From Verrucomicrobiota bacterium (GTDB taxonomy: Bacteria > Auribacterota > JABMQX01 > JAFGEW01), in the NCBI GenBank assembly GCA_016931415.1, contig JAFGEW010000099.1, forward strand, positions 18,522 through 82,521: DNA of 64,000 bases, given 5' to 3'. Position 1 is the first letter of the stretch. Each line of letters opens with the position of its first letter. The notes beneath the pieces were generated by a model that searched no databases, had not been told where the DNA came from, and was given only the letters and a program-made list of their open reading frames with translations. Made by a program: the position numbers and the translations under genes. Positions 1 through 64,000 of this stretch are shown in pieces.

Positions 1-8
1 AGCATTGG

Positions 9-455
9 ATGCGTGAGGCGTTGCGGGAGGCGGCGAAGGCGGCTGAACGCGACGAGGTGCCGGTCGGATGTGTCATTGTGCACGAGGGGCGCGTGGTCGG
101 GCGGGGGCATAATCAGACGGAGATGCTCCGCGACGCGACGGCGCACGCCGAGATGCTGGCGCTGACGCAGGCGGCCGAGGCGCTGGGCGGCTGGCGGCTC
201 ACGGGTTGCACGCTCTACTGCACGATCGAGCCGTGCACGATGTGCTGCGGGGCGATGGTGCTCAGTCGCGTGACGCGACTCGTGTACGGCGCGGCGGACC
301 CGAAGTTCGGCGCGGTGGTGAGCATCGCCGACGTATTGAACAACCCGCGCCACAACCACAAGGTGCAGGTCATCGGCGGTGTGTGCGCCGATGAGGCGGC
401 TCAGATCATGAAAACCTTCTTCCAGGCGCGTCGCAACAAGAAGGAACCGGACTGA
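9..455 (+). CDS. tadA: tRNA-specific adenosine deaminase (CMP/dCMP deaminase zinc-binding fold)
   Basis: 148 aa. Carries the HAEM..PCxMCxGA zinc-binding deaminase signature (HAEMLAL ... EPCTMCCGAM). Size and motifs are typical of TadA. Confidence 0.85.
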   Translation: MREALREAAKAAERDEVPVGCVIVHEGRVVGRGHNQTEMLRDATAHAEMLALTQAAEALGGWRLTGCTLYCTIEPCTMCCGAMVLSRVTRLVYGAADPKFGAVVSIADVLNNPRHNHKVQVIGGVCADEAAQIMKTFFQARRNKKEPD

Positions 456-619
456 TTCCTGCCCCGTGTCCCCCATGCTCCCCGTGGCGCGTCCTCCAGA
501 TTCCCCAAAACCACGGAGACCACGGGGGACACGGAGGGGGAGTAGGCACACTCTGTGCTTGGCTGTGGTGCCTGTGCAGATCTGTGGTTCTTTCCTTCCG
601 GAATCGGCGGAGGTCGGTT

Positions 620-1543
620 ATGGATTCGATCAAGGTTTTCGCGCCCGCGACGATCGGCAACATCGGCCCCGGCTTCGACGTGCTCGGACTGGCGGTCACG
701 GCGCTGGGCGACACCATCGAGGCGCGCAGGATCCCCGACGGTGTCCGCATCGCCGGGATCACCGGTCTTAACGGCGACATCCCGATCGAGGCCGACAAGA
801 ACACGGCAGGCATCGCGGCGCGCGAAGTGCTTCGACTGATTCACGCCGGTGGCGGGGTCGAGCTCAGGATCCACAAGAACGTCGCCTCGGCTGCCGGGCT
901 GGGCTCGAGCGCGGCGAGTGCGGCGGGCGCGGCGTTCGCCGTCAACGAGCTCTATCAGGGCCGGCTGACGCCCAACGACCTCATCCTGCCGGCAACGATG
1001 GCCGAGGCGGCCGTGAGCGGCGGCTTTTTCGCCGACAACACGGCACCCGCGCTCCTCGGCGGAGCGACACTGACGCGCTGTCACGAGCCGCTCGACGTGG
1101 TGCGGCTCGGTTCGATCCGCGACCTGCTCATCGTGGTGGCGACACCCGAGTTCAAGCTCACAACCAAGAAGGCGCGCGCTGTATTGCCCGAGTATATCCC
1201 GCTCCGGTCGTTCGTCGAGAACATGGCGAACTCGTGCCTCATGGTGGCGGCGTTCACGACGGGCGACATCAGCCTCCTTGGGCGGTGTGTCAGCGACAGC
1301 GTGATCGAGCCGGTGCGCGCGCACCTCATCCCCGGTTTCTACGATGTGAAGTATGCGGCGCTCGATGCCGGCGCGCACGGCTGCTCGATCAGCGGGGCGG
1401 GACCGTCGGTGTTCGCCGTGACGGACAACATCAGCAAGGCGCACACGATCGGCGAAGCGATGGTCAGGGCGTTCGCCGGCGCCAACGTTCAAAGCACGTC
1501 GCAGATCGTGAAGATGGAGAGCGATGGCTGCCGCATCATCTAG
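620..1543 (+). CDS. thrB: homoserine kinase (GHMP kinase family)
   Basis: Start chosen at ATG 620 (MDSIKVFAPATIGNIGPGFDVLGLAV), with a GGAGG RBS 12 nt upstream. The GHMP motif is GLGSSAASAAG. It sits directly upstream of thrC. Confidence 0.8.
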   Translation: MDSIKVFAPATIGNIGPGFDVLGLAVTALGDTIEARRIPDGVRIAGITGLNGDIPIEADKNTAGIAAREVLRLIHAGGGVELRIHKNVASAAGLGSSAASAAGAAFAVNELYQGRLTPNDLILPATMAEAAVSGGFFADNTAPALLGGATLTRCHEPLDVVRLGSIRDLLIVVATPEFKLTTKKARAVLPEYIPLRSFVENMANSCLMVAAFTTGDISLLGRCVSDSVIEPVRAHLIPGFYDVKYAALDAGAHGCSISGAGPSVFAVTDNISKAHTIGEAMVRAFAGANVQSTSQIVKMESDGCRII

Positions 1544-2819
1544 GTCGCGCGCGCGCGACGCGCGTTCGCAATTCCGGTGCATCGAGTGCGCGGCGGTATA
1601 TCCGCTCGACGAGGTGCGCTACCGGTGCGACTGCGGCGGTCTGCTCGAGGTCATCACCGATCTCGCCTCGTTTGGTCGCACCGCCTCCGCGTGGAAGGCG
1701 CACTGGGCGCAACACCGCCATGAGGTGGCCTTCGTCCGCTACAAGGACCTGCTGCTTCCCGACCTTCCCGACGACGAGATCGTGTCGCTTTGCGAGGGGG
1801 ATACGCCGCTCTACCCGGCGGGCGAGCGCGTGCGCGCCTACTGCGGCGTGCGCGAGCTGTGGCTCAAGCACGAGGGGATGAACCCGACGTTGAGCTTCAA
1901 GGACCGCGGGATGGTGGCCGGGGTGTCGTGGGCCAAGCATCTCGGTGCGACACGCGTGATCTGTGCCTCGACGGGCGACACATCTGCGGCGATGGCGGCC
2001 TACGCGGCGCGCGCGGGCATCCTGAGCGCCGTGCTGCTGCCGCACGGCAAGGTGTCGGCCGAGCAGCTCTCTCAGGCGATCACCTACGGCGCGCGCGTCG
2101 TTGAGCTCGAGACGGATTTCGACGGCTGCATGCGCTGCGTGCAGGAGCTCGCTGAAGACCCGCGCGTCTACCTGCTCAACTCGATGAACAGCATCCGCAT
2201 CGAGGGCCAAAAGGCGATCGGCATCGAGACGCTCGATCAACTCGGGTGGCGCGCGCCCGACTACTTCGTCGTGCCTGTCGGCAACGCGGGCAACATTTCG
2301 GCGCTGGGCAAGGGGCTGCGCGACCTGCGGGAGCTCAGCGTCATTGACCGGCTGCCGCGTCTTGTCGGCGCGCAGGCCGAACGGGCGAATCCGCTGTACA
2401 CAAGCTACATCCGCGGCTTCGTGCCGCTCGAGCCGGTCGCCGCAGGCGAGACGGTCGCCAGTGCGATGCGGATCGGCAACCCGGTGAGCTTCAAGAAGGC
2501 CGTGCGCGAACTCAAGGCGAGCAACGGGCTTGTCGAGCAGGCGAGCGAGGACGAGATCATGGATGCGCGCGCCGTCGTGGACCAGAGTGGCGTGGCCATC
2601 TGCCCCAACTCGGCGACAGCCGTGGCCGTCGTACGCAAGCTGCGGATCAGCGGCGCGATCGCCGAGGACTCGAGCGTCGTCGTGATGCTGACGGGCCATG
2701 GCGCGAAGTTCTCCGACAGCGCGCGCCGCTATCACGAGAGCGCCACGTCGCGGTTCGCCAATCACCCGGTGGTCGTCGGTGCCCACCTCGCCACTGTGCG
2801 CGAGACGCTCGGGCTGTAG
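1524..2819 (+). CDS. thrC: threonine synthase (PLP-dependent), with N-terminal Cys4 zinc-ribbon
   Basis: 431 aa. FKDRGM, the PLP lysine motif, is present along with fold-type II PLP enzyme features. It overlaps the thrB stop by 20 nt. The N-terminus reads FRCIECAAVY..YRCDCGG. Confidence 0.85.
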   Translation: MAAASSRSRARDARSQFRCIECAAVYPLDEVRYRCDCGGLLEVITDLASFGRTASAWKAHWAQHRHEVAFVRYKDLLLPDLPDDEIVSLCEGDTPLYPAGERVRAYCGVRELWLKHEGMNPTLSFKDRGMVAGVSWAKHLGATRVICASTGDTSAAMAAYAARAGILSAVLLPHGKVSAEQLSQAITYGARVVELETDFDGCMRCVQELAEDPRVYLLNSMNSIRIEGQKAIGIETLDQLGWRAPDYFVVPVGNAGNISALGKGLRDLRELSVIDRLPRLVGAQAERANPLYTSYIRGFVPLEPVAAGETVASAMRIGNPVSFKKAVRELKASNGLVEQASEDEIMDARAVVDQSGVAICPNSATAVAVVRKLRISGAIAEDSSVVVMLTGHGAKFSDSARRYHESATSRFANHPVVVGAHLATVRETLGL

Positions 2820-2867
2820 GACGGGAGAACCACGAGGCGCACGAAGAACACGGGGCAAGCTCTTCCC

Positions 2868-2896
2868 TTGACCTGCCTGAGGCTCCGCTTTATTGT
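2868..2896 (+). promoter_or_regulatory. sigma70-like promoter for tRNA-Ser (TTGACC-17nt-TATTGT)
   Basis: TTGACC at 2868-2873, a 17-nt spacer, and TATTGT at 2891-2896. The tRNA 5' end lies 14 nt downstream. Confidence 0.35.
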
Positions 2897-2910
2897 ACGG
2901 CACCACTCAC

Positions 2911-3000
2911 GGAGAGGTGCCAGAGTGGTCGAATGGGGCGGTCTCGAAAACCGTTGACCTGGTAACAGGTCCGTGGGTTCGAATCCCACCCTCTCCGCCA
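2911..3000 (+). tRNA. tRNA-Ser (anticodon CGA)
   Basis: Acceptor stem GGAGAGG pairs with CCTCTCC, followed by a G discriminator and an encoded CCA. Anticodon stem is gcggt/accgt with loop ctCGAaa. The long variable arm is typical of class II tRNAs. T-loop is GTTCGAATC. Confidence 0.85.
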
Positions 3001-3255
3001 TGCTGTTCATCAACGCGTTCTCTGGAGGCATGCTGCGACAACGCACATCCTGCAACACATGCCAACACCCTGCCGCAGTCGGCCGCTTGCGCCAGGGAAG
3101 GACAGAGCCTGTGCCGGGTGGGAAGGCGATGGCTCGCCACGAGGTCGCGGGATGCTCTGGAAGTCGAGCGGATCCCTGATGCATGAAGGCATTGCTGCAT
3201 GGAGAACCTGATCGGGTCGCGGCCCAGCCACTGAAGCAGCGGGGGCTGGAGAGAA

Positions 3256-3288
3256 GCCGCGTTCTGACGGAAGAACGCGTGCTTTTTC
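3256..3288 (+). terminator. rho-independent terminator after tRNA-Ser
   Basis: Hairpin gcgttct-gacgg-aagaacgc followed by GTGCTTTTT. Confidence 0.5.
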
Positions 3289-3327
3289 GCTGGACTTGTG
3301 GTGGGGCTGGTTGTATAAGACGAGGAT

Positions 3328-3343
3328 TGTGAAATAATTCACG
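3328..3343. promoter_or_regulatory. CRP/FNR-family palindromic operator upstream of the hox operon (TGTGA-N6-TCACG)
   Basis: TGTGAaataatTCACg is an imperfect 16-bp palindrome matching the CRP consensus TGTGA-N6-TCACA. Its centre is about 60 bp upstream of the hoxF ATG. Confidence 0.4.
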
Positions 3344-3397
3344 AATTGACGACTTGGCGCGTCGTCCAGGTTCGAACCGAGCGAACAGAGGTAGTGC

Positions 3398-5212
3398 ATG
3401 AGCGGTCTTGAAGCGGAAATCAAGGCGATCTGCAAGGCGGTCGGCAATGATCGAACACGTACAATGGACATCGTGCGCGCCGTGCAGGACAAGCACGGCT
3501 GCGTCTCGAGCGAAGCAATCGACGTGATCGCCAAGCAGGTGGGCACGCCGCGGGTCGAGGTCGAGGGCGTGGTTTCGTTCTACTCGTTCCTCTCCGAGCA
3601 GCCCAAGGGCAAGGTGGTCATCCGGCTCTGTCACGACATTATTGATCAGATGCAGGGGTGCGACCGGGTGGCGCAGGCGTTCGCGGAGGAGCTGGGGATC
3701 GCGTTTGGCGAGACTACGCCGGACGGGATGATCTCGCTCGAGTACGCGGCTTGCATCGGGATGAGCGATCAGGCGCCGGCGGCGTTGGTCAATGACGTGG
3801 TGGTGACGCACCTGTCGAGCGACGCGGCGCGCGAGATCGTGCGCAAGCTCAAAGCGGACCCGGATCCGAAGCGCCTCGTGGCGAGCTTGGGCGACGGCAA
3901 CAACGCCCACCCCAAAGTGCAGTCCATGGTGATGAACAACATCCGCGTGCGCGGACCCGTCGTGTTGGCCGACTTCGATTCCGGCGAGGGGCTGCGCAAG
4001 GCAGTGGCGATGACACCGGCTGAGGTGATCCGCGACATCAAGACGGCGCGGCTGCGCGGCCGGGGCGGCGCGGGTTTCCCGACGGGGCTCAAGTGGGAGT
4101 TCACACGCAAGGCATCCGGCGATCAGCGCTACGTGCTGTGCAACGCCGACGAGGGCGAGCCGGGCACGTTCAAGGACCGTGTGATTCTGACCGAGCACCC
4201 GGACCTTATGTTCGAGGGCATGACGATCGCCGGCTACGCCATCGGCGCAGAGACGGGCATTGTGTATCTGCGCGGCGAGTACGCATATCTGCGCGCGTTT
4301 CTCGAGGAGGTGCTCGAGACGAGGCGCAAACAGGGGTTGCTCGGCAGGAACGTGTGCCGCAAGGAGGGCTTCAACTTCGACATCCGCATCCAGATGGGTG
4401 CGGGCGCCTATGTGTGCGGCGAGGAGACCGCGCTGATCAGCTCTTGCGAGGGCAAGCGCGGCGACCCGAAGAACCGCCCCCCCTTCCCGGCGCAGAAGGG
4501 CTACCTCGATGGGCCGACGGTGGTGAACAACGTCGAGACGTTCTGTTGCGTCTCGCGTATCCTCGAGAAGGGGCCAGGTTGGTTCGCCGAGTCGGGCTCG
4601 AAGGGCAGTGCGGGCACAAAGCTCCTGAGTATCGCGGGCGATTGCCGCCGGCCGGGCGTCTACGAACTGCCCTTCGGCGTGACGCTGCGCGAGGTGCTCG
4701 ATCTGGCCGGTGCGAGCGACGCGGCCGCCGTGCAGGTCGGCGGGCCGAGCGGCCAGCTTGTCGGGCCGAAAGACTTCGATCGCATGATCTGCTACGACGA
4801 CCTGGCCACAGGCGGCTCGATTATGGTGTTTGGCCCGGAACGCAACGTGCTCGAGGTCGTGCGCGAGTTCCTTGAGTTCTTCGTCGACGAGAGCTGCGGC
4901 TACTGCACGCCGTGCCGCGTGGGCAACGTGCTCATGAAGGAGCGCGTCGAGCAGATCATCGCCGGGCGCGGCGAGCCGGCCGATCTCGACTACCTCCAGG
5001 AACTGGCCGAGACGGTCAAGGCGTGCAGCCGGTGCGGGTTGGGGCAGACGTCGCCCAACCCGGTGCTGACGACGCTCAAGAACTTCCGGCCGGCCTACGA
5101 GGCGCTCGTGAAACAGGACAAGGACGGCTTCCGGCCCACGTTCGTGCTGAGCGAGGCGGTGGGCGATGCGGAAGCGATTAGCGGACGAAAATCAGTCCAC
5201 ACTCACCAATAG
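3398..5212 (+). CDS. hoxF: NAD(P)-reducing [NiFe] hydrogenase diaphorase subunit HoxF (NuoE-like N-domain fused to NuoF-like FMN/NAD domain)
   Basis: 604 aa. The N-terminal part is a thioredoxin-like [2Fe-2S] NuoE-type domain. The FMN site is GRGGAGFPTGLKWEF, followed by the ESCGYCTPCR [4Fe-4S] motif. It is the first gene of the hoxFUYH cluster. Confidence 0.85.
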   Translation: MSGLEAEIKAICKAVGNDRTRTMDIVRAVQDKHGCVSSEAIDVIAKQVGTPRVEVEGVVSFYSFLSEQPKGKVVIRLCHDIIDQMQGCDRVAQAFAEELGIAFGETTPDGMISLEYAACIGMSDQAPAALVNDVVVTHLSSDAAREIVRKLKADPDPKRLVASLGDGNNAHPKVQSMVMNNIRVRGPVVLADFDSGEGLRKAVAMTPAEVIRDIKTARLRGRGGAGFPTGLKWEFTRKASGDQRYVLCNADEGEPGTFKDRVILTEHPDLMFEGMTIAGYAIGAETGIVYLRGEYAYLRAFLEEVLETRRKQGLLGRNVCRKEGFNFDIRIQMGAGAYVCGEETALISSCEGKRGDPKNRPPFPAQKGYLDGPTVVNNVETFCCVSRILEKGPGWFAESGSKGSAGTKLLSIAGDCRRPGVYELPFGVTLREVLDLAGASDAAAVQVGGPSGQLVGPKDFDRMICYDDLATGGSIMVFGPERNVLEVVREFLEFFVDESCGYCTPCRVGNVLMKERVEQIIAGRGEPADLDYLQELAETVKACSRCGLGQTSPNPVLTTLKNFRPAYEALVKQDKDGFRPTFVLSEAVGDAEAISGRKSVHTHQ

Positions 5213-5221
5213 GTTTTCAGG

Positions 5222-5932
5222 ATGAGCGAGACGATCCCAATCACCATCGACGGGGTGGAGGTCCAGGCGAAGCCGGGCCAGACCATCCTCGAGGCGGCCG
5301 ACGCGGCGGGCATCTACATCCCGCGGCTCTGTTACCAGAAAGACCTCGTGCCGTTCGGCGCGTGCCGCGTGTGTACGGTGCTCGTCAACGGGCGGCCGCA
5401 GCCGGCGTGTACGCAGCCGGTGGCGCCGGAGATGGTTATCGACAACAGCAGCGAGAAGGTACAGACGTACCGGCGCAACATCATCGAGATGCTGTTCGTC
5501 GAGGGCAACCACTTCTGCATGTTCTGCGAGAAGAGCGGCAACTGCGAGCTCCAGGCGCTCGCGTACCGGTTCGGGATTACGGCGCCAAAGTACCCGTTCC
5601 TGTTTCCGAAGCGCGAGGTTGACGCGTCGCACCCGGACATCTTCGTCGACCATAACCGCTGCATCCTGTGCGCACGCTGCGTGCGGGCCTCGCGCGATGT
5701 GGACGGCAAGAACGTGTTCGGTTTTGTCGGGCGCGGGCCGCACAAGAAGGTGGCGGTCAATGCCGACGCCAACCTGGGCGGGACCGACGCGGCGGCAACC
5801 GACAAGGCGCTGGACATCTGCCCAGTGGGCGCGCTGATGCGCAAGCGCGTCGGCTACGCCGTGCCCGTCGGCCAGCGCGACTACGACACAAAGCCGATCG
5901 GCTCGGACATCGAGACGTCGAAAGCCAAGTGA
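5222..5932 (+). CDS. hoxU: hydrogenase diaphorase iron-sulfur subunit HoxU (NuoG N-terminal-like, 2Fe-2S + 4Fe-4S)
   Basis: 236 aa. Cysteine motif for the 2Fe-2S cluster is CYQKDLVPFGACRVC..C. A His-ligated cluster motif (HFCMFCEKSGNC) is present, followed by CILCARCVRAS. Confidence 0.8.
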   Translation: MSETIPITIDGVEVQAKPGQTILEAADAAGIYIPRLCYQKDLVPFGACRVCTVLVNGRPQPACTQPVAPEMVIDNSSEKVQTYRRNIIEMLFVEGNHFCMFCEKSGNCELQALAYRFGITAPKYPFLFPKREVDASHPDIFVDHNRCILCARCVRASRDVDGKNVFGFVGRGPHKKVAVNADANLGGTDAAATDKALDICPVGALMRKRVGYAVPVGQRDYDTKPIGSDIETSKAK

Positions 5933-5943
5933 GGACGAGGACG

Positions 5944-6489
5944 ATGGCGAAACCGAAGGTTGCAACGACATCGCTGGCCGGCTGTTTCGGCTGTCACATG
6001 TCGATTCTGGACATTGACGAGCGGATCCTCAAGCTCGTCGAACTGGTGGACTTCGATAAGTCGCCCATCAACGACATCAAGAAGTTCACGGGGCGGTGCG
6101 CGGTGGGCCTTATCGAGGGCGGCTGCGCGAACGAGGAGAACGTTGAGGTGCTACGCGAGTTCCGCAAGCACTGCGACGTCCTCATCGCCGTGGGCGAGTG
6201 CGCCATCATGGGCGACATCCCGGCGATGCGAAACATGGTGCCGCTCAAAGAGTGTCTCGATGAGGCGTACCTGAACGGACCGAGCGTGTACAACCCGAGC
6301 GGGCAGGTGCCGAACGACCCGGAGATCCCGCTGCTCCTGAACAAGGTGTATCCGATCAATGAGGTCGTGAAGATTGACTACTTCCTGCCGGGGTGCCCGC
6401 CGTCAGCGGACACGATCTGGCAGGCGCTCACGGCGCTGCTCGGCGGCAAGCCCGTCGAGCTGCCCTACGAGCTTATCAAGTACGACTGA
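5944..6489 (+). CDS. hoxY: [NiFe] hydrogenase small subunit, group 3d (HoxY)
   Basis: MAKPKVATTSLAGCFGCHMS is the typical N-terminus of a short small subunit. It lies between hoxU and hoxH. About 181 aa. Confidence 0.8.
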   Translation: MAKPKVATTSLAGCFGCHMSILDIDERILKLVELVDFDKSPINDIKKFTGRCAVGLIEGGCANEENVEVLREFRKHCDVLIAVGECAIMGDIPAMRNMVPLKECLDEAYLNGPSVYNPSGQVPNDPEIPLLLNKVYPINEVVKIDYFLPGCPPSADTIWQALTALLGGKPVELPYELIKYD

Positions 6490-6508
6490 GCCGATTCGGA
6501 GGACAACG

Positions 6509-7954
6509 GTGGCTTCGACCAATGGCTTGAAACGGATAGCGATTGAGCCGGTGACCCGCGTCGAGGGGCACGGCAAGGTAACCATCCTGCTTGACGCGCA
6601 GAACCGCGTCAAGCAGGCGCGGCTGCACATCGTGGAGTTCCGCGGCTTCGAGCGGTTTATTCAGGGTCGCCTGTTCTGGGAGGTCCCGGTCATCGTGCAG
6701 CGTCTGTGCGGCATCTGCCCGGTGAGCCATCACCTCGCGGGCGCCAAGGCGATGGACCAGATTGTCGGCGGCGAGAACCTCACGCCGACAGCGGAGAAGG
6801 TCCGGCGCCTGATGCACTATGGGCAGACGCTCCAGTCGCATGCGCTCCACTTCTTCCACTTGTGCTCGCCCGACCTGCTGTTCGGGTTCGACGCCGACCC
6901 GGCGATCCGCAACGTGATCGGCGTGGCGGCCAAGTATCCCGAGCTGGCGGTGCAGGGCGTCATGCTGCGCAAGTACGGCCAGGAGATCATCAAGGTCACA
7001 GCGGGCAAGAAGATCCACGGCACGGGCGCGATCCCGGGCGGCGTGAACAAAAACGTCTCCATTGCCGAGCGCGATGCGCTGCTCAAGGACCTCGACCAGA
7101 ACGTCACGTGGGCGCGCAGCGCGCTCAAGCTCGCCAAGGACTATACCGTCGAGCACCTCGAGACGCTGGCGCCGTTCGGGTCGTTTGACTCGAACCACCT
7201 GTCGCTCGTGCGCGCCGATGGGGCAATGGACCTCTATCACGGCAACCTCAAGGCGATCGACGCGGCGGGCAAGGCGATCTTCGACCAGGTTGACTACCAG
7301 AACTACCTCGACTACATCGCCGAGGAAGTGCGGCCCTGGTCGTACATGAAGTTCCCGTTCATCAAGTCGCTCGGGCCGGAGAACGGCTGGTACCGCGTCG
7401 GGCCGCTCGCGCGGCTCAACACGGCCAAGTTCATCGACACGCCCGAGGCCGAGGCGGCGCGCAAGGAGTTCGTAGCCGTCACCGACGGCAAGCCGAACAA
7501 CATCACGATGGCCTACCACTGGGCGCGCCTGATCGAGCTGCTCCACTCGGTCGAGAAGATCAAGGAATTGCTCCACGACCCGGACCTGCAGGGGACGGAT
7601 CTCGTGGTCAAGGGCGAGCGGCGGAATGAAGGGATCGGCCTGATCGAGGCGCCGCGCGGGACGCTGTTCCACCACTACAAGGTGAACGAGAACGATCAGA
7701 TCACGATGGCGAACCTGATCGTTTCGACGACGAACAATAACGAGCCGATGAACCGCGCCGTGCAGCGGGTGGCCGCCGACCACATCTCGGGCAAGCCCGA
7801 AGTGACCGAGGGGCTGCTCAACCACGTCGAGGTGGCGATCCGGGCCTACGATCCGTGCCTGTCGTGCGCGACGCATGCGCTTGGCAAAATGCCGCTCGTT
7901 GTCGAACTGGTTGACTGCGAGGGCAAGCTGGTCGACCGGCGCGCGAAAGGGTAA
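6509..7954 (+). CDS. hoxH: [NiFe] hydrogenase large subunit, group 3d (HoxH)
   Basis: GTG start with a GGAGG RBS. N-terminal RVEGHGK is present along with RxCGxC (RLCGICPVSHH). The C-terminal Ni-binding motif is DPCLSCATH followed by a cleavable tail. Confidence 0.85.
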   Translation: MASTNGLKRIAIEPVTRVEGHGKVTILLDAQNRVKQARLHIVEFRGFERFIQGRLFWEVPVIVQRLCGICPVSHHLAGAKAMDQIVGGENLTPTAEKVRRLMHYGQTLQSHALHFFHLCSPDLLFGFDADPAIRNVIGVAAKYPELAVQGVMLRKYGQEIIKVTAGKKIHGTGAIPGGVNKNVSIAERDALLKDLDQNVTWARSALKLAKDYTVEHLETLAPFGSFDSNHLSLVRADGAMDLYHGNLKAIDAAGKAIFDQVDYQNYLDYIAEEVRPWSYMKFPFIKSLGPENGWYRVGPLARLNTAKFIDTPEAEAARKEFVAVTDGKPNNITMAYHWARLIELLHSVEKIKELLHDPDLQGTDLVVKGERRNEGIGLIEAPRGTLFHHYKVNENDQITMANLIVSTTNNNEPMNRAVQRVAADHISGKPEVTEGLLNHVEVAIRAYDPCLSCATHALGKMPLVVELVDCEGKLVDRRAKG

Positions 7955-7958
7955 TGTG

Positions 7959-8435
7959 ATGGGTAAGGGCGGTCGGCGCGTACTCGTGATCGGGTACGGC
8001 AATCCGGGCCGCCTCGACGATGGGCTCGGCCCGGCCTTTGCGCGCGAGCTCGAGCGGGCCGGCTTGCCGGGCGTCACGGTCGACGCCGACTACCAGTTGG
8101 CCGTCGAGGACGCGCAGGCGGTGGCCGAGCACGAGGTGGTTGTCTTCGTCGATGCGAGCCTCACGGCGCCTGAGCCGTTCACGTTCCGGCGCATCGAGGC
8201 GAACGCGGGCGGGCAGTTCAGCAGCCACATCGTCGAGCCTGAGGGCGTGCTCGCATTGGCGCAGCAGCTCTTCGGCGCGACGACCGAGGCATACGTGCTC
8301 GGCATTCGGGGCTACGTGTTCGACGAGTTCGGCGAGACGATCTCGGAGCAGGCCCAGGCCAATCTCGCGGCGGCGCTCGCCTTTCTCGAGCGTGTGATCG
8401 GCGAGGGCTCGTTCAGCGAGGCGGCGAAGTCGTGA
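7959..8435 (+). CDS. hoxW: hydrogenase maturation endopeptidase (HoxW/HybD/HycI family)
   Basis: 158 aa. VLVIGYGNPGRLDDGLG is the conserved protease N-terminal motif. It starts 4 nt after the hoxH stop. Confidence 0.75.
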   Translation: MGKGGRRVLVIGYGNPGRLDDGLGPAFARELERAGLPGVTVDADYQLAVEDAQAVAEHEVVVFVDASLTAPEPFTFRRIEANAGGQFSSHIVEPEGVLALAQQLFGATTEAYVLGIRGYVFDEFGETISEQAQANLAAALAFLERVIGEGSFSEAAKS

Positions 8436-8482
8436 AAAGGGTAATCGGTGTTGGATGCCACACCTTCCGATGAGGACGGACC

Positions 8483-8857
8483 ATGCAAGACGGCAAGTAC
8501 GTAATCCTCTGTATTGACGACGACCAGGACATCCTTGAGTCGCTGCGGCTTGTGCTCGAGGCCAACGGCTACATCATGCTCGGCGCGGCGACGGGCGAGG
8601 AGGGTCTGCGCATCTACAAGCAGACGAAGCCGGACCTGCTCATCGTTGACCTGATGATGGAAGAGGTGGACGCCGGCACGAGCTTTGTCAGGGAGCTCAA
8701 GGCCTCCGGCAACACGGCGCCGATCTACATGCTCAGCTCGGTGGGTGACAGCCTCAACCTGAGCGCGGATTACTCCGAGCTCGGGCTCACGGGCGTGTTC
8801 CAGAAGCCGATCGACCCGGAGACGCTGCTCACTATCCTTCGCAAGAAGCTCAAGTAG
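8483..8857 (+). CDS. stand-alone response-regulator receiver domain (CheY-like)
   Basis: 124 aa. Contains the DD acidic pair (CIDDDQD), the phospho-acceptor Asp in LLIVDLMM, and the conserved Lys (FQKP). No output domain is present. Confidence 0.75.
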   Translation: MQDGKYVILCIDDDQDILESLRLVLEANGYIMLGAATGEEGLRIYKQTKPDLLIVDLMMEEVDAGTSFVRELKASGNTAPIYMLSSVGDSLNLSADYSELGLTGVFQKPIDPETLLTILRKKLK

Positions 8858-8927
8858 GCACGCGGACCGGTCGGAACCGCCTCACGAGGCCGCCACTCTC
8901 TGATAGAGGGTCTGTCCGCCGTGGACG

Positions 8928-9383
8928 ATGCAGTCCCGGATGGCCCTGGATGAGACGCGCGCGAGAACGATGGCCGAGCAGAAGACGATCCTCATCATCG
9001 ACGACGATCCCGACGTGCTCGAGGGGATGCGCCTGCCGCTCGAAGTGGGCGGCTACAATGTCGTTGTGGCCACGAGCGGCGAGGAGGGGTTGGCCAAGGT
9101 GCTCGAGTGCGCGCCGAACCTTGTCATCCTCGACGTCATGATGTTCACGCCGACTGAGGGGTTTCACGTCGCCCATACGCTGCGCAGCGATCATCCGGAC
9201 TCGCCCTATGCCAAGTACCGCACCGTGCCGATCCTCATCGTGGCCGCCACCCATCAAGTGACGTCTCTCAGGCCTCATCTCGAAGGCGACGAGGGCGTTT
9301 TGCCGGCCGATGACTTCGTCGAGACACCCGTGGACCCCAAGGCGCTGCTCACGAAGATCGGCAGGTTGCTTGGCGCCCGATAA
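8928..9383 (+). CDS. stand-alone response-regulator receiver domain (second copy; start may be at ATG 8970)
   Basis: ILIIDDDPDVLEGM ... LVILDVMM receiver signature with no output domain. It is adjacent to the first receiver gene. Confidence 0.7.
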   Translation: MQSRMALDETRARTMAEQKTILIIDDDPDVLEGMRLPLEVGGYNVVVATSGEEGLAKVLECAPNLVILDVMMFTPTEGFHVAHTLRSDHPDSPYAKYRTVPILIVAATHQVTSLRPHLEGDEGVLPADDFVETPVDPKALLTKIGRLLGAR

Positions 9384-9621
9384 CCCAGCCGTGCGTGGGC
9401 CAGGATGTCCCTGCACTTGCCCTGCCGTACGGGGATTTCGCTTGACGGCCCGGACGAGGCCGGCGCATAGTGCCGACGAACGAACGTACCGCAGGGACCT
9501 TGCGATGGGGCGCAACGAATACGCGATGACGACGGCGGCGACGTTTCTCGCTTCTATGTATTCGTTCGGCTTTACGGGCCGGAGGCGTCCGGGTCCTTAG
9601 GCGACGAGAGAGCGCGATCTC

Positions 9622-9652
9622 AAGCCCCAGGACCCGGGTTCTGGGGCTTTTT
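9622..9652 (+). terminator. rho-independent terminator
   Basis: Hairpin AGCCCCAG-gacccgggtt-CTGGGGCT followed by TTTTT. Confidence 0.5.
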
Positions 9653-9682
9653 GCTGGCCGGACTCGATGAAGGGACACGATC

Positions 9683-10267
9683 ATGATTGCGGGCGAGAAA
9701 GTGCGCTTGCGAGCGCTGCAGGAAGAGGACGCCGAGGACTGCTGGCGCTGGTTCAACACCTGGGAGATGGTGCGCAACCTCGAGATCCGCTATCCGGTCT
9801 CGCGGCTGGCCGAGCGGGAGTTCATCGCGAACGCAATGAAGCCGCAGGCGGACGACAAGGTGTTCGCGATCGAGGCGCTCGATGGCGGCGCGTATCTCGG
9901 CAACGTCGGGTTGCACCGGATCTCATGGGAGGACCGGCGGGCGACGTTCGGCATCTTCATCGGCGAGAAGGCCTACTGGGGCAAGGGGTACGGCACGGAC
10001 GCGACGCGTGCGATCGTGCGATTCGCGTTCGAGCAGATGAATCTGAACCGGGTCGATCTGCAGGTGCTGGCCGACAACGAGCGCGGGATTCGCTGCTACG
10101 AGAAGGTCGGCTTTGTGCGCGAAGGCGTGCAGCGCCAGCACCGCTACCGCGAGGGGCGCTACGTGGACATGGTCGTCATGTCGATCTTGCGCGAGGAATA
10201 CGAAACACGACGCGATGAGTTCCTGCCGAAGCAGGTCGACACGCCGCGCCACGCCCGGGAGGACTGA
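9683..10267 (+). CDS. GNAT family N-acetyltransferase (RimJ/RimL-like)
   Basis: 194 aa. The acetyl-CoA binding segment reads VGLHRI..FGIFIGEKAYWGKGYGTDA (Q/RxxGxG/A). Confidence 0.75.
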   Translation: MIAGEKVRLRALQEEDAEDCWRWFNTWEMVRNLEIRYPVSRLAEREFIANAMKPQADDKVFAIEALDGGAYLGNVGLHRISWEDRRATFGIFIGEKAYWGKGYGTDATRAIVRFAFEQMNLNRVDLQVLADNERGIRCYEKVGFVREGVQRQHRYREGRYVDMVVMSILREEYETRRDEFLPKQVDTPRHARED

Positions 10268-10270
10268 GCC

Positions 10271-11284
10271 ATGATTATTGTGATGAAGCATGGGGCGACG
10301 CAGGAGCAGCTCGACCACGTCTTCGAGCGCATCACGACGCTAGGCCTGCGCTACCAGGCCATCTACGGCGAGGAGCGCGTCGTCATCGGCGTGATCGGCG
10401 AAGAGGACGTTGTGCGCACGCTGCCGCTCGACGCAATGCCGGGCGTCGAGCGCAGCTTCCCGATCCTCCACGAGTTCCGGCTGGCGGACCGCGAATGGCA
10501 CGAGGCGCCGTCGAAGATCACGATCAACGGCGTGGTCGTGGGCGGGAAGAAGCTCGTCGTCATGGCCGGTCCGTGCACGATCGAGAATGAGGCGATGCTC
10601 GTCAAGACCGCCGAGGCGGTGCGACAGGCGGGGGCGTTGGTGCTGCGTGGCGGGGCGTTCAAGCCCCGGACCTCTCCGTACACGTTCCAGGGTCACGGCG
10701 AGGCGGCACTCGAGTACCTTATCGAGGCCCGCAGTATCACCGGGTTGCCCGTGGTGACCGAGGTGATGGACACCGCCGAGATCGAGCTGGTGGCGCGCTA
10801 CGCCGACGTGCTGCAGATCGGGGCGCGCAACATGGCCAATTTCAGCCTGCTCAAGAAGGTGGGCAAGCTCGACAAGCCGATACTGCTCAAGCGCGGCATG
10901 GCCTCGACGGTGCGCGAGTTGCTCATGTCGGCCGAGTACATCCTGTCCAACGGCAACATGAACGTGATCCTGTGCGAACGCGGCATCCGCACGTTCGAGG
11001 ACGGTACTCGCAACACGCTTGACCTGAGCGCCGTGCCGGCGATCAAACAGATGAGCCACCTGCCCGTGATCGTCGACCCGAGCCACGGCACGGGCCGCAG
11101 CGCGCTCGTCGGACCGATGGCGAAAGCGGCCATCGCCGCCGGTGCCGATGGGTTGATGATCGAGGTCCATCCGAATCCCGAGGAGGCGATCAGCGACGGC
11201 GCGCAGACGCTCAGCTTCGAGCAGTTCGAGCAGTTGATGCGCGAGCTCCGCCCAATCGCCGAAGCTGTCGGCCGGGAGATCTAA
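10271..11284 (+). CDS. aroF: 3-deoxy-7-phosphoheptulonate (DAHP) synthase, class I-beta with N-terminal ferredoxin-like regulatory domain
   Basis: 337 aa. The KDO8P/DAHP synthase I-beta core motifs [21 protein letters not shown] and [11 protein letters not shown] are present. There is an N-terminal extension of about 70 aa, as in Thermotoga-type DAHPS. Confidence 0.8.
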
Positions 11285-11419
11285 CCCCCAGATACGTGCG
11301 TGACACAGGGGTCTCTCCCGCGTCGCATCACAGAGCCATCGGCATCGTCCAGATCACGGACAGGATGTCTGTGGTGCGATGCAGGCGCAACGCCTGGCCT
11401 GCACGGGGCCCAGATTCTC

Positions 11420-11640
11420 GGATAAAGGGCTTTTCTCCTCGGGAAGCCCTTCACCCGATGGGTGTGACACACGGAGGAGGGCAAGCCCCGCTGTGGCGGG
11501 GCGGCTGGGAGTAGCCACGAGTGCGAACCCGTGGGGCGGAACGCAACGAGCAACGCCCCGAGCCCCTTGAGGGGCGATTGAGATTCCTCGTCGAGGGTTT
11601 GGACCTCAATCGCCCCATAAGGGGCTCGGAACGTCGCGTG
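11420..11640 (+). promoter_or_regulatory. structured 5' leader upstream of cobO (possible cobalamin-riboswitch-like element plus long hairpin); tentative
   Basis: 545-bp non-coding gap before cobO. It contains GGGAAGCCC...GGTG, GCCCCGCTGTGGCGGGGC and AGCCACGAGTG, which are weak matches to B12-element core strings. At 11570-11640 there is a 24-bp-arm inverted repeat (CGAGCCCCTTGAGGGGCGATTGAG / CTCAATCGCCCCATAAGGGGCTCG). Confidence 0.2.
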
Positions 11641-11828
11641 ATATGCCGGTCCGCGGGCTATCGCCCGTGGCTACTGCCAGACGCTCCTGACGGAGCTTCC
11701 AGCCTCCACCGGACGACTGCTACCCGCCGATCTGGGCGGGGCCGGGGGATTGCGTTCTGGATAGAGAGTGGGTACACTCACCGCGGCAAGGGACCTTGGC
11801 ACGACGCACGGTGGCATAAGGAACGGCG

Positions 11829-12368
11829 GTGATCCAGTTCTACGTTGGGGACGGCAAGGGCAAGACGACAGCGGCGATCGGGCTGGCAGTCCGGGCGCTG
11901 GGCGCTGCGCTGCGCGTGGCCATCGTGCAGTTCGACAAAGGTGAGGCGCCTGACGGGCCGGGTTACTCGGAACGGCGCGTGCTCGACGGGCTTGACGGGC
12001 TGACGCTGATCGCCACGGGCCGCGACCGCCGCAACCCGGACGGCTCGTTCCGTACCGGGAATACCGACGACGACTACCGCGAGGCGCGGCACGGGCTCGA
12101 GGTGGTCGCCCGCCTGCTCGACAACGGGCGCCACGATCTCATTGTGTGCGACGAACTGCTTTCCTGTCTGACCACCGGGCTGTTGGAGCGGCGCGACGTC
12201 GAGGCGATTCTCGACCAACACGGCGGGCGTGAGCATGTCGAGCTGGTGCTCACGGGCCGGTGCAACGACGAGGCGCTCCTGGCCCGCGCCGATCTGATCA
12301 CCGAGATGCGGAACATCAAGCACTACTACGACGCCGGCGTCGAGGCGCGGCGCGGATATGACTACTGA
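11829..12368 (+). CDS. cobO: cob(I)yrinic acid a,c-diamide (corrinoid) adenosyltransferase, CobO/BtuR type
   Basis: 179 aa. The N-terminal P-loop reads IQFYVGDGKGKTTAAIGLAVRALG. GTG start. Confidence 0.8.
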   Translation: MIQFYVGDGKGKTTAAIGLAVRALGAALRVAIVQFDKGEAPDGPGYSERRVLDGLDGLTLIATGRDRRNPDGSFRTGNTDDDYREARHGLEVVARLLDNGRHDLIVCDELLSCLTTGLLERRDVEAILDQHGGREHVELVLTGRCNDEALLARADLITEMRNIKHYYDAGVEARRGYDY

Positions 12369-12371
12369 CCC

Positions 12372-14543
12372 ATGAGGCGTCTGCAACTCCCAGATCCGGT
12401 CTGCCTGAACGATGGGCGCGGCAGCGACAAGTACCCGTGCGCCATCGTCGATCGGCACAACCGGCTGTGGCTTGCCTGGCAGCGCTTTGCCGACGGGCGC
12501 GACACGACGGTGGTGACCTGTCTGCGCGACAACTTCGTCGTCTACCGGGAGGAACTGGGTGCCACGGGCTACGCGTACAAACCGGTGCTGTGCGAGGACG
12601 CCGCCGGCCGGATCGCGGTGGCATGGTCGGAAGTGGGCGAGGGCGGCTCAGCCGTGTGCCTGAGCTGGATCGCCCATGGCCAGCATTCGCCGCCGGGGTA
12701 CGTCTCGATGGGCGGGCGCGATCTCGAGCCGTCCCTGGCCGCCGACGCGCAGGGCCGGCTCTGGGTAGCCTATCATTCCTTCCGTTCGGGCAGGGCGAGT
12801 GTGTTCCTTCGAGTATTCCAGGACGGGTGGAGCGACGAGATCGAGGTCACGCCCGGCATGGAGGCGTATCGGCCTTCGGTCGTGACGCTCGGGGGCGGGC
12901 GCGTGCGGGTTTTCTTCGATGCGTTTGCCGGCGGGCGGTACGATGTGTATTCGGTCGATTGCGACGGGCGGGGCGTCGGCGCACCGCAGCGTTGGTCCAC
13001 GGGCGGAACCTGGTGCAACTCGGCGTCGGCCGTGCGCGATGGACGCGGCGGCGCCGCGGTGGCCTGGACCGGGATCGGCTCAGGCGCCTACGTCTGCCAC
13101 GACGTCGCCGTGGACGGGCGCGTCGAGCGTGTGGCGTCGCTCGAGACGCGGTACGCCTCGCACGCCATTGCGGCCGACCGCGATTCGGTGTGGCTCGCGT
13201 GGCGTGGGCCCAAGTCGGTTATGCTCGCGCGGCGTCTCGACCGGACGACGGGCACATGGTCGGCGGCGGTCGCCGTGGACCGCAGCGGGCTGTACACGCG
13301 GCGGCCCGCGGTGGCGCTCAATCGCTCGGGCGTCCTCTGGGTGGCGTGGCAGGGCTCTCCGGCCAACGGCAAGCACCCGGTGCGCGACGCGCGGGTCTTT
13401 CTCCAGGCGTTGCCGCCGGATGTGGCTCATGCGCCCGCCGATCCGATGCTGCCGCCGCACGCCTGGCCAAGCGAGGCGGGCCACGAAATACCGCTGCCGT
13501 TCGACGAGTCCACGCCGTACAAGACGAGCGACGGCAGACGGGTCTTCTTCGGCGATATCCACGGCCAGATCTCATTCTCCGACGGCCTGGGCACGCACGA
13601 CCAGTTCTACAACTTCGAGCGGCATGTCAGCCGGCTCGATCTGGGCGCCGTGACCGACCACTGCGACTACCCGGACGGCGTTGCGCCGTCGGAGTGGAAC
13701 GTGACGCGGCTGCTCGCGTCCGCGTTCAACGAACCCGGACAGTTCGTGACGCTGCTTGGCTACGAGTGGACCTCGAACGAGGTGCGCGACGACTTCGGCC
13801 ACAAGAACGTCTACTTCCCGGGAGACCGGGGGGAGGTGTTCTCGCCGCTGCGCGAGTCGGGCCGGACGCCTGAGGCGCTCCATGCCGGGGCGAAACGCTA
13901 CGGGGCGCTGGTGGTGCCGCATCATGTCTCGGCGAACTGGGGCTCGGTCTCCGCCGCGACCGACTGGTCACGGCACGATCCCGAGACCGAGCGGCTGTGC
14001 GAGATCGCATCCATCCATGGCGCGATGGAGTATGACGGGAATCCGCGTGCGCACTCCCAGCCGCCCGTGCCGAACTGCTCAGTCCAGGCCGCGCTGGCGA
14101 GAGGCTGCAGGCTGGGCCTGATCGCCAGCAGTGACACCCACCAACTTGCACCGGGCAGGGACGGCGGGATTGTGGCGGTCGTGTGCGACGAGCTGTCGCG
14201 CGAGGCCGTGTTCGAGGCGCTCCGGTCGAGACGATGCTATGCGTCAACCGGACCACGGCTGCTCATCGAGTTCAGCGTCAACGGCCACGGAATGGGGAAT
14301 GAGGCGCCCGCAGCCGGGGATGTCCCGGTGGTTGTCGCGTACAGGGTCGAGGCCGACCGTCCTATCGTCGCCGTGCAGATCGTCAGGGACAACGCCAACG
14401 TCCACCGCGAGGATCCGGTCGGCTCGAGCTGCTCGGGCGAGTGGCGCGACCCAGCCTCCCGGTCTCCGGGCGTCTTCTACTACCTCCGCGTCGAGCTCGA
14501 AGACAACGCGTTCGCATGGTCCAGCCCTGTCTGGATTGTGTGA
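12372..14543 (+). CDS. hypothetical protein: N-terminal multi-blade beta-propeller-like repeats + C-terminal PHP/DUF3604-like putative metal-dependent hydrolase domain
   Basis: 723 aa with no signal peptide. Repeated G..W(L/V)AW strands recur every ~50 aa. The C-terminal half has FFGDIHGQISFSDG ... HHVSANWG ... SSDTH, which resembles DUF3604/PHP metal-binding motifs. Confidence 0.5.
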   Translation: MRRLQLPDPVCLNDGRGSDKYPCAIVDRHNRLWLAWQRFADGRDTTVVTCLRDNFVVYREELGATGYAYKPVLCEDAAGRIAVAWSEVGEGGSAVCLSWIAHGQHSPPGYVSMGGRDLEPSLAADAQGRLWVAYHSFRSGRASVFLRVFQDGWSDEIEVTPGMEAYRPSVVTLGGGRVRVFFDAFAGGRYDVYSVDCDGRGVGAPQRWSTGGTWCNSASAVRDGRGGAAVAWTGIGSGAYVCHDVAVDGRVERVASLETRYASHAIAADRDSVWLAWRGPKSVMLARRLDRTTGTWSAAVAVDRSGLYTRRPAVALNRSGVLWVAWQGSPANGKHPVRDARVFLQALPPDVAHAPADPMLPPHAWPSEAGHEIPLPFDESTPYKTSDGRRVFFGDIHGQISFSDGLGTHDQFYNFERHVSRLDLGAVTDHCDYPDGVAPSEWNVTRLLASAFNEPGQFVTLLGYEWTSNEVRDDFGHKNVYFPGDRGEVFSPLRESGRTPEALHAGAKRYGALVVPHHVSANWGSVSAATDWSRHDPETERLCEIASIHGAMEYDGNPRAHSQPPVPNCSVQAALARGCRLGLIASSDTHQLAPGRDGGIVAVVCDELSREAVFEALRSRRCYASTGPRLLIEFSVNGHGMGNEAPAAGDVPVVVAYRVEADRPIVAVQIVRDNANVHREDPVGSSCSGEWRDPASRSPGVFYYLRVELEDNAFAWSSPVWIV

Positions 14544-14828
14544 ACGGAGCGCTCTCCTCGAGGCTGGCCTTCGCGCACGATCCTCGGCGGCTTATCCACA
14601 TGGTTATCAACGGGATTCCAACAGCTTTCTCCCGCATTGGGGCGTAGCTTCGGCAGGGCTGTCAGTGCTCGAACAGAGACGTGTTCTCGACGAGCTGGAG
14701 AGGCTGTGGGCACTGAATCTTCACTGGCGGACGCAACATACTCTCAATAGGCTAGTAGCGTTCGCAGGGAGCGATGTGCACAGAGGAATGATGCGGGCGG
14801 AACAGTTCTTGCTCTGGGTGTGGACAAC

Positions 14829-15866
14829 TCAGTCGAAAACGACCGTTCCCCGTCCGCTGCAGATTTCACCGATGGTTTTGTGGGGCATGTGTGCCGCTCG
14901 CAGGCCCTCGCGTACGGCGGCCAGCTTGCGGCTCGGTACTACAAGGATAAGGCCGATGCCCATGTTAAACGTTCGGTACATCTCCTTATCCGCCACGCGG
15001 CCAAGCTCTTGGATCACGCGGAAAACCTGAAGTGTTTTCCAGGTCTTTGGTCGTATCACGGCGTCGGCGTTCTCCGGAAGGATCCTGGGAATGTTTCCGT
15101 CGAATCCGCCCCCTGTGATATGGACAACGCCGCTGAGCAGTCCGTGCGTCGATAGGTTGTGGATAACGTGCGAGTAGTCCCGGTGGACCTTGAGCAGTTC
15201 GCGACCGACCGTTGTGCGCGTGCCTGGAAGCCGGTCGGTGAGCTTGAGCCCGGCCTGATCGAGCAAGACCTTGCGCGCCAGGGAGTAGCCGTTGGTGTGC
15301 AGGCCGGACGACGGTAGCCCGATCAACACGTCTCCCGGCCGGATGCGGGAGCCGTCGATGATCTTCGACCGGTCAACGACGCCGACAATGGTGCCGACGA
15401 GGTCATAGTCGCCGGGCTGGTAGACGCCGGGGAGTTGCGCGGTCTCCCCGCCCAGGAGCGCGCAGCCGGCTTTGCGGCACCCGGTGGCGAGGCCGGTGAC
15501 AATCTCGCCGACGGTGTTGGGAGCGACTTGCGAGAAGCCGATGTAATCGAGAAAGAAAAGCGGCCGAGCGCCTTGCGCCGCGATGTCGTTGGCGCAGTGG
15601 GCCACCAGGTCCCGGCCCACCGTCGAGTGAACACCCATCAGGCTTGCGACCTTCAGTTTGGTGCCCACACCATCGACGCTCGCGACCAGCACCGGCCGCT
15701 TCATGCCGAGGGAATGTGCGTCGAAGAGCCCGCCGAACAGGCCAATGTCCGCGAGCACGCGGTTCGAGAACGTCGACCGGACCTTTCGGGCGATGGTCCG
15801 TTTGACCGAATCCATCGCATCGATGTCAACGCCGGCGTCCCGGTAAGTGATCCCGCGCTTGCCCAT
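14829..15866 (-). CDS. purM: phosphoribosylformylglycinamidine cyclo-ligase (AIR synthetase)
   Basis: 345 aa. YRDAGVDIDAMDS..GLFGGLFD..VDGVGTKL is the canonical PurM N-terminus. The AIR-synthase related C-domain is also present. Confidence 0.9.
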   Translation of the reverse strand: MGKRGITYRDAGVDIDAMDSVKRTIARKVRSTFSNRVLADIGLFGGLFDAHSLGMKRPVLVASVDGVGTKLKVASLMGVHSTVGRDLVAHCANDIAAQGARPLFFLDYIGFSQVAPNTVGEIVTGLATGCRKAGCALLGGETAQLPGVYQPGDYDLVGTIVGVVDRSKIIDGSRIRPGDVLIGLPSSGLHTNGYSLARKVLLDQAGLKLTDRLPGTRTTVGRELLKVHRDYSHVIHNLSTHGLLSGVVHITGGGFDGNIPRILPENADAVIRPKTWKTLQVFRVIQELGRVADKEMYRTFNMGIGLILVVPSRKLAAVREGLRAAHMPHKTIGEICSGRGTVVFD

Positions 15867-16125
15867 CTACCTCCTGTTCGCTTCCGTACCCTCCGCGGAA
15901 GCTCTAATATAGGTATCACGAAAAGGCAGTGCAAGAGAAATCGAGGTGGAGGCGCGTTTTGCATGCGAATCACGCAGCATGCATTGCGCCAAGAAAGGTC
16001 AAGGGCGAGAGATGGCACGCTAACCTCTTCGTAGTCTGAGACTTGACTGGAAGGACGTGTTTGTGGCATGGTGTCTGGGGCGCTGTGGATAACTCGTGCT
16101 TGAACTGGCGAAGGAGGGCCGAGGC

Positions 16126-16806
16126 ATGTTGCGGATATGGCTGGCGGCGCTGGCTGTCGGGGCGGTCATCGTCTCGTGTGGCTGCGGCTGCCGAACGGAG
16201 AAGGTCACGGACGGTGCCGGGAAGGCCGGAAGGAATGGGAAGGCGGCCGAGGATATGAACGCGGCCGTCAAGCAGTCGTTCTGGGGTGAGGAGCGCGTCA
16301 CGTACACGGCTTCGTCGGGCTGGATGGCCGGCTGGCCGGTGCCCGATGGTGAGCAGTGGTCAGCAGCGCCGACAGACTCCACCCATGTGAAGTTCACTTA
16401 CGCGGGCGATCGGCTCGTGCGGCAGGAGGGCTTCGACGTCGCGGGGCGGCCGATGCGCCTTGATATGAACGGCGTGAGGCGCGAGTGGACGTACGCGGCG
16501 CATGGCGGCGTGCTCGAGGAGGCGCTCTACGACGCGGAAGGCAAGGTGGCCCGGCGGGAAGCATTCCGCTACGATGATGGCGGGCGGTGCGTGTTGCGGA
16601 CGCTGTACGAGTACGACAGGAAGCAGAACGAGAGCACGTACACGTACAACGCCGACGGGATCAGGCGCACGAACCGGATGGAACTGTACGGACCCGACGG
16701 GTCGCGCATCAACGTGCTCTCCGAGACGGAGCTGTGGAATCCCGAGACGAAGACTTGGGAGATCGAAACCGACGGCGCGTTTCCCTTTGGTGCCGGCAAC
16801 TCGTGA
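16126..16806 (+). CDS. YD/RHS-repeat lipoprotein (paralog 1)
   Basis: GGAGG RBS. The signal peptide plus lipobox reads LAALAVGAVIVSCG. YD-like repeats are FRYDDGGRCVLRTLYEYD and YTYNADGIRR. Confidence 0.6.
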   Translation: MLRIWLAALAVGAVIVSCGCGCRTEKVTDGAGKAGRNGKAAEDMNAAVKQSFWGEERVTYTASSGWMAGWPVPDGEQWSAAPTDSTHVKFTYAGDRLVRQEGFDVAGRPMRLDMNGVRREWTYAAHGGVLEEALYDAEGKVARREAFRYDDGGRCVLRTLYEYDRKQNESTYTYNADGIRRTNRMELYGPDGSRINVLSETELWNPETKTWEIETDGAFPFGAGNS

Positions 16807-16860
16807 TCCGGTCCGTGGATGACCGTCGGAGCCAAACCGAACACTCGAAGAGGTGCGAGC

Positions 16861-17577
16861 ATGAAGCGGGTGATGATGTGGATCGTGGTTGGTGCGGCGC
16901 TGGTGTCGCTGTTCTCATGTTGTGCGAGGCAGGGCGCCCCCGTTGGCAGGCAGACGGAGGCTCAGGACCCGAATACGGCCCTTGCCGATGCGCATTGGGG
17001 TGCCGAGCGCATCGTGTACGCGGGCAGCGTGGAGGTGTGGGATTCCGAGAGGACCGTGCCGGGCGAGGAGCAGTGGGACGGTCCACAGCCGGGGCGGGTG
17101 TGTTACAGGTTCACCTACCGCGGCGACAAGCTGGTGCGGATCGACACGCTCGGCCCGGATGGGACGCCGTTCCAGGCGCTCAAGGAGGGGCAGCGGGTCG
17201 AATGGAGGTACGGGCCGCACGGCAAGCTCCTCGACGAGATAGGCTATACCGAGACCGGCGAGATGGAGGCGCACAACACGCGGCGCTACGACGCGGCTGG
17301 CCGGCTCGTCGAGCAGGTGTATGGGTACGGTTCGGACACGGTTGTCTCCAAGGTGACGTGGGAGTACGAGGGCGATGCGAAGCACCCATCGAGCCGCGAG
17401 ATGCGCGACGAGGACGGCCGGGTCCGGAACAAGAGCACGTTCGCTTACGGCGCCGACGGCACGACGCGCACGGAGCGGCATGAGCCCTACGACGACCGTG
17501 GCGCTCCGGAACAGGTGGTCGAGTTCACACAGAAGTGGAACCCACAGACCGACCGCTGGGAAGACACCGGGGAGTAG
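16861..17577 (+). CDS. YD/RHS-repeat lipoprotein (paralog 2)
   Basis: Signal peptide and lipobox LVSLFSCC. YD-like repeats RRYDAAGRLVEQVYGY are present. It aligns with the upstream paralog (e.g. KFTYAGDRLVRQEGFDVAGRP vs RFTYRGDKLVRIDTLGPDGTP). Confidence 0.6.
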   Translation: MKRVMMWIVVGAALVSLFSCCARQGAPVGRQTEAQDPNTALADAHWGAERIVYAGSVEVWDSERTVPGEEQWDGPQPGRVCYRFTYRGDKLVRIDTLGPDGTPFQALKEGQRVEWRYGPHGKLLDEIGYTETGEMEAHNTRRYDAAGRLVEQVYGYGSDTVVSKVTWEYEGDAKHPSSREMRDEDGRVRNKSTFAYGADGTTRTERHEPYDDRGAPEQVVEFTQKWNPQTDRWEDTGE

Positions 17578-17625
17578 GGGATGCGGCGACTTGCCCCTCG
17601 GTGAAAGCGTCTCACAGGCGCCGGT

Positions 17626-18153
17626 TCAGTCGCTGAAGAGCTTTTTGACGGCGTCGGACTCGCCCGGCTTGCGGCGCTGGCGCGGCAACGACTCGGGCTC
17701 TTCCTCGTCGGGTATTGAGATGTCGGCGCCGCCGCCTCCGCCGAGGACGAAGTCGGGATTGACGACCTGGTGCATCTTGAACGTCTGCGCGTTCATGTCG
17801 AGGAGCACGCCAAGCTTGAGCTTGGCCGCCTTGATGGCGCTGGCGACCTGCATCTTGAGCAGCCCGGGATGACCGCCCTCGGCCGCGAGGCGCACAAACA
17901 GCCGGTCGCGCAGAACGAAGTCGAGCGTGTACCCGCCCACGGTGGCGCCCTTGTAGAGCACGGGAATGAGCTTGTCGCGCTCGTACGGGATGTCGCGGCG
18001 GGTGAGCTCCTGCGCGAACGCTTTCTTGTACGGTTCCACGTCGAAGCCGGGCCCAAGCGTGGAGTACACCTCCTCGAGCGCCTTGCGGGCCTCGAACGCG
18101 ACGTCCTCGATGCTGACCCCGCTCATCTGCGTAGCCTCCTGTTCAGAAACCAT
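17626..18153 (-). CDS. GxxExxY family protein (PD-(D/E)XK-like)
   Basis: 175 aa. LGPGFDVEPYKKAFAQELTRRDIPYERD matches the GxxExxY family signature region. The C-terminal tail is acidic. Confidence 0.55.
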   Translation of the reverse strand: MVSEQEATQMSGVSIEDVAFEARKALEEVYSTLGPGFDVEPYKKAFAQELTRRDIPYERDKLIPVLYKGATVGGYTLDFVLRDRLFVRLAAEGGHPGLLKMQVASAIKAAKLKLGVLLDMNAQTFKMHQVVNPDFVLGGGGGADISIPDEEEPESLPRQRRKPGESDAVKKLFSD

Positions 18154-18236
18154 CCCCGAAAAACCCTACCACAGGCGGGGCTGTGCTCAAAGCGAGATAT
18201 TGGCGCGGCCTTGGCGCGGGCCGTACAATAGAGGCA

Positions 18237-19450
18237 TGGAGCGGGCGCGACAGATCCTGCACGTGGACATGGACGCGTTCTTCGTGTCGGTCGAGGAGCT
18301 GGCCAACCCGTCGCTCGTCGGCAAGCCGGTCGTCGTAGGCGGCGATCCCGACGGGCGGGGCGTGGTGGCGGCGGCCTCGTACGCGGCGCGCAAGTACGGC
18401 ATCCACTCGGCCATGCCGCTGCGGACGGCCAAGCGGCTGTGTCCGCACGCGATCTTTCTGCACTCGGACCTGCAGAACTACTCCGCGTGGTCGCAGCGCA
18501 TCTATAGGGTATTTGAGCAGTTCACGCCCGATGTGCAGGCCGTCTCGATCGACGAGGCGTACCTCGACATCACCGGCACCGAGCGGCTCTTCGGGCCGGG
18601 TGTGGCGGCCGCCGAGCGGGTCAAGCTCGCCGTCAAGCAGCAGGTGGGGCTCAACGCATCGGTCGGATTGGCGACGAACAAGCTCGTCGCAAAGGTGTCC
18701 TCGGAGCTGGCGAAACCGAACGGGCTGTGTGCGGTGTTTCCGGGGGGCGAGGCGGCGTTTCTCGCGCCGCTCAAGATCGAGCGGCTGCCCGGTGTCGGCG
18801 CGGCGACGACCGAGCGGCTCCGCGTGCTCGGCGTGCGTCGCATCGGCCAGCTCGCCCGTCTCGACCCCGGGCTGCTCGAGCGCGCATTCGGCTCGACGGG
18901 CCTCTGGCTCCATGAGCGCGCGAACGGCCTCGAGCCGAGCCCGATCGAGACGCGCGGCCTGCCCAAGTCGGTCAGTCGCGAGACGACCTTCGACGAGGAC
19001 ACCGCCGATGTCGAGCTGATGCACCGGACGCTGTTCCGGCTCGTCGAGCGCGTTGGCCGCGCGCTGCGCAAGGAGAAGCTCCAGGCCAAGACGATCACGC
19101 TCAAGCTGCGCTACAGCGATTTCTCGACCATCACCCGCTCGATCACGGTCCGCGAAGGCACCGACCTCGACGCGGTCATCTACGAGCACGTCAAGGCCCT
19201 GTTCGACAAGGCCTACACCCGCCGCGGCCGCGTCCGCCTCCTCGGCGCCGGCACGTCCAACTTCGTCTCCGCCGCCTGGCAGCAGCCGCTCCTCGCCAAC
19301 GACCTCGACGTGACCAAACTCAAGAGCCTGTACAAAGCCATCGACAAGGTGCGCAACCGCTTCGGCACGGATGCGCTACACGTTGGGAAGGAGGAAAGGG
19401 ACGATGGGGAACAAGAGCAGGGGAATGAACCTGAGATGCTCACAGACTGA
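18237..19450 (+). CDS. dinB: DNA polymerase IV (Y-family translesion polymerase)
   Basis: ILHVDMDAFFVSVEE, the catalytic motif I. SIDEAYLD is also present. The little-finger region is followed by an acidic C-terminal tail. Confidence 0.85.
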
Positions 19451-19490
19451 TACGGATGGAGACTCCTCGGCCCACATGTGCTTGTCAAGG

Positions 19491-19519
19491 TTGTCCGTCA
19501 GGCGGGGGTGTGGTAAGTT
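19491..19519 (+). promoter_or_regulatory. sigma70-like promoter (TTGTCC-17nt-TAAGTT) upstream of small ORF
   Basis: Hexamers at 19491-19496 and 19514-19519 with a 17-nt spacer. It lies about 40 bp upstream of the 19557 ATG. Confidence 0.3.
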
Positions 19520-19556
19520 CTGTGGGCGAAGCGACGATGAATGACTGAGCGGAGGA

Positions 19557-19772
19557 GTGACGATGGCTGTCCGGGTGAAGTCTTTCAAGCGCACGGAGTT
19601 CATTGAGATCGGGAGGGACCGCTTCGACGACGCGGTGTCGCAGGCCCTGACGGCGATCGGTGCGGAGAATATCATCTCCGTGCTACCGCTCAACTACGAG
19701 CACATCGACATCGCCACCGAGAAGATCGTGACCGACTTCGGGGTGATCGTGGTCTACAAGACGGCCGATTAG
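19557..19772 (+). CDS. small hypothetical protein (71 aa), possibly dodecin-like fold
   Basis: RBS GGAGGAGTG. A beta-alpha-beta-beta pattern is suggested by EFIEIGRDRFDDAVSQAL..IATEKIVTDFGVIVVYK. Similarity to dodecin is weak. Confidence 0.4.
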   Translation: MTMAVRVKSFKRTEFIEIGRDRFDDAVSQALTAIGAENIISVLPLNYEHIDIATEKIVTDFGVIVVYKTAD

Positions 19773-19951
19773 GGGCGAGCGCTTGCCCCCTGCCCCATTG
19801 TGTCACGATTGTGCGTAGGGGCTGTCGCCTCTGCGGGGCCCCCGGCTTTTTCCCTGTCGAGGACCCCGGGCTATCGTCTTGGGCGAGTGTCTGCCGGGCG
19901 CAGGTGCCCTTGGCAGGCCGTCGGTTGTTATCTCCCTCCAGAGCTTCCATG

Positions 19952-20179
19952 CTATGCCAGTCTGTCTTTGATCCGGTTCCACCGGGCGAGGACTTCCCAC
20001 TCCCCCTTCTCGCGCCAGCGGGCATAGGCGGGGTGTTCCGGCACAAGGCGCCCTAGTTGGGCGAGGGCGAAGAGCATCCGGAGCCGCCCCGACATGTTGA
20101 GCTTGGCCTTCTCCGCGAGGCTGTTCCTGAGCATGGCGTTCCAGGCCTTGATGCTGCGAGGCGGCAATCCCTTGTCCAT
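19952..20179 (-). pseudogene. possible IS5-family transposase C-terminal remnant
   Basis: The 75-aa ORF reads IKAWNAMLRNSLAEKAKLNMSGRLRMLFALAQLGRL. This resembles the conserved C-terminus of IS5/DDE_Tnp_1 transposases (..FAWLNRFRRLSKDYE..AMIYLAMIRLML). No upstream DDE region is present. Confidence 0.25.
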
Positions 20180-20192
20180 TGCGTGCTCCGGG

Positions 20193-21266
20193 CTATTCGT
20201 TCGTCAGCTTGACGAGGACGTCGAGTTTGGCGCGGGCGGCGCCGGACGTGATGGCGTCGGTCGCGGCCATGATGCCGTCGGCGATGTCGCCGGTGAGGCC
20301 CGCGGCGGCGATGGCGGCGCCGGCGTTGAGGACGACCGCGTCGAAGTGCGGACCGCGCTTGCCATCGAGAACCTCGCGCGCGATGCGGGCGTTCTCATCG
20401 GGCTCGCCGCCGGCAAGGTCCTGGGTGCGGACGCGCTTGAGGCCGAAGAGCTCGGGCTCGATAATGTAGGACTCGATATGGCCGTTGCGCAGCTCGGCGA
20501 CGTGGGTCGGGCCGGTCAGCGAGATCTCGTCCTGGCCGTCCTTGCCGTGGGCGACGAAAGCGCGCTCGCTGCCGAGGCTGCGGAGTACGGCGGCGAGGGT
20601 CTCGCAGAGGCGGCCGTCGTAGACGCCGAGAAGCTGGGCGGTGGCGCCGGCGGGATTGGTCAGTGGCCCGAGGATGTTGAACACCGTGCGGATGCCGATC
20701 TCGCGGCGCGGGCCGATGGCATGCTTCATTGCCGTGTGGAGCATGGGCGCGAAGAGGAACGCGATGCCGATCTCGCTCAAGCAGCGCTCGACGGTCTCGA
20801 CGGGCGCTTCGATGTTGACGCCGAGCGCCTTGAGCACGTCGGCGCTGCCGCACTTGCTCGAGACCGAGCGGTTGCCGTGCTTGGCGACCGTGGCGCCGGC
20901 GCCGGCGGCGACGAGCGCGGCAACGGTCGAGATATTGAACGTGTGCAGGCCGTCGCCGCCGGTGCCGCAGGTGTCGATGACGGCGTGGGCTCTATGCCCG
21001 TTCGACACGGCTTGTGGCAGCCTTATCGGCGTGACCTTGTCGCGCATAGTAGCGGCGAAACCGGTGATCTCGTCGGTGGTCTCGCCCTTGAGCCGGAGCG
21101 CGGTGAGCAAGCAGCCGATCTGCGCGCCGGTGGCCTCGCCGGACATGATGGCGTCCATGGCGGCCGCGGCCTGCTCGCGCGAGAGGTGCGTGCCCTCGAC
21201 GACGATCCTGATTGCCTCGCGAATGATGGTGTTGGCATCGGCTGACATCGTTGTCTGGTCTCCCAT
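20193..21266 (-). CDS. trpD: anthranilate phosphoribosyltransferase
   Basis: AAMDAIMSGEATGAQIGCLLTALRLKGET motif is present with a C-terminal glycosyltransferase fold. The start is set at an internal ATG (21266 or 21248). The 466-aa track ORF over-extends upstream. Confidence 0.85.
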   Translation of the reverse strand: MGDQTTMSADANTIIREAIRIVVEGTHLSREQAAAAMDAIMSGEATGAQIGCLLTALRLKGETTDEITGFAATMRDKVTPIRLPQAVSNGHRAHAVIDTCGTGGDGLHTFNISTVAALVAAGAGATVAKHGNRSVSSKCGSADVLKALGVNIEAPVETVERCLSEIGIAFLFAPMLHTAMKHAIGPRREIGIRTVFNILGPLTNPAGATAQLLGVYDGRLCETLAAVLRSLGSERAFVAHGKDGQDEISLTGPTHVAELRNGHIESYIIEPELFGLKRVRTQDLAGGEPDENARIAREVLDGKRGPHFDAVVLNAGAAIAAAGLTGDIADGIMAATDAITSGAARAKLDVLVKLTNE

Positions 21267-21373
21267 TGCTGACGGAGGATGCTGTCCATAGATCTCACAG
21301 ATGGTACGCTTTCGATCGCCATCGGTGGGAACCCGTGCAGTCTGTGGCTGAGGCTTCCGTGTCCGGGTTTCTC

Positions 21374-21787
21374 CTATTCGCCCATGGCTTTGATGACGAG
21401 ACGCTTGGGGCGCTGGCCGTCGAACTCGGCGTAGTAGATCTGCTGCCACGGGCCGAGATCGAGCCGGCCGGCGGTGATCGGGACGATCACCTCGTGGTGG
21501 ATAAGGAGGCTCTTGAGGTGCGAATCGCCATTGGTCTCGCCGGTGCGGTGGTGGCGGTAGTCGTCGCGGTACGGGGCGAGACCCTCGAGCCAATCGTCGA
21601 TATCGTCGATCAGGCCGCTTTCGGCGTCGTTGACGTAGACGGCGGCCGTGATGTGCATGGCCGAAACGAGAACCATGCCCTCGCGGATGCCACTCCGCTC
21701 GACGACGCCGGCGACCTCACCGGTGATGTTGATATACTCGCGGTGTTTGCGCGTGTTGAAGGTCAGATACTCAGTGGCGGACTTCAT
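21374..21787 (-). CDS. yjbQ: secondary thiamine-phosphate synthase enzyme / UPF0047 (YjbQ family)
   Basis: 137 aa. [31 protein letters not shown] are the conserved YjbQ family blocks. Confidence 0.8.
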
Positions 21788-22136
21788 GAGCGCGTTTCAT
21801 CCTTGTCTCCGTATTGCGGGCCGAGTCTACAGAAGCAGGGCGACGGGAGCCACAGGTTTTGCGGGGGCACTCATCCACGCTCCTCGGGGAAGTGGCTGCG
21901 CGAGATGGCTTGCTGCGGTGCAAGTCGTCTCACCGCAGAGACGGGGGCCATACAACGCAGGTGGCCTCATGCAGGCACACGGCGGCACAAACGGCGCAGT
22001 TCCAATCCCTCGGTGCACGACACACGCTGGCCCGTTCTGGCGGCGGGGCGATCAGCTCGAACGGCGACCCGCTGCTGTTGGGCGAGTGTGAGATCGCCAC
22101 GCGCATCATCGACCAGTTCGCGCGCTGCTCTGTCGA

Positions 22137-23504
22137 TTACCACGACCCGGGGCCTAGCGGCAACACCACCGTGAACGTGCTGCCTTCGCCGGCGACGCTC
22201 TCGACTTCGATGCGACCACCGAGGTCCTGAGCCACTTTCCGGGCGATGCACAGGCCGAGGCCGGTGCCGACAGCTTCGTAGAGGCGCGCATTGGCAGCGC
22301 GGTAGAACTCATCGAAAATCTTCGGCTGGTCCTCGGGTGCGATACCGATGCCGGTGTCTTTGACGGCGATGCGGGCTTCATCGCGTCCGTATTCGGCCGT
22401 GACGGTGACGGTCCCCCCCTCGGGCGTGTACTTGACCGCGTTCTGCACAAGCGAGGCAAAGAGCTGCAGGACTTGGTTGCGTGCGCCCGTGATGCTCGGC
22501 AGGTCGGGGTCGATGTCGGCGGTCAAGGTGACCTCCTTGTGCTGCGCGGCCGTCTGGGCTTCCTCGACGACATCGGCGATGAGCGGCCCGAGGGAGATCG
22601 CTTCGGTTTTCTCGGTATCCGCCATTTCCTTGAGCCGGGTCAGGCTGAGCATGTCGTTGATGAGAGCGAGCATGTGTTGCGACTGAACCTCGGCGCGGCT
22701 CACGAGCTCAGCGGTTTTCTCCGTGTCCTCGACGTAGCCGCCGGTCACCAGCTTGAGAACGGTCTGGATCGACGCGAGCGGCGAACGCAGTTGGTGGCTC
22801 ACGAGGCGGAAGAAGGCGTTACGCTCGCGGTCGAGCTCCTCGAGTCTGCAGTGGGCGAGCTCGACTTCGTGGGCGTGCCCTTCGAGCTGACGGCGCGTCT
22901 CGTCGAGTTCGATCTCACGGCGGCGCAAGCGCCGGGCGATACCGCCGACGAGGACTGAGATCGTTACGAAGGTGATCACGATGACGGCTGCGACCGAGAG
23001 CAGGTAGGTGCGGCTCTCCATCGGATCGGCGGCCCCGGGGTCGAGAGCGGACCAGTGCTGAAGCCAGTGATTGGCCTCGGCGACGCCCATGGCGATCAAG
23101 GCGAGGAAGACCCAGGCGGCGTGCACGAGCATCATGCGCAGGCTCACCAGCAGGCCGCAGATCACCAGGTGGAAGACGAAAAACGGCAGAAACGGGCTCG
23201 TCGGCCCGCCGGTGTAGTGCACCCACACGAGCAAAGCGATGAAATCGGTCGCGATCTGGATGTTGATGAAGCGGTAGACGCGCTGCAGGTCGGGGCGACG
23301 GTCAACGGCCCACCGGGTGCCCACCGACAGAACAACGTTGTAGACGGCGACGAAACCGGCCACCAGGAAAAGCGGCACAGCGGGGTAGGCGAGCCTCAGA
23401 AGCCAGGACAGTGCCGCCCCAACTCCCATGAGCAGAACAACAAACCACCGGACCCGTACCAGCCAGCGGGTCCTGTAGATGAGCTCTTCTTCCCGTGGAA
23501 TCAT
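22137..23504 (-). CDS. membrane-bound sensor histidine kinase (6 TM N-domain, HisKA + HATPase_c)
   Basis: Start at ATG 23504 (MIPREEEL). The H-box is FFRLVSHQLRSPL. N, G1 and G2 boxes read QNAVKYT.., DTGIGI and GTGLGL. It is divergent from the hdr operon. Confidence 0.75.
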   Translation of the reverse strand: MIPREEELIYRTRWLVRVRWFVVLLMGVGAALSWLLRLAYPAVPLFLVAGFVAVYNVVLSVGTRWAVDRRPDLQRVYRFINIQIATDFIALLVWVHYTGGPTSPFLPFFVFHLVICGLLVSLRMMLVHAAWVFLALIAMGVAEANHWLQHWSALDPGAADPMESRTYLLSVAAVIVITFVTISVLVGGIARRLRRREIELDETRRQLEGHAHEVELAHCRLEELDRERNAFFRLVSHQLRSPLASIQTVLKLVTGGYVEDTEKTAELVSRAEVQSQHMLALINDMLSLTRLKEMADTEKTEAISLGPLIADVVEEAQTAAQHKEVTLTADIDPDLPSITGARNQVLQLFASLVQNAVKYTPEGGTVTVTAEYGRDEARIAVKDTGIGIAPEDQPKIFDEFYRAANARLYEAVGTGLGLCIARKVAQDLGGRIEVESVAGEGSTFTVVLPLGPGSW

Positions 23505-23920
23505 CGAACGCCCACACCTGATGCTGGAACACAATAGGCGCTGCCCCAACCCATCGACAAGCGGAATATGCCGTCCATCTCCTGCAGTCAGAGCACAGAG
23601 CCTCCTTCTGATGTTGATCTCTGAGGGCAGAGTATTGCGCCCCCCAATGGGCCATTTCCCGACAATAACCACCTGACATGTAGAGAAATGCGCTTGGGGG
23701 CCGGGCAGCCTAGATGAGACTGCGTCGCGTCTAGCGCTCGTTTTGGGGCTATCTGTGGAGATTTCGTGTTGACGCCTGACGCGGATGTGCCATGATAGCT
23801 GTGAAAGAAATCACACAGCCGCCGTTAGAGTTTTCACGCACCTCTAGACGCACAGCAAGATGGCCGCGCACCTGCCGGACGCGGTCGAAGGTGGCTCGGC
23901 AACCTGTTGGGGGGTCTGCC

Positions 23921-24493
23921 ATGTACGCGCCTGCGGTCAACGAAGCTTTCCTTGCCGAAGTGTCCTCACTCCCTGGCGGCGAACGGATTACGCAATGCAT
24001 CCAATGTGGTTCCTGTTCGGGCAGTTGTCCGACGGCGGCCTGGATGGACCATTCGCCACGCCAGATCTTCGCGTTGATCCGGTGCGGGATGCGCGACGAG
24101 GTGCTCAGTTCGAACACGCCGTGGACCTGTGCCTCCTGCTACACGTGCTACGTGCGGTGCCCCAAGGAGATCAAGATCACCGACATCATGTACGCGCTCA
24201 AACGCTTGTCGATCCGGGAGCACAAAGCGAAGCCGGAGACGAAACCCGCCCGCGTGATGGCCGAGGTTTTTGAGGGCTTGGTCAACAAGCACGGGCGCAA
24301 TTCGGAGTTTCATCTGATGCGGCGGCTGTACGGGCGCCCCTCCGCGATCACCAAGGCGCTACGCAATGCCCCGAGCGGCATGAAGCTCAAGCGCCTCGGC
24401 CGGCTGCCGTTCCGGCAGGAGAAGCTGAGCGCCAATGGCCTTATGCAGATGAAGCAGATCACTGACGCCGTCGAGAAGATGGGCGGTCTCTAG
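23921..24493 (+). CDS. hdrC: heterodisulfide reductase subunit C-like (2x[4Fe-4S] ferredoxin)
   Basis: CIQCGSCSGSCP and CASCYTCYVRCP are the HdrC/SdhC-type cluster motifs. About 190 aa. Confidence 0.75.
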   Translation: MYAPAVNEAFLAEVSSLPGGERITQCIQCGSCSGSCPTAAWMDHSPRQIFALIRCGMRDEVLSSNTPWTCASCYTCYVRCPKEIKITDIMYALKRLSIREHKAKPETKPARVMAEVFEGLVNKHGRNSEFHLMRRLYGRPSAITKALRNAPSGMKLKRLGRLPFRQEKLSANGLMQMKQITDAVEKMGGL

Positions 24494-24602
24494 CATCAAG
24501 AGGAATGACAGCACAGGATCAGCGACCCATCTCGGAGGACGGCGGACACCCAGCACGCAGAGCTTGAGACAGAACCCGGTCTTCAGACCGCGGGAGGACG
24601 CC

Positions 24603-25490
24603 ATGGGACTTGCGTACACCTACTACCCCGGATGCTCGGTCGGCGCCACAAGCCGCTGGTACGACATCTCGCTTCGGGCCGTCGCCAAGGCGCTTGACGT
24701 CGAGCTGGCCGAGCTCGAGGACTGGAACTGCTGCGGCGCCACCGCGTACATGAGCGTGCGCGAGCTCATGAGCTTCTGCATCTCGGCGCGCAACCTCGCG
24801 CTGGCCGAGCCGCTCGGCCGCGACATCGTCACCCCCTGCAACGCCTGCTTCACCGTCCTGCACAAGACCAACCGCTACTGGCACGAGGATGAGACCCTTC
24901 GCGGCAAGGTCAACGAGGCGCTCGCTGCTGCGGGCCTCCACTACAAGGGCACGGTCAAGGTGCGTCACGCGCTCGATCCATTCGTCAACGATGTCGGTCT
25001 CGATGCGATCAGTGAGAAGGTCACGAAGCCACTCGCGGGGCTGAAGGTTGCGGCGTACTACGGGTGCCAGCTCGTGCGGCCCGAGACAGGGCTCGACAGC
25101 CCCGACTACCCTGTGATCCTTGACCAGTTGCTCGCCTCGCTTGGGGCCGAGCCAGTGGACTGGGCCATGAAGGCGCGCTGCTGCGGCGCCTCGCTGATCG
25201 TGAGCCGCGAGGACGTCGCACGCGACCTGATCGCCGACATCCTCAAGTGCGCGGCCGACGCCGGGGCCGAGGCGATCACCACGCTCTGTCCGATGTGCCA
25301 CATCAACCTCGAAACGCAGATGGCCCGTATCAACAAGGACTACGGGTTTGATCTCAACTTCCCCGTGCTGTTCTTCACGCAGTTGATGGGAGTCGCGCTT
25401 GGTGTCGACGAGACCGAACTGGGTCTTGACAAGGGCTTCATCGACGCCCGCCCGCTCCTGACGCGCCACGGCATCGGGGCCAGGGCATAA
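24603..25490 (+). CDS. hdrB: heterodisulfide reductase subunit B-like (two CCG cysteine-rich domains)
   Basis: GGGAGG RBS. YYPGCS..NCCG and YYGCQ..RCCG are two CCG domains typical of the HdrB/GlpC/HdrD catalytic subunit. Confidence 0.8.
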   Translation: MGLAYTYYPGCSVGATSRWYDISLRAVAKALDVELAELEDWNCCGATAYMSVRELMSFCISARNLALAEPLGRDIVTPCNACFTVLHKTNRYWHEDETLRGKVNEALAAAGLHYKGTVKVRHALDPFVNDVGLDAISEKVTKPLAGLKVAAYYGCQLVRPETGLDSPDYPVILDQLLASLGAEPVDWAMKARCCGASLIVSREDVARDLIADILKCAADAGAEAITTLCPMCHINLETQMARINKDYGFDLNFPVLFFTQLMGVALGVDETELGLDKGFIDARPLLTRHGIGARA

Positions 25491-25508
25491 CACGGAGGGA
25501 CCCGTGCG

Positions 25509-26396
25509 ATGACTGACAAACCGGCCTGCCGCATCGGATGCTACATCTGCCATTGCGGCACCAACATCGCGCAGATGGTTGACGTCGCGGCCGTCGCGAA
25601 GTTCGCCGAGGGGGAGGCCAACGTCGTCGTGGCCCGGCACTACAAGTACATGTGCTCGGACCCGGGCCAGGAGATGATCGTCAACGACATCAAGGAGCAG
25701 AAGCTCGACCGGATCGTGGTGGCCTCCTGCTCGCCGCGCATGCACGAGCCGACGTTCCAGGGCGCGTGCCAGCGGGCGGGGCTGAACAAGTACCTGTTCG
25801 AGATGGCCAACATCCGCGAGCACTGCGCGTGGGTGCACGAGGAGCGCGCGGTGGCCACGGAGAAGGCCAAGGCGCTCGTGCGCGCGGCGTTGCGGCGGGT
25901 GGCGTTCCACGAGCCGCTCGAGGACCGCGTTGTGCCGATCCATCCGGACGCCGTGGTCATCGGTGGCGGGATCGCGGGGATCACGGCGGCGCTCAACATC
26001 GCCGACGGCGGTTCGAAGGTCTACCTCGTCGAGCGCGACCCGTCGATTGGCGGTCACATGGGCCAGTTCGACAAGACGTTCCCGACGCTCGATTGCTCGG
26101 CGTGCATCCTGACGCCCAAGATGACGTCGGTGGGCCAGCACCCGAACATCGAGTTGCTCACGTGCGCCGAGGTGACGAACGTCGACGGCTACATTGGCGC
26201 CTTCAAGGTCAAGATCAACAAGAAGGCGCGCTACGTTGACGTCGAGAAGTGTACGGGGTGTGGGGTGTGTTGGACCCTGTGCCCGTCGCGGGCCACACCG
26301 CGGCGCAAGACGATCCGGATCAAGACCAAGTTCGGCGACCAGCTCGTAAGGAGTGCGACGAATGGCAACGGAAGCCGCTCTGAAGACGGACATTGA
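25509..26396 (+). CDS. hdrA: HdrA N-terminal fragment: MvhD-like N-domain + FAD (TrxR-like) domain part 1 + first Cys motif of the inserted ferredoxin domain
   Basis: The CYICHCGTNI, YMCSDPGQ and EMANIREH HdrA N-domain blocks are present. The FAD-binding motif is VVIGGGIAGITAA and LDCSACILTPKM follows. CTGCGVCWTLCP is the first cluster motif. The reading frame then ends, 35 nt inside the next gene. Confidence 0.7.
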   Translation: MTDKPACRIGCYICHCGTNIAQMVDVAAVAKFAEGEANVVVARHYKYMCSDPGQEMIVNDIKEQKLDRIVVASCSPRMHEPTFQGACQRAGLNKYLFEMANIREHCAWVHEERAVATEKAKALVRAALRRVAFHEPLEDRVVPIHPDAVVIGGGIAGITAALNIADGGSKVYLVERDPSIGGHMGQFDKTFPTLDCSACILTPKMTSVGQHPNIELLTCAEVTNVDGYIGAFKVKINKKARYVDVEKCTGCGVCWTLCPSRATPRRKTIRIKTKFGDQLVRSATNGNGSRSEDGH

Positions 26397-26844
26397 TCTG
26401 GCGCCGGCCGAGGCGCTCATTGCCGCGTACATGGACAACCGTGAGGCGACCATTGCCTTGCTCCAGGACGTCCAGAAGCACTACGGCTACCTGCCTCGCC
26501 CGGTGCTCGAGCTGATCTCCGAGCGCCTGAACCTGCCGCACACGCAACTCTTCGCGCTCGCGACGTTCTACCGGGCGTTCAGCCTCAAGCCGCGCGGCCG
26601 CCACCTGATCAACGTCTGCACAGGCACGACGTGCCACGTACGCGGCGCCCCGATGTTGCTCGAGGCCATTGAGCGCGAGTGCAAATGCAAGGCCGGCGGG
26701 ACGACGGCCGACGGCCGGTTTACGATCGAGACGGTGAACTGCGTTGGCGCCTGCGCTTTGGCCCCTGTCATCGTCATTGACGAGGAGGCGCACGGCCGCC
26801 TGACCCAGGCCAAGCTCAAGAAGGTGCTCGACCAGTACAAGTAG
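26362..26844 (+). CDS. NuoE/HoxE/HydC-like thioredoxin-fold [2Fe-2S] subunit
   Basis: AAGGAG RBS 8 nt upstream. Cysteine pattern is C-x4-C...C-x3-C (NVCTGTTCHVRG ... VNCVGACALAP), typical of the 24-kDa NuoE family. Confidence 0.8.
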   Translation: MATEAALKTDIDLAPAEALIAAYMDNREATIALLQDVQKHYGYLPRPVLELISERLNLPHTQLFALATFYRAFSLKPRGRHLINVCTGTTCHVRGAPMLLEAIERECKCKAGGTTADGRFTIETVNCVGACALAPVIVIDEEAHGRLTQAKLKKVLDQYK

Positions 26845-26890
26845 CCGACCCGACGTTGGCGAGCGCAGTCGAAGCGAGGGAGAGACCACG

Positions 26891-28909
26891 ATGAAACTCA
26901 AGGGCCTAGCGGACCTCGACGAAGTCAAGCGAGAGGGCCTCCGCCTGCTCTATCCGGACCGGGTCAAGATTATCGTCGGCACGGCCACGTGCGGCATGGC
27001 CGCCGGCGCGGGCAAGGTTGTCGAGACGTTCCGGCGCGTGATCGACGAGCTGAAGCTCGAGGCGATCGTCGAGGAGACCGGGTGCATCGGCATGTGTCAG
27101 AAGGAGCCGATCGTCACCGTCTACCGGCCGGGCCAGACCAAACTTGTCTACCACTCGATGACGCCTAAGAAGGCCGAGGAACTCGCCCGCCAACTCGCCG
27201 AGGGCAACCCGGGCACGCAGAACGCCCTGGGCCAGATCTTCCGCGAGAAGGCGTTGCTCAGCGGCGAGGAGAGAGTGCTGGGCAAGAACGGCGGCAGCGC
27301 ACCCCTGAGCGAGGCGCCCGACCTTGACGAGATCCCCTTCTATCGCAAGCAGCTCAAGATCGCGCTGCGCAACTGCGGCTATATCGATCCGAACGACATC
27401 CGCCACTCCATCGCGCGCGGCGGCTACTACACGCTCTACAAGGTGCTCACCGAGTGGAAGCCCGACGCCGTCGTCGAGGAAATCACCAAGAGCGGCCTGC
27501 GCGGCCGGGGCGGCGGCGGGTTCCCGACGGGGCGCAAGTGGCGCTCGTGCCGCGACGCGAAAGGCCAGCATCACTACATCATCTGCAACGCCGACGAGGG
27601 TGATCCCGGGGCCTTCATGGATCGCAGCCTGCTCGAGGGCGATCCGCACAGCATGCTCGAGGGGATGATCATCGGCGCCTTCGGCATCGGCGGCGACGAA
27701 GGCTACATCTACGTCCGCAACGAGTATCCCCAGGCGATACGCAAACTCACGCGCGCCCTCGAACAGTGCCACGAATACGGCTTGCTCGGCGACAACATCT
27801 TCGGCACCGAGTTCTCGTTTGACATCACGATCAACCGCGGCGGCGGCGCGTTCGTGTGCGGCGAGTCCACCGCGCTCATGGCGTCGCTCGAAGGGCAGGT
27901 CGGCGAGCCGCGCGCCAAGTACATCCACACCGTCGAGCACGGGTTGCGCGACCAGCCGAGCTGCCTCAACAATGTTGAGACGTGGGCCAACGTGCCTGCC
28001 GTCATGGGCAAGGGCGCCGACTGGTTCACCTCGATCGGCACAGGCGGCAGCAAGGGCACGAAAGTGTTCAGCCTCGTCGGCACGATCCGGACCACGGGCC
28101 TGATCGAGGTGCCGATGGGCATCTCAATCCGCGAGGTGCTCGAGGATATCGGCGGCGGTGTGCGCGAGGGCCACCGGTTCAAAGCCGTGCAGACCGGCGG
28201 CCCTTCGGGCGGCACGATCCTCGTCGACGAACGCGGCGCCACCGTCCGCACCGAGCCCGCGACCGGCGCCTACACGGTCGGCATCATGCCGGAGAGCCTG
28301 CTCGACTTGCCGATCGACTTCGACAGCCTCACCGAGGCCGGCTCGATGATGGGCTCTGGCGGCTTGATCGTGATGGACGAGACGAGCTGCATGGTCGACG
28401 TCGCCCGCTACTTCCTCAGGTTTCTTGCCGAGGAGAGTTGCGGCAAGTGCCTCCCGTGCCGCGAAGGTCTGCGCCAGATGGTCAACATCCTCGACCGCAT
28501 CTGTGAGGGCAAGGGCGAGCACGGCGACATCGAGCTGCTTGAGGAACTCGGCAACGTGGTGATGGACACATCGCTCTGCGCGCTCGGCGGCACGGCGGCC
28601 AACCCGCCGCTGTCGACGATCCGGTATTTCCGCGACGAGTACGAGGCGCACATCTACGACAAGAACTGCCCCGCCGGTGTGTGCAAGGCGCTGATCGCCT
28701 ACGGGGTCAACGCCGAGGCGTGCACGGGTTGCGGCCTGTGCCTGAAGGCGTGTCCGACGGACGCCGTGTTCACACGCAAGCCCAAGGCGGGCGAGAGCAC
28801 GCCGAAGCTGCGCGAGGGCCGCGACCTTCACGACATTTCGCAGGACAAGTGCATCAAGTGCGGGGCCTGTTTCGAAGCCTGCACGTTCGACGCCGTGGTC
28901 AAGGAGTAG
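26891..28909 (+). CDS. NuoF/HydB/HndC-like NAD(P)H-binding FMN flavoprotein with N-terminal thioredoxin-like domain and C-terminal 2x[4Fe-4S] ferredoxin
   Basis: 672 aa. The FMN/NADH site is GRGGGGFPTGRKW. ESCGKCLPCREG is the N3-type cluster motif. The C-terminal ferredoxin motifs are CTGCGLCLKACP and CIKCGACFEAC. Confidence 0.8.
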   Translation: MKLKGLADLDEVKREGLRLLYPDRVKIIVGTATCGMAAGAGKVVETFRRVIDELKLEAIVEETGCIGMCQKEPIVTVYRPGQTKLVYHSMTPKKAEELARQLAEGNPGTQNALGQIFREKALLSGEERVLGKNGGSAPLSEAPDLDEIPFYRKQLKIALRNCGYIDPNDIRHSIARGGYYTLYKVLTEWKPDAVVEEITKSGLRGRGGGGFPTGRKWRSCRDAKGQHHYIICNADEGDPGAFMDRSLLEGDPHSMLEGMIIGAFGIGGDEGYIYVRNEYPQAIRKLTRALEQCHEYGLLGDNIFGTEFSFDITINRGGGAFVCGESTALMASLEGQVGEPRAKYIHTVEHGLRDQPSCLNNVETWANVPAVMGKGADWFTSIGTGGSKGTKVFSLVGTIRTTGLIEVPMGISIREVLEDIGGGVREGHRFKAVQTGGPSGGTILVDERGATVRTEPATGAYTVGIMPESLLDLPIDFDSLTEAGSMMGSGGLIVMDETSCMVDVARYFLRFLAEESCGKCLPCREGLRQMVNILDRICEGKGEHGDIELLEELGNVVMDTSLCALGGTAANPPLSTIRYFRDEYEAHIYDKNCPAGVCKALIAYGVNAEACTGCGLCLKACPTDAVFTRKPKAGESTPKLREGRDLHDISQDKCIKCGACFEACTFDAVVKE

Positions 28910-28913
28910 CTCC

Positions 28914-30671
28914 ATGCCTGACGAGACGGTCACATTGACGATCGACGGCAACAAGATCGAGGTCGAGCCGGGCATCTACGTGCTCGAAGCCGCCCAACGG
29001 CTCGGCATCTGGATTCCGACGCTATGCAACTACAAGGGCCTGACACCGTACGGCGCCTGCCGGCTCTGCACGGTCGAGGCGACGAAGGGATCGCGCACTC
29101 GCCTTGTCACCTCGTGCAACTACCCGGTGAGCGACGGCCTTGTCGTGCGCACCGACACCGAGCGTGTGCGCACGGCGCGGCGCATCCTCGTCGAGCTGCT
29201 CTGTGCGCGCCACGGCAAGGTGGGGATCGTCAAAGAGCTTGCCGCCAACGTCGGTGTGACCAAGCCGCGCTTCGGCGAGGGCGACGAGGCGTGTATCCTG
29301 TGCGGCCTGTGCGTCCGCGCGTGTGCCGAAATGGCGCGCGCCTACGCGATCGGGTTCTCGCAGCGCGGTACGGAGAAGATCGTTACCACGCCGTTTGACG
29401 AGCCGAGCGAGGTGTGCATCAACTGCGGTGCCTGCGCCAAGGTCTGCCCGACGGGCGCGATCTATATCGAGGGCGCCGAGGAGATCCGTCACGACGAGCT
29501 CATGCTCGGCCCCGACGCGGCGATCTCGGTGCCGACGATGCAGGCGGTGCCCAACGTGCCCGCGCTCGACGCGACACGCTGCCTTCACTTCCAGCGCGAC
29601 GGGTGCGGCATCTGCGCGCCCAACTGCCCGGCGAACGCGATCGACTACTCGATGCAGGACGAGGAGATCGAGGTTGAGTGCGGCACGATGGTCGTCGCCA
29701 CCGGCTTCCAGACCTTCGACCCCAGTCCGATGGAGCAGTACGGCTACGGCCGCTTCCCGAACGTGATCACGTCGCTCGAGTTCGAGCGGCTCTCGAACGC
29801 GGCGGGCCCGACGGGCGGCGAGATTGTGCTGCGCAACGGCGAGCGGCCGAAGTCGGTTGCCATCCTGCACTGCATCGGCAGCCGCGACGAGCACTACCAC
29901 AAGTACTGCTCGCGGGTGTGCTGCATGTACTCGCTCAAGTTCGCCCACCTCGTGCGCGAGAAGGTCGGCGCTCGGGTCTACGAGCTCTACATCGACATGC
30001 GCAGCTTCGGCAAAGGCTACGAGGAGTTCTACGACCGGCTGCTCCAGGAGGGGGCGCTGTTCATCCGGGGCAAAGGCGCCGAGGTGACCGACTTCGCCAT
30101 GCGGCCCGAGGAGGAAGGCAAGCTCATCGTCAAGTGCGAGGATACGCTCGCCGGCGTGCAGCGCCGCCTCCCGGTCGACATGGTGATCCTGTCGGTGGCG
30201 CTCGAGGCGCGTAGCGACTCGAAGCAGGTCGAGCGCCTCTTCAAGTTGTGCGCGAGCGAGGACGGCTTCTTCCTTGAGCGGCATCCGAAGCTCGCGCCCG
30301 TCGAGACGACGAGCGACGGCGTGTTCCTTGCGGGCTGTTGCCAAAGCCCGAAGGACATCCCGGACACCGTGGCCCAGGGCAGCGCGGCGGCGGCGCAGGC
30401 CTTGAGCCTCATCCTGCGCGGCGAAACCACGTTGAGCGGCGCGCATGCCGAGATCAACCCCGAGCTGTGCAGCGGCTGCCGCATCTGCAACGAGCTGTGC
30501 CCGTACAACGCCATCACGTATGACGCCGAGAAGAAGGTGAGCGAGGTCAATGCGAGCCTGTGCAAGGCGTGCGGGACGTGCGTGGCGGCGTGTCCGAGCG
30601 GGGCGATCAAGGGCAAGCACTTCACGAAGCAGCAGATCCTTGCCGAGCTGGAAGGAGTGTTGGCGAAATGA
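28914..30671 (+). CDS. hdrA: fusion protein: NuoG/HoxU/HydA-N-like Fe-S domain (2Fe-2S + 2x4Fe-4S) fused to HdrA C-terminal part (inserted-ferredoxin second motif, TrxR-like FAD domain part 2, C-terminal 2x[4Fe-4S] ferredoxin)
   Basis: The N-terminal 2Fe-2S pattern is LCNYKGLTPYGACRLC..C, followed by CILCGLCVRAC and CINCGACAKVCP. HdrA-specific blocks follow: CLHFQRDGCGICAPNCP, MVVATGFQTFDP, CSRVCCMYSLK, VFLAGCCQSPKDIPDTVAQGSAAA. The C-terminal motifs are CSGCRICNELCP and CKACGTCVAACP. Confidence 0.75.
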   Translation: MPDETVTLTIDGNKIEVEPGIYVLEAAQRLGIWIPTLCNYKGLTPYGACRLCTVEATKGSRTRLVTSCNYPVSDGLVVRTDTERVRTARRILVELLCARHGKVGIVKELAANVGVTKPRFGEGDEACILCGLCVRACAEMARAYAIGFSQRGTEKIVTTPFDEPSEVCINCGACAKVCPTGAIYIEGAEEIRHDELMLGPDAAISVPTMQAVPNVPALDATRCLHFQRDGCGICAPNCPANAIDYSMQDEEIEVECGTMVVATGFQTFDPSPMEQYGYGRFPNVITSLEFERLSNAAGPTGGEIVLRNGERPKSVAILHCIGSRDEHYHKYCSRVCCMYSLKFAHLVREKVGARVYELYIDMRSFGKGYEEFYDRLLQEGALFIRGKGAEVTDFAMRPEEEGKLIVKCEDTLAGVQRRLPVDMVILSVALEARSDSKQVERLFKLCASEDGFFLERHPKLAPVETTSDGVFLAGCCQSPKDIPDTVAQGSAAAAQALSLILRGETTLSGAHAEINPELCSGCRICNELCPYNAITYDAEKKVSEVNASLCKACGTCVAACPSGAIKGKHFTKQQILAELEGVLAK

Positions 30672-31132
30672 GCAAGTTCGAACCGGTCATCGTCGGCTTT
30701 CTGTGCAACTGGTGCAGCTACACGGGCGCGGACCTTGCCGGCACGGCCCGCCGGCACTACCTGCCCAACCTGCGCATCATCCGCGTCATGTGCAGCGGGC
30801 GCGTCGAGCCGGGTTTTGTCGTCCAGGCGCTGCAGGACGGGGCCGACGGCGTGCTCGTGGCGGGATGCCATCCCGGCGACTGCCACTATATCGAGGGCAA
30901 CTACAAGACGCTGCGCCGCATGACGCTGCTCAAGAAGATGCTCGAGCAGTTCGGCATCGAGCCTGAGCGGGTGCGGCTCGAATGGATCAGCGCGAGCGAG
31001 GCGAACGACTTCGTCCGGGTCGTCAACGAGATGACCGAGGAGATTCGGGCGCTCGGGCCGCTCAAGCTCGGCCACTTCGAGGACGCTGCCGACGCCGAGC
31101 ACGCCGGGAAAGAAGCGGCCACGCCCGCATAG
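30668..31132 (+). CDS. mvhD: methyl-viologen-reducing hydrogenase delta subunit (MvhD/FlpD family)
   Basis: VGFLCNWCSY..MCSGRVEP..AGCHPGDCHY are the MvhD signature motifs. The ATG overlaps the upstream stop (ATGA). Confidence 0.8.
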   Translation: MSKFEPVIVGFLCNWCSYTGADLAGTARRHYLPNLRIIRVMCSGRVEPGFVVQALQDGADGVLVAGCHPGDCHYIEGNYKTLRRMTLLKKMLEQFGIEPERVRLEWISASEANDFVRVVNEMTEEIRALGPLKLGHFEDAADAEHAGKEAATPA

Positions 31133-31156
31133 ACACCGCGATTCGAGGAGAAAGCC

Positions 31157-32152
31157 GTGGGCAAGCCCAAAGTCGCCTTCTACTGGTGCGCCAGTTGCGG
31201 CGGGTGCGAGGAAGCGGTCGTCGATCTGGCCGAGGATATCCTCAAGGTCGTCGATGCCGTTGACATCGTGCTCTGGCCCGTGGCGCTCGACTTCAAGCTC
31301 AAGGACGTCAAGGCGATGAAGGACGGCGAGATTGCCGTAAGCTTCATCAACGGGGCGGTGCGCACCGAGGAGCAGGAGGAGTGGGTCAAGCTGCTGCGCA
31401 GGAAGTCGGGGTTGGTCGTGGCCTTCGGCGCGTGCGCGCACCTAGGCGGCGTGCCCGGGCTGGCGAACTTCTTTGACCGCAAGGCGATCTTCGATCGCGC
31501 CTACGACAAGGTTCCGAGCGCCGACAACCCGAACAAGACCCGGCCGCAGACGAGGACCGAGGTGCCCGAGGGCGTGCTCACGCTGCCCGCCTTCTTCAAC
31601 ACGGTGCGGACGCTCGACCAGGTCATTGACGTGGATTATTACCTGCCCGGCTGCGCGCCGCCGCCGGACCTGATCATGGGAGCCGTCACGGCGATCCTCA
31701 AAGGCGAGCTGCCGCCCAAGGGCACGGTACTCGCTCCGACGAAGGCGCTGTGCGACACCTGTCCGCTCAAGGAATCGAAACCCGAGAAGATGCTCATCCA
31801 CGAGTTCAAACGCGTGGCGACGAGTACGCCGGACCCGACGGTGTGCTATCTCGCGCAAGGCTACGTCTGTCTCGGCCCGGCGACCCGCTCGGGCTGCGGC
31901 GAACGCTGCATCAACGCCAACATGACGTGCCGCGGCTGCTTCGGGCCGACGCCCGAAGCCATTGACCTGGGCGTGAAGGCCCTGTCGGCCATGGCGTCCA
32001 TCCTCGACACGAATGATGCCGACGAGATCACGCGGATCATGGATACCATGCCCGACCCGGCCGGCGTCTTCTACATGTACTGCTTGCCCTCGTCCGTGCT
32101 GCGGCGTCGCAAGGTGGAAGCCATTCCGAGAACGGAGAGCGCTCATGTCTAA
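31157..32152 (+). CDS. mvhG: [NiFe] hydrogenase small subunit, group 3c (MvhG-like)
   Basis: GTG start with a GAGGAG RBS. The N-terminal proximal-cluster cysteines are KVAFYWCASCGGCEE. Multiple distal-cluster cysteines follow (CDTCP, CLGPATRSGCGERCINANMTCRGCFGP). Confidence 0.8.
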   Translation: MGKPKVAFYWCASCGGCEEAVVDLAEDILKVVDAVDIVLWPVALDFKLKDVKAMKDGEIAVSFINGAVRTEEQEEWVKLLRRKSGLVVAFGACAHLGGVPGLANFFDRKAIFDRAYDKVPSADNPNKTRPQTRTEVPEGVLTLPAFFNTVRTLDQVIDVDYYLPGCAPPPDLIMGAVTAILKGELPPKGTVLAPTKALCDTCPLKESKPEKMLIHEFKRVATSTPDPTVCYLAQGYVCLGPATRSGCGERCINANMTCRGCFGPTPEAIDLGVKALSAMASILDTNDADEITRIMDTMPDPAGVFYMYCLPSSVLRRRKVEAIPRTESAHV

Positions 32153-33605
32153 GCAGATCACCATTGACCCGATCACGCGGCTCGAGGGCCACGGCAAGAT
32201 CGAGATATTCCTCGACGATGCAGGCAACGTGGCCAACGCCTACCTGCAGATTCCCGAGCTGCGCGGGTTCGAGCAGTTCGCCGTCGGCCGGCTCGTCGAG
32301 GAGATGCCGCGCATTACCCCGAAGATCTGCGGCGTGTGCCCGACGACGCACCACATGTGTTCGGGCAAGACCGTTGACGCCGTGTATCACGTCGACCCGC
32401 CGGTGCCGGCCAAGAAGATCCGCGAGCTGATCAACTCAGCGTTCATGTTCGAGGACCACACGCTGCACTTCTACTTCCTCGGCGGGCCGGACTTCGTCAT
32501 GGGGCCCGATGCGCCGGCGGCGACGCGCAACATCCTCGGCGTCATCGGTAAGGTGGGGCTCGAGATCGCGGGCCAGGTCATCGCCATCCGTCGCCGCACG
32601 CGCAAGGTGATCAGCGACCTCGGCGGACGCGTCATCCACCCGGTGTGCAACGTGCCGGGCGGTGTCTCGAAGGGGGTCACCAAGGAGCTGCAGGAAGAGT
32701 ACATCCAGACCGCGAAGGACGCCGTCGAGTTCGCCAGGTTCTCGCTCAAGCTCTTCGACGACGTCGTGCTGGCGAACAAGGGTTACGTCGACGTCATCGT
32801 CGGCGACGTCTACAAGCACCAGACCTACTACATGGGCCTGGTGGACAAAAACAACAAGGTCAGCTTCTACGACGGCGACGTGCGGGTCGTGACGCCGACG
32901 GGCGAGCAGTTCGCCAAGTTCAAGCCGAACGAGTATCTCGACCATATCGCCGAGCACGTCGAGCCGTGGAGCTACATCAAGTTCCCGTTCCTCAAGAAGG
33001 TCGGCTGGAAGGGCTTCGTCGACGGCAAGGACAGCGGTGTCTACCGCGTTGCGCCGCTCGCGCGGCTCAACGCGTCCGACGGTATGGCCACGCCCCAGGC
33101 GCAGGAGGCGTACGAGAAGATGTTCTCGGTCCTCGGCGGCAAGCCGGCGCACAACACGCTTGCCTACCACTGGGCGCGCCTCGTCGAGCTGCTCTACGCG
33201 GCCGAGCGTCTCCTCGAGCTGGCGCAAGATCCTGACATTCTCGATCCGAACATCCGCACGGTGCCGACCGAGACACCGTCCGAGGGCGTAGCTGTCGTCG
33301 AGGCGCCGCGTGGCACGCTCTATCACCACTACAAGACCGACGAGCGCGGCGTCGTGCAGGAAGCCAACCTCATCGTCGCGACGGTGAACAACTCGGCGGC
33401 GATCGCCATGTCGGTCGCGCGCGCCGCAAAGGGGCTCATCAAGAACGGCAAGGTCAACGACGGTCTGCTCAACATGGTCGAGATGGCCTTCCGCGCCTAT
33501 GACCCCTGCATGGCGTGCGCCACACACGCTTTGGGCAAGACGCCGCTCATTGTCACGCTGCGCGATCCGAGCGGCGACGCGATCCAAGTGCTGCGCCGCG
33601 ACTGA
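32145..33605 (+). CDS. mvhA: [NiFe] hydrogenase large subunit, group 3c (MvhA-like)
   Basis: RLEGHGKI and RICGVCPTTHH (L1 Ni ligands) are present. The C-terminal motif DPCMACATH is followed by a ~25-aa cleavable tail. The ATG overlaps the mvhG stop by 8 nt. Confidence 0.85.
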   Translation: MSKQITIDPITRLEGHGKIEIFLDDAGNVANAYLQIPELRGFEQFAVGRLVEEMPRITPKICGVCPTTHHMCSGKTVDAVYHVDPPVPAKKIRELINSAFMFEDHTLHFYFLGGPDFVMGPDAPAATRNILGVIGKVGLEIAGQVIAIRRRTRKVISDLGGRVIHPVCNVPGGVSKGVTKELQEEYIQTAKDAVEFARFSLKLFDDVVLANKGYVDVIVGDVYKHQTYYMGLVDKNNKVSFYDGDVRVVTPTGEQFAKFKPNEYLDHIAEHVEPWSYIKFPFLKKVGWKGFVDGKDSGVYRVAPLARLNASDGMATPQAQEAYEKMFSVLGGKPAHNTLAYHWARLVELLYAAERLLELAQDPDILDPNIRTVPTETPSEGVAVVEAPRGTLYHHYKTDERGVVQEANLIVATVNNSAAIAMSVARAAKGLIKNGKVNDGLLNMVEMAFRAYDPCMACATHALGKTPLIVTLRDPSGDAIQVLRRD

Positions 33606-33629
33606 TCGAAACATGACACGCCAGATCAA

Positions 33630-33669
33630 CCGCCCTGTGCCCGTCCGAGGGGTGCAGGGCGGCTTTTCC
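33630..33669 (+). terminator. putative intrinsic terminator after the hdr-mvh operon
   Basis: Stem CCGCCCTG ... CAGGGCGG with a structured 17-nt loop, followed by CTTTTCC, a weak T-tract. Confidence 0.45.
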
Positions 33670-33769
33670 TCAAGGGACACCCGTCCGGACGCATTCGCGG
33701 AACTCGCTAAGCATCTTAACTGTTACTGTAAGGAATGCCGGAAGTCCGACTGAGCAGAGGAGCACTCTG

Positions 33770-34354
33770 ATGTGGTCTCGGCTGGTTCGTGTGGGTCTGC
33801 TTGCAGTGGTTGTTCTGGTCACACCTGCCTGCGCCGCCTTGGTTCGGCGGGCGGCGGCATTCTCCCCCTTGCTCGCCCATGGCGAAGGCGGCGAAGACGG
33901 CTTGGTGGAGATGCTCGGCGAGCAGCACGTTGCCGTCATTCATTTCCCGATTGCGCTCACCATTGCAGCCGCGCTGGCGGAGCTGCTCGCCCTCATCACG
34001 CGGCGGCCTGCGTTCACGCACGCGGCTCGCTTCTGCATCGTGATCGCGGCGCTCGGCGCCATCGCCGCCGTCATCACCGGCTGGATCGCGTTCGGGGAGG
34101 AAACCGAAGGCATGACGGCAGCAGCTATGAAGTCGAATCCCCTGACCCGGAATCTTCTGATCCATCGTTCGCTCGGTATTGCGGCGGCCATCGTGATCGT
34201 GGCAGGGGCCGTTCTGTCCGAGGTTGGCCACATCGGCCGGAACAAGTGGGTGATGCTGGCATCCCGGATCGCCTTGCTCGCGGCCGTTGTCCTCGTAGTT
34301 CTTACAGGCTACTACGGTGGGAAATATGTGTTCCCCGAAATGCCACCGGCTTAG
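33770..34354 (+). CDS. hypothetical polytopic membrane protein (4-5 TM) at the head of the copper-efflux cluster
   Basis: 194 aa with a hydrophobic profile and conserved His residues. No recognisable motif. Confidence 0.5.
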   Translation: MWSRLVRVGLLAVVVLVTPACAALVRRAAAFSPLLAHGEGGEDGLVEMLGEQHVAVIHFPIALTIAAALAELLALITRRPAFTHAARFCIVIAALGAIAAVITGWIAFGEETEGMTAAAMKSNPLTRNLLIHRSLGIAAAIVIVAGAVLSEVGHIGRNKWVMLASRIALLAAVVLVVLTGYYGGKYVFPEMPPA

Positions 34355-35762
34355 CAGACGTGCCACGACCGTGCTTCGTGCTGTTGTGCTCGCCTTGATC
34401 GCGGTTGGCGGATCGTCGTGCGCAGGCCGGCGGGAGACGCTGTCTGACGGAAGGCCGGTGCCCGCGAACGGCCCGATGCCGGCGTCGCCGATATCGGCGC
34501 CGGCCATGTTGCCCGACGAGCCGACGATTGATGACTACATCGCCTACGCGGAGCAGAACAACCCAGCGATACGTGCCGCGCGGGAGCGGTGGCATGCGGC
34601 GCTGGAACGCGTCCGGCAGGCGCGCTCGCTGCCTGACCCGAGGCTGAGTTTCGGCGAGTTCGTCGAGTCGGTCGAGACGCGCGTCGGGCCGCAGGAGTGG
34701 AACGCGACGTTGTCGCAAACCTTCCCCTGGTTTGGCACGCTCGGGCTGCGCGGCGACGCTGCCCGCTCTGGCGCCGCGATGGCCGCACAACAGGTCGAGG
34801 CGCTGCGCCTCAAGATCATCTACCAACTCAAACACGACTACTACGAGTACTACTACCTCGCCCGTGCCGTCGGCGTGAGCGAGGAGAACGTGCAGCTTGT
34901 CGCCGATCTCGAGGAGGTCGCCCGCACCGCCTACGCTGCGGGCCGGGTGCCGCAAGCGGCGGTGATCAAGGCCCAGGTCGAGCTCGAGAAGCTCCGCGAC
35001 CGCCTCCGCACACTTAGCGAGCAACGCATTCCCGTCGCAGCCAAGATCAACGCTCTCCTCGGGCGGGAAGCCGATGCGCCGCTGCCGTGGCCGCAGGTAT
35101 TGCCCGACGATGACGAAATCCTGCCGGCCGCTGAACTCCTCAACCAGCTCCGTACAGCGAACCCCGAACTCCGTGCCCTGGCCCATGCGGCGAACAGGGC
35201 GAGCCGCGCCGAGGCACTCGCGCGCAAGGCGCGCTACCCCGACCTGACGCTCGGCGTCACCTACGTCTCGACCGGTGACGCCGTCATGCCCAACGTCGCC
35301 GGCAGCGGCAAGGACCCCGTCATGGTCATGTTGTCGGTCAACCTGCCCGTCTGGGGCGGCAGGAACCGCGCCGTCATCCGCGAGGCCCGGGCGCAGCTCG
35401 AGTCGGCCATCGCCGAACGCGGCGACCGCGAGAACATGCTGGTCGCCGAGCTCGAGATGGCGCTGTTCAAGTACAACGACGCGGTGCGCAAGATCACCCT
35501 GTACCGCGACACGCTGGTTCCCCAGGCCAAGCAGAGCCTCAACGTGACCCAGCAGGCTTTCACGGCCGGCACGGTGGCCTTCCTTGACCTGATCGACGCC
35601 CAACGCACGCTGCTCGAGATCCAGCTCATGGCCGAACGGGCGCTCGTGGACCGCGCTCAGCAGCGCGCCGCACTCGATATGCTGACCGGGCGCGGGCTGT
35701 CGAATGGCGCGGGAAACACTGCGGTCGGGAATCAACTTGGTGCTGATGGTGTTGAGAAATGA
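34317..35762 (+). CDS. cusC: outer-membrane efflux factor (TolC/CusC/CzcC family), lipoprotein
   Basis: The signal peptide plus lipobox reads LIAVGGSSC. Two repeats of the OEP domain with coiled-coil alpha-helical content are present. It sits upstream of the cusBA-like genes. Confidence 0.75.
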   Translation: MGNMCSPKCHRLSRRATTVLRAVVLALIAVGGSSCAGRRETLSDGRPVPANGPMPASPISAPAMLPDEPTIDDYIAYAEQNNPAIRAARERWHAALERVRQARSLPDPRLSFGEFVESVETRVGPQEWNATLSQTFPWFGTLGLRGDAARSGAAMAAQQVEALRLKIIYQLKHDYYEYYYLARAVGVSEENVQLVADLEEVARTAYAAGRVPQAAVIKAQVELEKLRDRLRTLSEQRIPVAAKINALLGREADAPLPWPQVLPDDDEILPAAELLNQLRTANPELRALAHAANRASRAEALARKARYPDLTLGVTYVSTGDAVMPNVAGSGKDPVMVMLSVNLPVWGGRNRAVIREARAQLESAIAERGDRENMLVAELEMALFKYNDAVRKITLYRDTLVPQAKQSLNVTQQAFTAGTVAFLDLIDAQRTLLEIQLMAERALVDRAQQRAALDMLTGRGLSNGAGNTAVGNQLGADGVEK

Positions 35763-35818
35763 ATGGACTCATCGTGAATGTACACACGCGATCAGCACCC
35801 AGGCCGAGGAGAGTGCTC

Positions 35819-36625
35819 ATGAAGACCATGTTCGCCGCGCTTGTCGCCGCGGCCCTTATAGGCATTGTCGTGACGCCTGCGTTCCCCGAAGGCGAGGCCG
35901 AGGTCAGAGGGCAGACAATCTGCCCAGTCATGGGCGGCGTCGTCGACAAGCAGTACTTCGCCGACCACAACGGGAAGCGTGTCTACTTCTGCTGCCCGGC
36001 GTGCGCGCCCGAGTTCGCCAAAGATCCGGAGAAGTACATCAAGAAGCTCGAAGACGAAGGCATCACGCTCGATCAGACGCCGGACGATGGCCAGGGCGCC
36101 GATGAGGCGGCAGGCCACACCGGGCAAGTCTGGATATGTTCCATGCACGCGCAGGTCGAGCAGCCAGAGGCGGGCAATTGCCCCATGTGTGGCATGGACT
36201 TGGTCTTGCGCGAGGCCGAGGGAACGACCGAGACTGTCACGACGCAGACAGCCTGCCCCAATTCGGGCAAGCCGATTAACAAGAACCACTTCGCCGACTA
36301 CAACGGGAAGCGCGTCTACTTCTGCGGTCCCGGCTGCGTCAAGGCCTTCAAGGCCGATCCCGAGCCGTACATGAAGAGGCTCGCCGACGCCGGCGTCGTA
36401 CTCGAAGATGCGCCCAGGGAAGTGAAAACGCAGACGATGTGCCCCGTGCTGACGAACCAGAAGATCAACAAGAGCATCTTCGCTGACCACGAGGGCAAGC
36501 GCGTCTACTTCTGCTGCCGCAGTTGCCAGCGCGCGTTCGGGAAGAACCCAGCCAAGTACGTGAAGCAGCTCGAGGACCAGGGCATCACGCTCGAGCGTGT
36601 GTCCCAGACCTCCCACTCGCACTGA
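35819..36625 (+). CDS. periplasmic metal-binding protein with three YHS/TRASH-like domains and one CusB-type heavy-metal-binding (HMBD, C-x-M-H...C-P-x-C-G-M) domain
   Basis: Signal peptide present. The unit (I/M)CPV..G..(V/I)(D/N)K..FADHNGKRVYFC(C/G)..C...F..(D/N)P..Y(I/M)K(K/R)L occurs three times. VWICSMHAQVEQPEAGNCPMCGMDLV, the HMBD, sits in the middle. Confidence 0.65.
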   Translation: MKTMFAALVAAALIGIVVTPAFPEGEAEVRGQTICPVMGGVVDKQYFADHNGKRVYFCCPACAPEFAKDPEKYIKKLEDEGITLDQTPDDGQGADEAAGHTGQVWICSMHAQVEQPEAGNCPMCGMDLVLREAEGTTETVTTQTACPNSGKPINKNHFADYNGKRVYFCGPGCVKAFKADPEPYMKRLADAGVVLEDAPREVKTQTMCPVLTNQKINKSIFADHEGKRVYFCCRSCQRAFGKNPAKYVKQLEDQGITLERVSQTSHSH

Positions 36626-36806
36626 CAGCACCCGGGCTGCGGGTGACCTCGCGCCTGCGGCGCGGATGTGGGAGGAGGAGGGCCTGAGTGACGATTGTGA
36701 GGCGACGCGACGGGCCCGGACAGACAGCGCGGGTGATGGCGCCGGCGGAGACGCCCCGCTACGGTGTGCTAGCCTCCTGTCCGAGTGGCGCCGAGGTGGT
36801 GACGAG

Positions 36807-38837
36807 ATGAACAGCCCCCGGGGAACGATTCGATTTCTTGTCCTGGCCGCGGTGCTTCTGACAGCGGCCTTCTTGCTGGGCTTCTGGATGCGAGGCGGGC
36901 ATGTGGAGCCCGCCGCGCGCCACGATCGCGCCGACGGCGATGAGGCTGAGGCGGCGGCGTGGTATTGCAGCATGCACCCGGAACTGGGGCATTTCCCGGA
37001 CCCTGGCCGTTGCCCGATCTGCGGCATGGCCCTGGTGCCGGTGCCGACCGAGCATGAGAGCAAGGAGCTTGGGCCGCGCCAGGTCCGGCTCTCGCCCTAC
37101 GCGCGGAAGTTGTCCGAGCTCGAGACGACCAAAGTTGTGCGCAAGCCCGTCGAGGCGCAGCTCCGCCTCGTGGGCAAGGTCGAGTACGACGAGACGCGCC
37201 TCGGCACCATCACCGCCTGGGTGCCGGGCCGCCTCGACCGGCTCTACGTGGACTACACGGGCATCCCGGTCCAGAAAGGCGACCACCTTGTCTATCTCTA
37301 CAGCCCGGAGCTGCTCACGGCGCAGGAGGAGCTGATCCAGGCGCTCAAGACGCTCCGCGCGCTCGAGGCGGGCTCGGCGACACCCGGCGCCGTCGAGTCG
37401 GCACGCCTGACGCTGGACGCTGTGCGCGAGAAGCTCCGGCTCTGGGGCCTGACGCCCGAGCAAGTCGCCGAGACTGAAAAGCGCGGCACGCCTTCGGACC
37501 ACATGACCATCTACGCGCCGATGAGCGGGATCGTCATCCACAAGAATGCCGTCGAGGGGATGTACGTGCAGACCGGCACGGTCATCTACACCATCGCCGA
37601 TCTGTCGCGCATCTGGGTCAAGCTGGATGCCTACGAATCGGATCTGCCGTGGATCAAGTACGCGCAGCGGGTCACGTTCGAGGCCGAGGCGTACCCGGGC
37701 GAGCGCTTCGAGGGCACGGTGGCCTTCATTGATCCCATCCTGGACGCGAAGACCCGGACGGTGAAAGTCCGTGTCAACGTCGAGAACCCCGAAGGCAGGC
37801 TCAAGCCGGGGATGTTCGTTCGCGCGATCGTTCGCGCGCAAGTGGCCGCAGGCGGCCGTGTGGTGAGCGCGGCGCTCGCGGGGAAATGGATCAGCCCAAT
37901 GCACCCGGAGATTGTCAAGGATGAGTCGGGAACGTGCGACGTCTGCGGCATGCCGCTCGTGCGCGCCGAGAGCCTCGGCTACGTCTCACCCGAGGACGTG
38001 CAGGCTGAGGCGCCGCTCGTCATCCCGGCCTCGGCCCCGATTCTCACCGGCAGGCGCGCTGTGGTCTACGTCGAGGTGCCGGGCGAGCCGGGCGTGTACG
38101 AGGGCCGCGAGATCGCGCTCGGCCCGCGCGCGGGCGACTACTACATCGTCAACGCGGGGCTGGCCGAGGGCGAATCGGTCGTCTCGAGCGGCGGCTTCAA
38201 GATCGATAGCGCCCTGCAGATCCTGGCCAAACCAAGCATGATGAGCCCTGAGGGCGGCACAGCGCCGCCGGACCACGATCACGGTGCGGCAACGCCCATT
38301 ACGCCCAACGGGGATACGGAAGCGGCCACCGGGCAGGAGATCGGCGTCCCCGCCGTGTTCACGACGCAGCTCGACGCCGTGCTCGGCGCGTATTTCGAGG
38401 TTCAGCACGCACTGAGCCGCGATGAGCTCGATGGCGCCACGGCGGGAGCGACCGCGCTGCTCAGCGCGCTCGACGAGGTAGACATGGCGTTGCTTCAAGG
38501 ACCGGCGCACGAGGCGTGGATGAAGGAGCTGCAGGGCTTGACGAAGAGCGCGAAGGCGCTCGCCACGGCGCGGGAGATCGCGAAGGCCCGCGAGGCGTTC
38601 GAAGCGCTTTCGGCCGGCGCGTACGTGGTCGCCAAGCATTTCGGCACGGGCGGCGCGCAGCCGATCCTGCGATTCCACTGCCCGATGGCCTTCGACGGCC
38701 GGGGCGCGGACTGGCTCCAGAGAACGACGGACACCGAGAACCCATACTTCGGCTCGCAGATGTTCAGGTGCGGCGAGCAGGTCGAGACCGTCGCCGCGGG
38801 AGCCGCCACCCAGCGCGACGAGCACGGCCATGAATAA
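36807..38837 (+). CDS. cusB: RND efflux membrane-fusion protein (CusB/HlyD family), enlarged: two HMBD metal-binding motifs + C-terminal helical DUF3347-like domain
   Basis: 676 aa. HMBDs are WYCSMHPELGHFPDPGRCPICGMAL and WISPMHPEIVKDESGTCDVCGMPL. The MFP beta-barrel/lipoyl core is present. The C-terminal ~150 aa are helical and end in RFHCPMAF. Confidence 0.75.
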   Translation: MNSPRGTIRFLVLAAVLLTAAFLLGFWMRGGHVEPAARHDRADGDEAEAAAWYCSMHPELGHFPDPGRCPICGMALVPVPTEHESKELGPRQVRLSPYARKLSELETTKVVRKPVEAQLRLVGKVEYDETRLGTITAWVPGRLDRLYVDYTGIPVQKGDHLVYLYSPELLTAQEELIQALKTLRALEAGSATPGAVESARLTLDAVREKLRLWGLTPEQVAETEKRGTPSDHMTIYAPMSGIVIHKNAVEGMYVQTGTVIYTIADLSRIWVKLDAYESDLPWIKYAQRVTFEAEAYPGERFEGTVAFIDPILDAKTRTVKVRVNVENPEGRLKPGMFVRAIVRAQVAAGGRVVSAALAGKWISPMHPEIVKDESGTCDVCGMPLVRAESLGYVSPEDVQAEAPLVIPASAPILTGRRAVVYVEVPGEPGVYEGREIALGPRAGDYYIVNAGLAEGESVVSSGGFKIDSALQILAKPSMMSPEGGTAPPDHDHGAATPITPNGDTEAATGQEIGVPAVFTTQLDAVLGAYFEVQHALSRDELDGATAGATALLSALDEVDMALLQGPAHEAWMKELQGLTKSAKALATAREIAKAREAFEALSAGAYVVAKHFGTGGAQPILRFHCPMAFDGRGADWLQRTTDTENPYFGSQMFRCGEQVETVAAGAATQRDEHGHE

Positions 38838-41800
38838 GCCGCCGAATGGACAGCGGGCCTCTGGACCGTCGCCCACAGACAAGGTCATCCGCTTCTTCCT
38901 CGAGAAGAAGGTGATAGTCCTCCTGCTCATCATCCTCGTCATCGGCTGGGGCCTGATGGTCGCGCCGTTCGATTGGAAGCTCGGCGGCCTGCCGCGCAGT
39001 CCGGTACCCGTGGACGCGATCCCTGACATCGGCGAGAACCAGCAGATCGTCTTCACCGACTGGATGGGCCGCTCGCCCCAGGACGTCGAGGACCAGATCA
39101 CCTATCCGCTCACGGTGTCGCTGCTCGGCGTGCCGAAGGTCAGGACGATTCGCAGCTACTCGGCGTTCGGGTTCTCGACGATTTACGTCATTTTCGAGGA
39201 TAAGGTGGACTTCTACTGGGCGCGCTCGCGCGTGCTCGAAAAGCTCAACAGCCTCGCGTCGGGCACGCTGCCCGACGGCGTCCAGCCGCGGCTCGGCCCG
39301 GACGCCACCGCGCTCGGCCAGGTATTCTGGTACACGCTCGAGGGCCGCGATGCGCAGGGCAACCCGGCCGGCGGGTGGAGCCTCGACGAACTCCGCACGA
39401 TCCAGGACTGGCACGTGCGCTATTCGCTGCTGTCGGCCGAGGGCATCAGCGAGGTGGCGTCCATCGGCGGCTTCGTCAAGGAGTACCAGATCGACGTCGA
39501 CCCCGACGCGATGCGGGCCTACAACGTCTCGCTCGGCGAGGTGGTGGCGGCCGTGCGCATGTCCAACGTAGACGTCGGCGCGCGCACGATCGAGATCAAC
39601 CGCGTCGAGTACGTCATCCGCGGGCTCGGTTTTGTCAAGAGCCTCGACGATATCGAGAACACCGTCGTCAAGGTCAACGACAACGTTCCCATCTACGTCA
39701 AGAACGTCGGCACGGTGGCGCTGGGTCCGGCGCTGCGCCGGGGCGCGCTCGACAAGGAAGGCGCCGAGGCCGTCGGCGGCGTGGTCGTCGTGCGCTACGA
39801 CGAGAACCCGCTTGCCGCCATCAACAACGTCAAGGAGAGGATCAAGGAGATCGCCCCGGGCCTGCCGAAGAAGACGCTGCCCGACGGCACGGTGAGCCAA
39901 GTGACGATCGTGCCGTTCTACGACCGAACGGGCCTGATCCACGAGACGCTCGGCACGTTGAACACGGCGTTGAGCCAGGAAATCCTGGTCACCATCATCG
40001 TCATCATCATCATGGTGGTGCACCTGCGCAGTTCTATGCTTATCTCGGCCGTGCTGCCGATGGCCGTGCTCATGTGCTTCATCGCGATGAAGCTCTTCGG
40101 TGTGGACGCCAACATCGTGGCGCTCTCGGGCATCGCGATCGCTATCGGCACGATCGTGGATATGGGCATCATCATCTGCGAGAACATCCTCAAGCATTTG
40201 GAGCAGGCCGGCCCGGACGAAAACCGTCTCGAGGTCGTCTATCGCGCCGCCAGCGAGGTGGGCAGCGCGGTGCTGACGGCTGTGGCGACCACCGTCGTGA
40301 GCTTCTTGCCTGTGTTCACGATGATCGCCGCGGAGGGCAAGCTGTTCCGGCCGCTGGCGTTCACGAAGACGTTCGCGCTTGTGGCATCGGTGATCTTCGC
40401 GCTGACCGTGATCCCGTCGCTCGCGCTGGTCTTCTTCCCGATCAAGGTGCCCAGCCGCGCACTGCGTCGCGTTCTGCTCGGCGCGCTCGTGGCCGCCGGC
40501 GTGCTCATCGGGGTGTTCGTCGTCTGGTGGGCGGGCGCACTCGTTGCGCTTGTGGGCGCCTACCGGCTCGTCGAGCCGCTGCTGCCGCCGAGGCTGAGGC
40601 GATCGGCGCCGTGGGTCACGGTGGGTCTCGTTGCCGGGGCGGTGGCCGTGGTGCTGGCCCAAGCCTGGCTGCCGCTCGGGCCCGAGAAGGGTCTTCTGCG
40701 CAACCTCGTTTTCGTCGCCGGCATCATCGGTCTGCTGCTCGCCTTTTTCCTGCTTTTCCAGCGCGTGTACCCGCGCATCCTGCGGTGGTGTCTTGACCAC
40801 AAGGCGGCCTTCCTGGCGATCCCGATCGTGCTCGTCTTTCTTGGCGGCATGGCGTGGCTCGGTTTCGATGCCTTCTTCGGCTGGCTGCCGCGCCCGCTCC
40901 GCACGTCGCGCCCGGTATCGGCCGTCGCACATGCCTTCCCCGGCTTGGGCAAGGAGTTCATGCCCCCGCTCGACGAGGGCTCCTTCCTGTGGATGCCGAC
41001 GACGATGCCGCATGCCTCGATCGGGGAGTCCCTCGACACGCTGCAGAAGCAGGATATGGCCATCCGCGCCGTGCCGGAGGTGGACACGGTCGTTGGCAAG
41101 ATTGGGCGCGCAGAGAGCCCGCTCGATCCCGCACCGATCTCGATGATCGAGACGGTCATCAACTACAGGCCCGAGTACATCGTGGACCGCAACGGACGGC
41201 GCATTCGGTTCCGGTTCGATCCGGGGCGGAACGACACCTTCCGGGCCGAGGACGGCACGCCGCTGCCTGCACCGGACGGCGAGCCCTACGTTGTCGCCGG
41301 GCGCTTCGTGCGCGACGAGGAGGGCCGGCTTATTCCCGACCGGAACGGGCGGCCCTTCCGCCTGTGGCGCCCGGCGCTCGATCCGGCGCTCCAGCCCGAC
41401 GGTGACCGCGCGGCGTGGTCCGGGATCCGCAACCCCAACGACATCTGGGAGGAGATCGTCGCTGCGGCCCAAGTGCCCGGTTCGACGACGGCCCCGAAGC
41501 TGCAGCCGATCGAGACGCGCCTCGTCATGCTCCAGACGGGCATGCGCGCGCCGATGGGCCTCAAGGTCAAGGGGCCGGACCTCGAGGCGATCGAGCAGTT
41601 CGGCATTCAGGTAGAGCGCCTGCTCAGGGAGGTGCCGTCAATCGAGGAGAGGACGGTCAGCGCCGACCGCATCGTCGCCAAGCCCTACCTCGAGATCGAC
41701 ATTGACCGCGAGGCGATCGCCCGCCACGGCGTGATGCTGCGCCAGGTGCAGGATGTCATCGAGACCGCCATCGGTGGCCAGACCATCACGACCACGGTCG

Positions 41801-43020
41801 AAGGCCGCGAACGCTTCCCGGTCCGCGTGCGCTACGCGCGCGAGTTGCGCGACACGATCGAGGCGCTCGAGGGGGTGCTCGTTCCCGCGCACGACGGGGC
41901 GCAAATCCCGCTGCGGCAACTGACCGAGGCTCACACGGAGATCAGCCTCAACGCCGAGAACGCGATGGACCGCAACCTCGATGAGGCAGCCGTGGCGAAC
42001 GCACTCCATGCCTTTATCGCCCAGAACGGCATCCGCCTCACCTACGGTAGCGCCTCGAGTTTCCCCGTCCATGTCCGGCGCAAGCGCGACTGGCTCACGC
42101 ACGAACAGGCCTTCGAGACTGTTACCGTGCGCAATGGGGCCGGGGAGGAGATTGCGTTGAGCGACGTGCTTCGCGTCGAGCACCTCCAGGGCGTGCGCTA
42201 CACGCCCGGGCCGCAGATGATCAAGAGCGAGGACACGTTCCTCGTCGGCTACGTGACGTTCGGCATGAAGCCCGGCTACGCGGAGGTCGACGTCGTCCGC
42301 CACGCGCAGGCGTACCTCGAGCATAAGGAGATGACGGGCGAGCTGCAGCGGCCGCCCGGGGTCAGCTACACGTTCTCCGGGAGCTACGAGAACCAGGTGC
42401 GCGCCGCGCGCACGCTCGCCGTCGTTCTGCCGCTGGCGCTCCTCATCATCTTCCTGATCCTGTACCTGCAGTTCAACTCCGTCCCGAGGACGCTGCTCGT
42501 CTTCTCGGGCATCGTCGTGGCGTGGTCGGGCGGCTTTATTCTGATCTGGCTCTATGCACAGCCGTGGTTCCTGGATTTCGCCGTCTTCGGCACCAGCATG
42601 CGCGAGCTGTTCTCCGTGCACCCGATCAACCTGAGCGTCGCGGTCTGGGTCGGCTTCCTGGCGCTCTTCGGCATCGCGTCGGACAACGGAGTGCTTATTA
42701 CGACCTACCTCAACCAGTCATTCGTGCGCCACAAGCCGATGACGGCTGCCGAGGTGCGTGCAGCGACGATCGAGGCAAGCCTGCGCCGCATCCGGCCCGC
42801 ACTCATGACGTCGGCGACGACCATCCTCGCGTTGGTCCCCGTGCTCACCTCCACGGGACGTGGTGCCGACGTCATGGTGCCGATGGCGATTCCGTCATTC
42901 GGCGGCATGTTGCTCGCGCTCATCACGGTGTTCGTTGTACCCGTGCTCTACTGCGCCATCGAGGAGCACAAGCTCAAAGGCGCGAAGCGGCGGGCTGCGG
43001 TGGCTGCGCCGCAGATGTGA
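38830..43020 (+). CDS. cusA: heavy-metal-efflux RND transporter (CusA/CzcA family), unusually long (1396 aa) with inserted extra TM helices and periplasmic insertions
   Basis: RND blocks include GIAIAIGTIVDMGIIICENI, DNGVLITTYLNQ and PMAIPSFGGMLLALITVFVVPVLY. A ~100-aa hydrophobic insertion lies between canonical TM6 and the second periplasmic domain. Two further insertions of ~70-95 aa lie in the periplasmic domains. Confidence 0.85.
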   Translation: MNKPPNGQRASGPSPTDKVIRFFLEKKVIVLLLIILVIGWGLMVAPFDWKLGGLPRSPVPVDAIPDIGENQQIVFTDWMGRSPQDVEDQITYPLTVSLLGVPKVRTIRSYSAFGFSTIYVIFEDKVDFYWARSRVLEKLNSLASGTLPDGVQPRLGPDATALGQVFWYTLEGRDAQGNPAGGWSLDELRTIQDWHVRYSLLSAEGISEVASIGGFVKEYQIDVDPDAMRAYNVSLGEVVAAVRMSNVDVGARTIEINRVEYVIRGLGFVKSLDDIENTVVKVNDNVPIYVKNVGTVALGPALRRGALDKEGAEAVGGVVVVRYDENPLAAINNVKERIKEIAPGLPKKTLPDGTVSQVTIVPFYDRTGLIHETLGTLNTALSQEILVTIIVIIIMVVHLRSSMLISAVLPMAVLMCFIAMKLFGVDANIVALSGIAIAIGTIVDMGIIICENILKHLEQAGPDENRLEVVYRAASEVGSAVLTAVATTVVSFLPVFTMIAAEGKLFRPLAFTKTFALVASVIFALTVIPSLALVFFPIKVPSRALRRVLLGALVAAGVLIGVFVVWWAGALVALVGAYRLVEPLLPPRLRRSAPWVTVGLVAGAVAVVLAQAWLPLGPEKGLLRNLVFVAGIIGLLLAFFLLFQRVYPRILRWCLDHKAAFLAIPIVLVFLGGMAWLGFDAFFGWLPRPLRTSRPVSAVAHAFPGLGKEFMPPLDEGSFLWMPTTMPHASIGESLDTLQKQDMAIRAVPEVDTVVGKIGRAESPLDPAPISMIETVINYRPEYIVDRNGRRIRFRFDPGRNDTFRAEDGTPLPAPDGEPYVVAGRFVRDEEGRLIPDRNGRPFRLWRPALDPALQPDGDRAAWSGIRNPNDIWEEIVAAAQVPGSTTAPKLQPIETRLVMLQTGMRAPMGLKVKGPDLEAIEQFGIQVERLLREVPSIEERTVSADRIVAKPYLEIDIDREAIARHGVMLRQVQDVIETAIGGQTITTTVEGRERFPVRVRYARELRDTIEALEGVLVPAHDGAQIPLRQLTEAHTEISLNAENAMDRNLDEAAVANALHAFIAQNGIRLTYGSASSFPVHVRRKRDWLTHEQAFETVTVRNGAGEEIALSDVLRVEHLQGVRYTPGPQMIKSEDTFLVGYVTFGMKPGYAEVDVVRHAQAYLEHKEMTGELQRPPGVSYTFSGSYENQVRAARTLAVVLPLALLIIFLILYLQFNSVPRTLLVFSGIVVAWSGGFILIWLYAQPWFLDFAVFGTSMRELFSVHPINLSVAVWVGFLALFGIASDNGVLITTYLNQSFVRHKPMTAAEVRAATIEASLRRIRPALMTSATTILALVPVLTSTGRGADVMVPMAIPSFGGMLLALITVFVVPVLYCAIEEHKLKGAKRRAAVAAPQM

Positions 43021-43051
43021 TGCGCGCCTGCCGAAGGGCGTCGTAGCGCAG

Positions 43052-43723
43052 CTACGAGCTCTGCTGCCCGCCATGGACGTGGCGGACTACATCGCCCTCG
43101 ATCATGAAGATCACATCCTCGGCGATGTTTGTGGCGTGGTCGGCGATCCGCTCGAGGTTGCGTGACGACGAGAGGGCATGGACGGCCCGCTCGATCGTCA
43201 ACGGGTCGTCGTGCATGAGCTGCTGGAGTGCGTCAAACATCTCACGGTTGGCCGCGTCCACCTCGTCGTCGCGCCGAAGCACGCTCCGGGCCAGCATCTC
43301 GTCCATGTTCACGAGCGCATCGAGGCTCTGTCGCACCATGGTGCGTACCGTCTCGGCCATCCTTGAGAACCCTGCAGGGAGACGGATCGCATCATGTGTC
43401 GCGAGGTAGACGGCGCGCTCGGCGATGTTGGCCGCGAGGTCAGCCATACGTTCGAGGTCGTTGTTGACCTTCATCACGGCAACGATGAAGCGCAGATCGA
43501 TGGCGACGGGCTGATGCAAGGCGAGGATCTTGAGGCATTGCTCTTCCACTTCGACCTCACGGGCATCGATCACGCTGTCGCCGTCGATGACCTCGCGGGC
43601 GGTCTCGGGGCGGCGATCCATAAGCGCCTTGATCGCCTTGCCGATCGCTTCCTCAACCAGCGAGCCGACTTTCAGGATTTCCTTCTTGAGATGCTCGAGG
43701 TCACGTTCGAGATGCTTGGGCAT
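43052..43723 (-). CDS. phoU: phosphate-specific transport system accessory protein PhoU
   Basis: 223 aa with two PhoU repeats (..ERMADLAANIAE.. / ..ERIADHATNIAEDV..). Confidence 0.85.
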   Translation of the reverse strand: MPKHLERDLEHLKKEILKVGSLVEEAIGKAIKALMDRRPETAREVIDGDSVIDAREVEVEEQCLKILALHQPVAIDLRFIVAVMKVNNDLERMADLAANIAERAVYLATHDAIRLPAGFSRMAETVRTMVRQSLDALVNMDEMLARSVLRRDDEVDAANREMFDALQQLMHDDPLTIERAVHALSSSRNLERIADHATNIAEDVIFMIEGDVVRHVHGGQQSS

Positions 43724-43778
43724 TGTTTGCTCCGTTTGTGAGACGTATCGGCCGGGTTCTGCCTGGCCGCTGGCATAC

Positions 43779-44606
43779 TCAACCGAAGCGGCCGGTGATG
43801 TAGTCCTCTGTTCGTTGCTCTTTCGGCTTCGTGAAGACCCGCCGCGTTACGTCGAACTCGACAAGCTCGCCCTCGTAGAGAAATCCAGTGTAATCGGAGA
43901 CGCGCGCTGCCTGCTGCATGTTATGCGTGACGATCATGATCGTATAGCGGCCTCGCAGCTCACGGATCAGGTCCTCGATCCGTGTCGTGGCTCGAGGGTC
44001 AAGGGCCGAGGTCGGTTCGTCCATGAGCAGCACATCGGGGTCGACGGCGAGCGCCCGGGCAATGCAGAGCCGTTGTTGCTGGCCGCCCGAGAGGCGCAGG
44101 GCATTCTCCGACAGCCGGTCCTTCACCTCGTCCCAAAGCGCCGCGCGGCTCAGGCTGCGCTCGACGATCTCCAGCAAGCGGCGGCGACCGCGGTTCCCGT
44201 GCAGGCGTGGCCCGTAGGCGACGTTGTCGAAGATCGATTTGGGGAACGGATTCGGCTTCTGAAACACCATGCCGACGCGGCGCCGCAGCTCAGCCACATC
44301 GACACGGGGGCCGTAGACATCCTCGCCGTCGAGCAGCAGCCGGCCGCGCGTCGAGCAGCCGGGGATGAGATCATTCATCCGGTTGACGGCACGCAGCAGC
44401 GTGCTTTTCCCGCAGCCGCTTGGTCCGATGATCGCCGTAACCTGCCCGGCCGGGATACTGCACGTGACGTGCTCGACGGCCCTATTCGTGCCGTACAATA
44501 CCGAGAACGCTTCGGCTTGGACATGCGCTTCGGATGGGGCGATCCCGTTGAGCGTGGCGTCCGCTGGTTCGCTCGTGACCTCGTTTTGCGCCGAAAGGCG
44601 GATCAT
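43779..44606 (-). CDS. pstB: phosphate ABC transporter ATP-binding protein
   Basis: Walker A is GPSGCGKST. The ABC signature is [15 protein letters not shown]. Walker B is [11 protein letters not shown]. The PstB-specific N-terminal region is present. Confidence 0.9.
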
Positions 44607-44612
44607 GCCTGG

Positions 44613-46034
44613 CTACCCCCTGAGTTTCTTCGATAATCTCGCGCGTAGCGCGACGGCCACAACGTTGAGCAACAGCACGATGAGAACAAGGGTCAGCACC
44701 ATCCCGTATTGCACGTGCACGATCTCGTCCTGCGCGGCGTGCTCGGTGGTCAAGTTGTAGATGCTCCACGGCAGCGCGGGCGTGGGTTGTGTGAGCGTCT
44801 GCCACACCTTGAGCGGCCTGCCGACGCTGACTGCCGCGGTGAAGATGATCGGCGCCGTCTCGCCGGCTGCGCGCCCCATGCTGATCACGATCCCGGTGAG
44901 CACGCCCGGCAGCGCCGCCGGCAGCACAACGGTTAGTGTTGTGCGCAGGCGGCTTGCCCCGAGGCTCAACGCCGCCTCGCGGTAGGTGTTCGGCACGGCG
45001 CGGATCGCCTCTTCGGACGCGCGGATAATCGTCGGCAGTATCAGGACGGCTAACGTGAGCGAGCCGGCCAGCACGCTCTTCGAGCTCGAGACGTGGACGG
45101 TATTGACAAAGAAGGCCAGCCCGAACAAACCGAACACGATGCTCGGCACGCCCGCGAGCGTACTGATGAACGTGCGCAGCAGGCTCACGGCCCGGCCCTC
45201 GCCCGCGTACTCGGCCAAGTATATGGCTGAGATCACGCCGAGCGGGACGGCAAACAGCATCGCGCCGATGGCGAGGTAGATGGTCCCGAGCATCTCGGGC
45301 CAGATGCCACCGAACATATGCGCATCGAGCGACTCGTCGAATAGAAACCGCCAGTAGACGGTCAAGCGCGGGCGCAGCATGTCGTCCGCATGCTCCTCGA
45401 TGTAGGCAAACAACGGTTCGAGCGACGTGCCTTCGAACTGCTCGACACGAGGCGAGTAGACAAGCGTGCCCATCTTCGTCGGGTCGCTGTGGTCGTAGCT
45501 CTCGGCGTTCAGGATGAGATGCAGCACCTGCTGTGCGCGATCCCACCGGGTCGCCCCGTACTGGGCGCGGATGACAATCGGCCGTCTCTCGCCAGGGAAC
45601 GGGCCAAGCAACTCACGGAGAAGCTCCTTGATCTCGTCAAGCGAATCACGGTACTGGCGCCGTTCGGCGAGCCTCATTCCCACAAGGTCCTGCTCGAACG
45701 CGGCGATGACCTCGTAGACCGGACGGCGCGCCTCCGCCGTGCGGCCCATCTCCTCCGCGAGCGCCGAACGGCTGCCGCGCTGGAACTTCTCGAGCATGAG
45801 CCGCCGGTGCTCGACGGTCGCTCGGAAGACAAACGCCCGGCTTCCGCGTACGAAGATCGGTCCGAGGATCACAACGAGGGCCGCTCCCAGTAGCACGATT
45901 GAGGCGATCCCCAGCCCGGAGAACGCTTTGTCGAGTGCTTTGCGAGTCCCAGGCTGCACGACGCTATCTCCCTCTGAGCTTGGCTTGTGCACGACGCACA
46001 ATCCATTCGCTCGCCAGATTGGCGAGTAAGGCAA
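44613..46034 (-). CDS. pstA: phosphate ABC transporter permease PstA (with ~190-aa N-terminal extension)
   Basis: The C-terminal 280 aa form the PstA TM core with the EAA-like loop (ASEEAIRAVPNTYREAALSLGASRLRT). The N-terminal extension carries one TM helix plus a soluble region. Confidence 0.8.
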   Translation of the reverse strand: MPYSPIWRANGLCVVHKPSSEGDSVVQPGTRKALDKAFSGLGIASIVLLGAALVVILGPIFVRGSRAFVFRATVEHRRLMLEKFQRGSRSALAEEMGRTAEARRPVYEVIAAFEQDLVGMRLAERRQYRDSLDEIKELLRELLGPFPGERRPIVIRAQYGATRWDRAQQVLHLILNAESYDHSDPTKMGTLVYSPRVEQFEGTSLEPLFAYIEEHADDMLRPRLTVYWRFLFDESLDAHMFGGIWPEMLGTIYLAIGAMLFAVPLGVISAIYLAEYAGEGRAVSLLRTFISTLAGVPSIVFGLFGLAFFVNTVHVSSSKSVLAGSLTLAVLILPTIIRASEEAIRAVPNTYREAALSLGASRLRTTLTVVLPAALPGVLTGIVISMGRAAGETAPIIFTAAVSVGRPLKVWQTLTQPTPALPWSIYNLTTEHAAQDEIVHVQYGMVLTLVLIVLLLNVVAVALRARLSKKLRG

Positions 46035-47136
46035 CGATGAGCAGGCAGAGCGCCAGAGCGAAGAGCACGTGGAACCGGGCCGCGCCCGTGACCTGCTCGG
46101 CCTCGCCCATGTCGCCGGCGATCGTCGCCGTCATCGTGCGCACCGGCTGCGTTAGGTCATACCACGGACTGGGGATCCTGGCGGCGTTGCCCGACGCCAT
46201 CCAGACCACCATCGTCTCGCCAAGCGCACGCATCACGCCGAGAATGACGGCGGCGAGAATCCCACTGCGTGCCGCTGGGATAACGACCTTGGTGAGCGTC
46301 TCGGCACGAGTCGCACCCAGGGCATAGCTGCCTTCGCGAAGCTCGCGACCGACCGCCTGCAGGGCGTCTTCGGACACGCTTACAATCGTGGGCAGTGCCA
46401 TGATGCCGAGGATGATCGATACGTTGAGGGCGTTTGTGCCGCTCGGGATCTCCAGCCGGCCACATGCTCCGGCGACTTCCAGCAATCCATACACACCGGC
46501 GGCACCCAAAGCAACGGCTGCCACGAGGCGCACCGGCAGACGTACACGTTCCGGCCAGCGCACGGCGAACAGGTCGCTCACCACCAGCACGACGAGCGCG
46601 AGCATCGGCAGACCGATGGCCCACGCAGCCACCGTCAGCAGATGCCCGCCCTTTTCCTGAAGCAGGGGAGCAAAGACGACGAGGGCGAAGAAACCGTAGG
46701 CGACCGATGGAATGGCCGCCAGCACCTCGATGATCGGCTTGACGATCTGGCGGAGTGCGAACGGCAGCACGTCGCTCAGACAGAGCGAGGCCGCCAACCC
46801 AAGCGGCACGGCCACAACGATGGCGCCGAGCGTCACGATCCCGCTGCCGACGAACAGCGCGAGCGCGCCGAACTCCGGGGGGGGAGCCGACGGATACCAC
46901 CGTGTGCTGCCGAAGAACTCGGCGATACCCCGCAGCCGGAAGAACGGGAGCGCGTCCTTGAGGATGAACGCGACGATGAACAGCACGGCGATGGCAGAGC
47001 TTGCCGTCACGGCAAACAGCACGCCCCTCGTGGCAAGAGCGGCGAGCCGTTTGGCTCGGCTCGCCCGCTCACTCAACGAAAGGCTGCGTCGGCCGGGACG
47101 TGCTTCCTCGTCGTGCGTGGTGCCGATTCGAGCCAA
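45964..47136 (-). CDS. pstC: phosphate ABC transporter permease PstC
   Basis: Six TM helices. The EAA loop reads LREGSYALGATRAETLTKVVIPAARSGIL. It lies between pstS and pstA. Confidence 0.8.
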   Translation of the reverse strand: MARIGTTHDEEARPGRRSLSLSERASRAKRLAALATRGVLFAVTASSAIAVLFIVAFILKDALPFFRLRGIAEFFGSTRWYPSAPPPEFGALALFVGSGIVTLGAIVVAVPLGLAASLCLSDVLPFALRQIVKPIIEVLAAIPSVAYGFFALVVFAPLLQEKGGHLLTVAAWAIGLPMLALVVLVVSDLFAVRWPERVRLPVRLVAAVALGAAGVYGLLEVAGACGRLEIPSGTNALNVSIILGIMALPTIVSVSEDALQAVGRELREGSYALGATRAETLTKVVIPAARSGILAAVILGVMRALGETMVVWMASGNAARIPSPWYDLTQPVRTMTATIAGDMGEAEQVTGAARFHVLFALALCLLIVALLANLASEWIVRRAQAKLRGR

Positions 47137-47138
47137 GA

Positions 47139-47996
47139 CTACTCCTTCGTTGGCCCTGTGGTGTAGTCGGTCACCGGCACAAATCCGAGCGTCTCGACAA
47201 TCTCTTGCCCATGGCGAGACAGGTAGAGCGTAACGAACGCGTGGAGATGCGTGCCCATGCTCGGATAGCCGTTGGTGAACATGAACAGGGGCCGTGCGAT
47301 CGGGTAGATGCCCGACTTGACCGTCTCCGGGCTCGGGGCGATGCCGTTGATCGTGAGCCCTTTGACCTTGCGATCGAGGAAGCCGAGCCCCACGTAACCG
47401 ATGGCCGTGGCTGTCGTCGAAACCTTCTTGTGTACGGCGCCGTTGCTGCCGTAGTACTCGGTCGCGGACGCCATTTTCCCCTTGTTCATCACGAGCGACT
47501 CGAACGTCTCGTATGTCCCACTATTGGTGTCACGGCTGCACACCACGATGGCCTTGTCTGGCCCACCAAGCTCCTTCCAGTTCGTGATGGTCCCTGTGTA
47601 GATGCCGCGCACCTGCTCGACCGTGAGGCCATTGACCGGATTGCTCGGGTGCACGATGACGGCGATCCCGTCGAGCGCCACAACGTGAGCAACCGGGGTG
47701 ATCCCCTTCTCGATGGCCGCTTTGACCTCCTCATCCTTCATGAACCGCGACATGTCGGCCACGTCGCATGTGCCATTGACGAGGCTCTTGGCCCCGTTGC
47801 CGCTGCCCGATTCGCTCACCGTGATGTTCACGCCCGGGTTGCGCTCCATGTAGTACTCGGCAAACGCCTTGGCGATCGGTCCCACCGTCGTCGAGCCGTC
47901 CACGACGATGCTCGTGTCGCTGCCTGCCGCGCCCGCGGCGAGACCGAGTCCCGCAAGGAGGGCCAGCACGCTGATGCAGAGAGCAAACGCTTTCAT
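47139..47996 (-). CDS. pstS: phosphate ABC transporter substrate-binding protein PstS
   Basis: Signal peptide present. The PBP fold with Pi-binding residues is indicated by VDGSTTVGP..SGSGNGAK...TCDVADMSR. Confidence 0.85.
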   Translation of the reverse strand: MKAFALCISVLALLAGLGLAAGAAGSDTSIVVDGSTTVGPIAKAFAEYYMERNPGVNITVSESGSGNGAKSLVNGTCDVADMSRFMKDEEVKAAIEKGITPVAHVVALDGIAVIVHPSNPVNGLTVEQVRGIYTGTITNWKELGGPDKAIVVCSRDTNSGTYETFESLVMNKGKMASATEYYGSNGAVHKKVSTTATAIGYVGLGFLDRKVKGLTINGIAPSPETVKSGIYPIARPLFMFTNGYPSMGTHLHAFVTLYLSRHGQEIVETLGFVPVTDYTTGPTKE

Positions 47997-48048
47997 GTCG
48001 TCATCTCCTTGGCTTCAATGATACGTCCGCGTGTCAACCATGTTCCAG

Positions 48049-49254
48049 CTAGAAATCGATCTGGAAGCGCATCTGCACGATGTCGGCTTCCCCGACACCG
48101 CTCACGTCCGAGTTGACGTAGTTCAGCATGATGCGCGTGTTGGGGTTGAGGTACCAGTTCGCGCCGAGGGTGATATCGTCCATCTCACCGCCCTCGATCG
48201 TCCCGTCGGTCAGGTCGATGCTCGAGTAGCGGGCGGTGAGCTGCACTGCACCCATGCCGCCGTCCACCATGAGATTCCGATTTGGCCTGACGCGGTCGAA
48301 GGCGCCTTCCGAGAGCTTGTAGCGGCGGTGCTCGCCGGTCAGGAAATAGCTTGCCTCCACATAGTAGCCGGCGAAGTCCGGATCGCCCGATGCAGCCGAC
48401 TGCACCGCGGCCATGATGTACTCCCCTTGTACCGACAACGGGCCGAACACGGCCGCTGCCTCAACACCAATCAAGTCCACTTCCTCGGCCTCGAAGTCAC
48501 CGGTGTCGACGAACCGCGTCGACAAGTGCGCCTCAGGCCGGGCACGGTAGCGCACCTCATCGCCCGGCAGTTTCCTGTGGCTGTAGGCCGCGCCGAGATG
48601 GAGCAGTCTCTCGCCCTTGTCTTCGTAGAGGGGCACGCCTGTCACTCGTGCTGTCAGGTTGTAGTCACTGCCGCCCGCGAACTCGCCGAAGTCGTCGGTT
48701 TCACGGAAGATGCCGGCACCGTACGTGATGCGCTCGTTCATTGCATTGCCCAAGTAGCCGATGCCTACGTTCCGGCTGGGCGAGAAGGTATTGGCCAGCG
48801 AACCCTCCATCAGCGTGACGTACTTGCTGCTCGTGATCTCCTCAAGGCTGAACGGCTCCTTGAAGTGCCCAACGCGCACTGTTCCTGGCCCGACGTTCAG
48901 GATGCCGATGTACATGTCCTTCAACGCCGCCTCACCGCCGGCGAAGTCATACTGTGCCTTGAACTCGACCGAGTCGTAGATGGTCCCCGAGAAGTACAGG
49001 CGCGCCCGGCGGAACTCGATCGCCTCGTCAAGCGGGTCTTCCTCGTCGTCCAGCGCCGCATCCAAATCGAACCAAGCCATGTCGACCATGATCCGGCCCC
49101 CGACCTTGAGCTTGAACGCGCCGTCCTCCGAGTCGGCCCGCAGGCCTTCCTTCCAGTAGACGTTCAAGTCCTCGGCCAGCGCCTGACCTGCCACGACAGA
49201 AGCCGCCAGCAGGCCCAACAAAAACACTCGCATCCGGCTCCCGATTCCCTTCAT
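48049..49254 (-). CDS. oprP: phosphate-selective porin (OprO/OprP family)
   Basis: Start at ATG 49254 with a GGAGGAG RBS. Signal peptide present. Alternating amphipathic beta-strands are seen. The C-terminal residue is F (..RFQIDF). Confidence 0.7.
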   Translation of the reverse strand: MKGIGSRMRVFLLGLLAASVVAGQALAEDLNVYWKEGLRADSEDGAFKLKVGGRIMVDMAWFDLDAALDDEEDPLDEAIEFRRARLYFSGTIYDSVEFKAQYDFAGGEAALKDMYIGILNVGPGTVRVGHFKEPFSLEEITSSKYVTLMEGSLANTFSPSRNVGIGYLGNAMNERITYGAGIFRETDDFGEFAGGSDYNLTARVTGVPLYEDKGERLLHLGAAYSHRKLPGDEVRYRARPEAHLSTRFVDTGDFEAEEVDLIGVEAAAVFGPLSVQGEYIMAAVQSAASGDPDFAGYYVEASYFLTGEHRRYKLSEGAFDRVRPNRNLMVDGGMGAVQLTARYSSIDLTDGTIEGGEMDDITLGANWYLNPNTRIMLNYVNSDVSGVGEADIVQMRFQIDF

Positions 49255-49361
49255 TTTCTCCTCCTCAACAGGCGTTTGTGCGTTTTGCAGGAGCGGCTGG
49301 TGTCCACCCTGGGCACGGCATACTCCGCCCTCCATCTTGGCGGGGAACTTACAGCGGGCGT

Positions 49362-49389
49362 GTGAAGAGAAGATGAAGGCGGAATGAAG
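49362..49389 (-). promoter_or_regulatory. Pho-box-like PhoB binding site upstream of oprP (three CTTCAY direct repeats, 11-bp period)
   Basis: On the minus strand: CTTCATtccgcCTTCATcttctCTTCAC. The repeat starts are exactly 11 bp apart. It lies ~110-135 bp upstream of the oprP ATG. Confidence 0.45.
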
Positions 49390-49418
49390 GTTCTTCCGCG
49401 AGGGATCGTCTGCGCAGT

Positions 49419-51185
49419 CTACTGCGCCAGAGTGAAGCGGACACGGAACGTGCTGCCAAGCCCCGGCGCGCTCTCGACGGTGACACGGCCGCCGTGTGCC
49501 TCGGCGATGTGCTTGACGATGGAGAGCCCGAGCCCCGTGCCGCCTAGCTCGCGCGAACGGGCCTTGTCGACGCGGTAGAAGCGCTCGAAGATCCGCGCCT
49601 GATCGCGCGGCTCGATGCCGATGCCGGTGTCCGCCACCTCAAGCACCGCCTCATCGCCTTCGGCTGTCAGTCGCACCTCGACACGCCCGCCCTCGGGTGT
49701 GAACTTGATAGCGTTGTCCAGAAGGTTCTCGATCAGTTGCCGCACGGCGTTGGGTTCACAGAGCACGACGACGGGCCGATCCGGCAACGTCACCGCGAGC
49801 TTCACCTTCTTGTGCTCGGACAGCGCCCCGAACTGGTGGACCGCCTCATCGATCGGCTGCCGAACATCGCTTGGTTTCAGTTCGAGCGCGGTGTCCCGCG
49901 ACTCGACGCGCGACAGCACCAACAGATCGGCCGTGAGCGCTGCTAAGCGATGGGCCTGATCCTGCAGCTTCGTCAGGAAGCGGCGGCGCGTTGCGTCATC
50001 CATTGACTCATCGTCGAGCAGGGTCTCGACTAGGCCCTGGATTGCAGTCAGTGGCGTCTTGAGCTCATGCGAAACGTTCGCCACGAAGTCACGCCGAACC
50101 GTCTCGAGCTGCCGTAGACGTGTGACGTCATGGAGGACAACTACCGCGCCGCTCAATGCCCCCTCGGCGTCGCGCAGCGGCGCCGCCTGCATCTCGACGA
50201 CGCGGTCCGCAGTCAGCGTTGCCTCCGTCGTCACTCCAGCCGCCGTCTTGAGCGCCGCGGCGATGGTCTCGTTCACTCCAGGCAGACGCGTCACTTCCCA
50301 GACATGTCTGCCGGTACTCGCGTCCGGCGTCGTGCCGAGGATCTCACCCGCCGCGGCGTTCATATGGACGACGCGTTCGTGGCGGTCCACGGCCACAACG
50401 CCCTCGACCATGCTCGCCAGAATGGCCAACACTTCGTTGCGATCAGCCGTGATCCGCTCCATGCGCTCGCGCAACTGGCTCGACATGCGGTCGAGCGCCG
50501 CGGCGAGCTGGCCGATCTCGTCAGGCGTCTGAACATGCGCCCGTTGCGTGTAGTCACCGGCGGCGATCGCCTTGGCGACGCGCGTCATTGCGCGGAGGGG
50601 CTCGGTGACGCGCCTCGCGACGAACACACCAATCACGGCGGCGGCCCCGGCCCCGATGAGCCCGCCAAGCAACACGACGAGTCGCACGCGCCGCAGGCGC
50701 TCCTGGACGGCGGTCAACGGAAGCGAGGTGCGAACGAAGCCGTAGAGCACGTTGCCTTCTTCGACAGCCAGTGCCAGATACATCATGCGCGTGTGAAGCG
50801 TATCGCTGTAGCGCACGTGCAGGCCGACACCTTGCTGGCGCGCCGCCAGCACTTCCGCACGGCGGCCGTGGTTGTCCATCGTCCCTGGGTCCGACTCCGA
50901 GTCGGCTACCACTGCGCCGTTCTTGTCCATCACGGTGAGCCGCGTGTTGATCTGGCGCCCGAGTGTTGCCACACGGGCTTGCAGCGTCGGATCGCCACCT
51001 TTGGCGAACGCCTGCAAAGCCATGTCAGCAAGGAGCTCGGCCCGGCTGCGGAGCGCTTGCCCGGTCTCATGCAGCGCATCTGCCTCGATTCGCCGCGATA
51101 CAAGCACGCCCACGACGACGGCTGTCACGACGACAAGGGCGACAAGGCTGAAATAGACTCTGCAAAAGAAGCGCTTGCACAGCAC
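49419..51185 (-). CDS. phoR: phosphate regulon sensor histidine kinase PhoR (TM, HAMP, PAS, HisKA, HATPase_c)
   Basis: The H-box is FVANVSHELKTPL. N box reads DNAIKFT and G boxes read DTGIGI and GTGLGLSIVKHI. Located immediately downstream of phoB. Confidence 0.8.
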   Translation of the reverse strand: MLCKRFFCRVYFSLVALVVVTAVVVGVLVSRRIEADALHETGQALRSRAELLADMALQAFAKGGDPTLQARVATLGRQINTRLTVMDKNGAVVADSESDPGTMDNHGRRAEVLAARQQGVGLHVRYSDTLHTRMMYLALAVEEGNVLYGFVRTSLPLTAVQERLRRVRLVVLLGGLIGAGAAAVIGVFVARRVTEPLRAMTRVAKAIAAGDYTQRAHVQTPDEIGQLAAALDRMSSQLRERMERITADRNEVLAILASMVEGVVAVDRHERVVHMNAAAGEILGTTPDASTGRHVWEVTRLPGVNETIAAALKTAAGVTTEATLTADRVVEMQAAPLRDAEGALSGAVVVLHDVTRLRQLETVRRDFVANVSHELKTPLTAIQGLVETLLDDESMDDATRRRFLTKLQDQAHRLAALTADLLVLSRVESRDTALELKPSDVRQPIDEAVHQFGALSEHKKVKLAVTLPDRPVVVLCEPNAVRQLIENLLDNAIKFTPEGGRVEVRLTAEGDEAVLEVADTGIGIEPRDQARIFERFYRVDKARSRELGGTGLGLSIVKHIAEAHGGRVTVESAPGLGSTFRVRFTLAQ

Positions 51186-51188
51186 GGC

Positions 51189-51905
51189 TCAGCTCTCCAC
51201 ATCGCGGAACCGATACCCGACGCCGCGGATGGTCTCGATCACCTCGTGGTAATCGCCCAGTTTCTTGCGCACGGCGCGCACATGCACGTCGATGTTGCGG
51301 TCCACGACGACGGCATGCTCCCCGATCACCCGGTTCAGAAGCTGGTCACGCGTGAACACGCGCCCTGGGTGCGAGGCCAGAAAATGGAGCAGCCGAAACT
51401 CGGTGGCAGTGAGCGTCACAGGCGTGTCGTCAACACGAACCTCGAAGCGTACGGCGTCAATCATCACGCCGTCGCGCACGATGCGTTCGCCGCCGCCTGC
51501 CTCTTCCTTCAGCGGTCCGCGCCGCAGCACGGCTCGGACGCGCGCGACAAGCTCTTTGGGGCTGAACGGCTTGGTGACATAGTCATCGGCCCCCACGCCG
51601 AGACCGAGGACGATGTCGCTCTCTTCGCCCTTGGCCGTCACCATGATGATCGGGATCGCACGGGTTACCTGGTCGGCCTTGAGCTGTCGGCACAGCTCGA
51701 TGCCGTCGAGGCCCGGCAGCATCAGGTCGAGCAGCACGAGGTCGGGTGCCTCGTCCCGGACCAGGTTGAGGCCCTTGCGGCCGTCGCGCGCCGCGCTGAC
51801 GCGGTAGCCCTCCCGCGCGAGATTGTACTGCATGACCTCGAGGATGTCCTCTTCGTCCTCGATGATAGCGATCTTCGCCTGCGCCATACGCCGCCCCGTC
51901 TTCAT
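51189..51905 (-). CDS. phoB: phosphate regulon response regulator PhoB (OmpR/winged-helix family)
   Basis: Receiver motifs are IAIIEDEEDIL and LVLLDLMLPGLDG. The C-terminal trans_reg_C winged helix reads ..RLLHFLASHPGRVFTRDQLL..VDVHVRAVRKKL. The true start is probably ATG 51887. Confidence 0.85.
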   Translation of the reverse strand: MKTGRRMAQAKIAIIEDEEDILEVMQYNLAREGYRVSAARDGRKGLNLVRDEAPDLVLLDLMLPGLDGIELCRQLKADQVTRAIPIIMVTAKGEESDIVLGLGVGADDYVTKPFSPKELVARVRAVLRRGPLKEEAGGGERIVRDGVMIDAVRFEVRVDDTPVTLTATEFRLLHFLASHPGRVFTRDQLLNRVIGEHAVVVDRNIDVHVRAVRKKLGDYHEVIETIRGVGYRFRDVES

Positions 51906-51963
51906 CGCGTTTTCGGTCGCGTGCCCCTTGGGCCGTTCAGCGCGCTCTTGTACGCGACGCAGT

Positions 51964-51991
51964 ATGAAGGAAAAGCAAAGACGATGTGAAG
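51964..51991 (-). promoter_or_regulatory. Pho-box-like direct repeats upstream of phoB
   Basis: Minus strand reads CTTCACatcgtCTTTGCttttcCTTCAT. These are three 6-mers at 11-bp spacing, ~60-85 bp upstream of the phoB start. Confidence 0.4.
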
Positions 51992-52254
51992 CCTTTCTGG
52001 AGCAAGTGCAACAGACGCAGCTCTCATTCCCTCAAGCTTGGCCGGGAAGCGGCAGGCGCGTCGCGGGCAAACAGCGCAACTGCCCCGTTTTCGCGCTTGA
52101 TCTTGGCCGCGCCGCTCCATAGCATCTGGTCCGGGAGCGTTCCCATCGGGGGCGTTTCCGTTCACAGCGAGGGGCGCGCCGCTCGACGCCGACCCCGGGT
52201 TGTGTGGAGGAAAGGGAGTCAACGCATCCGTGCGGCGGAGGAGGGTCCGAGCGC

Positions 52255-53037
52255 ATGCAGCATCCTGACGCCTTGATGGCGATCCTCATGTTTGCCTTTG
52301 CCGCCGTCATCTTTCTCTTCATCTGGCGTGCCCGCCGCGGTCATCTCTCACGTGTGCGCAAGATCGGCGGCATCGCCGCGCTCGAGGAGGCCGTCGGACG
52401 CGCGACCGAGACCGGCCGGCCCGTCGTCTTCGCCATGGGCGGCTCGGACATCATGGACATCATGACGCACGCCTCGCTCGCCGTCATGTCGCACATTGCC
52501 CGGCTCGCCGCGCGAGTGCACACGCGCTTCGTCGCGCTGGTACGCATCCCCAACGTGTTTCCCGTCGCCGAGGAGTTCGTTCGCGAGGCCTACAAGGCCG
52601 AGGGCGTCCTTGAGGAGTTCGATGCTGAGGAGCAGGTCCGCTTCGTCACGGACAACGCGATGGTCTACGCCATGAGTGTCGCGCGCTACATCGAGGAACA
52701 CAAGGCCGGGTGCGCCGTCTTCCTGGGCGCCTTCGACTTCACCAGCCTCCTGATGACCGAGCCCGGTGCCCAGATGGGCGTGATCCAGATCGCCGGGGAC
52801 CCGTACCTGTGGCAGGTTCCGTTCTTCGTCTGCACGTGCGACTACACGATTATGGGCGAGGAGTACTTCGCCGCCGGCGCCTACGTCAGCCCCGACCCGA
52901 CGATGCGCGGCACGCTCGTGAGCCAGGACATCATCAAGGCCATCTTCGTTGGCCTCATCCTTCTTGGACTGCTCTGCTATCACCTCGATGTCAGCCCCGC
53001 GCGCTGGTTCGTCGAGCTGTTGCAGCACTACAAGTAG
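52255..53037 (+). CDS. hypothetical bitopic membrane protein (module A): N-term TM, ~200-aa soluble domain, C-term TM
   Basis: Start at ATG 52255. The soluble domain has a beta-alpha pattern (..GRPVVFAMGGSDIM..). It is paralogous to the gene at 53713. Confidence 0.5.
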   Translation: MQHPDALMAILMFAFAAVIFLFIWRARRGHLSRVRKIGGIAALEEAVGRATETGRPVVFAMGGSDIMDIMTHASLAVMSHIARLAARVHTRFVALVRIPNVFPVAEEFVREAYKAEGVLEEFDAEEQVRFVTDNAMVYAMSVARYIEEHKAGCAVFLGAFDFTSLLMTEPGAQMGVIQIAGDPYLWQVPFFVCTCDYTIMGEEYFAAGAYVSPDPTMRGTLVSQDIIKAIFVGLILLGLLCYHLDVSPARWFVELLQHYK

Positions 53038-53052
53038 ACAAGGAAGCAGCTT

Positions 53053-53709
53053 GTGGCAACACGCCGCCTCATCGTCAGGCTCCTCACGCTCGTGGGCGGG
53101 TTGTTCTTCATCGTCGAGTTCCTCATCCCGGGGTACCGACCCAACGGCGAGAATTTCCTTTCACCGCTGCGTGTCGGCGCGACGACGCTCCTCATGGTCG
53201 TCTCGGCCATGGCGTTCCTGCTCGGCCCGATCAGCCTCGTGCGCAGCCACCTCATGCGCCTCGTTCGGCGTCAGCCCGGCGTCTTCTACAGCCTCACGTT
53301 TCTCGTCTTCCTCGTCTTCGGCATCGTGGCCACTGCTGTCGAGAATGTTGCGAACCTCAAGTTCCTCTACAACGTCGCGTTCTACGGGTTCGGCCTCGCG
53401 CTCGGCGCCACGAGCATGGCGATCCTGGCCTTCTACCTTATGTCGGCCGCGTACCGTTCCTTCCGGCTCAACAACCTTGACTCCGGCGTCATGATGGGCG
53501 CCGCCGTCATCGTGCTCTTAGGTCTCGTGCCGCTCGGCGACTATCTGACCTACGCCCTGCCCGAATGGCTCCATCTCGGTTCCTGGGCGAGCTGGATCCT
53601 CGAAGTGCCCAACGTGGCCATCCAGCGCGCCGTGCTCATAGGCGCTGTCGCCGGCGCATTCGCCGCGGGCCTGCGGCAGTGGCTTGGACTCGGCAGGGTG
53701 GTGGGGTAG
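53053..53709 (+). CDS. hypothetical polytopic membrane protein (module B, ~6 TM)
   Basis: GTG start with an AGGAAG RBS. Highly hydrophobic 218 aa. Confidence 0.5.
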   Translation: MATRRLIVRLLTLVGGLFFIVEFLIPGYRPNGENFLSPLRVGATTLLMVVSAMAFLLGPISLVRSHLMRLVRRQPGVFYSLTFLVFLVFGIVATAVENVANLKFLYNVAFYGFGLALGATSMAILAFYLMSAAYRSFRLNNLDSGVMMGAAVIVLLGLVPLGDYLTYALPEWLHLGSWASWILEVPNVAIQRAVLIGAVAGAFAAGLRQWLGLGRVVG

Positions 53710-53712
53710 GCC

Positions 53713-54576
53713 ATGACCAGGTTCTTCGCCAGATTCCACAACCTCGACAGGCGCTGGCTCTACCTCGCCATGGTCGTTATTCTCTCGGTCCCGGTCATCA
53801 TTCAGATCCCACTGCCGCCCGGTGCAACGTCGCCGACGACCAAGGGCCTTTACGATCTCATTGAGTCGTGCCCCGAGGACAAGGTGATCCTGATCGATTC
53901 GAGCTGGGACGCCGGCTCGGCGGCCGAGAACCGCGCCCAGCTCGAATGCGTCATCCGCCACATCTGCCGCGAGAAGATCAAGTTCGTCGTCACCTCGGCC
54001 GGCATCACGGTCTTCGGGCCCGAGTTCGCCAACCAGATCATCGAGCCCATCGCGGCGGAAACCGGCTACGTCTACGGCGCCGACTGGGTCAGCCTCGGCT
54101 ACAAGGTCGCGCCGCAGGGCTCGATCAGCCTGCTCATCGACGGCATCTGCAAGGACCTGCACAGCGTCTACCCGGCCGACCACCGGGGCACGCCCGTGAG
54201 CGAGTTACCCCTTATGGACCGGGTGAGGACACACGAGGACTTCCACCTCGTCTACTGCGTTACCTATCAGCCCGACAATGCGTGGATCAGCTTCGTCAAG
54301 GGCCAGTTCGATGTCCCGGTCGCTTACGGTTGCATGACGATCTCGGCGCCCGGCTACTACCCGTTCATCGACAGCAGGCAACTCGCGGGCATGCTGATCG
54401 GCAACCGCGGCGCGGCCGAATACGAGGAACTCAACCACAAGCCCGGCCTCGGGCGGATCCTTATCATGGCCACCTCCTTCGGCAACCTCATGATCATCCT
54501 CGCCGCCGTCGTCGGCAACATGGGCTTCTACGCCGCGCGCGCGCTCGAGCGCAATGCACGCCGGAGGGCCGGCTAG
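53713..54576 (+). CDS. hypothetical bitopic membrane protein (module A', paralog of 52255..53037)
   Basis: N-terminal TM, Cys-containing soluble domain (..KVILIDSSWDAGSA..REKIKFVVTSAGI..), then a C-terminal TM. It aligns with module A. Confidence 0.5.
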   Translation: MTRFFARFHNLDRRWLYLAMVVILSVPVIIQIPLPPGATSPTTKGLYDLIESCPEDKVILIDSSWDAGSAAENRAQLECVIRHICREKIKFVVTSAGITVFGPEFANQIIEPIAAETGYVYGADWVSLGYKVAPQGSISLLIDGICKDLHSVYPADHRGTPVSELPLMDRVRTHEDFHLVYCVTYQPDNAWISFVKGQFDVPVAYGCMTISAPGYYPFIDSRQLAGMLIGNRGAAEYEELNHKPGLGRILIMATSFGNLMIILAAVVGNMGFYAARALERNARRRAG

Positions 54577-55257
54577 ATGAACGAACCTCTGACCATCTGG
54601 GTGGGCGCGATCGTCACGCTGGCTGTCTTCAGCTACCTGGTCAAGGAGAACGCGTTCTATCGCTTCTTTCTGCACGCGGCGCTCGGCACCACGGTCGGCA
54701 TGGGCATCGTCATGACGATCAAGCAGGTGCTGATCCCCAACTGGTATCAGCCGATCGCGAACGCAGTCACCGGTGATGGGCCGATGACCGGCCTGCTCTG
54801 GGTGCTGGCGCTTGTGCCCGGCTCGCTCTGGTACTTCCAGATGTCGAAGAAGCACTTCTGGGTCAGCACGCTCGTGAGCGGCCTGTTCATCGGCGTTGCC
54901 GCGGGCCTGGCCTTCAAGACGTGGATGCTGCTCATCATGCCGCAGATCGGCGCCTCGCTCAAACCGCTCAATCCGTTCGACGGCGGCTTCACGGGCGAGA
55001 AGCTCGCGGAGGTCGTGAGCAATTTCGTCTTCATCGCCTCGCTGCTGACCGCGTTGCTCTACTTTTTCTTCTCCTTCAGCACCGAGAGCAAGCTCATGGG
55101 CAAGCCGATGCGTTTCGGCCGCCTTATGATCATGGTCTGCCTCGGCGGCATGTTCGGAAGCACCGTCATGACCCGCCTCTCCTATCTCCTCGAGCGCCTC
55201 CGCTTCCTTTACCAGGACTGGATCGGCCGCCAGATCCTATCGCTCTTCGGCGGCTGA
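54577..55257 (+). CDS. hypothetical polytopic membrane protein (module B', ~6 TM)
   Basis: Its ATG overlaps the upstream stop (TAGATG). 226 aa, hydrophobic. Confidence 0.5.
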   Translation: MNEPLTIWVGAIVTLAVFSYLVKENAFYRFFLHAALGTTVGMGIVMTIKQVLIPNWYQPIANAVTGDGPMTGLLWVLALVPGSLWYFQMSKKHFWVSTLVSGLFIGVAAGLAFKTWMLLIMPQIGASLKPLNPFDGGFTGEKLAEVVSNFVFIASLLTALLYFFFSFSTESKLMGKPMRFGRLMIMVCLGGMFGSTVMTRLSYLLERLRFLYQDWIGRQILSLFGG

Positions 55258-55369
55258 CGCCGCACCCGTTCCAGCCCTGCCGGGCGCCGCGAGTCGCACG
55301 CCACACGCGATATGCGTTATACTGCATACAGAACGCGGAGACGTGCCGCACGCACAAGGGAGTCGCACG

Positions 55370-56443
55370 ATGAAGACGAAGATGAAGGTCAAGTCAGCCC
55401 ACATGCTCAGGCTGCCGCCCGGATCGTTGACCGCGCCGCCGGGCGCCTACATGCCAAAGACGATCGAGGTGTTCCGCTATACGGCCGATTCCGTCGAAGA
55501 GAAAAGCCTCGCGCGAGTGGCCGACCTTGCTGCCTGCAAGGACAAGCCAGGCGTGCTCTGGGTCAACGTCGACGGTGTCGGCGACGTCGAGATCGTGCGC
55601 GAGATCGGCAACCTGTTCGGTCTCCATCCGCTCGCGCTCGAAGACGTGCTTCACGTGCGCCAACGCCCGAAGGTGGACGACTACGGCGACCACCTCTATG
55701 TCGTCGTGCGCATGCTGCACTTCACCGATGAGGTCGAATCGGAACAGGTCAGCATGTTCCTGACCCGCAGCGCCGTCATCACCTTCCAGGAGCATCCGGG
55801 CGACTCCTTCGACACCGTGCGCCAGCGGCTGCGCAAAGGCACCGGCCTGGTCCAGCGCCACGGCGCCGACTACCTCATGTACGCGCTCATGGACGCAATC
55901 ATCGACGACTACTACCCGTTCCTCGAAGGCATCGGCGAGCAGGTCGAGGCGCTCGAAGACCAGGTCGTCGCGCGCCCCTCGCGCACCACGCTCGGCCGCG
56001 TGCACGCAGTCAAACGCAATCTGCTCGACGTGCGGCGCGCGGTCTGGCCGCTGCGCGATGCCGTGAACAGCCTGCTCCGCGAGGACAACGCGCTCATCGC
56101 CAAGGCGACGCGCCTCTACCTGCGCGACTGCTACGACCACACCGTGCAAGTGCTCGATATCGTTGAGACCTACCGCGAATCCGCCGGCAACCTCATGGAC
56201 ATCTACCTCTCGAGCGCGAGTAACCGGATGAACGAGGTGATGAAAGTGCTCACCATCATCGCCACGATCTTTATCCCGCTGACGTTCCTCGCGGGCGTCT
56301 ACGGCATGAACTTCAGGTACATGCCGGAACTCGGGCTCTCCTGGACCTATCCAGCCCTCTGGGCGGTCATGGTGGCCATCGCCGTCACCATGCTCGTCCT
56401 GTTCTGGCGCAAAGGCTGGATCGGCCGGGGACGAGGCGAGTAA
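55370..56443 (+). CDS. corA: magnesium/cobalt transporter CorA
   Basis: The GMN motif is AGVYGMNFRYMPEL. Two C-terminal TM helices follow, and a KGWIG tail is present. Start assigned to the MKTKM ATG. Confidence 0.85.
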   Translation: MKTKMKVKSAHMLRLPPGSLTAPPGAYMPKTIEVFRYTADSVEEKSLARVADLAACKDKPGVLWVNVDGVGDVEIVREIGNLFGLHPLALEDVLHVRQRPKVDDYGDHLYVVVRMLHFTDEVESEQVSMFLTRSAVITFQEHPGDSFDTVRQRLRKGTGLVQRHGADYLMYALMDAIIDDYYPFLEGIGEQVEALEDQVVARPSRTTLGRVHAVKRNLLDVRRAVWPLRDAVNSLLREDNALIAKATRLYLRDCYDHTVQVLDIVETYRESAGNLMDIYLSSASNRMNEVMKVLTIIATIFIPLTFLAGVYGMNFRYMPELGLSWTYPALWAVMVAIAVTMLVLFWRKGWIGRGRGE

Positions 56444-56466
56444 GACGGAGCGCAGGACGAACTGCA

Positions 56467-58353
56467 GTGCGGTTCGGCCGGGCGCTCCAGGAGGTCCCGT
56501 TGGCCTGTGTGCAGACAACTGGCCGCCGATTCGTCGGGCTATGGTATGCCGTCCGGCTCGTGGCCGGGGTGGGATGGCGTTCCCGTCTCACGCGGGCCGT
56601 CATTTTGCTGGGCATCCCCCTCGTGCTGCTGGTGTATGCCGCCGCCTGGGGCGCGGAGTCTGACCGTTACCGCGTATCCTTCGAGGGGATCCCCGACAAG
56701 TCGTTGCGTCGGGCGTTGGAGGCCGCCTCCGATTGTGTTCAACTCCGCAAACGCGCGCCCGTCGCGCCCCGCGCACTGCGCCTGCGCGCCGAGCGCGATC
56801 GTGTCGGGCTGCTGCAGGTCATGCAGGCGAACGGCTACTACGACGCGACGATCACCTTCGATCTTGATGTGGACGCGACGCCCGTCCGCCTCGTCTTCCA
56901 CGTCGAGGCGCGATTGCCCTGCCTCCTGGCGGCCGTTGCTATCCACGGCCCGGACGGACAGCCGGTCGGGCCGGGCAGTCTCTCCGATATCGGCCTCGCT
57001 CTGGGCGAGCGCGCCACGGCTGGCGGCGTCATCGCCTCGCAACGCAGACTGCTCGAGTGGTTCGGTCGGCGCGGCTATCCGTTCCCTGAAGTGACCGATC
57101 GGCGCGTCGTCGTTGATCGCGCCGCGCACACGATGGCCGTAACGTTCGTCGTCGACCCCGGCCCGACGGCCACTTTCGGCACGTTGACGATCACGGGCCT
57201 TGTCCACGTCGACGAGCGCGTCGTGCGCATGGAACTCCCCTGGCGCACGGGCGACGCGTTCAACGGGGACCTGCTTGGCCAGTTCCGGGCGCGGCTGGTC
57301 GCTACCGGCCAGTTCTCCCTCATCCAGGTTTCCACGAGCGAAGCGGTGGACGAGCGCGGCCAGGTGGGCGTCCAGGTTCGTCTCGCTGAGCGCAAGCCGC
57401 GGACGGCCGCCGTCGGGCTAAGCTACAGGACCGACGAGGGGTTCGGCACTACGCTCTCGTGGCAGCATCGCAACCTGCTGGGTCACGCCGAGCGGTTCAG
57501 CTTCTCGGCTGCATTCTCCGGGATCGTCAGCGCCCTTGATGCCGAGTTCCGCAAGCCGCACTTCCGCGGGCGCAGGAAGACGCTGATTCTCGACGTGCGC
57601 GTGGCCGAAGAGAAACCCGATGCCTACACGAGCCGCAGCGTCGGTGCCTCGGCTCTCGTTAAGCGTCATCTCACGCCCAGCCTCGACGTGGGTGCGGGCC
57701 TCGCCTACAAGTACAGCGAAGTCACACAAGGCGGAGAGAAGAACGTATTCAGCCTGATCTCCGTGCCGGGGACGCTCGACTGGGACACGAGCGATGACTG
57801 GCTCTCGCCGAGCCGGGGTGGGCGGCTTGGCGCGCAGATCACCCCGTTCTACGATGTGCGCTCCCCCGGCTTCGGCTTCGTGAAGGGCCGCCTTCAGTAC
57901 TCGCGCTACGTCCCGCTCTCTCGCGGACCGAACCTCGTGCTCGCCGGACGTGTCGCGCTGGGCTCGATCGTGGGCGCGGAACACGACAGCATCCCGGCCG
58001 ACGAGCGGTTCTATGCCGGGGGCGGGGGCTCGATCCGCGGCTATGCCTACCAGACCGTGTCGCCCCTCGATGGGACAGACCCCATCGGTGGCAAGTCGCT
58101 GTTCGAGCTGTCGCTCGAGTTGCGCATTCAGCTTTCAGACGCGGTTGGCCTCGTGCCCTTCATCGACGGAGGGAACGCGTTCGTCGACTCGGCGCCCGAT
58201 CCCGGCGGCGATTTGCTCTGGGGCGCCGGGATCGGCCTGCGCTACGCGACGCCGATCGGTCCGATCCGTTTCGATGTCGGGTTCCCGCTCGACAGGCGCG
58301 ACGGGATGGACGACAGCTTCCAGATCTACGTGAGCCTTGGGCAATCGTTCTGA
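56467..58353 (+). CDS. tamA: Omp85-family outer-membrane protein (TamA/BamA-like; POTRA domains + beta-barrel)
   Basis: Signal peptide present. A C-terminal 16-strand barrel is indicated by GxxxRGY and aromatic-rich strands. It ends ..YVSLGQSF, with a terminal F. It sits adjacent to tamB. Confidence 0.7.
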   Translation: MRFGRALQEVPLACVQTTGRRFVGLWYAVRLVAGVGWRSRLTRAVILLGIPLVLLVYAAAWGAESDRYRVSFEGIPDKSLRRALEAASDCVQLRKRAPVAPRALRLRAERDRVGLLQVMQANGYYDATITFDLDVDATPVRLVFHVEARLPCLLAAVAIHGPDGQPVGPGSLSDIGLALGERATAGGVIASQRRLLEWFGRRGYPFPEVTDRRVVVDRAAHTMAVTFVVDPGPTATFGTLTITGLVHVDERVVRMELPWRTGDAFNGDLLGQFRARLVATGQFSLIQVSTSEAVDERGQVGVQVRLAERKPRTAAVGLSYRTDEGFGTTLSWQHRNLLGHAERFSFSAAFSGIVSALDAEFRKPHFRGRRKTLILDVRVAEEKPDAYTSRSVGASALVKRHLTPSLDVGAGLAYKYSEVTQGGEKNVFSLISVPGTLDWDTSDDWLSPSRGGRLGAQITPFYDVRSPGFGFVKGRLQYSRYVPLSRGPNLVLAGRVALGSIVGAEHDSIPADERFYAGGGGSIRGYAYQTVSPLDGTDPIGGKSLFELSLELRIQLSDAVGLVPFIDGGNAFVDSAPDPGGDLLWGAGIGLRYATPIGPIRFDVGFPLDRRDGMDDSFQIYVSLGQSF

Positions 58354-58357
58354 AGCC

Positions 58358-61300
58358 ATGATCAAGACGCAACACAGGATTCGGCGGTGGATCAAGAGGG
58401 TGGCGGTCGCCCTCGGCATCGTCGTGTTGCTCGTTGCCGTGCTGTTCCTTGTCGTCCAGACACCCTGGGCCAAGCGGCGCATTGCCTCGGCCGTGGAGCG
58501 CGCCCTGGGTGACCTGACCGGCTCGCAAGTCCGGATCAAGTCGCTCCGTGGGACCGTGCCGTACTCGATCAGGTTGAACGACGTGAGCTTCACGGATGAG
58601 AAGGGAACCTGGCTTCACGTCGCGGACCTCGGTGTTCGGTGGGCGCCGCTCGCGCTTGTTCGCGGGCGCATCCACATCTACGAGGTCACGAGTTCGGCCG
58701 TCACCCTCGAGCGCGTCCCGCCGATGCCCCCGAGACCGCCGCAACCGCCGCAGCCTTGGCGTGAGCAGATCCCCTCGCTTGTCGTTGAGCGTCTCGCGAT
58801 CGACGACCTCACGCTTGGTCCCGCGCTCGTCGGGAAGCGCGAGCACTTCCGAGTCGCGGGTGTCGTGTCGGCCGGGCGTCCGTTCGAATCCGCCTCAACG
58901 ACCTGGCGTGTTGAGCGCACGGACGACCCGAGCGCCCGCGCGGATGTCTCCGCCGCGCTAAGCGGCGAGTCGCCCTCGCTCTCGCTCGACCTTGTCGTCA
59001 ACGAGCCTGACGGTGCCGTGCTCCGCCGTCTTGCCGGGCTGCGCGACGCCGGCGCCGTAACCGTCTCGCTCCACGGTGAGGGACTGCTCACGGCGTGGAA
59101 CGCGACGCTGGACGCAACGGCGGCAGGTCTCGGAGAGGCAATCGCCCAGCTCGAAGTTGAGCTTGGGCCCGGCTCGATCGATCTGAAGCAGTCGAACCCG
59201 CGGGTGCGCGGCAGCGTACGTGCCAACACGCGCTTCAAGGACCAGGCAGTGCACGCGACGTCCACCTTCGCACTCGACGGCGGCCGTGTCGCTCTTTCCT
59301 CCATCGCCGTCGAGGGCGCCGGTAACCGGATCACCGGCGATCTCGCCCTCGACCTGGCGAGCGGCCTTCTCGATGGCGAGTTGGACGGCGCCGCCGTGAG
59401 TCTGGACTGCCTGACATCGATCTGGACCGAGCCGTTGAGCGGCAGCGCCACGTTGCACGCAACCCTGAGCCGCGCAGACAACGTTCAGACGGTCGATCTC
59501 GATGCCCATGTGCGCAGCTTCGACGGCCGGTTCGGACAGTGCAAGGACGCCACGATCCAGGCGCAGTTGACCGGTCCCTTCAACGCACCCCACGGCACGG
59601 CCCGGCTGCGCGCGAGCGGCTATGTACTCGACGACCTCGAGATCGCCACGCTCGAGATCGAGACAGAAGGCGATCGCCATTCGTTGACTGTTACGGCGCG
59701 CTCGACGGGCAACTACCGCGACCCGTTCAGCGTCGACACGACCGCCCTCGTGCGCGTCGGCGGCGTGATCGAGCTGCGCGCGCTGGAAGGCGTCTACGCG
59801 GCAGTCCCCGTACGCCTCGAGCGCCCCGCAACGATCGTGATCGCACCGAACAAGGTCGCCGTAAGCGAGTTGGAGCTTGGTGTCGGCGACGGCCGCGTCG
59901 GCGTTTCGGGCACCCTCATCGGCGAGGAACTCTCCGGGCTGATCGAAGTCTCGCGGCTTCCGCTTCAGCTCCTGCGGCCCGTGGGCATGCCGGACGTCGA
60001 TGGGCTCGCCTCTGGCCGCGTCCAACTCGCCGGCTCAGCGGCCGCAGCGCGCATCGAGGCCGCCGTCGCGGTCGAGGACCTGAGATGGCTCGACCCGGTA
60101 TATGCCGGGCTTCCGCACGCGGTGTTGTCGGCCAACGCGCAGTTCGACGCCGGGCAACTGAACGGCACGCTGTCGCTCGATCAGAGCGGGGGAGACGGCA
60201 CCTTGACGACGACCTTCCGTGTCCCGATGGCGCTCTCGCTCTCGCCCGCTGCGCTCTCGCTGTCGCGCGACGAGCCGCTCGAGGTCACGCTGACCGGTGG
60301 TGTGCCGATCGCCCCGTTCAGCGCGCTTGTCCTGCCCGAAGGGCGTGAAGCGGAAGGCCGTCTCACCGCCACATTCGACCTCGGCGGCACCATCGACTCG
60401 CCCGAACTGAGCGGGCGAGTCGCCCTCGACGCCGGTGTGCATACGGACGCCGCCCCCGCGACGAGCGTTTCCGCTCTTGCTGCGGCCGTTGAGGTCGAGC
60501 TCAAGCAAGGCGTGCTCTCAGTGACGCAGCTTTCCGCCAAGTCGGGCAGCACCGAGATCGCCGGCCATGCCACGGTACACCTTGCCCCTCGACCGTGGAG
60601 TGTGACGCCGAGCGGCCCGTTCGATGGCGCGCTCACCGTGCAGGCCGATCTCGCCGCCCTCGGCGCGCTCATGCTCCCCGAGGGTGAACAGGTCGAAGGC
60701 CGCGTGCTGCTCAGCGTCAGCGGGTCCGGCACGACCGACGCGCCCGTGTTCGATGGCTCCTGCCGCCTCGAAGCCGTCTCGTACAACATGAAGGGCACGG
60801 GCAGCCTTGTGAAGGATCTCGACGCGGGCGCTGTGTTCGCGCTGCGCGACGGCACGCTCACCATCGCCGACTTCTCGGCCACGAGCGCATCGGGCTCGGC
60901 GTCCGGCAACGTCAGGATCGGCGCCAGGCCGTGGCCGTGGCAGCTCGCGCCCCAACGTCTGCTCGAGGGCAAGCTCCTCGCCGACGTGCGCCTCCACGAG
61001 GCGCTGAGCACGCTGCTCTCCGACGACCAGCGGCTGGCCGGCCGCTTCGAGGCCGATCTCGTCGTCACCGGCACGAGCGATCAGCCGGCTGTCAGCGGCT
61101 GGCTGCGTGTGAGGGACGGCGCGTTCGACAACCTGCGTACGGGCACCACGCTGCGCGACATCACCGCCGACGTCAAGGCGAGTGGGTCCGAACTCACGCT
61201 CACGCACCTCGAGGCGAGCGACGGACACGAGGGCACGATCACCGGCAGCGGTCGGCTCGACGTCGACGCCGGCAAGCAGTTCCCGTTTGAGCTCGCTGTG

Positions 61301-62248
61301 GTGCTCACCGACGCCGCGGTTGTCAACGCCGATTACATCACCGGCTCCGTCGGCGGCAACGTGACGCTCTCCGGGTCCGTGGAACGGATGAGGCTTGCAG
61401 GCGAGGTCACGACCGGTTCGGTCGACGTGCAGTTGCCCGAGCGCGTCGTGCCGGCGCTCGCGGAACTGAACGTCATCGAGATCAACGCGCCTGGCGGTGC
61501 CGCACCGCCGCAGCCGTTGCGCCCGCCGACGCAGCCCATCGGTCTGGATCTCGACGTGCGGCTGCCGAAGCGCGTATTCGTCCGCGGCCACGGCCTGGAT
61601 TCGGAATGGGAAGGCAGAATCAGCATCACCGGTGACTCTGAGAATCCCATCATCACAGGGAGGCTGATGCTCACGCGTGGTCGCTTCGATCTCATTGACC
61701 GGAGTTTTGTACTGACCGAAGGCTCGATCTTCTTCAGCGGCGAGTCGCCGCCCGTGCCCGTGCTTACCATCAGGGCCGAGACTGCTGCGGGCGGCATGAC
61801 GGCCGTTATCATGCTCTCCGGCCCGGTGACAGCTCCGACGCTCACGCTCAGCTCGGTTCCTGCGCTGCCCTCCGACGAGGTGCTGGCTCGCGTATTCTTC
61901 GGCAACAGCGTGACCAGCCTCACGCCGTACCAGGCGCTGCGCCTCGCCCAGATTGCCGATGCACTCGCCCGCGGCGGCGACGGCTTCTCCCTTCTCGGTC
62001 GCGCCCGCGCGATCATGAAGGTGGACCGCCTCGAACTGACCGAGGGCGACGCATCGGGCAACGGCGCGTCCATCAGCGCGGGCAAGTACCTCAGCGACGA
62101 TCTCTACATCGAAGTGAAGAAGGGCGTCTCGGACAGCGCAACGTCTGTTTCCATCGAAAAACAGGTCAACCGGCATCTCTCCGTCGAAAGCGACATCGGC
62201 ACCAACCGCGCACCCGGCATCGGCCTCAAACTGCGTTGGGACTACTGA
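58358..62248 (+). CDS. tamB: translocation and assembly module protein TamB (N-terminal anchor, long beta-rich repeat region, C-terminal DUF490)
   Basis: 1297 aa. An N-terminal TM anchor is present. The DUF490-like C-terminus reads ..GRFDLIDRSFVLTEGSIFFSG..LTLSSVPALPSDEVLARVFFG..LKLRWDY. Confidence 0.7.
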   Translation: MIKTQHRIRRWIKRVAVALGIVVLLVAVLFLVVQTPWAKRRIASAVERALGDLTGSQVRIKSLRGTVPYSIRLNDVSFTDEKGTWLHVADLGVRWAPLALVRGRIHIYEVTSSAVTLERVPPMPPRPPQPPQPWREQIPSLVVERLAIDDLTLGPALVGKREHFRVAGVVSAGRPFESASTTWRVERTDDPSARADVSAALSGESPSLSLDLVVNEPDGAVLRRLAGLRDAGAVTVSLHGEGLLTAWNATLDATAAGLGEAIAQLEVELGPGSIDLKQSNPRVRGSVRANTRFKDQAVHATSTFALDGGRVALSSIAVEGAGNRITGDLALDLASGLLDGELDGAAVSLDCLTSIWTEPLSGSATLHATLSRADNVQTVDLDAHVRSFDGRFGQCKDATIQAQLTGPFNAPHGTARLRASGYVLDDLEIATLEIETEGDRHSLTVTARSTGNYRDPFSVDTTALVRVGGVIELRALEGVYAAVPVRLERPATIVIAPNKVAVSELELGVGDGRVGVSGTLIGEELSGLIEVSRLPLQLLRPVGMPDVDGLASGRVQLAGSAAAARIEAAVAVEDLRWLDPVYAGLPHAVLSANAQFDAGQLNGTLSLDQSGGDGTLTTTFRVPMALSLSPAALSLSRDEPLEVTLTGGVPIAPFSALVLPEGREAEGRLTATFDLGGTIDSPELSGRVALDAGVHTDAAPATSVSALAAAVEVELKQGVLSVTQLSAKSGSTEIAGHATVHLAPRPWSVTPSGPFDGALTVQADLAALGALMLPEGEQVEGRVLLSVSGSGTTDAPVFDGSCRLEAVSYNMKGTGSLVKDLDAGAVFALRDGTLTIADFSATSASGSASGNVRIGARPWPWQLAPQRLLEGKLLADVRLHEALSTLLSDDQRLAGRFEADLVVTGTSDQPAVSGWLRVRDGAFDNLRTGTTLRDITADVKASGSELTLTHLEASDGHEGTITGSGRLDVDAGKQFPFELAVVLTDAAVVNADYITGSVGGNVTLSGSVERMRLAGEVTTGSVDVQLPERVVPALAELNVIEINAPGGAAPPQPLRPPTQPIGLDLDVRLPKRVFVRGHGLDSEWEGRISITGDSENPIITGRLMLTRGRFDLIDRSFVLTEGSIFFSGESPPVPVLTIRAETAAGGMTAVIMLSGPVTAPTLTLSSVPALPSDEVLARVFFGNSVTSLTPYQALRLAQIADALARGGDGFSLLGRARAIMKVDRLELTEGDASGNGASISAGKYLSDDLYIEVKKGVSDSATSVSIEKQVNRHLSVESDIGTNRAPGIGLKLRWDY

Positions 62249-62343
62249 GGCCGGACCCGAGCCGTGACGGTTTTCCGCCTGTGAGACCAAGTGCCTGCCG
62301 AGAGGACGAGGACGACGATCGGAGCATGTCAGGAGGGGAAGAA

Positions 62344-62421
62344 ATGGCGGGAGCGACGGGACTCGAACCCGCAACACCCAGATCGACAGTCTGGTACTCT
62401 AACCAAGTTGAGCTACGCCCC
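62344..62421 (-). tRNA. tRNA-Asp (anticodon GTC)
   Basis: The reverse complement gives GGGGGCGTAGCTCAACTTGGTTAGAGTACCAGACTGTCGATCTGGGTGTTGCGGGTTCGAGTCCCGTCGCTCCCGCCA. It folds as a cloverleaf with anticodon loop CTGTCGA and T-loop GGTTCGAGTCC. CCA is encoded. Confidence 0.85.
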
Positions 62422-62605
62422 CGCTGTGGGCGCAACGGCCAGCCGGGCAAGCCCAACTGACCATTGGAGCGCGTTATATACCACCGGAGCACCCGCCGTG
62501 CAAGCACTTTCTGGGCCCCGGCTACCCCAAAGACAGCCTCCGGCCCGGACACCCCAGGCCCCGGCAGGCACCCCCGGTCCGGTCGGGACCGTCCAGGACC
62601 CCGGC

Positions 62606-63985
62606 CTAGAACTCCTCCTCGTTCGGGATGTCGTCCGGACCCTCGTCCTCGTCGGAATCGTCGTCGGGGATTCTGAAGTCGGCCGCCAGGTCGTACTGGT
62701 TTGAGGCGTTCTGTGCCCGCTCGGCCAGCTTCGGGTCCAGATCGACAGCCTTGCGAAGGTCTCGGATCGCTTCCGTGTCTTCGCCCATCTCGGCTCGCAA
62801 CGTGCCGCGCTTGAAGTAGGCCCAGGCATAGTTAGCGTTGCATTCGATCGCCTTGTCCAGATCGGCAATGGCTCCCTCGCACTCGCCCTCCTGCTCGAGG
62901 AAGAGGGCTCGGTACGCATAGGCCAAGGCACTTCGGGGACTCAGCTCGATGGCCCTATTGAGGTCCTCCAGCGCCTTCTCCGGCTTGCCATGCGTGGCGT
63001 AGTAGTTCCCACGAACGACGCACGAATCGGAAGATGCCGGATTGAGCTCGATCGCCTTGTTCAGGTCGCGGATGGCCCTGGCCCGTCTGAGCACCGAATC
63101 GCTTCCCTGCAGAAGAGCGCACCCGCGCCAGTGGTGGGCTCTGAAGCATTCGGGATCTATCTCGATGGCTCTCGAGAAGTACTCTACGGCTTCCTTGTCT
63201 TCGCCCAGTTGCCCAAACGTGCAACCGACGATCACCAGCATCGTGGCGTTGTCAGGCGACAGCTCCAACCCTTTTGCGCAATCGGACAGCGCCTTCTCGC
63301 GTTGGCCGAGCGAGGCCAACGCATAGGCGCGGTCCGCGTACGCCGCGCCGTTGTCCGGGTCAAGCTGGATCACGGCTGTGTGTTCCTCGACTGCCTTCTC
63401 GTACTCGCGCGCTCGCACAAGGTACTCCGCCCGACGCGCGCGGATGTACAGGTCTTCAGGCCCGATCTCGAGCGCCCTCTTCAAATCGCGTTCCGCCTCG
63501 GACGTCTTGCCGAGTGAGTGGAGGAGTTGAGCGCGGTTGATGTGCGCGGACGCATACTCTGGATTCATCTCGATCGCGCGTCCGTAGTCGTCAACTGCCT
63601 GCTCGACGTCGCCGGCAAGCCACCGGGCGCCGGCGATGAGGTTCCATGCCTCGGCGCACTCAGGGTTCAGCTCGAGTGCCTTCTCGCCGTCCGCCACGGC
63701 AGCATCGAACTGTCTTAGGTCCATCTCGGCGGCGCCTCGCACGCGGTATGTCTCCGCACTCGCCGCATCCAGCTCGACCGCCTTGGCCGCGTACTGCAGT
63801 GTCCTCGCGTGATGCCACAGCTCAAACTCCGCCTCGGCGCGGCCGAGGTACGCGGCGGCGCGCAACCCGTCGACGTCGAGCACGCGGATGCGCCGATGCA
63901 GCTTGAGCGCGTTCGCCTCGTCCGCCACGACGAAGAACCCGTCGGCCTTCTTGTAGGCCGCCTCGAAATCGAACGGCTCCGACAC
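62606..63985 (-). CDS. tetratricopeptide-repeat (TPR) protein with acidic C-terminal tail
   Basis: 459 aa. At least 10 TPR units, each about 34 aa, with the A..Y..G.A....G..E.A...KA.EL.P pattern. The C-terminus reads DDDSDEDEGPDDIPNEEEF. Confidence 0.7.
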   Translation of the reverse strand: MSEPFDFEAAYKKADGFFVVADEANALKLHRRIRVLDVDGLRAAAYLGRAEAEFELWHHARTLQYAAKAVELDAASAETYRVRGAAEMDLRQFDAAVADGEKALELNPECAEAWNLIAGARWLAGDVEQAVDDYGRAIEMNPEYASAHINRAQLLHSLGKTSEAERDLKRALEIGPEDLYIRARRAEYLVRAREYEKAVEEHTAVIQLDPDNGAAYADRAYALASLGQREKALSDCAKGLELSPDNATMLVIVGCTFGQLGEDKEAVEYFSRAIEIDPECFRAHHWRGCALLQGSDSVLRRARAIRDLNKAIELNPASSDSCVVRGNYYATHGKPEKALEDLNRAIELSPRSALAYAYRALFLEQEGECEGAIADLDKAIECNANYAWAYFKRGTLRAEMGEDTEAIRDLRKAVDLDPKLAERAQNASNQYDLAADFRIPDDDSDEDEGPDDIPNEEEF

Positions 63986-64000
63986 CGCGGGGTCGTACGC

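Follow-up and report, generated by a model that had tools for sequence, protein, structure and literature searches.

The question raised by this locus is whether the excess length of its RND pump is genuine, where in the protein it lies, and what it might do. Within the window (the whole 64,000-nucleotide stretch of DNA analyzed), the pump is the last gene of an operon ordered outer-membrane factor (OMF), metal-binding protein, adaptor, and pump:

34317..35762, + strand: outer-membrane factor, CusC/TolC-like, first gene of the operon (Pfam OEP in two stretches, E 2.4e-53)
35759..36625, + strand: 288-aa metal-binding protein with three YHS domains, HMBD, and a TRASH-like domain (Pfam YHS 3.4e-20, HMBD 4.6e-11)
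36807..38837, + strand: enlarged CusB-type adaptor (Pfam HlyD_D23 2.9e-76, two HMBD, DUF3347 1.4e-16)
38830..43020, + strand: long-form CusA-type HME-RND permease, 1396 aa (TIGR00914, CusA match, ORF read)

The pump ATG overlaps the adaptor stop codon (8-nt overlap, read directly). The adaptor carries HMBD, barrel-sandwich, HMBD, and DUF3347 domains in that order. Its ORF opens at GTG 36597, and Met71 (36807), which directly precedes the N-terminal hydrophobic anchor, is the likely start; the adaptor accompanying the orthologue P0003 has 673 aa and the same domains. The 288-aa YHS/HMBD protein is a candidate metallochaperone. A CusB-type adaptor and a CusC-type OMF beside the pump are the operon features of the CusA-type subgroup. 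This operon type is kept in most of 80 species-representative loci, and the HMBD/DUF3347 adaptor occurs at 57-67 of 71 long-form loci.

The pump gene is one unbroken ORF, from the ATG at 38830 to the stop codon at 43018-43020 (1396 aa), and an identical protein is present in NCBI from a Verrucomicrobia MAG. Its product scores 744.2 bits against TIGR00914 (TC 2.A.6.1; cutoff, 701.45) and falls far under the cutoffs of the multidrug RND models. The best match among PDB sequences is E. coli CusA (3ne5; phmmer, 1.5e-175), in four collinear blocks (query 59-545, 702-782, 870-1019, and 1119-1381 against CusA 41-521, 560-640, 650-796, and 808-1049). The single ORF, the family model, and this collinearity bear out the preliminary description of the gene as an oversized CusA/CzcA-type RND pump of 1396 aa. 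Aligned with E. coli CusA (1047 aa) by MAFFT, the query-only residues are 542-617, 628-638, and 654-686 (all in the TM6-TM7 region), 783-843, 851-867, 1034-1121, 1244-1265, and both termini. The RND layout is retained, with 12 canonical TM helices in two 6-TM repeats and big periplasmic loops after TM1 and TM7. These helices are backed by hydropathy and by an AF2 model whose top Foldseek matches are CusA and ZneA; the extra helices add to the canonical 12 and replace none. We conclude that the 349 extra residues are in-frame insertions in a collinear CusA scaffold. Judged by its distribution among homologues, the excess is composite, with some insertions clade-wide and a duplicate of the DC docking segment lineage-specific:

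40465..40758, + strand: insertion 1, a 98-aa predicted four-helix membrane block (aa 546-643), absent from CusA and kept in long-form homologues
41176..41430, + strand: insertion 2, an 85-aa all-beta module inside PC1 (aa 783-867; alignment, AF2)
41677..41913, + strand: DC docking-subdomain segment, the duplication template (aa 950-1028; hhalign)
41929..42192, + strand: insertion 3, an 88-aa diverged tandem DC copy (aa 1034-1121; blastp, hhalign)
42559..42624, + strand: insertion 4, a 22-aa aromatic-rich addition to the TM9-TM10 loop (aa 1244-1265; alignment)

The first three insertions had been placed roughly correctly in the preliminary description. Their sizes, however, are 98 aa instead of about 100 hydrophobic residues in the TM6-TM7 region, and 85 and 88 aa instead of ~95 and ~70 for the two periplasmic insertions, of which the second had not been recognized as a DC duplicate. 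Extra TM helices had also been called unusual, which holds against characterized pumps but overlooks a large natural clade of ~1300-aa proteins that have the block. All 120 top database matches are 1270-1404 aa long and share insertions 1 and 2, and homologues with the same insertions are 57-81% identical to the query. At least 579 species-representative genomes from >12 phyla encode the long form, including Planctomycetota, Verrucomicrobiota, sulfate reducers, Latescibacterota, and Zixibacteria. The query has its hallmarks, namely, the WW-AG and WLPLGPEKG block between TM6 and TM7 and the PC1 beta-insertion; clade-wide are insertion 1, the PC1 beta-insertion, a post-TM7 segment, and the TM9-TM10 loop addition. 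The literature and PDB searched yielded neither a paper describing this architecture nor a solved structure, and the searched literature held no RND precedent for extra central-linker helices. From sequence comparison, the ~1300-aa long-form pumps are apparently a distinct, undescribed cross-phylum CusA-type subfamily.

Insertion 1 is present in 15 of 15 aligned long-form homologues and in all 80 species-representative loci. It has no Pfam match, and sequence searches never found it outside RND pumps or returned a related stand-alone protein. A soluble insertion had been considered beforehand; the block is instead strongly hydrophobic, with Kyte-Doolittle maxima of 2.1-2.7 (19-residue window) and predicted helices that are essentially charge-free. 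Its elements, and those that follow it, are these:

40456..40518, + strand: helix a1 (aa 543-563), predicted cytoplasm to periplasm (AF2 helix c529-549, pLDDT ~73-76)
40525..40581, + strand: helix a2 (aa 566-584), predicted periplasm to cytoplasm (AF2 helix c552-570)
40588..40665, + strand: helix b (aa 587-612), predicted cytoplasm to periplasm (AF2 helix c573-598)
40666..40692, + strand: b-c loop WLPLGPEKG (aa 613-621), predicted periplasmic face (invariant residues, no indels)
40693..40797, + strand: helix c and I-alpha-equivalent amphipathic segment QRVYPRILRWCLDHK (aa 622-656; AF2 helix c608-642, pLDDT 82-90)
40801..40872, + strand: canonical TM7 (aa 658-681; AF2 helix c644-663, hydropathy)
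40873..40935, + strand: aromatic-rich post-TM7 segment GFDxFFGWLP... (aa 682-702), periplasmic interface (alignment, conservation)

Helix a1 averages 0.05 K+R per sequence, helix a2 starts at the near-invariant WW-AG turn, and the loop before helix b has a mean of 3.1 K+R; across insertion 1, mean K+R per segment alternates 4.5/0.2/3.1/1.4/2.9. The b-c loop is the most conserved element (W613, P615, G617, G621, and N625 are invariant in 56 sequences) and has no indels of 3 aa or more among 77 loci. Each query residue of insertion 1 is absent from fewer than 5 of 77 loci, and six lineages (5 of the loci plus P0115) have polar inserts of 3-14 aa exactly at the a1/a2 turn. The second half of the I-alpha-equivalent segment matches CusA FLIRVYHPLLLKVLHWPK (alignment by eye). 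The post-TM7 segment is ~20 aa longer than in CusA throughout the clade; in this region W676, G678, and P687 are invariant, F679, F683, G684, and W685 are conserved at >=90%, and an indel hotspot follows aa 688-692.

Three hydrophobic stretches could yield an even number of spans only if the 32-residue first stretch were a hairpin. Based on AF2 secondary structure, the alternating K+R content, and the positions of natural indels, we infer that insertion 1 contributes four membrane helices, arranged as two hairpins (a1/a2 and b/c), with both ends cytoplasmic and directly upstream of the I-alpha-equivalent helix. The canonical topology would thus be kept, with ~16 TM per protomer. The 2-4 added helices predicted earlier are upheld insofar as the number appears even, and the evidence favors four. 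The AF2 model (1199 aa) is of moderate quality (pLDDT 66.5; TM-score ~0.5 to CusA), and its input alignment is shallow (56 sequences at ~70% identity).

Insertion 2 is modeled as beta only (pLDDT 83, pTM 0.72) and has no structural neighbor in the PDB (best Foldseek E 1.5); it is clade-wide, occurring in 73 of 80 species-representative loci. Insertion 3 aligns with the DC segment over aa 1032-1110 (blastp, 25% identity, E 0.004; hhalign, 93.4%, E 2.5e-7, 79 gap-free columns) and is a weak ACR_tran match at profile positions 717-799. On these alignments, it arose by tandem duplication of the neighboring DC docking segment and has since diverged. Among the 120 closest proteins it is confined to the query and its three sister proteins (P0001-P0004), being absent from the other 116, and it occurs in none of the 80 species-representative loci. 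Insertion 4, missed in the preliminary description, is clade-wide, and W1246, F1247, G1254, and F1261 are invariant.

The presumptive substrate follows from a site in the periplasmic part of the pump:

40993..41529, + strand: span of the three-methionine Cu(I)/Ag(I) site M722, M772, and M900 (CusA M573, M623, and M672)

This site is kept in the query and in all 14 other long-form homologues aligned. The methionine relay of CusA, which comprises the TM pairs M391-M1009, M403-M486, and M410-M501 and the periplasmic pair M271-M755, is largely missing: seven of the eight relay positions checked are not conserved in the query (M391 is V, M403 I, M486 L, M410 I, M501 A, M271 L, and M755 T) and only M1009 is kept, although some long-form homologues have Met at the M403 position. 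In the proton-relay triad D405/E939/K984, the TM4 Asp is kept (D444), D1285 takes the place of E939, and A1324 that of K984. The K984 position is Ala or Cys across the clade, with invariant R1320 and R1322 nearby, so that energy coupling may differ from that of CusA. By its three-Met site and operon, the pump is predicted to be a CusA-type Cu(I)/Ag(I) exporter, probably without the cytoplasmic uptake route proposed for CusA.

As in CusA, periplasmic Cu(I)/Ag(I) would be captured at the three-Met cleft and expelled via the adaptor and the outer-membrane channel. Most likely, the helix block acts as a structural scaffold that faces the lipid close to TM7. A regulatory or assembly element had been suggested as a possibility in the preliminary description. 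The sequence varies along the helices of the block; the periplasm-facing WW turn, WLPLGPEKG loop, and GFDxFFGWLP segment are strictly conserved, a pattern suggesting that selection acts on the loops and not on the helices. With the PC1 beta-insertion, these conserved elements would make up a platform close to the membrane, propping up PC1 and/or serving as a dock for the enlarged membrane-anchored adaptor or the candidate metallochaperone. In a single narrow lineage of Verrucomicrobiota, the duplicated DC module would make the docking crown larger. We consider it probable that the gene product is a functional, intact permease, the inner-membrane component of a tripartite system for Cu(I)/Ag(I) efflux, that it belongs to the long-form CusA-type HME-RND subfamily, and that it has this topology and mechanism.

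The extra length could instead be an artifact of frameshift, misassembly, fusion with a neighboring ORF, or nonfunctional in-frame junk, given that the high GC content of the window produces many spurious long ORFs on both strands. Fusion and frameshift, already named as possible sources, were looked for and are absent: a single frame is collinear with CusA on either side of each insertion. Moreover, hundreds of genomes carry the insertions at identical positions, the insertions contain invariant residues, and the strongly negative AT skew at 40000-41000 fits in-frame coding of hydrophobic residues. Assembly chimeras are implausible across independent complete genomes (e.g., Halodesulfovibrio aestuarii DSM 17919 and Stieleria magnilauensis), and we see hardly any chance that an artifact is involved. 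The number of spans is less certain. Arms a1 and a2, with about 18 and 13-16 hydrophobic residues, are short and so may not fully cross the bilayer. Possibly only helices b and c span it (14 TM per protomer), with a1/a2 a reentrant or half-spanning hairpin from the cytoplasmic side, as a stretch of only ~32 hydrophobic residues in most members is short for two spans and a turn, and pLDDT there is only 68-76. This arrangement would, however, bury polar or charged turn inserts of 7-14 residues (RHLTTDGPTA, LVRSVSGAGSA) in midmembrane, and an interfacial aromatic belt would account for the near-invariant WW there; we regard the arrangement as unlikely.

AcrZ attaches to AcrB at its peripheral TM surface. 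Likewise, the block might be an in-cis equivalent of AcrZ- or YajC-like accessory proteins, allosterically tuning the conformational cycle rather than docking partners. It lies in the TM6-TM7 linker, beside the I-alpha helix and the peripheral TM7 (canonical geometry from PMC8277102), and its helices are lipid-like and variable, as expected of a peripheral binder. Yet it shows no sequence kinship to any stand-alone protein, conservation is strongest in the periplasm-facing loops and not along helix faces, and coinheritance with the periplasmic insertions and the enlarged adaptor points to a periplasmic role, making an AcrZ-like function quite improbable. Carried furthest, the docking-platform interpretation would make long-form pumps a distinct exporter class with 16 TM per protomer (48 per trimer), in which block, loops, and PC1 beta-insertion constitute a new docking platform with metal hand-off at the membrane surface. 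The platform would bind the membrane-anchored HMBD/DUF3347 adaptor or the YHS/HMBD chaperone, and metal would reach the three-Met site by a route not seen in CusCFBA. This we advance only tentatively.

To our knowledge, all that is known of heavy-metal RND structure and mechanism comes from ~1045-aa proteobacterial proteins (CusA, ZneA, and CzcA). A large share of environmental bacteria have the ~1300-aa variant instead, which combines a conserved insertion of four predicted membrane helices with a periplasmic module of novel fold and a larger metal-binding adaptor and is without the TM methionine relay. Should the extra helices serve to dock the adaptor, or should they alter energy coupling, present models of how RND pumps assemble and capture metal (cytoplasmic versus periplasmic) would not carry over to long-form hosts. 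Cultured hosts (H. aestuarii DSM 17919, S. magnilauensis, and Novipirellula rosea) make experiments possible, and the rare DC duplication offers a natural test case of docking-crown remodeling.

Among known systems, E. coli CusA (PDB 3K07, 3NE5, and 7KF5; CusCFBA) is the closest match in sequence and fold. The two share 12 TM helices and collinear periplasmic subdomains, a tripartite operon with adaptor and OMF, a CusA-type TM4 motif (GIAIAIGTIVDMGIIICEN in the query against GIAIAVGAMVDAAIVMIEN), and CusA residues M573/M623/M672, E567, D617, R83, E412, and R669. The query differs in its additional 349 aa (helix block, PC1 beta-insertion, DC duplicate, and post-TM7 and TM9-TM10 additions), in lacking the TM methionines M391, M403, M410, M486, and M501, in having Ala for K984, and in an adaptor that is ~270 aa larger than the partner of CusA and carries two HMBD and DUF3347. 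ZneA of Cupriavidus metallidurans (PDB 4K0E/4K0J), a CzcA-like Zn(II) pump of the divalent-cation type, is the second-best solved relative (1.1e-110) and has the same HME-RND fold, but at a canonical 1045 aa it is without any of the insertions, and the query instead has the CusA-type three-Met site. Long-form relatives, including P0058 of Desulfacinum hydrothermale DSM 13146 and homologues from Halodesulfovibrio, Stieleria, and Novipirellula, are 57-73% identical to the query, share the helix block, PC1 insertion, TM9-TM10 insertion, and operon type, and are annotated only as "efflux RND transporter permease subunit" or "CusA/SilA"; the DC duplicate sets the query and P0002-P0004 apart from them. 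Among MFS drug/H+ antiporters, DHA-1 members have 12 TM and DHA-2 members 14 TM (PMC8277102). DHA-2 resembles the query in belonging to a superfamily of two six-TM repeats in which some members have extra TM segments, but that superfamily is unrelated, and DHA-2 adds two helices versus the four predicted in the pump. The two extra DHA-2 helices sit in the central inter-repeat linker.

The extra length of the pump lies within a single gene. The reading frame runs unbroken on the plus strand from an ATG at 38830 to a stop codon at 43018-43020 and encodes 1396 aa; a protein 100% identical to it is present in a Verrucomicrobia MAG deposit. In phmmer, the pump aligns to E. coli CusA in four collinear blocks with three large gaps between them that are filled only in the query, so that the preliminary description of an oversized RND pump with additional transmembrane helices and two periplasmic insertions was right in substance. 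The flanks of every gap align to CusA in one frame, and therefore neither a gene fusion nor a frameshift is involved. An MAFFT alignment of the pump with E. coli CusA and 15 homologues puts query-only residues in four places:

aa 542-686, TM6-TM7 region, ~120 extra residues
aa 783-867, first periplasmic insertion (insertion 2)
aa 1034-1121, second periplasmic insertion (insertion 3)
aa 1244-1265 (window 42559-42624, plus strand), TM9-TM10 loop (insertion 4)

Hydropathy is strong across the inserted TM6-TM7 sequence, as had been claimed, and the AT skew is strongly negative at 40000-41000, which fits in-frame coding of hydrophobic residues. Insertion 4 (QPWFLDFAVFGTSMRELFSVHP), 22 aa long and aromatic rich, was missing from the preliminary description; it is clade-wide, with W1246, F1247, G1254, and F1261 invariant. 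The excess length is a composite of clade-wide insertions and one lineage-restricted insertion of 88 aa.

The pump is a CusA-family member with an intact periplasmic metal site, encoded in a tripartite efflux operon. It scores 744.2 bits against TIGR00914, the model for the CusA/CzcA heavy-metal-efflux RND family (curated cut-off, 701.45), and stays far below the threshold of each multidrug RND model. Its closest solved relative is E. coli CusA (1.5e-175), with ZneA second, and CusA is the top Foldseek match to the pump model. The periplasmic residues M722/M772/M900 of the pump are the counterparts of M573/M623/M672, which make up the three-methionine Cu(I)/Ag(I) site of CusA. This site is kept in every aligned homologue of the long form (CusA-type pumps of ~1300 aa with the TM6-TM7 block), as are E567, D617, R83, E412, and R669 (CusA numbering). 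Outside this site, eight CusA relay methionines were checked, and the query lacks seven of them (271, 755, 391, 403, 486, 410, and 501); the transmembrane Met pairs are said in the CusA structure papers to be the proposed route of cytoplasmic uptake. At the proton-relay positions, D444 is conserved, D1285 stands for CusA Glu939, and A1324 (window ~42799-42801) stands for CusA Lys984, a position that is Ala or Cys across the long-form clade. Combined with the invariant Arg1320 and Arg1322 one turn upstream of A1324, these replacements suggest a rewired proton relay. On these grounds we consider the pump to be of the CusA type, probably working from the periplasm only, with an energy coupling that may differ in detail from that of CusA.

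The pump gene is the fourth and final gene of its operon, preceded by the following:

34317-35762, plus strand, outer-membrane factor (Pfam OEP)
35759-36625, plus strand, 288-aa YHS/HMBD/TRASH metal-binding protein (three YHS stretches, HMBD, and TRASH-like motifs)
36597 (ORF opening; likely start, 36807) to 38837, plus strand, enlarged CusB-type adaptor (two HMBD and a C-terminal DUF3347)

The adaptor stop codon and the pump ATG lie in an 8-nt overlap. At ~676-746 aa, the adaptor is unusually large compared to E. coli CusB (407 aa); its barrel-sandwich and beta-barrel core sits between the two HMBD modules, and it also has a His/Cys-containing tail. The 288-aa protein is a candidate metallochaperone, periplasmic or cytoplasmic, that would functionally replace CusF. 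The same position, between outer-membrane factor and adaptor, is occupied in a sister operon (L082) by a 102-aa protein without a Pfam match, and the sister protein P0003 is encoded in an operon of the same kind. Downstream, phosphate-transport genes at 43052-46034 (minus strand) converge on the pump operon and by domain content look like PhoU, PstB, and PstA:

43052-43723, minus strand, PhoU-domain protein
43779-44606, minus strand, ABC ATPase
44613-46034, minus strand, binding-protein-dependent permease

Upstream of the efflux operon, a 530-aa ORF (32013-33605, plus strand) matches the Pfam domain of the NiFeSe hydrogenase large subunit (E, 4.3e-33). The last of three other genes in the window was suspected of encoding a second, paralogous long-form pump because of its length; it is TamB and has no similarity to the pump:

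55343-56443, plus strand, CorA-type Mg2+/metal channel
56467-58353, plus strand, TamA-like Omp85/POTRA protein
58337-62248, plus strand, TamB (1303 aa)

The net insertion between TM6 and TM7 (insertion 1, aa 546-643) follows the post-TM6 cytoplasmic motif KVPSRAL, equivalent to CusA KIPPESS in the phmmer alignment, and ends before the I-alpha-equivalent segment QRVYPRILRWCLDHK, aligned by eye to CusA FLIRVYHPLLLKVLHWPK. The MAFFT pairing of CusA PESSNPLNRF with query PEKGLLRNLVF was judged arbitrary, as phmmer puts the CusA post-TM6 residues right after query TM6. Hydropathy marks three hydrophobic stretches within this block; with three spans TM7 would be inverted, and an even number of added helices is therefore required. 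In an AlphaFold2 model of a spliced 1199-aa construct retaining all TM segments, which is of only moderate quality, the first stretch, of 32 residues, splits into two helices, the first two of this series:

q543-563, helix a1
q566-584, helix a2
q587-612, helix b
q622-656, helix c
q658-677, TM7

Helices a1, a2, and b have a pLDDT of 64-76, and helix c one of 82-90. Mean K+R counts per segment over 56 sequences (4.5, 0.2, 3.1, 1.4, and 2.9) alternate as cytoplasm, periplasm, cytoplasm, periplasm, and cytoplasm by the positive-inside rule. Polar inserts of 3-14 residues fall precisely at the predicted a1/a2 turn in six independent lineages. Across 77 loci, indels of at least 3 aa occur in the TM6-a1 loop (8), at the a1/a2 turn (5), in the segment after TM7 (21), and, in 2 loci, at the cytoplasmic end of helix b past residue 595; helices a1, a2, and c and the b-c loop are free of them, and any given query residue of the block is absent from at most four of these loci. 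Given the AlphaFold2 split, the charge alternation, the turn inserts, and the indel positions, we favor a block of four predicted helices arranged as two hairpins. The arms of a1 and a2 are short, which keeps alive the alternative that they form a half-spanning hairpin instead of two full spans; the canonical helices keep their topology under either arrangement.

Isolated insertion 1 has no match in Pfam. With aa 540-700 as query, an exhaustive phmmer search of 1.84 billion representatives returned 286 matches, fragments or full-length, all from the same pump clade; it turned up no stand-alone ancestor and so nothing to suggest that a separate membrane protein was captured. The block helices vary through hydrophobic substitution, and the positions that are invariant or nearly so are predicted to face the periplasm:

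a1/a2 turn, W566
b-c loop (consensus HWLPLGPEKG), W613, P615, G617, G621, and N625
just past TM7, W676, G678, F679, F683, G684, W685, and P687

Insertion 2 splits the periplasmic subdomain PC1 and is clade-wide, with conserved motifs that include PFRLWRP and PDDIW. It is modeled with good confidence (pLDDT 83, pTM 0.72) as all-beta, with two long strand pairs; Foldseek found no significant structural neighbor of this model in the PDB (best E, 1.5), and the isolated insertion has no match in Pfam. Insertion 3 we identify, from its sequence, as a diverged second copy of the docking-subdomain (DC) segment that directly precedes it. In blastp, aa 947-1018 match aa 1029-1100 (25% identity; E, 0.004), and a profile-profile comparison aligns the DC segment with insertion 3 across 79 columns without gaps, at an 82-residue offset (probability, 93.4%; E, 2.5e-7). 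Insertion 3 alone gives a weak ACR_tran match at profile positions 717-799, which we take to be the DC region from AcrB domain boundaries. The duplication is old, as no self-similarity is left at the DNA level.

Judged from its homologues, the helix block is a clade property and not a quirk of the window gene, and only the DC duplication is lineage specific. The 120 closest proteins in the databases all measure 1270-1404 aa, and each aligned long-form homologue has the TM6-TM7 block, insertion 2, and the 22-aa insertion 4. Insertion 3 (88 aa) is confined to the query and three sisters (P0002-P0004, 71-81% identity); its rarity is given by these counts (4 of the 120 proteins and 0 of the best 80 loci), a homologue query with insertion 3 alone missed even its parent protein and so does not count as a negative result. 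A scan with one genome per species found the long-form TM6-TM7 region encoded in at least 579 species. The matches listed include Planctomycetota, Lentisphaerota, Kiritimatiellota, Verrucomicrobiota, Thermodesulfobacteriota, Latescibacterota, Zixibacteria, KSB1, Hydrogenedentota, Acidobacteriota, Myxococcota, and Ignavibacteria, and the cultured hosts include Stieleria magnilauensis, Novipirellula rosea, Halodesulfovibrio aestuarii DSM 17919, and Maridesulfovibrio sp. FT414. The best 80 loci all have the block and 73 have insertion 2; their complete pumps have a median length of ~1310 aa. An adaptor homologue, invariably upstream of the pump, is found in 71 of them, with the HMBD modules covered in 64-67 and DUF3347 in 57. 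Long-form pumps of the species-representative loci (L002-L081) are ~60-70% identical to the window pump across phyla as distant as Planctomycetota, Thermodesulfobacteriota, Latescibacterota, and Marinimicrobia, a level that is high for an RND permease and suggests that the entire operon has undergone extensive horizontal transfer.

The extra-helix pump is a real observation, and it is the function of the block that we infer. Periplasmic Cu(I)/Ag(I) would be bound at the three-Met cleft and then exported via the adaptor and outer-membrane channel, with the proton-motive force as the driver. In canonical pumps, a cytoplasmic amphipathic I-alpha helix joins TM6 to TM7, and TM7 is located peripherally in the protomer (PMC8277102). 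Inserted just upstream of the I-alpha helix, the block should therefore sit on the lipid-facing side near TM7, where it could act as a scaffold, offering a platform close to the membrane that would buttress PC1, dock the adaptor or a chaperone, or do both. We tentatively regard such a role as the most likely one, because selection acts on the periplasm-facing loops and the block co-occurs with the PC1 insertion and a larger, membrane-anchored adaptor. The membrane insertion and the periplasmic additions, all conserved, occur together and with the enlarged adaptor; in the majority of the 71 loci, a long-form pump is accompanied by this adaptor architecture. The main alternatives are that the block is an AcrZ-like allosteric element supplied in cis or a purely stabilizing addition.

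The long-form architecture appears to be undescribed so far. The literature searched contains no account of a long-form HME-RND pump or of extra helices in the RND TM6-TM7 linker, and long-form proteins, plentiful in databases, carry only generic annotation. In a comprehensive HME/NFE/HAE-1 phylogeny, the TCDB references are 1005-1080 aa long, and a term search of its main text finds neither "insertion" nor "transmembrane" (PMC10872679). CusA and ZneA, the closest characterized proteins, have none of the insertions of the pump. A precedent exists in another superfamily, the MFS, with its 12-TM DHA-1 and 14-TM DHA-2 families (PMC8277102).

Follow-up and report, generated by a model that had tools for sequence, protein, structure and literature searches.

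A four-gene operon beside phoB is one copy of a membrane core conserved in several phyla and linked to a GlmL/MutL-type ATPase

RESULTS

Gene organisation

The window, i.e. the whole 64-kb stretch of DNA that was analysed, contains four plus-strand genes which we call A, B, A2 and B2. Gene A (52255..53037, 260 aa) begins with the ATG at 52255, matching the MxHAD start of its homologues. It is followed by B (53053..53709, 218 aa, GTG start), A2 (53713..54576, 287 aa) and B2 (54577..55257, 226 aa). These are the four same-strand reading frames of the original prediction, and our ORF calls agree with it. The intergenic gaps A/B, B/A2 and A2/B2 are 15, 3 and 0 nt in the window ORFs. Specifically, the TAG of A (53035–53037) is separated from the GTG of B (53053) by a 15-nt gap carrying the Shine–Dalgarno sequence AAGGAAG (53040–53046), and the TAG of B (53707–53709) lies 3 nt before the ATG of A2 (53713); both couplings had been described correctly. 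At the last junction an overlap in TAGATG had been proposed. This was wrong: the TAG of A2 (54574–54576) abuts the ATG of B2 (54577–54579), with no nucleotide shared. Upstream of A, a 349-nt intergenic region (51906..52254) is common to the divergent phoB and holds a TTCAY-N6 triple repeat at 51964–51990. The translationally packed operon of uncharacterised membrane proteins is real, and the order A-B-A2-B2 is kept across several phyla. It had been stated that none of the four proteins belongs to a nameable family. This holds for B, A2 and B2, but A is a member of Pfam DUF6754 (E = 3e-68), itself an uncharacterised family.

The bitopic proteins A and A2

Protein A matches PF20539 (DUF6754) with 230 bits at a cut-off of 27, covering profile positions 12–249 of 257, so that the family threshold is passed over most of the profile. 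The domain is found in all 120 A homologues among the matches listed. DUF6754 is a catalogue entry only, without function, structure or literature. Our literature search found no paper mentioning DUF6754 or PF13941 (the family of the ATPase described below) and nothing relevant on GlmL.

Both A and A2 have an N- and a C-terminal TM helix around a beta-alpha domain of about 190–210 aa, as predicted and now seen in hydropathy and AlphaFold models. In A (pLDDT 92.9) a TM helix at ~6–27 is followed by a Rossmann-like alpha/beta domain at ~38–211 and the C-terminal TM helix at ~215–244. In A2 (pLDDT 94.5) the corresponding elements lie at ~13–29, ~41–241 and ~246–270, and an Arg-rich tail follows. 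Identity of A across phyla is ~56–61%. Invariant or near-invariant residues are E44, E45, R49, E52, H72, C153, E169 (followed by P-G), Q178, D182, C193, C195, E202, E203, Q224, D225 and K228. Such conservation across phyla, together with the invariant charged, Cys and His residues, is the appearance expected of a catalytic or docking core. Conserved Cys and His residues had been claimed for both proteins. In the family alignments His72, Cys153, Cys193 and Cys195 of A and His83 of A2 are at least 90% conserved; the cysteines of A2 are not.

Pfam, NCBIfam and structure searches gave no specific structural or sequence match of A to any enzyme. The hallmark of cobalamin-binding domains is DxHxxG...SxL...GG on a flavodoxin-like fold, and a B12-binding domain was rejected for A because the canonical DxHxxG motif is absent from the family consensus by inspection. 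A2 has no Pfam, NCBIfam or PDB match. Its family comprises 5312 representative clusters at E ≤ 1e-3 in a deep profile search. A weak A2 HMM match at 31133–32149 of the window was discarded; it is a hydrogenase/NuoB-type Oxidored_q6 protein with a generic flavodoxin-like resemblance.

Both families have longer relatives. In long A paralogues the TM helix is preceded by a signal peptide and a periplasmic extension without annotation, and in long A2 relatives the sole extra domain is an N-terminal double zinc ribbon. The window holds the short-A paralogue; other genomes have this form together with an ATPase-linked copy. One protein, P0035, is an A-B2 junction suggestive of a deletion or of an artefact of assembly.

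The polytopic proteins B and B2

Genes 2 and 4 were expected to encode proteins of about six TM helices and similar size, and hydropathy and the distribution of K+R residues agree with this (218 and 226 aa). B has six TM helices and the family motif FYLxSAAxRAFRxxN. B2 has 5–6 TM helices and the motifs FSYxxKDNxxYR, GxAAGL, PQ...LKPLNP, LYFF and FGxTVMxR. Family alignments show no conserved cysteines in the TM helices of either protein. No Pfam, NCBIfam or PDB match was found for B. For B2 there was no Pfam family or PDB match and only a weak signal in the NCBIfam search, where the window copy matches UppP/BacA with E = 0.0046 (16.7 bits, cut-off 217). We judged this to be chance, as the match occurs in one of 16 B2 family members, the window copy, and rejected an UppP/BacA identity.

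A match to a characterised transporter or complex had been named as a finding that would speak against the original prediction, and the HMM searches gave none. Characterised transporters (ABC, MFS, TRAP, PTS and others) were set aside since B, A2 and B2 drew no family match from profile searches against Pfam, NCBIfam and PDB. From all profile searches of core and accessory proteins (Pfam, NCBIfam, PADLOC, PDB) only DUF6754 and MutL emerged; none of A, B, A2, B2, the ATPase, X375 and 'up' (see below) matched the anti-phage profiles of PADLOC.

Membrane topology

In the A family the K+R count is 0.12 ahead of TM1 and 4.33 behind it. The A2 family has counts of 3.2 ahead of TM1, 1.05 behind it and 4.05 beyond the last TM helix. 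In the B and B2 families K+R counts alternate between loops, cleanly so for B. Accordingly, the soluble domain of A is predicted to face the cytoplasm, and A2 is predicted to be N-in with a periplasmic soluble domain and a cytoplasmic Arg-rich tail. B is predicted to be N-in and C-in, and B2 N-out. The modules A/B and A2/B2 would then be oppositely oriented in the membrane, a feature which the original prediction had missed. The assignment has three independent lines behind it: the K+R bias, the signal peptide and periplasmic extension of long A, and the cytoplasmic zinc ribbon of the A2 relatives.

A conserved cluster and its partners

At least 20 loci share the order A-B-A2-B2 and its tight spacing, both of which the window copy shows. 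The cluster occurs in Planctomycetota (Phycisphaerae and Brocadiae among them), Sumerlaeota, Verrucomicrobiota, Bdellovibrionota and Chloroflexota. All-against-all ORF clustering of 22 loci showed that the only neighbours common to many loci are A, B, A2, B2, 'up', MutL and X375, with no further recurrent gene beyond these seven. The full system consists of 'up' (~100 aa)-A-B-A2-B2, a ~600-aa GlmL/MutL actin-fold (ASKHA) ATPase, and X375, as we name a cytoplasmic protein of ~375 aa whose N-terminal domain is a barrel-sandwich hybrid. A few families are common to groups of three loci, e.g. the closely related L019–L021. At L008, L020 and L021 the downstream genes include an E3-like flavoprotein disulfide reductase, and one Chloroflexi locus has PspA; both are too sporadic to be informative. 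No riboswitch or other RNA leader was detected in the window or in eight loci.

MutL and X375 adjoin the cluster in ~15 loci, downstream, upstream or divergent. Such variation in arrangement favours a functional link over inheritance of the gene order. The linked ATPase matches Pfam PF13941 with E = 1e-127 and the NCBIfam model accessory_GlmL with 229 bits (equivalog cut-off 475). X375 has at least 7993 relatives; it matches RnfC_N weakly in seven of nine members (best E = 2e-5) and NQRA_N in three of nine (E = 1e-3).

HMMs for 'up', MutL and X375 found none of them in the window translated in all six frames; these three occur in ~15 other loci. An adjacent ATPase is likewise missing at five other loci (L001, L009, L010, L012, L024). 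At L005 and L006 a single ATPase pair has two paralogous membrane modules as neighbours, and in the HQ560 and FJ291 MAGs the locus tags of A/A2 and X375 are far apart, the short-A cluster and X375 occupying different loci. Modules that are paired or separate in this way fit a shared energiser, which would explain a window without the ATPase. No X375 from the source MAG is among the best 120 X375 matches.

Similarity between the two modules

The operon had been described as a duplicated A-B-A'-B' module. The architecture agrees with this, but no sequence method gives a significant match within either pair. For A versus A2, BLASTP gives E = 2.1 and hhalign P = 0.016–0.034 (probability 2–6%); for B versus B2, the values are E = 1.7 and P = 0.08 over 17 columns, i.e. 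no similarity. The A/A' alignment originally quoted is the same as the best local match of hhalign, but it is not significant at the values just given. The signal vanishes as the alignments grow. The family HMMs do not cross-match even at E ≤ 10, A2 does not match PF20539 even at E ≤ 1, and cross-HMM scores rise less than 1 bit above controls that were reversed or shuffled. There are no DUF6754 proteins among the best 150 matches of the deep A2 profile search. In the AlphaFold models, compared for A and A2 only, the order of secondary structure elements is near-superimposable, TM-H-(E-H)x6-TM. The best hhalign alignment runs collinearly through 213 columns and places beta1-alphaA-beta2 of one model against that of the other.

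The phoB/corA neighbourhood

As predicted, phoB, phoR and corA are neighbours of the operon, which is divergent from phoB-phoR-oprP-pstSCAB and adjoins corA. Sites of the form TTCAY-N6-TTCAY-N6-TTCAY (≤2 mismatches) occur twice in the window, at 51964–51990 and directly upstream of the phosphate porin gene, where 0.21 are expected by chance and two were reached in 4 of 100 shuffles. The Pho-box-like repeat claimed for the shared region is thus present, but it faces phoB. It is a minus-strand site that overlaps the −35 element of a sigma70-like promoter on the same strand and is 265 nt from the ATG of A; its orientation and placement fit a phoB promoter. No plus-strand promoter-like site or Rfam element was found in 51906..52254, and there is no E. 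coli-type Pho box. Homologues of PhoR, PstS, OprP, CorA, TamA and TamB are absent near the cluster in the 23 other loci (343 kb). Membership in the Pho regulon is indicated neither by a conserved phoBR/pst linkage nor by a Pho box directed at the operon. The connection with phoBR and corA is one of position only, and that the operon adjoins phosphate regulator genes in this genome seems fortuitous.

DISCUSSION

The four genes represent one copy, of the short-A type, of a membrane core that belongs to a gene system conserved in several phyla. A possible function is suggested by the conserved gene order, the recurrent linkage to MutL and X375, the topology and the strong conservation of A. Taken together, these lead us to favour, tentatively and at somewhat under even chances, an ATP-coupled transmembrane machine formed by the four-gene core and the ATPase/X375 pair. 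Judging from gene linkage, A, B, A2 and B2 may form one hetero-oligomeric complex in the inner membrane, in which B and B2 would be the transmembrane body, capped by A on the cytoplasmic face and by A2 on the periplasmic face. The ATPase/X375 pair, presumably encoded elsewhere in this genome, could dock on the cytoplasmic domain of A, again to judge by linkage. An ATP-driven conformational change would then cross the membrane and lead to substrate translocation or a periplasmic or envelope process. It is important to note that the window and five other loci have no adjacent ATPase, so the core might work alone, and that an X375 of the source MAG is not among the best 120 matches. Moreover, those GlmL relatives that have been characterised are regarded as chaperones that reactivate the cofactor of soluble B12 enzymes and not as motors for transport, and no transporter is known to be energised by a GlmL-like ATPase.

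That role of GlmL relatives, named in NCBIfam as accessory factors of enzymes, suits a different reading, in which the DUF6754 domain is catalytic (e.g. in lipid-linked or envelope-polymer chemistry) within a membrane-anchored enzyme complex and the ATPase is its chaperone or reactivase. The extreme conservation of A with its clustered invariant Glu, Asp, Cys and His residues would fit, as would the disulfide reductase downstream in three loci. We consider this unlikely, as A resembles no particular enzyme, lacks DxHxxG and has no conserved metabolic neighbours in the 22-locus clustering; it would also be unexplained why there is a matching domain in the periplasm and why there are two polytopic partners. 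A redox- or ion-coupled pump like Rnf/Nqr, with an oppositely oriented 6-TM pair, bitopic subunits and a barrel-sandwich cytoplasmic subunit, would account for the RnfA/RnfE-like size and opposite predicted orientations of B and B2 and for the weak RnfC_N and NQRA_N matches of X375. It is nevertheless very improbable: the core proteins match none of Pfam Rnf-Nqr, FMN_bind, Fer4 and NQR2, conserved cysteines are missing from the TM helices of B and B2, the fold of the barrel-sandwich domain is a generic one, and the partner is an ATPase, not an oxidoreductase. Least probable of all is a PhoB-regulated phosphate or cation membrane function that shares the phoB promoter region and is linked to corA. 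Its appeal lies in the divergent phosphate genes, the adjoining corA and a repeat seen also upstream of the phosphate porin gene. But this adjacency is unique to the present genome (none of 23 other loci), where the repeat sits at the −35 element on the phoB side and no E. coli-type Pho box exists. The phosphate- or cation-related role of the original prediction is therefore not upheld, the conserved partners being a GlmL/MutL-type ATPase and a barrel-sandwich-domain protein.

Compatible with the ATP-coupled machine is an evolutionary claim, namely that a bitopic Rossmann plus 6-TM module was copied in tandem and one copy flipped, giving a pseudo-two-fold complex by ancient inverted-topology duplication. 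The shared order of elements in A and A2, the collinear alignment, the likeness of B and B2 in size and TM count and the opposite predicted orientations make this possible. It stays rather doubtful, because sequence similarity is not significant (BLASTP E ~2, hhalign P = 0.016–0.08, probability ≤6%) and beta-alpha repeats resemble each other by convergence. Quite unlikely, but worth stating, is the combination of both: a duplicated, flipped module forming a pseudo-symmetric complex with matching alpha/beta domains on both faces, powered by the actin-fold (GlmL-like) ATPase. If this is true, it would be an undescribed class, a new primary active transporter or trans-envelope motor that is not of the ABC, P-type or rotary kind. 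The operon would encode half of that machine, and the system has a wide distribution in Planctomycetota, Chloroflexota and further phyla that are mostly uncultured.

The gene set occurs in thousands of sequence clusters from several phyla, and only one component belongs to a family with a characterised member. If the coupling is real, an actin-fold ATPase joins the short list of engines that drive inner-membrane processes, and the roles of GlmL-type proteins extend beyond B12 enzymology. The mirror arrangement that is predicted, in which domains of like shape lie on either face and the polytopic partners are opposed, is an unusual design. For annotation, B, A2 and B2 are defined as new protein families and DUF6754 gains a context at the level of a system, and a 'phosphate' label should not be transferred from neighbouring genes.

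Comparison with known systems

A is a full-length member of PF20539; B, A2, B2 and the seven-gene context lie outside Pfam coverage. The linked ATPase is a clear member of PF13941, the family of GlmL/MutL of glutamate mutase (TIGR01319), to which EutA and the diol-dehydratase reactivases are related. It differs from GlmL in scoring below the equivalog cut-off (229 vs 475 bits), in being ~150 aa longer with a C-terminal extension and in accompanying membrane proteins, not B12 mutase genes; it is absent from the window.

Rnf and Nqr contain an inverted 6-TM pair (RnfA/RnfE or NqrD/NqrE), a bitopic subunit (RnfG/NqrC) and a subunit with a barrel-sandwich N-domain (RnfC/NqrA). The present system likewise has two ~220-aa 6-TM subunits, predicted to be opposed, bitopic subunits with soluble domains and a barrel-sandwich partner. 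However, it shows no Rnf/Nqr family membership (Pfam/NCBIfam, E ≤ 1), no FMN-binding or Fe–S motifs and no conserved TM cysteines, and its partner is an ATPase in place of an NADH or ferredoxin oxidoreductase. In ABC-2 systems of the GldF/GldG type the auxiliary protein is a periplasmic alpha/beta domain with a TM helix at each end. This resembles A2, with its TM/periplasmic alpha-beta/TM layout beside a 6-TM partner in a putatively ATPase-dependent system. An ABC ATPase and Pfam matches to ABC2_membrane or ABC_transp_aux are lacking here, and there is an extra cytoplasmic mirror subunit, A.

EmrE, Fluc and YdgE/YdgF are inverted-topology pairs or dual-topology proteins, whose paralogues are clearly homologous and have no large soluble domains. 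Here homology is not demonstrable and ~200-aa domains would fold on opposite sides of the membrane, but the two modules share with them neighbouring genes of like architecture and opposite K+R bias.

Gene organisation and family assignment

Four genes on the plus strand encode membrane proteins: A (52255–53037, 260 aa), B (53053–53709, 218 aa, GTG start), A2 (53713–54576, 287 aa) and B2 (54577–55257, 226 aa). Their tight spacing and cross-phylum conservation agree with the original prediction of a four-gene membrane-protein operon. At the A/B junction TAG is followed by 15 nt, including AAGGAAG at 53040–53046, and then by GTG; B and A2 are joined by TAG, 3 nt and ATG, both as predicted. The TAG of A2 and the ATG of B2, previously described as overlapping, abut with zero overlap. 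The start of A was placed at ATG 52255 rather than at the upstream GTG 52204 because its homologues begin MxHAD. Long spurious antisense ORFs are numerous in the A–B2 region; A, B, A2 and B2, by contrast, are all conserved across phyla, which marks them as genuine genes rather than products of GC content.

None of the four proteins had been thought to match a nameable family. This does not hold for A, a full-length member of Pfam DUF6754 (E = 3e-68), but it does for B, A2 and B2, for which Pfam and NCBIfam searches returned zero families, PADLOC zero matches and PDB sequences, family profiles included, zero relatives. A weak match of B2 to UppP, seen in only 1 of 16 family members, was dismissed as chance. 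The A2 HMM also weakly matches the protein encoded at 31133–32149 (+). This match is generic flavodoxin-like only and the protein was rejected as an A2 relative; it carries an Oxidored_q6 domain (E = 4.5e-23) of the kind seen in the small subunit of [NiFe]-hydrogenase or in NuoB.

Conservation and gene partners

Loci were collected by a profile scan of 185,579 species genomes and by look-ups of individual homologues. The cluster was found in Planctomycetota (including Phycisphaerae and Brocadiae), Sumerlaeota, Verrucomicrobiota, Bdellovibrionota, a proteobacterial MAG and Chloroflexota. According to tblastn and ORF clustering, the order A-B-A2-B2 is kept in at least 20 loci, and the only neighbours common to many of them are up (a ~100-aa protein), MutL (a ~600-aa GlmL/MutL-family ASKHA ATPase; PF13941, E = 1e-127) and X375 (~375 aa, with an N-terminal region weakly similar to barrel-sandwich-hybrid domains and a KOW-like C-terminus). 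The ATPase/X375 pair may lie downstream of the cluster, upstream of it or divergent from it. The A2 and X375 families are large: the A2 profile matches 5312 representative clusters at E ≤ 1e-3, and X375 at least 7993 proteins.

Planctomycetal genomes frequently contain a pair of paralogous clusters. In type 1, which is located after the ATPase and X375, A is long (474–620 aa); this type is represented by loci L026–L028 and by the first of the two copies in L005 and in L006. The A of type 2 is short and 63–67% identical to A of the window, as compared to 37–39% for type 1. Specifically, in L005 (2055–13017) two paralogous up-A-B-A2-B2 clusters stand back to back with a single pair of GlmL-like ATPase and X375, and L006 contains the same genes, partly inverted. 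Two membrane modules with one ATPase pair fit a shared energiser. Locus tags in the HQ560 and FJ291 MAGs place X375 far from the type-2 genes. Family HMMs detected no up, MutL or X375 in the 64-kb window, and the window copy resembles L001, L009, L010 and L012, which have the core without partners.

Several loci deviate or carry additional genes. At L024 (6980–9716) the variant cluster comprises just DUF6754, a membrane protein of 249 aa and a homologue of A2, without adjacent B2 or ATPase. In the 417-aa protein P0035 the DUF6754 domain runs straight into the last 180 residues of B2, with B and A2 left out; a deletion or an assembly artefact probably accounts for this. After the cluster, L022 and L023 both encode a membrane protein of ~180 aa and an AAA_22 + Trans_reg_C regulator, and in L023 a PspA/IM30 gene comes next. 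A dihydrolipoamide-dehydrogenase-like flavoprotein disulfide reductase (Pyr_redox_2 + Pyr_redox_dim) is encoded downstream of the system in L008 (7052–8425), L020 (10060–11466) and L021 (17584–18990).

Architecture, membrane orientation and the question of duplication

By hydropathy, both A and A2 have two TM helices, one N-terminal and one C-terminal, and B and B2 have about six apiece. AlphaFold models of A and A2 are confident (pLDDT 92.9 and 94.5) and alike: TM helix, helix, six beta-alpha units and TM helix, with the elements at near-identical residue numbers. The architecture originally described for genes 1 and 3 (a soluble beta-alpha domain between two TM helices) and for genes 2 and 4 (~6-TM proteins of like size) is thus recovered. 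Foldseek searches gave no match at E ≤ 1e-3 (TM-scores ≤ 0.35); therefore the fold class is clear but gives no pointer to ligand or activity. The A domain is 56–61% identical between phyla, with invariant clusters of Glu, Asp, Cys and His.

Topology was read from family averages of K+R counts flanking each TM helix. They predict that A is N-out and holds its domain in the cytoplasm, with 0.12 before TM1 and 4.33 after it, and that A2 is N-in, with an external domain and a C-terminus back on the inside (3.2, 1.05 and 4.05). For B the prediction is N-in, K+R alternating cleanly across its six helices, and B2 N-out across the first five helices, the sixth being ambiguous. Long A paralogues, which have a signal peptide and a 200–350-aa extension ahead of TM1, agree with A being N-out, and the double zinc ribbon, a cytoplasmic module, that starts many A2 relatives agrees with A2 being N-in. 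Taken together, the charge bias, signal-peptide extension and zinc ribbon predict that A/B and A2/B2 are placed in the membrane as mirror images of each other.

The long DUF6754 paralogues with a signal peptide before the TM helix are in L026 (11128–12954), L027 (11125–12549) and L028 (1171–3033). Between the two elements all three have a conserved 'DRPSDDG...VEWP' segment, beta-sandwich-like in appearance, and the two longest (L026, L028) also have a helical, coiled-coil-like stretch before the TM helix; Pfam covered nothing of this pre-TM region. Upstream of them a 146–148-aa two-TM protein with a weak bacterial PH-domain match is encoded. The N-terminal double zinc ribbon is found in Chloroflexota-type A2 proteins of 450–1200 aa (L022 11293–14308, L023 8452–11497, P0248, P0261, P0318 and others), and the sequence of L023 shows that its TM helix is additionally preceded by long acidic 'ELPSWLDEL' repeats.

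The original prediction regarded the operon as a duplicated two-gene module. BLASTP gave E = 2.1 for A/A2 and 1.7 for B/B2, and the family HMMs did not match each other at E ≤ 10; cross-family scores were less than one bit above reversed or shuffled controls. With diverse family alignments, hhalign gave P = 0.016 for A/A2 over 67 columns, exactly the segment aligned originally, which pairs beta1-alphaA-beta2 of both models; in larger alignments only a TM-plus-arginine match was left. With AlphaFold secondary structure added, the alignment was collinear over 213 columns, but P was still 0.02–0.03 and the probability 2–6%. For B/B2 the value was P = 0.08 over 17 columns. Sequence gives no support for a duplicated module. 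The resemblance of A-B and A2-B2 is real at the level of architecture, but common descent is unproven.

The neighbouring phosphate genes

The operon has the neighbours named originally, phoBR and corA. A complete Pho gene string occupies a single strand at 43779–51905 (−): phoB, phoR, an OprO/P-type phosphate porin gene, pstS, two pst permease genes and pstB. On the other side, at 55370–62248 (+), corA is followed by genes for an Omp85/POTRA protein (TamA-like) and a 1303-aa TamB-family protein. The Pho-box-like repeats originally noted in the region shared with phoB correspond to a triple TTCAY-N6 repeat with 11-bp phasing. It occurs at only two sites in the 64-kb window (expected 0.21; 4 of 100 shuffles reach 2), both on the minus strand: at 49362–49388, just upstream of the porin gene, and at 51964–51990, upstream of phoB and overlapping the −35 of a sigma70-like promoter. 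This repeat is a credible candidate for the local Pho box of the lineage. The window has no E. coli-type CTGTCAT-N4-CTGTCAT box, and no riboswitch was found upstream of the operon.

Proposed function

The operon, its conservation, the ATPase/X375 linkage and the fold class of A and A2 in the AlphaFold models are the established part, together with the predicted opposite orientation of the modules. We tentatively propose, at somewhat less than even chances, that the four proteins form one inner-membrane complex energised by ATPase/X375 through A. B and B2 would make up the transmembrane body, the A domain capping its cytoplasmic face and the A2 domain its periplasmic face. The ATPase/X375 pair, presumably encoded in trans in the source genome, would engage the highly conserved cytoplasmic A domain, and ATP-driven movement would be relayed to the periplasmic face to serve transport or an envelope process.

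An ancient inverted duplication, for which architecture speaks and sequence does not, is an evolutionary claim compatible with the proposed complex; we regard it as possible but doubtful. It is unlikely that the system is a membrane-anchored enzyme with the ATPase as its chaperone. An Rnf/Nqr-like pump is suggested by the N-terminal region of X375, in which RnfC_N matches weakly in 7 of 9 members (best E = 2e-5); we consider such a pump very improbable. A Pho-linked function, in line with the Pi- or cation-related role once suggested from phoBR and corA, is likewise very improbable. The 51964–51990 repeat is 265 nt from gene A and sits over the phoB-side promoter, and homologues of PhoR, PstS, OprP, CorA, TamA or TamB were near the cluster in 0 of 23 other loci (343 kb), so the Pho/CorA association is not conserved.

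DUF6754 is a catalogue entry only, the GlmL family covers only a partner absent from the window, and the other components are outside characterised families. The searched literature contained zero mentions of DUF6754 or PF13941, and further searches turned up nothing bearing on the system. We rate the four-protein system as probably outside the known kinds, and infer its function only from gene context and predicted structure. Where they can be tested, the defining features of Rnf/Nqr, of GldFG-type systems and of inverted paralogue pairs are not those of the present system, and its likeness to each of the three is one of analogy.
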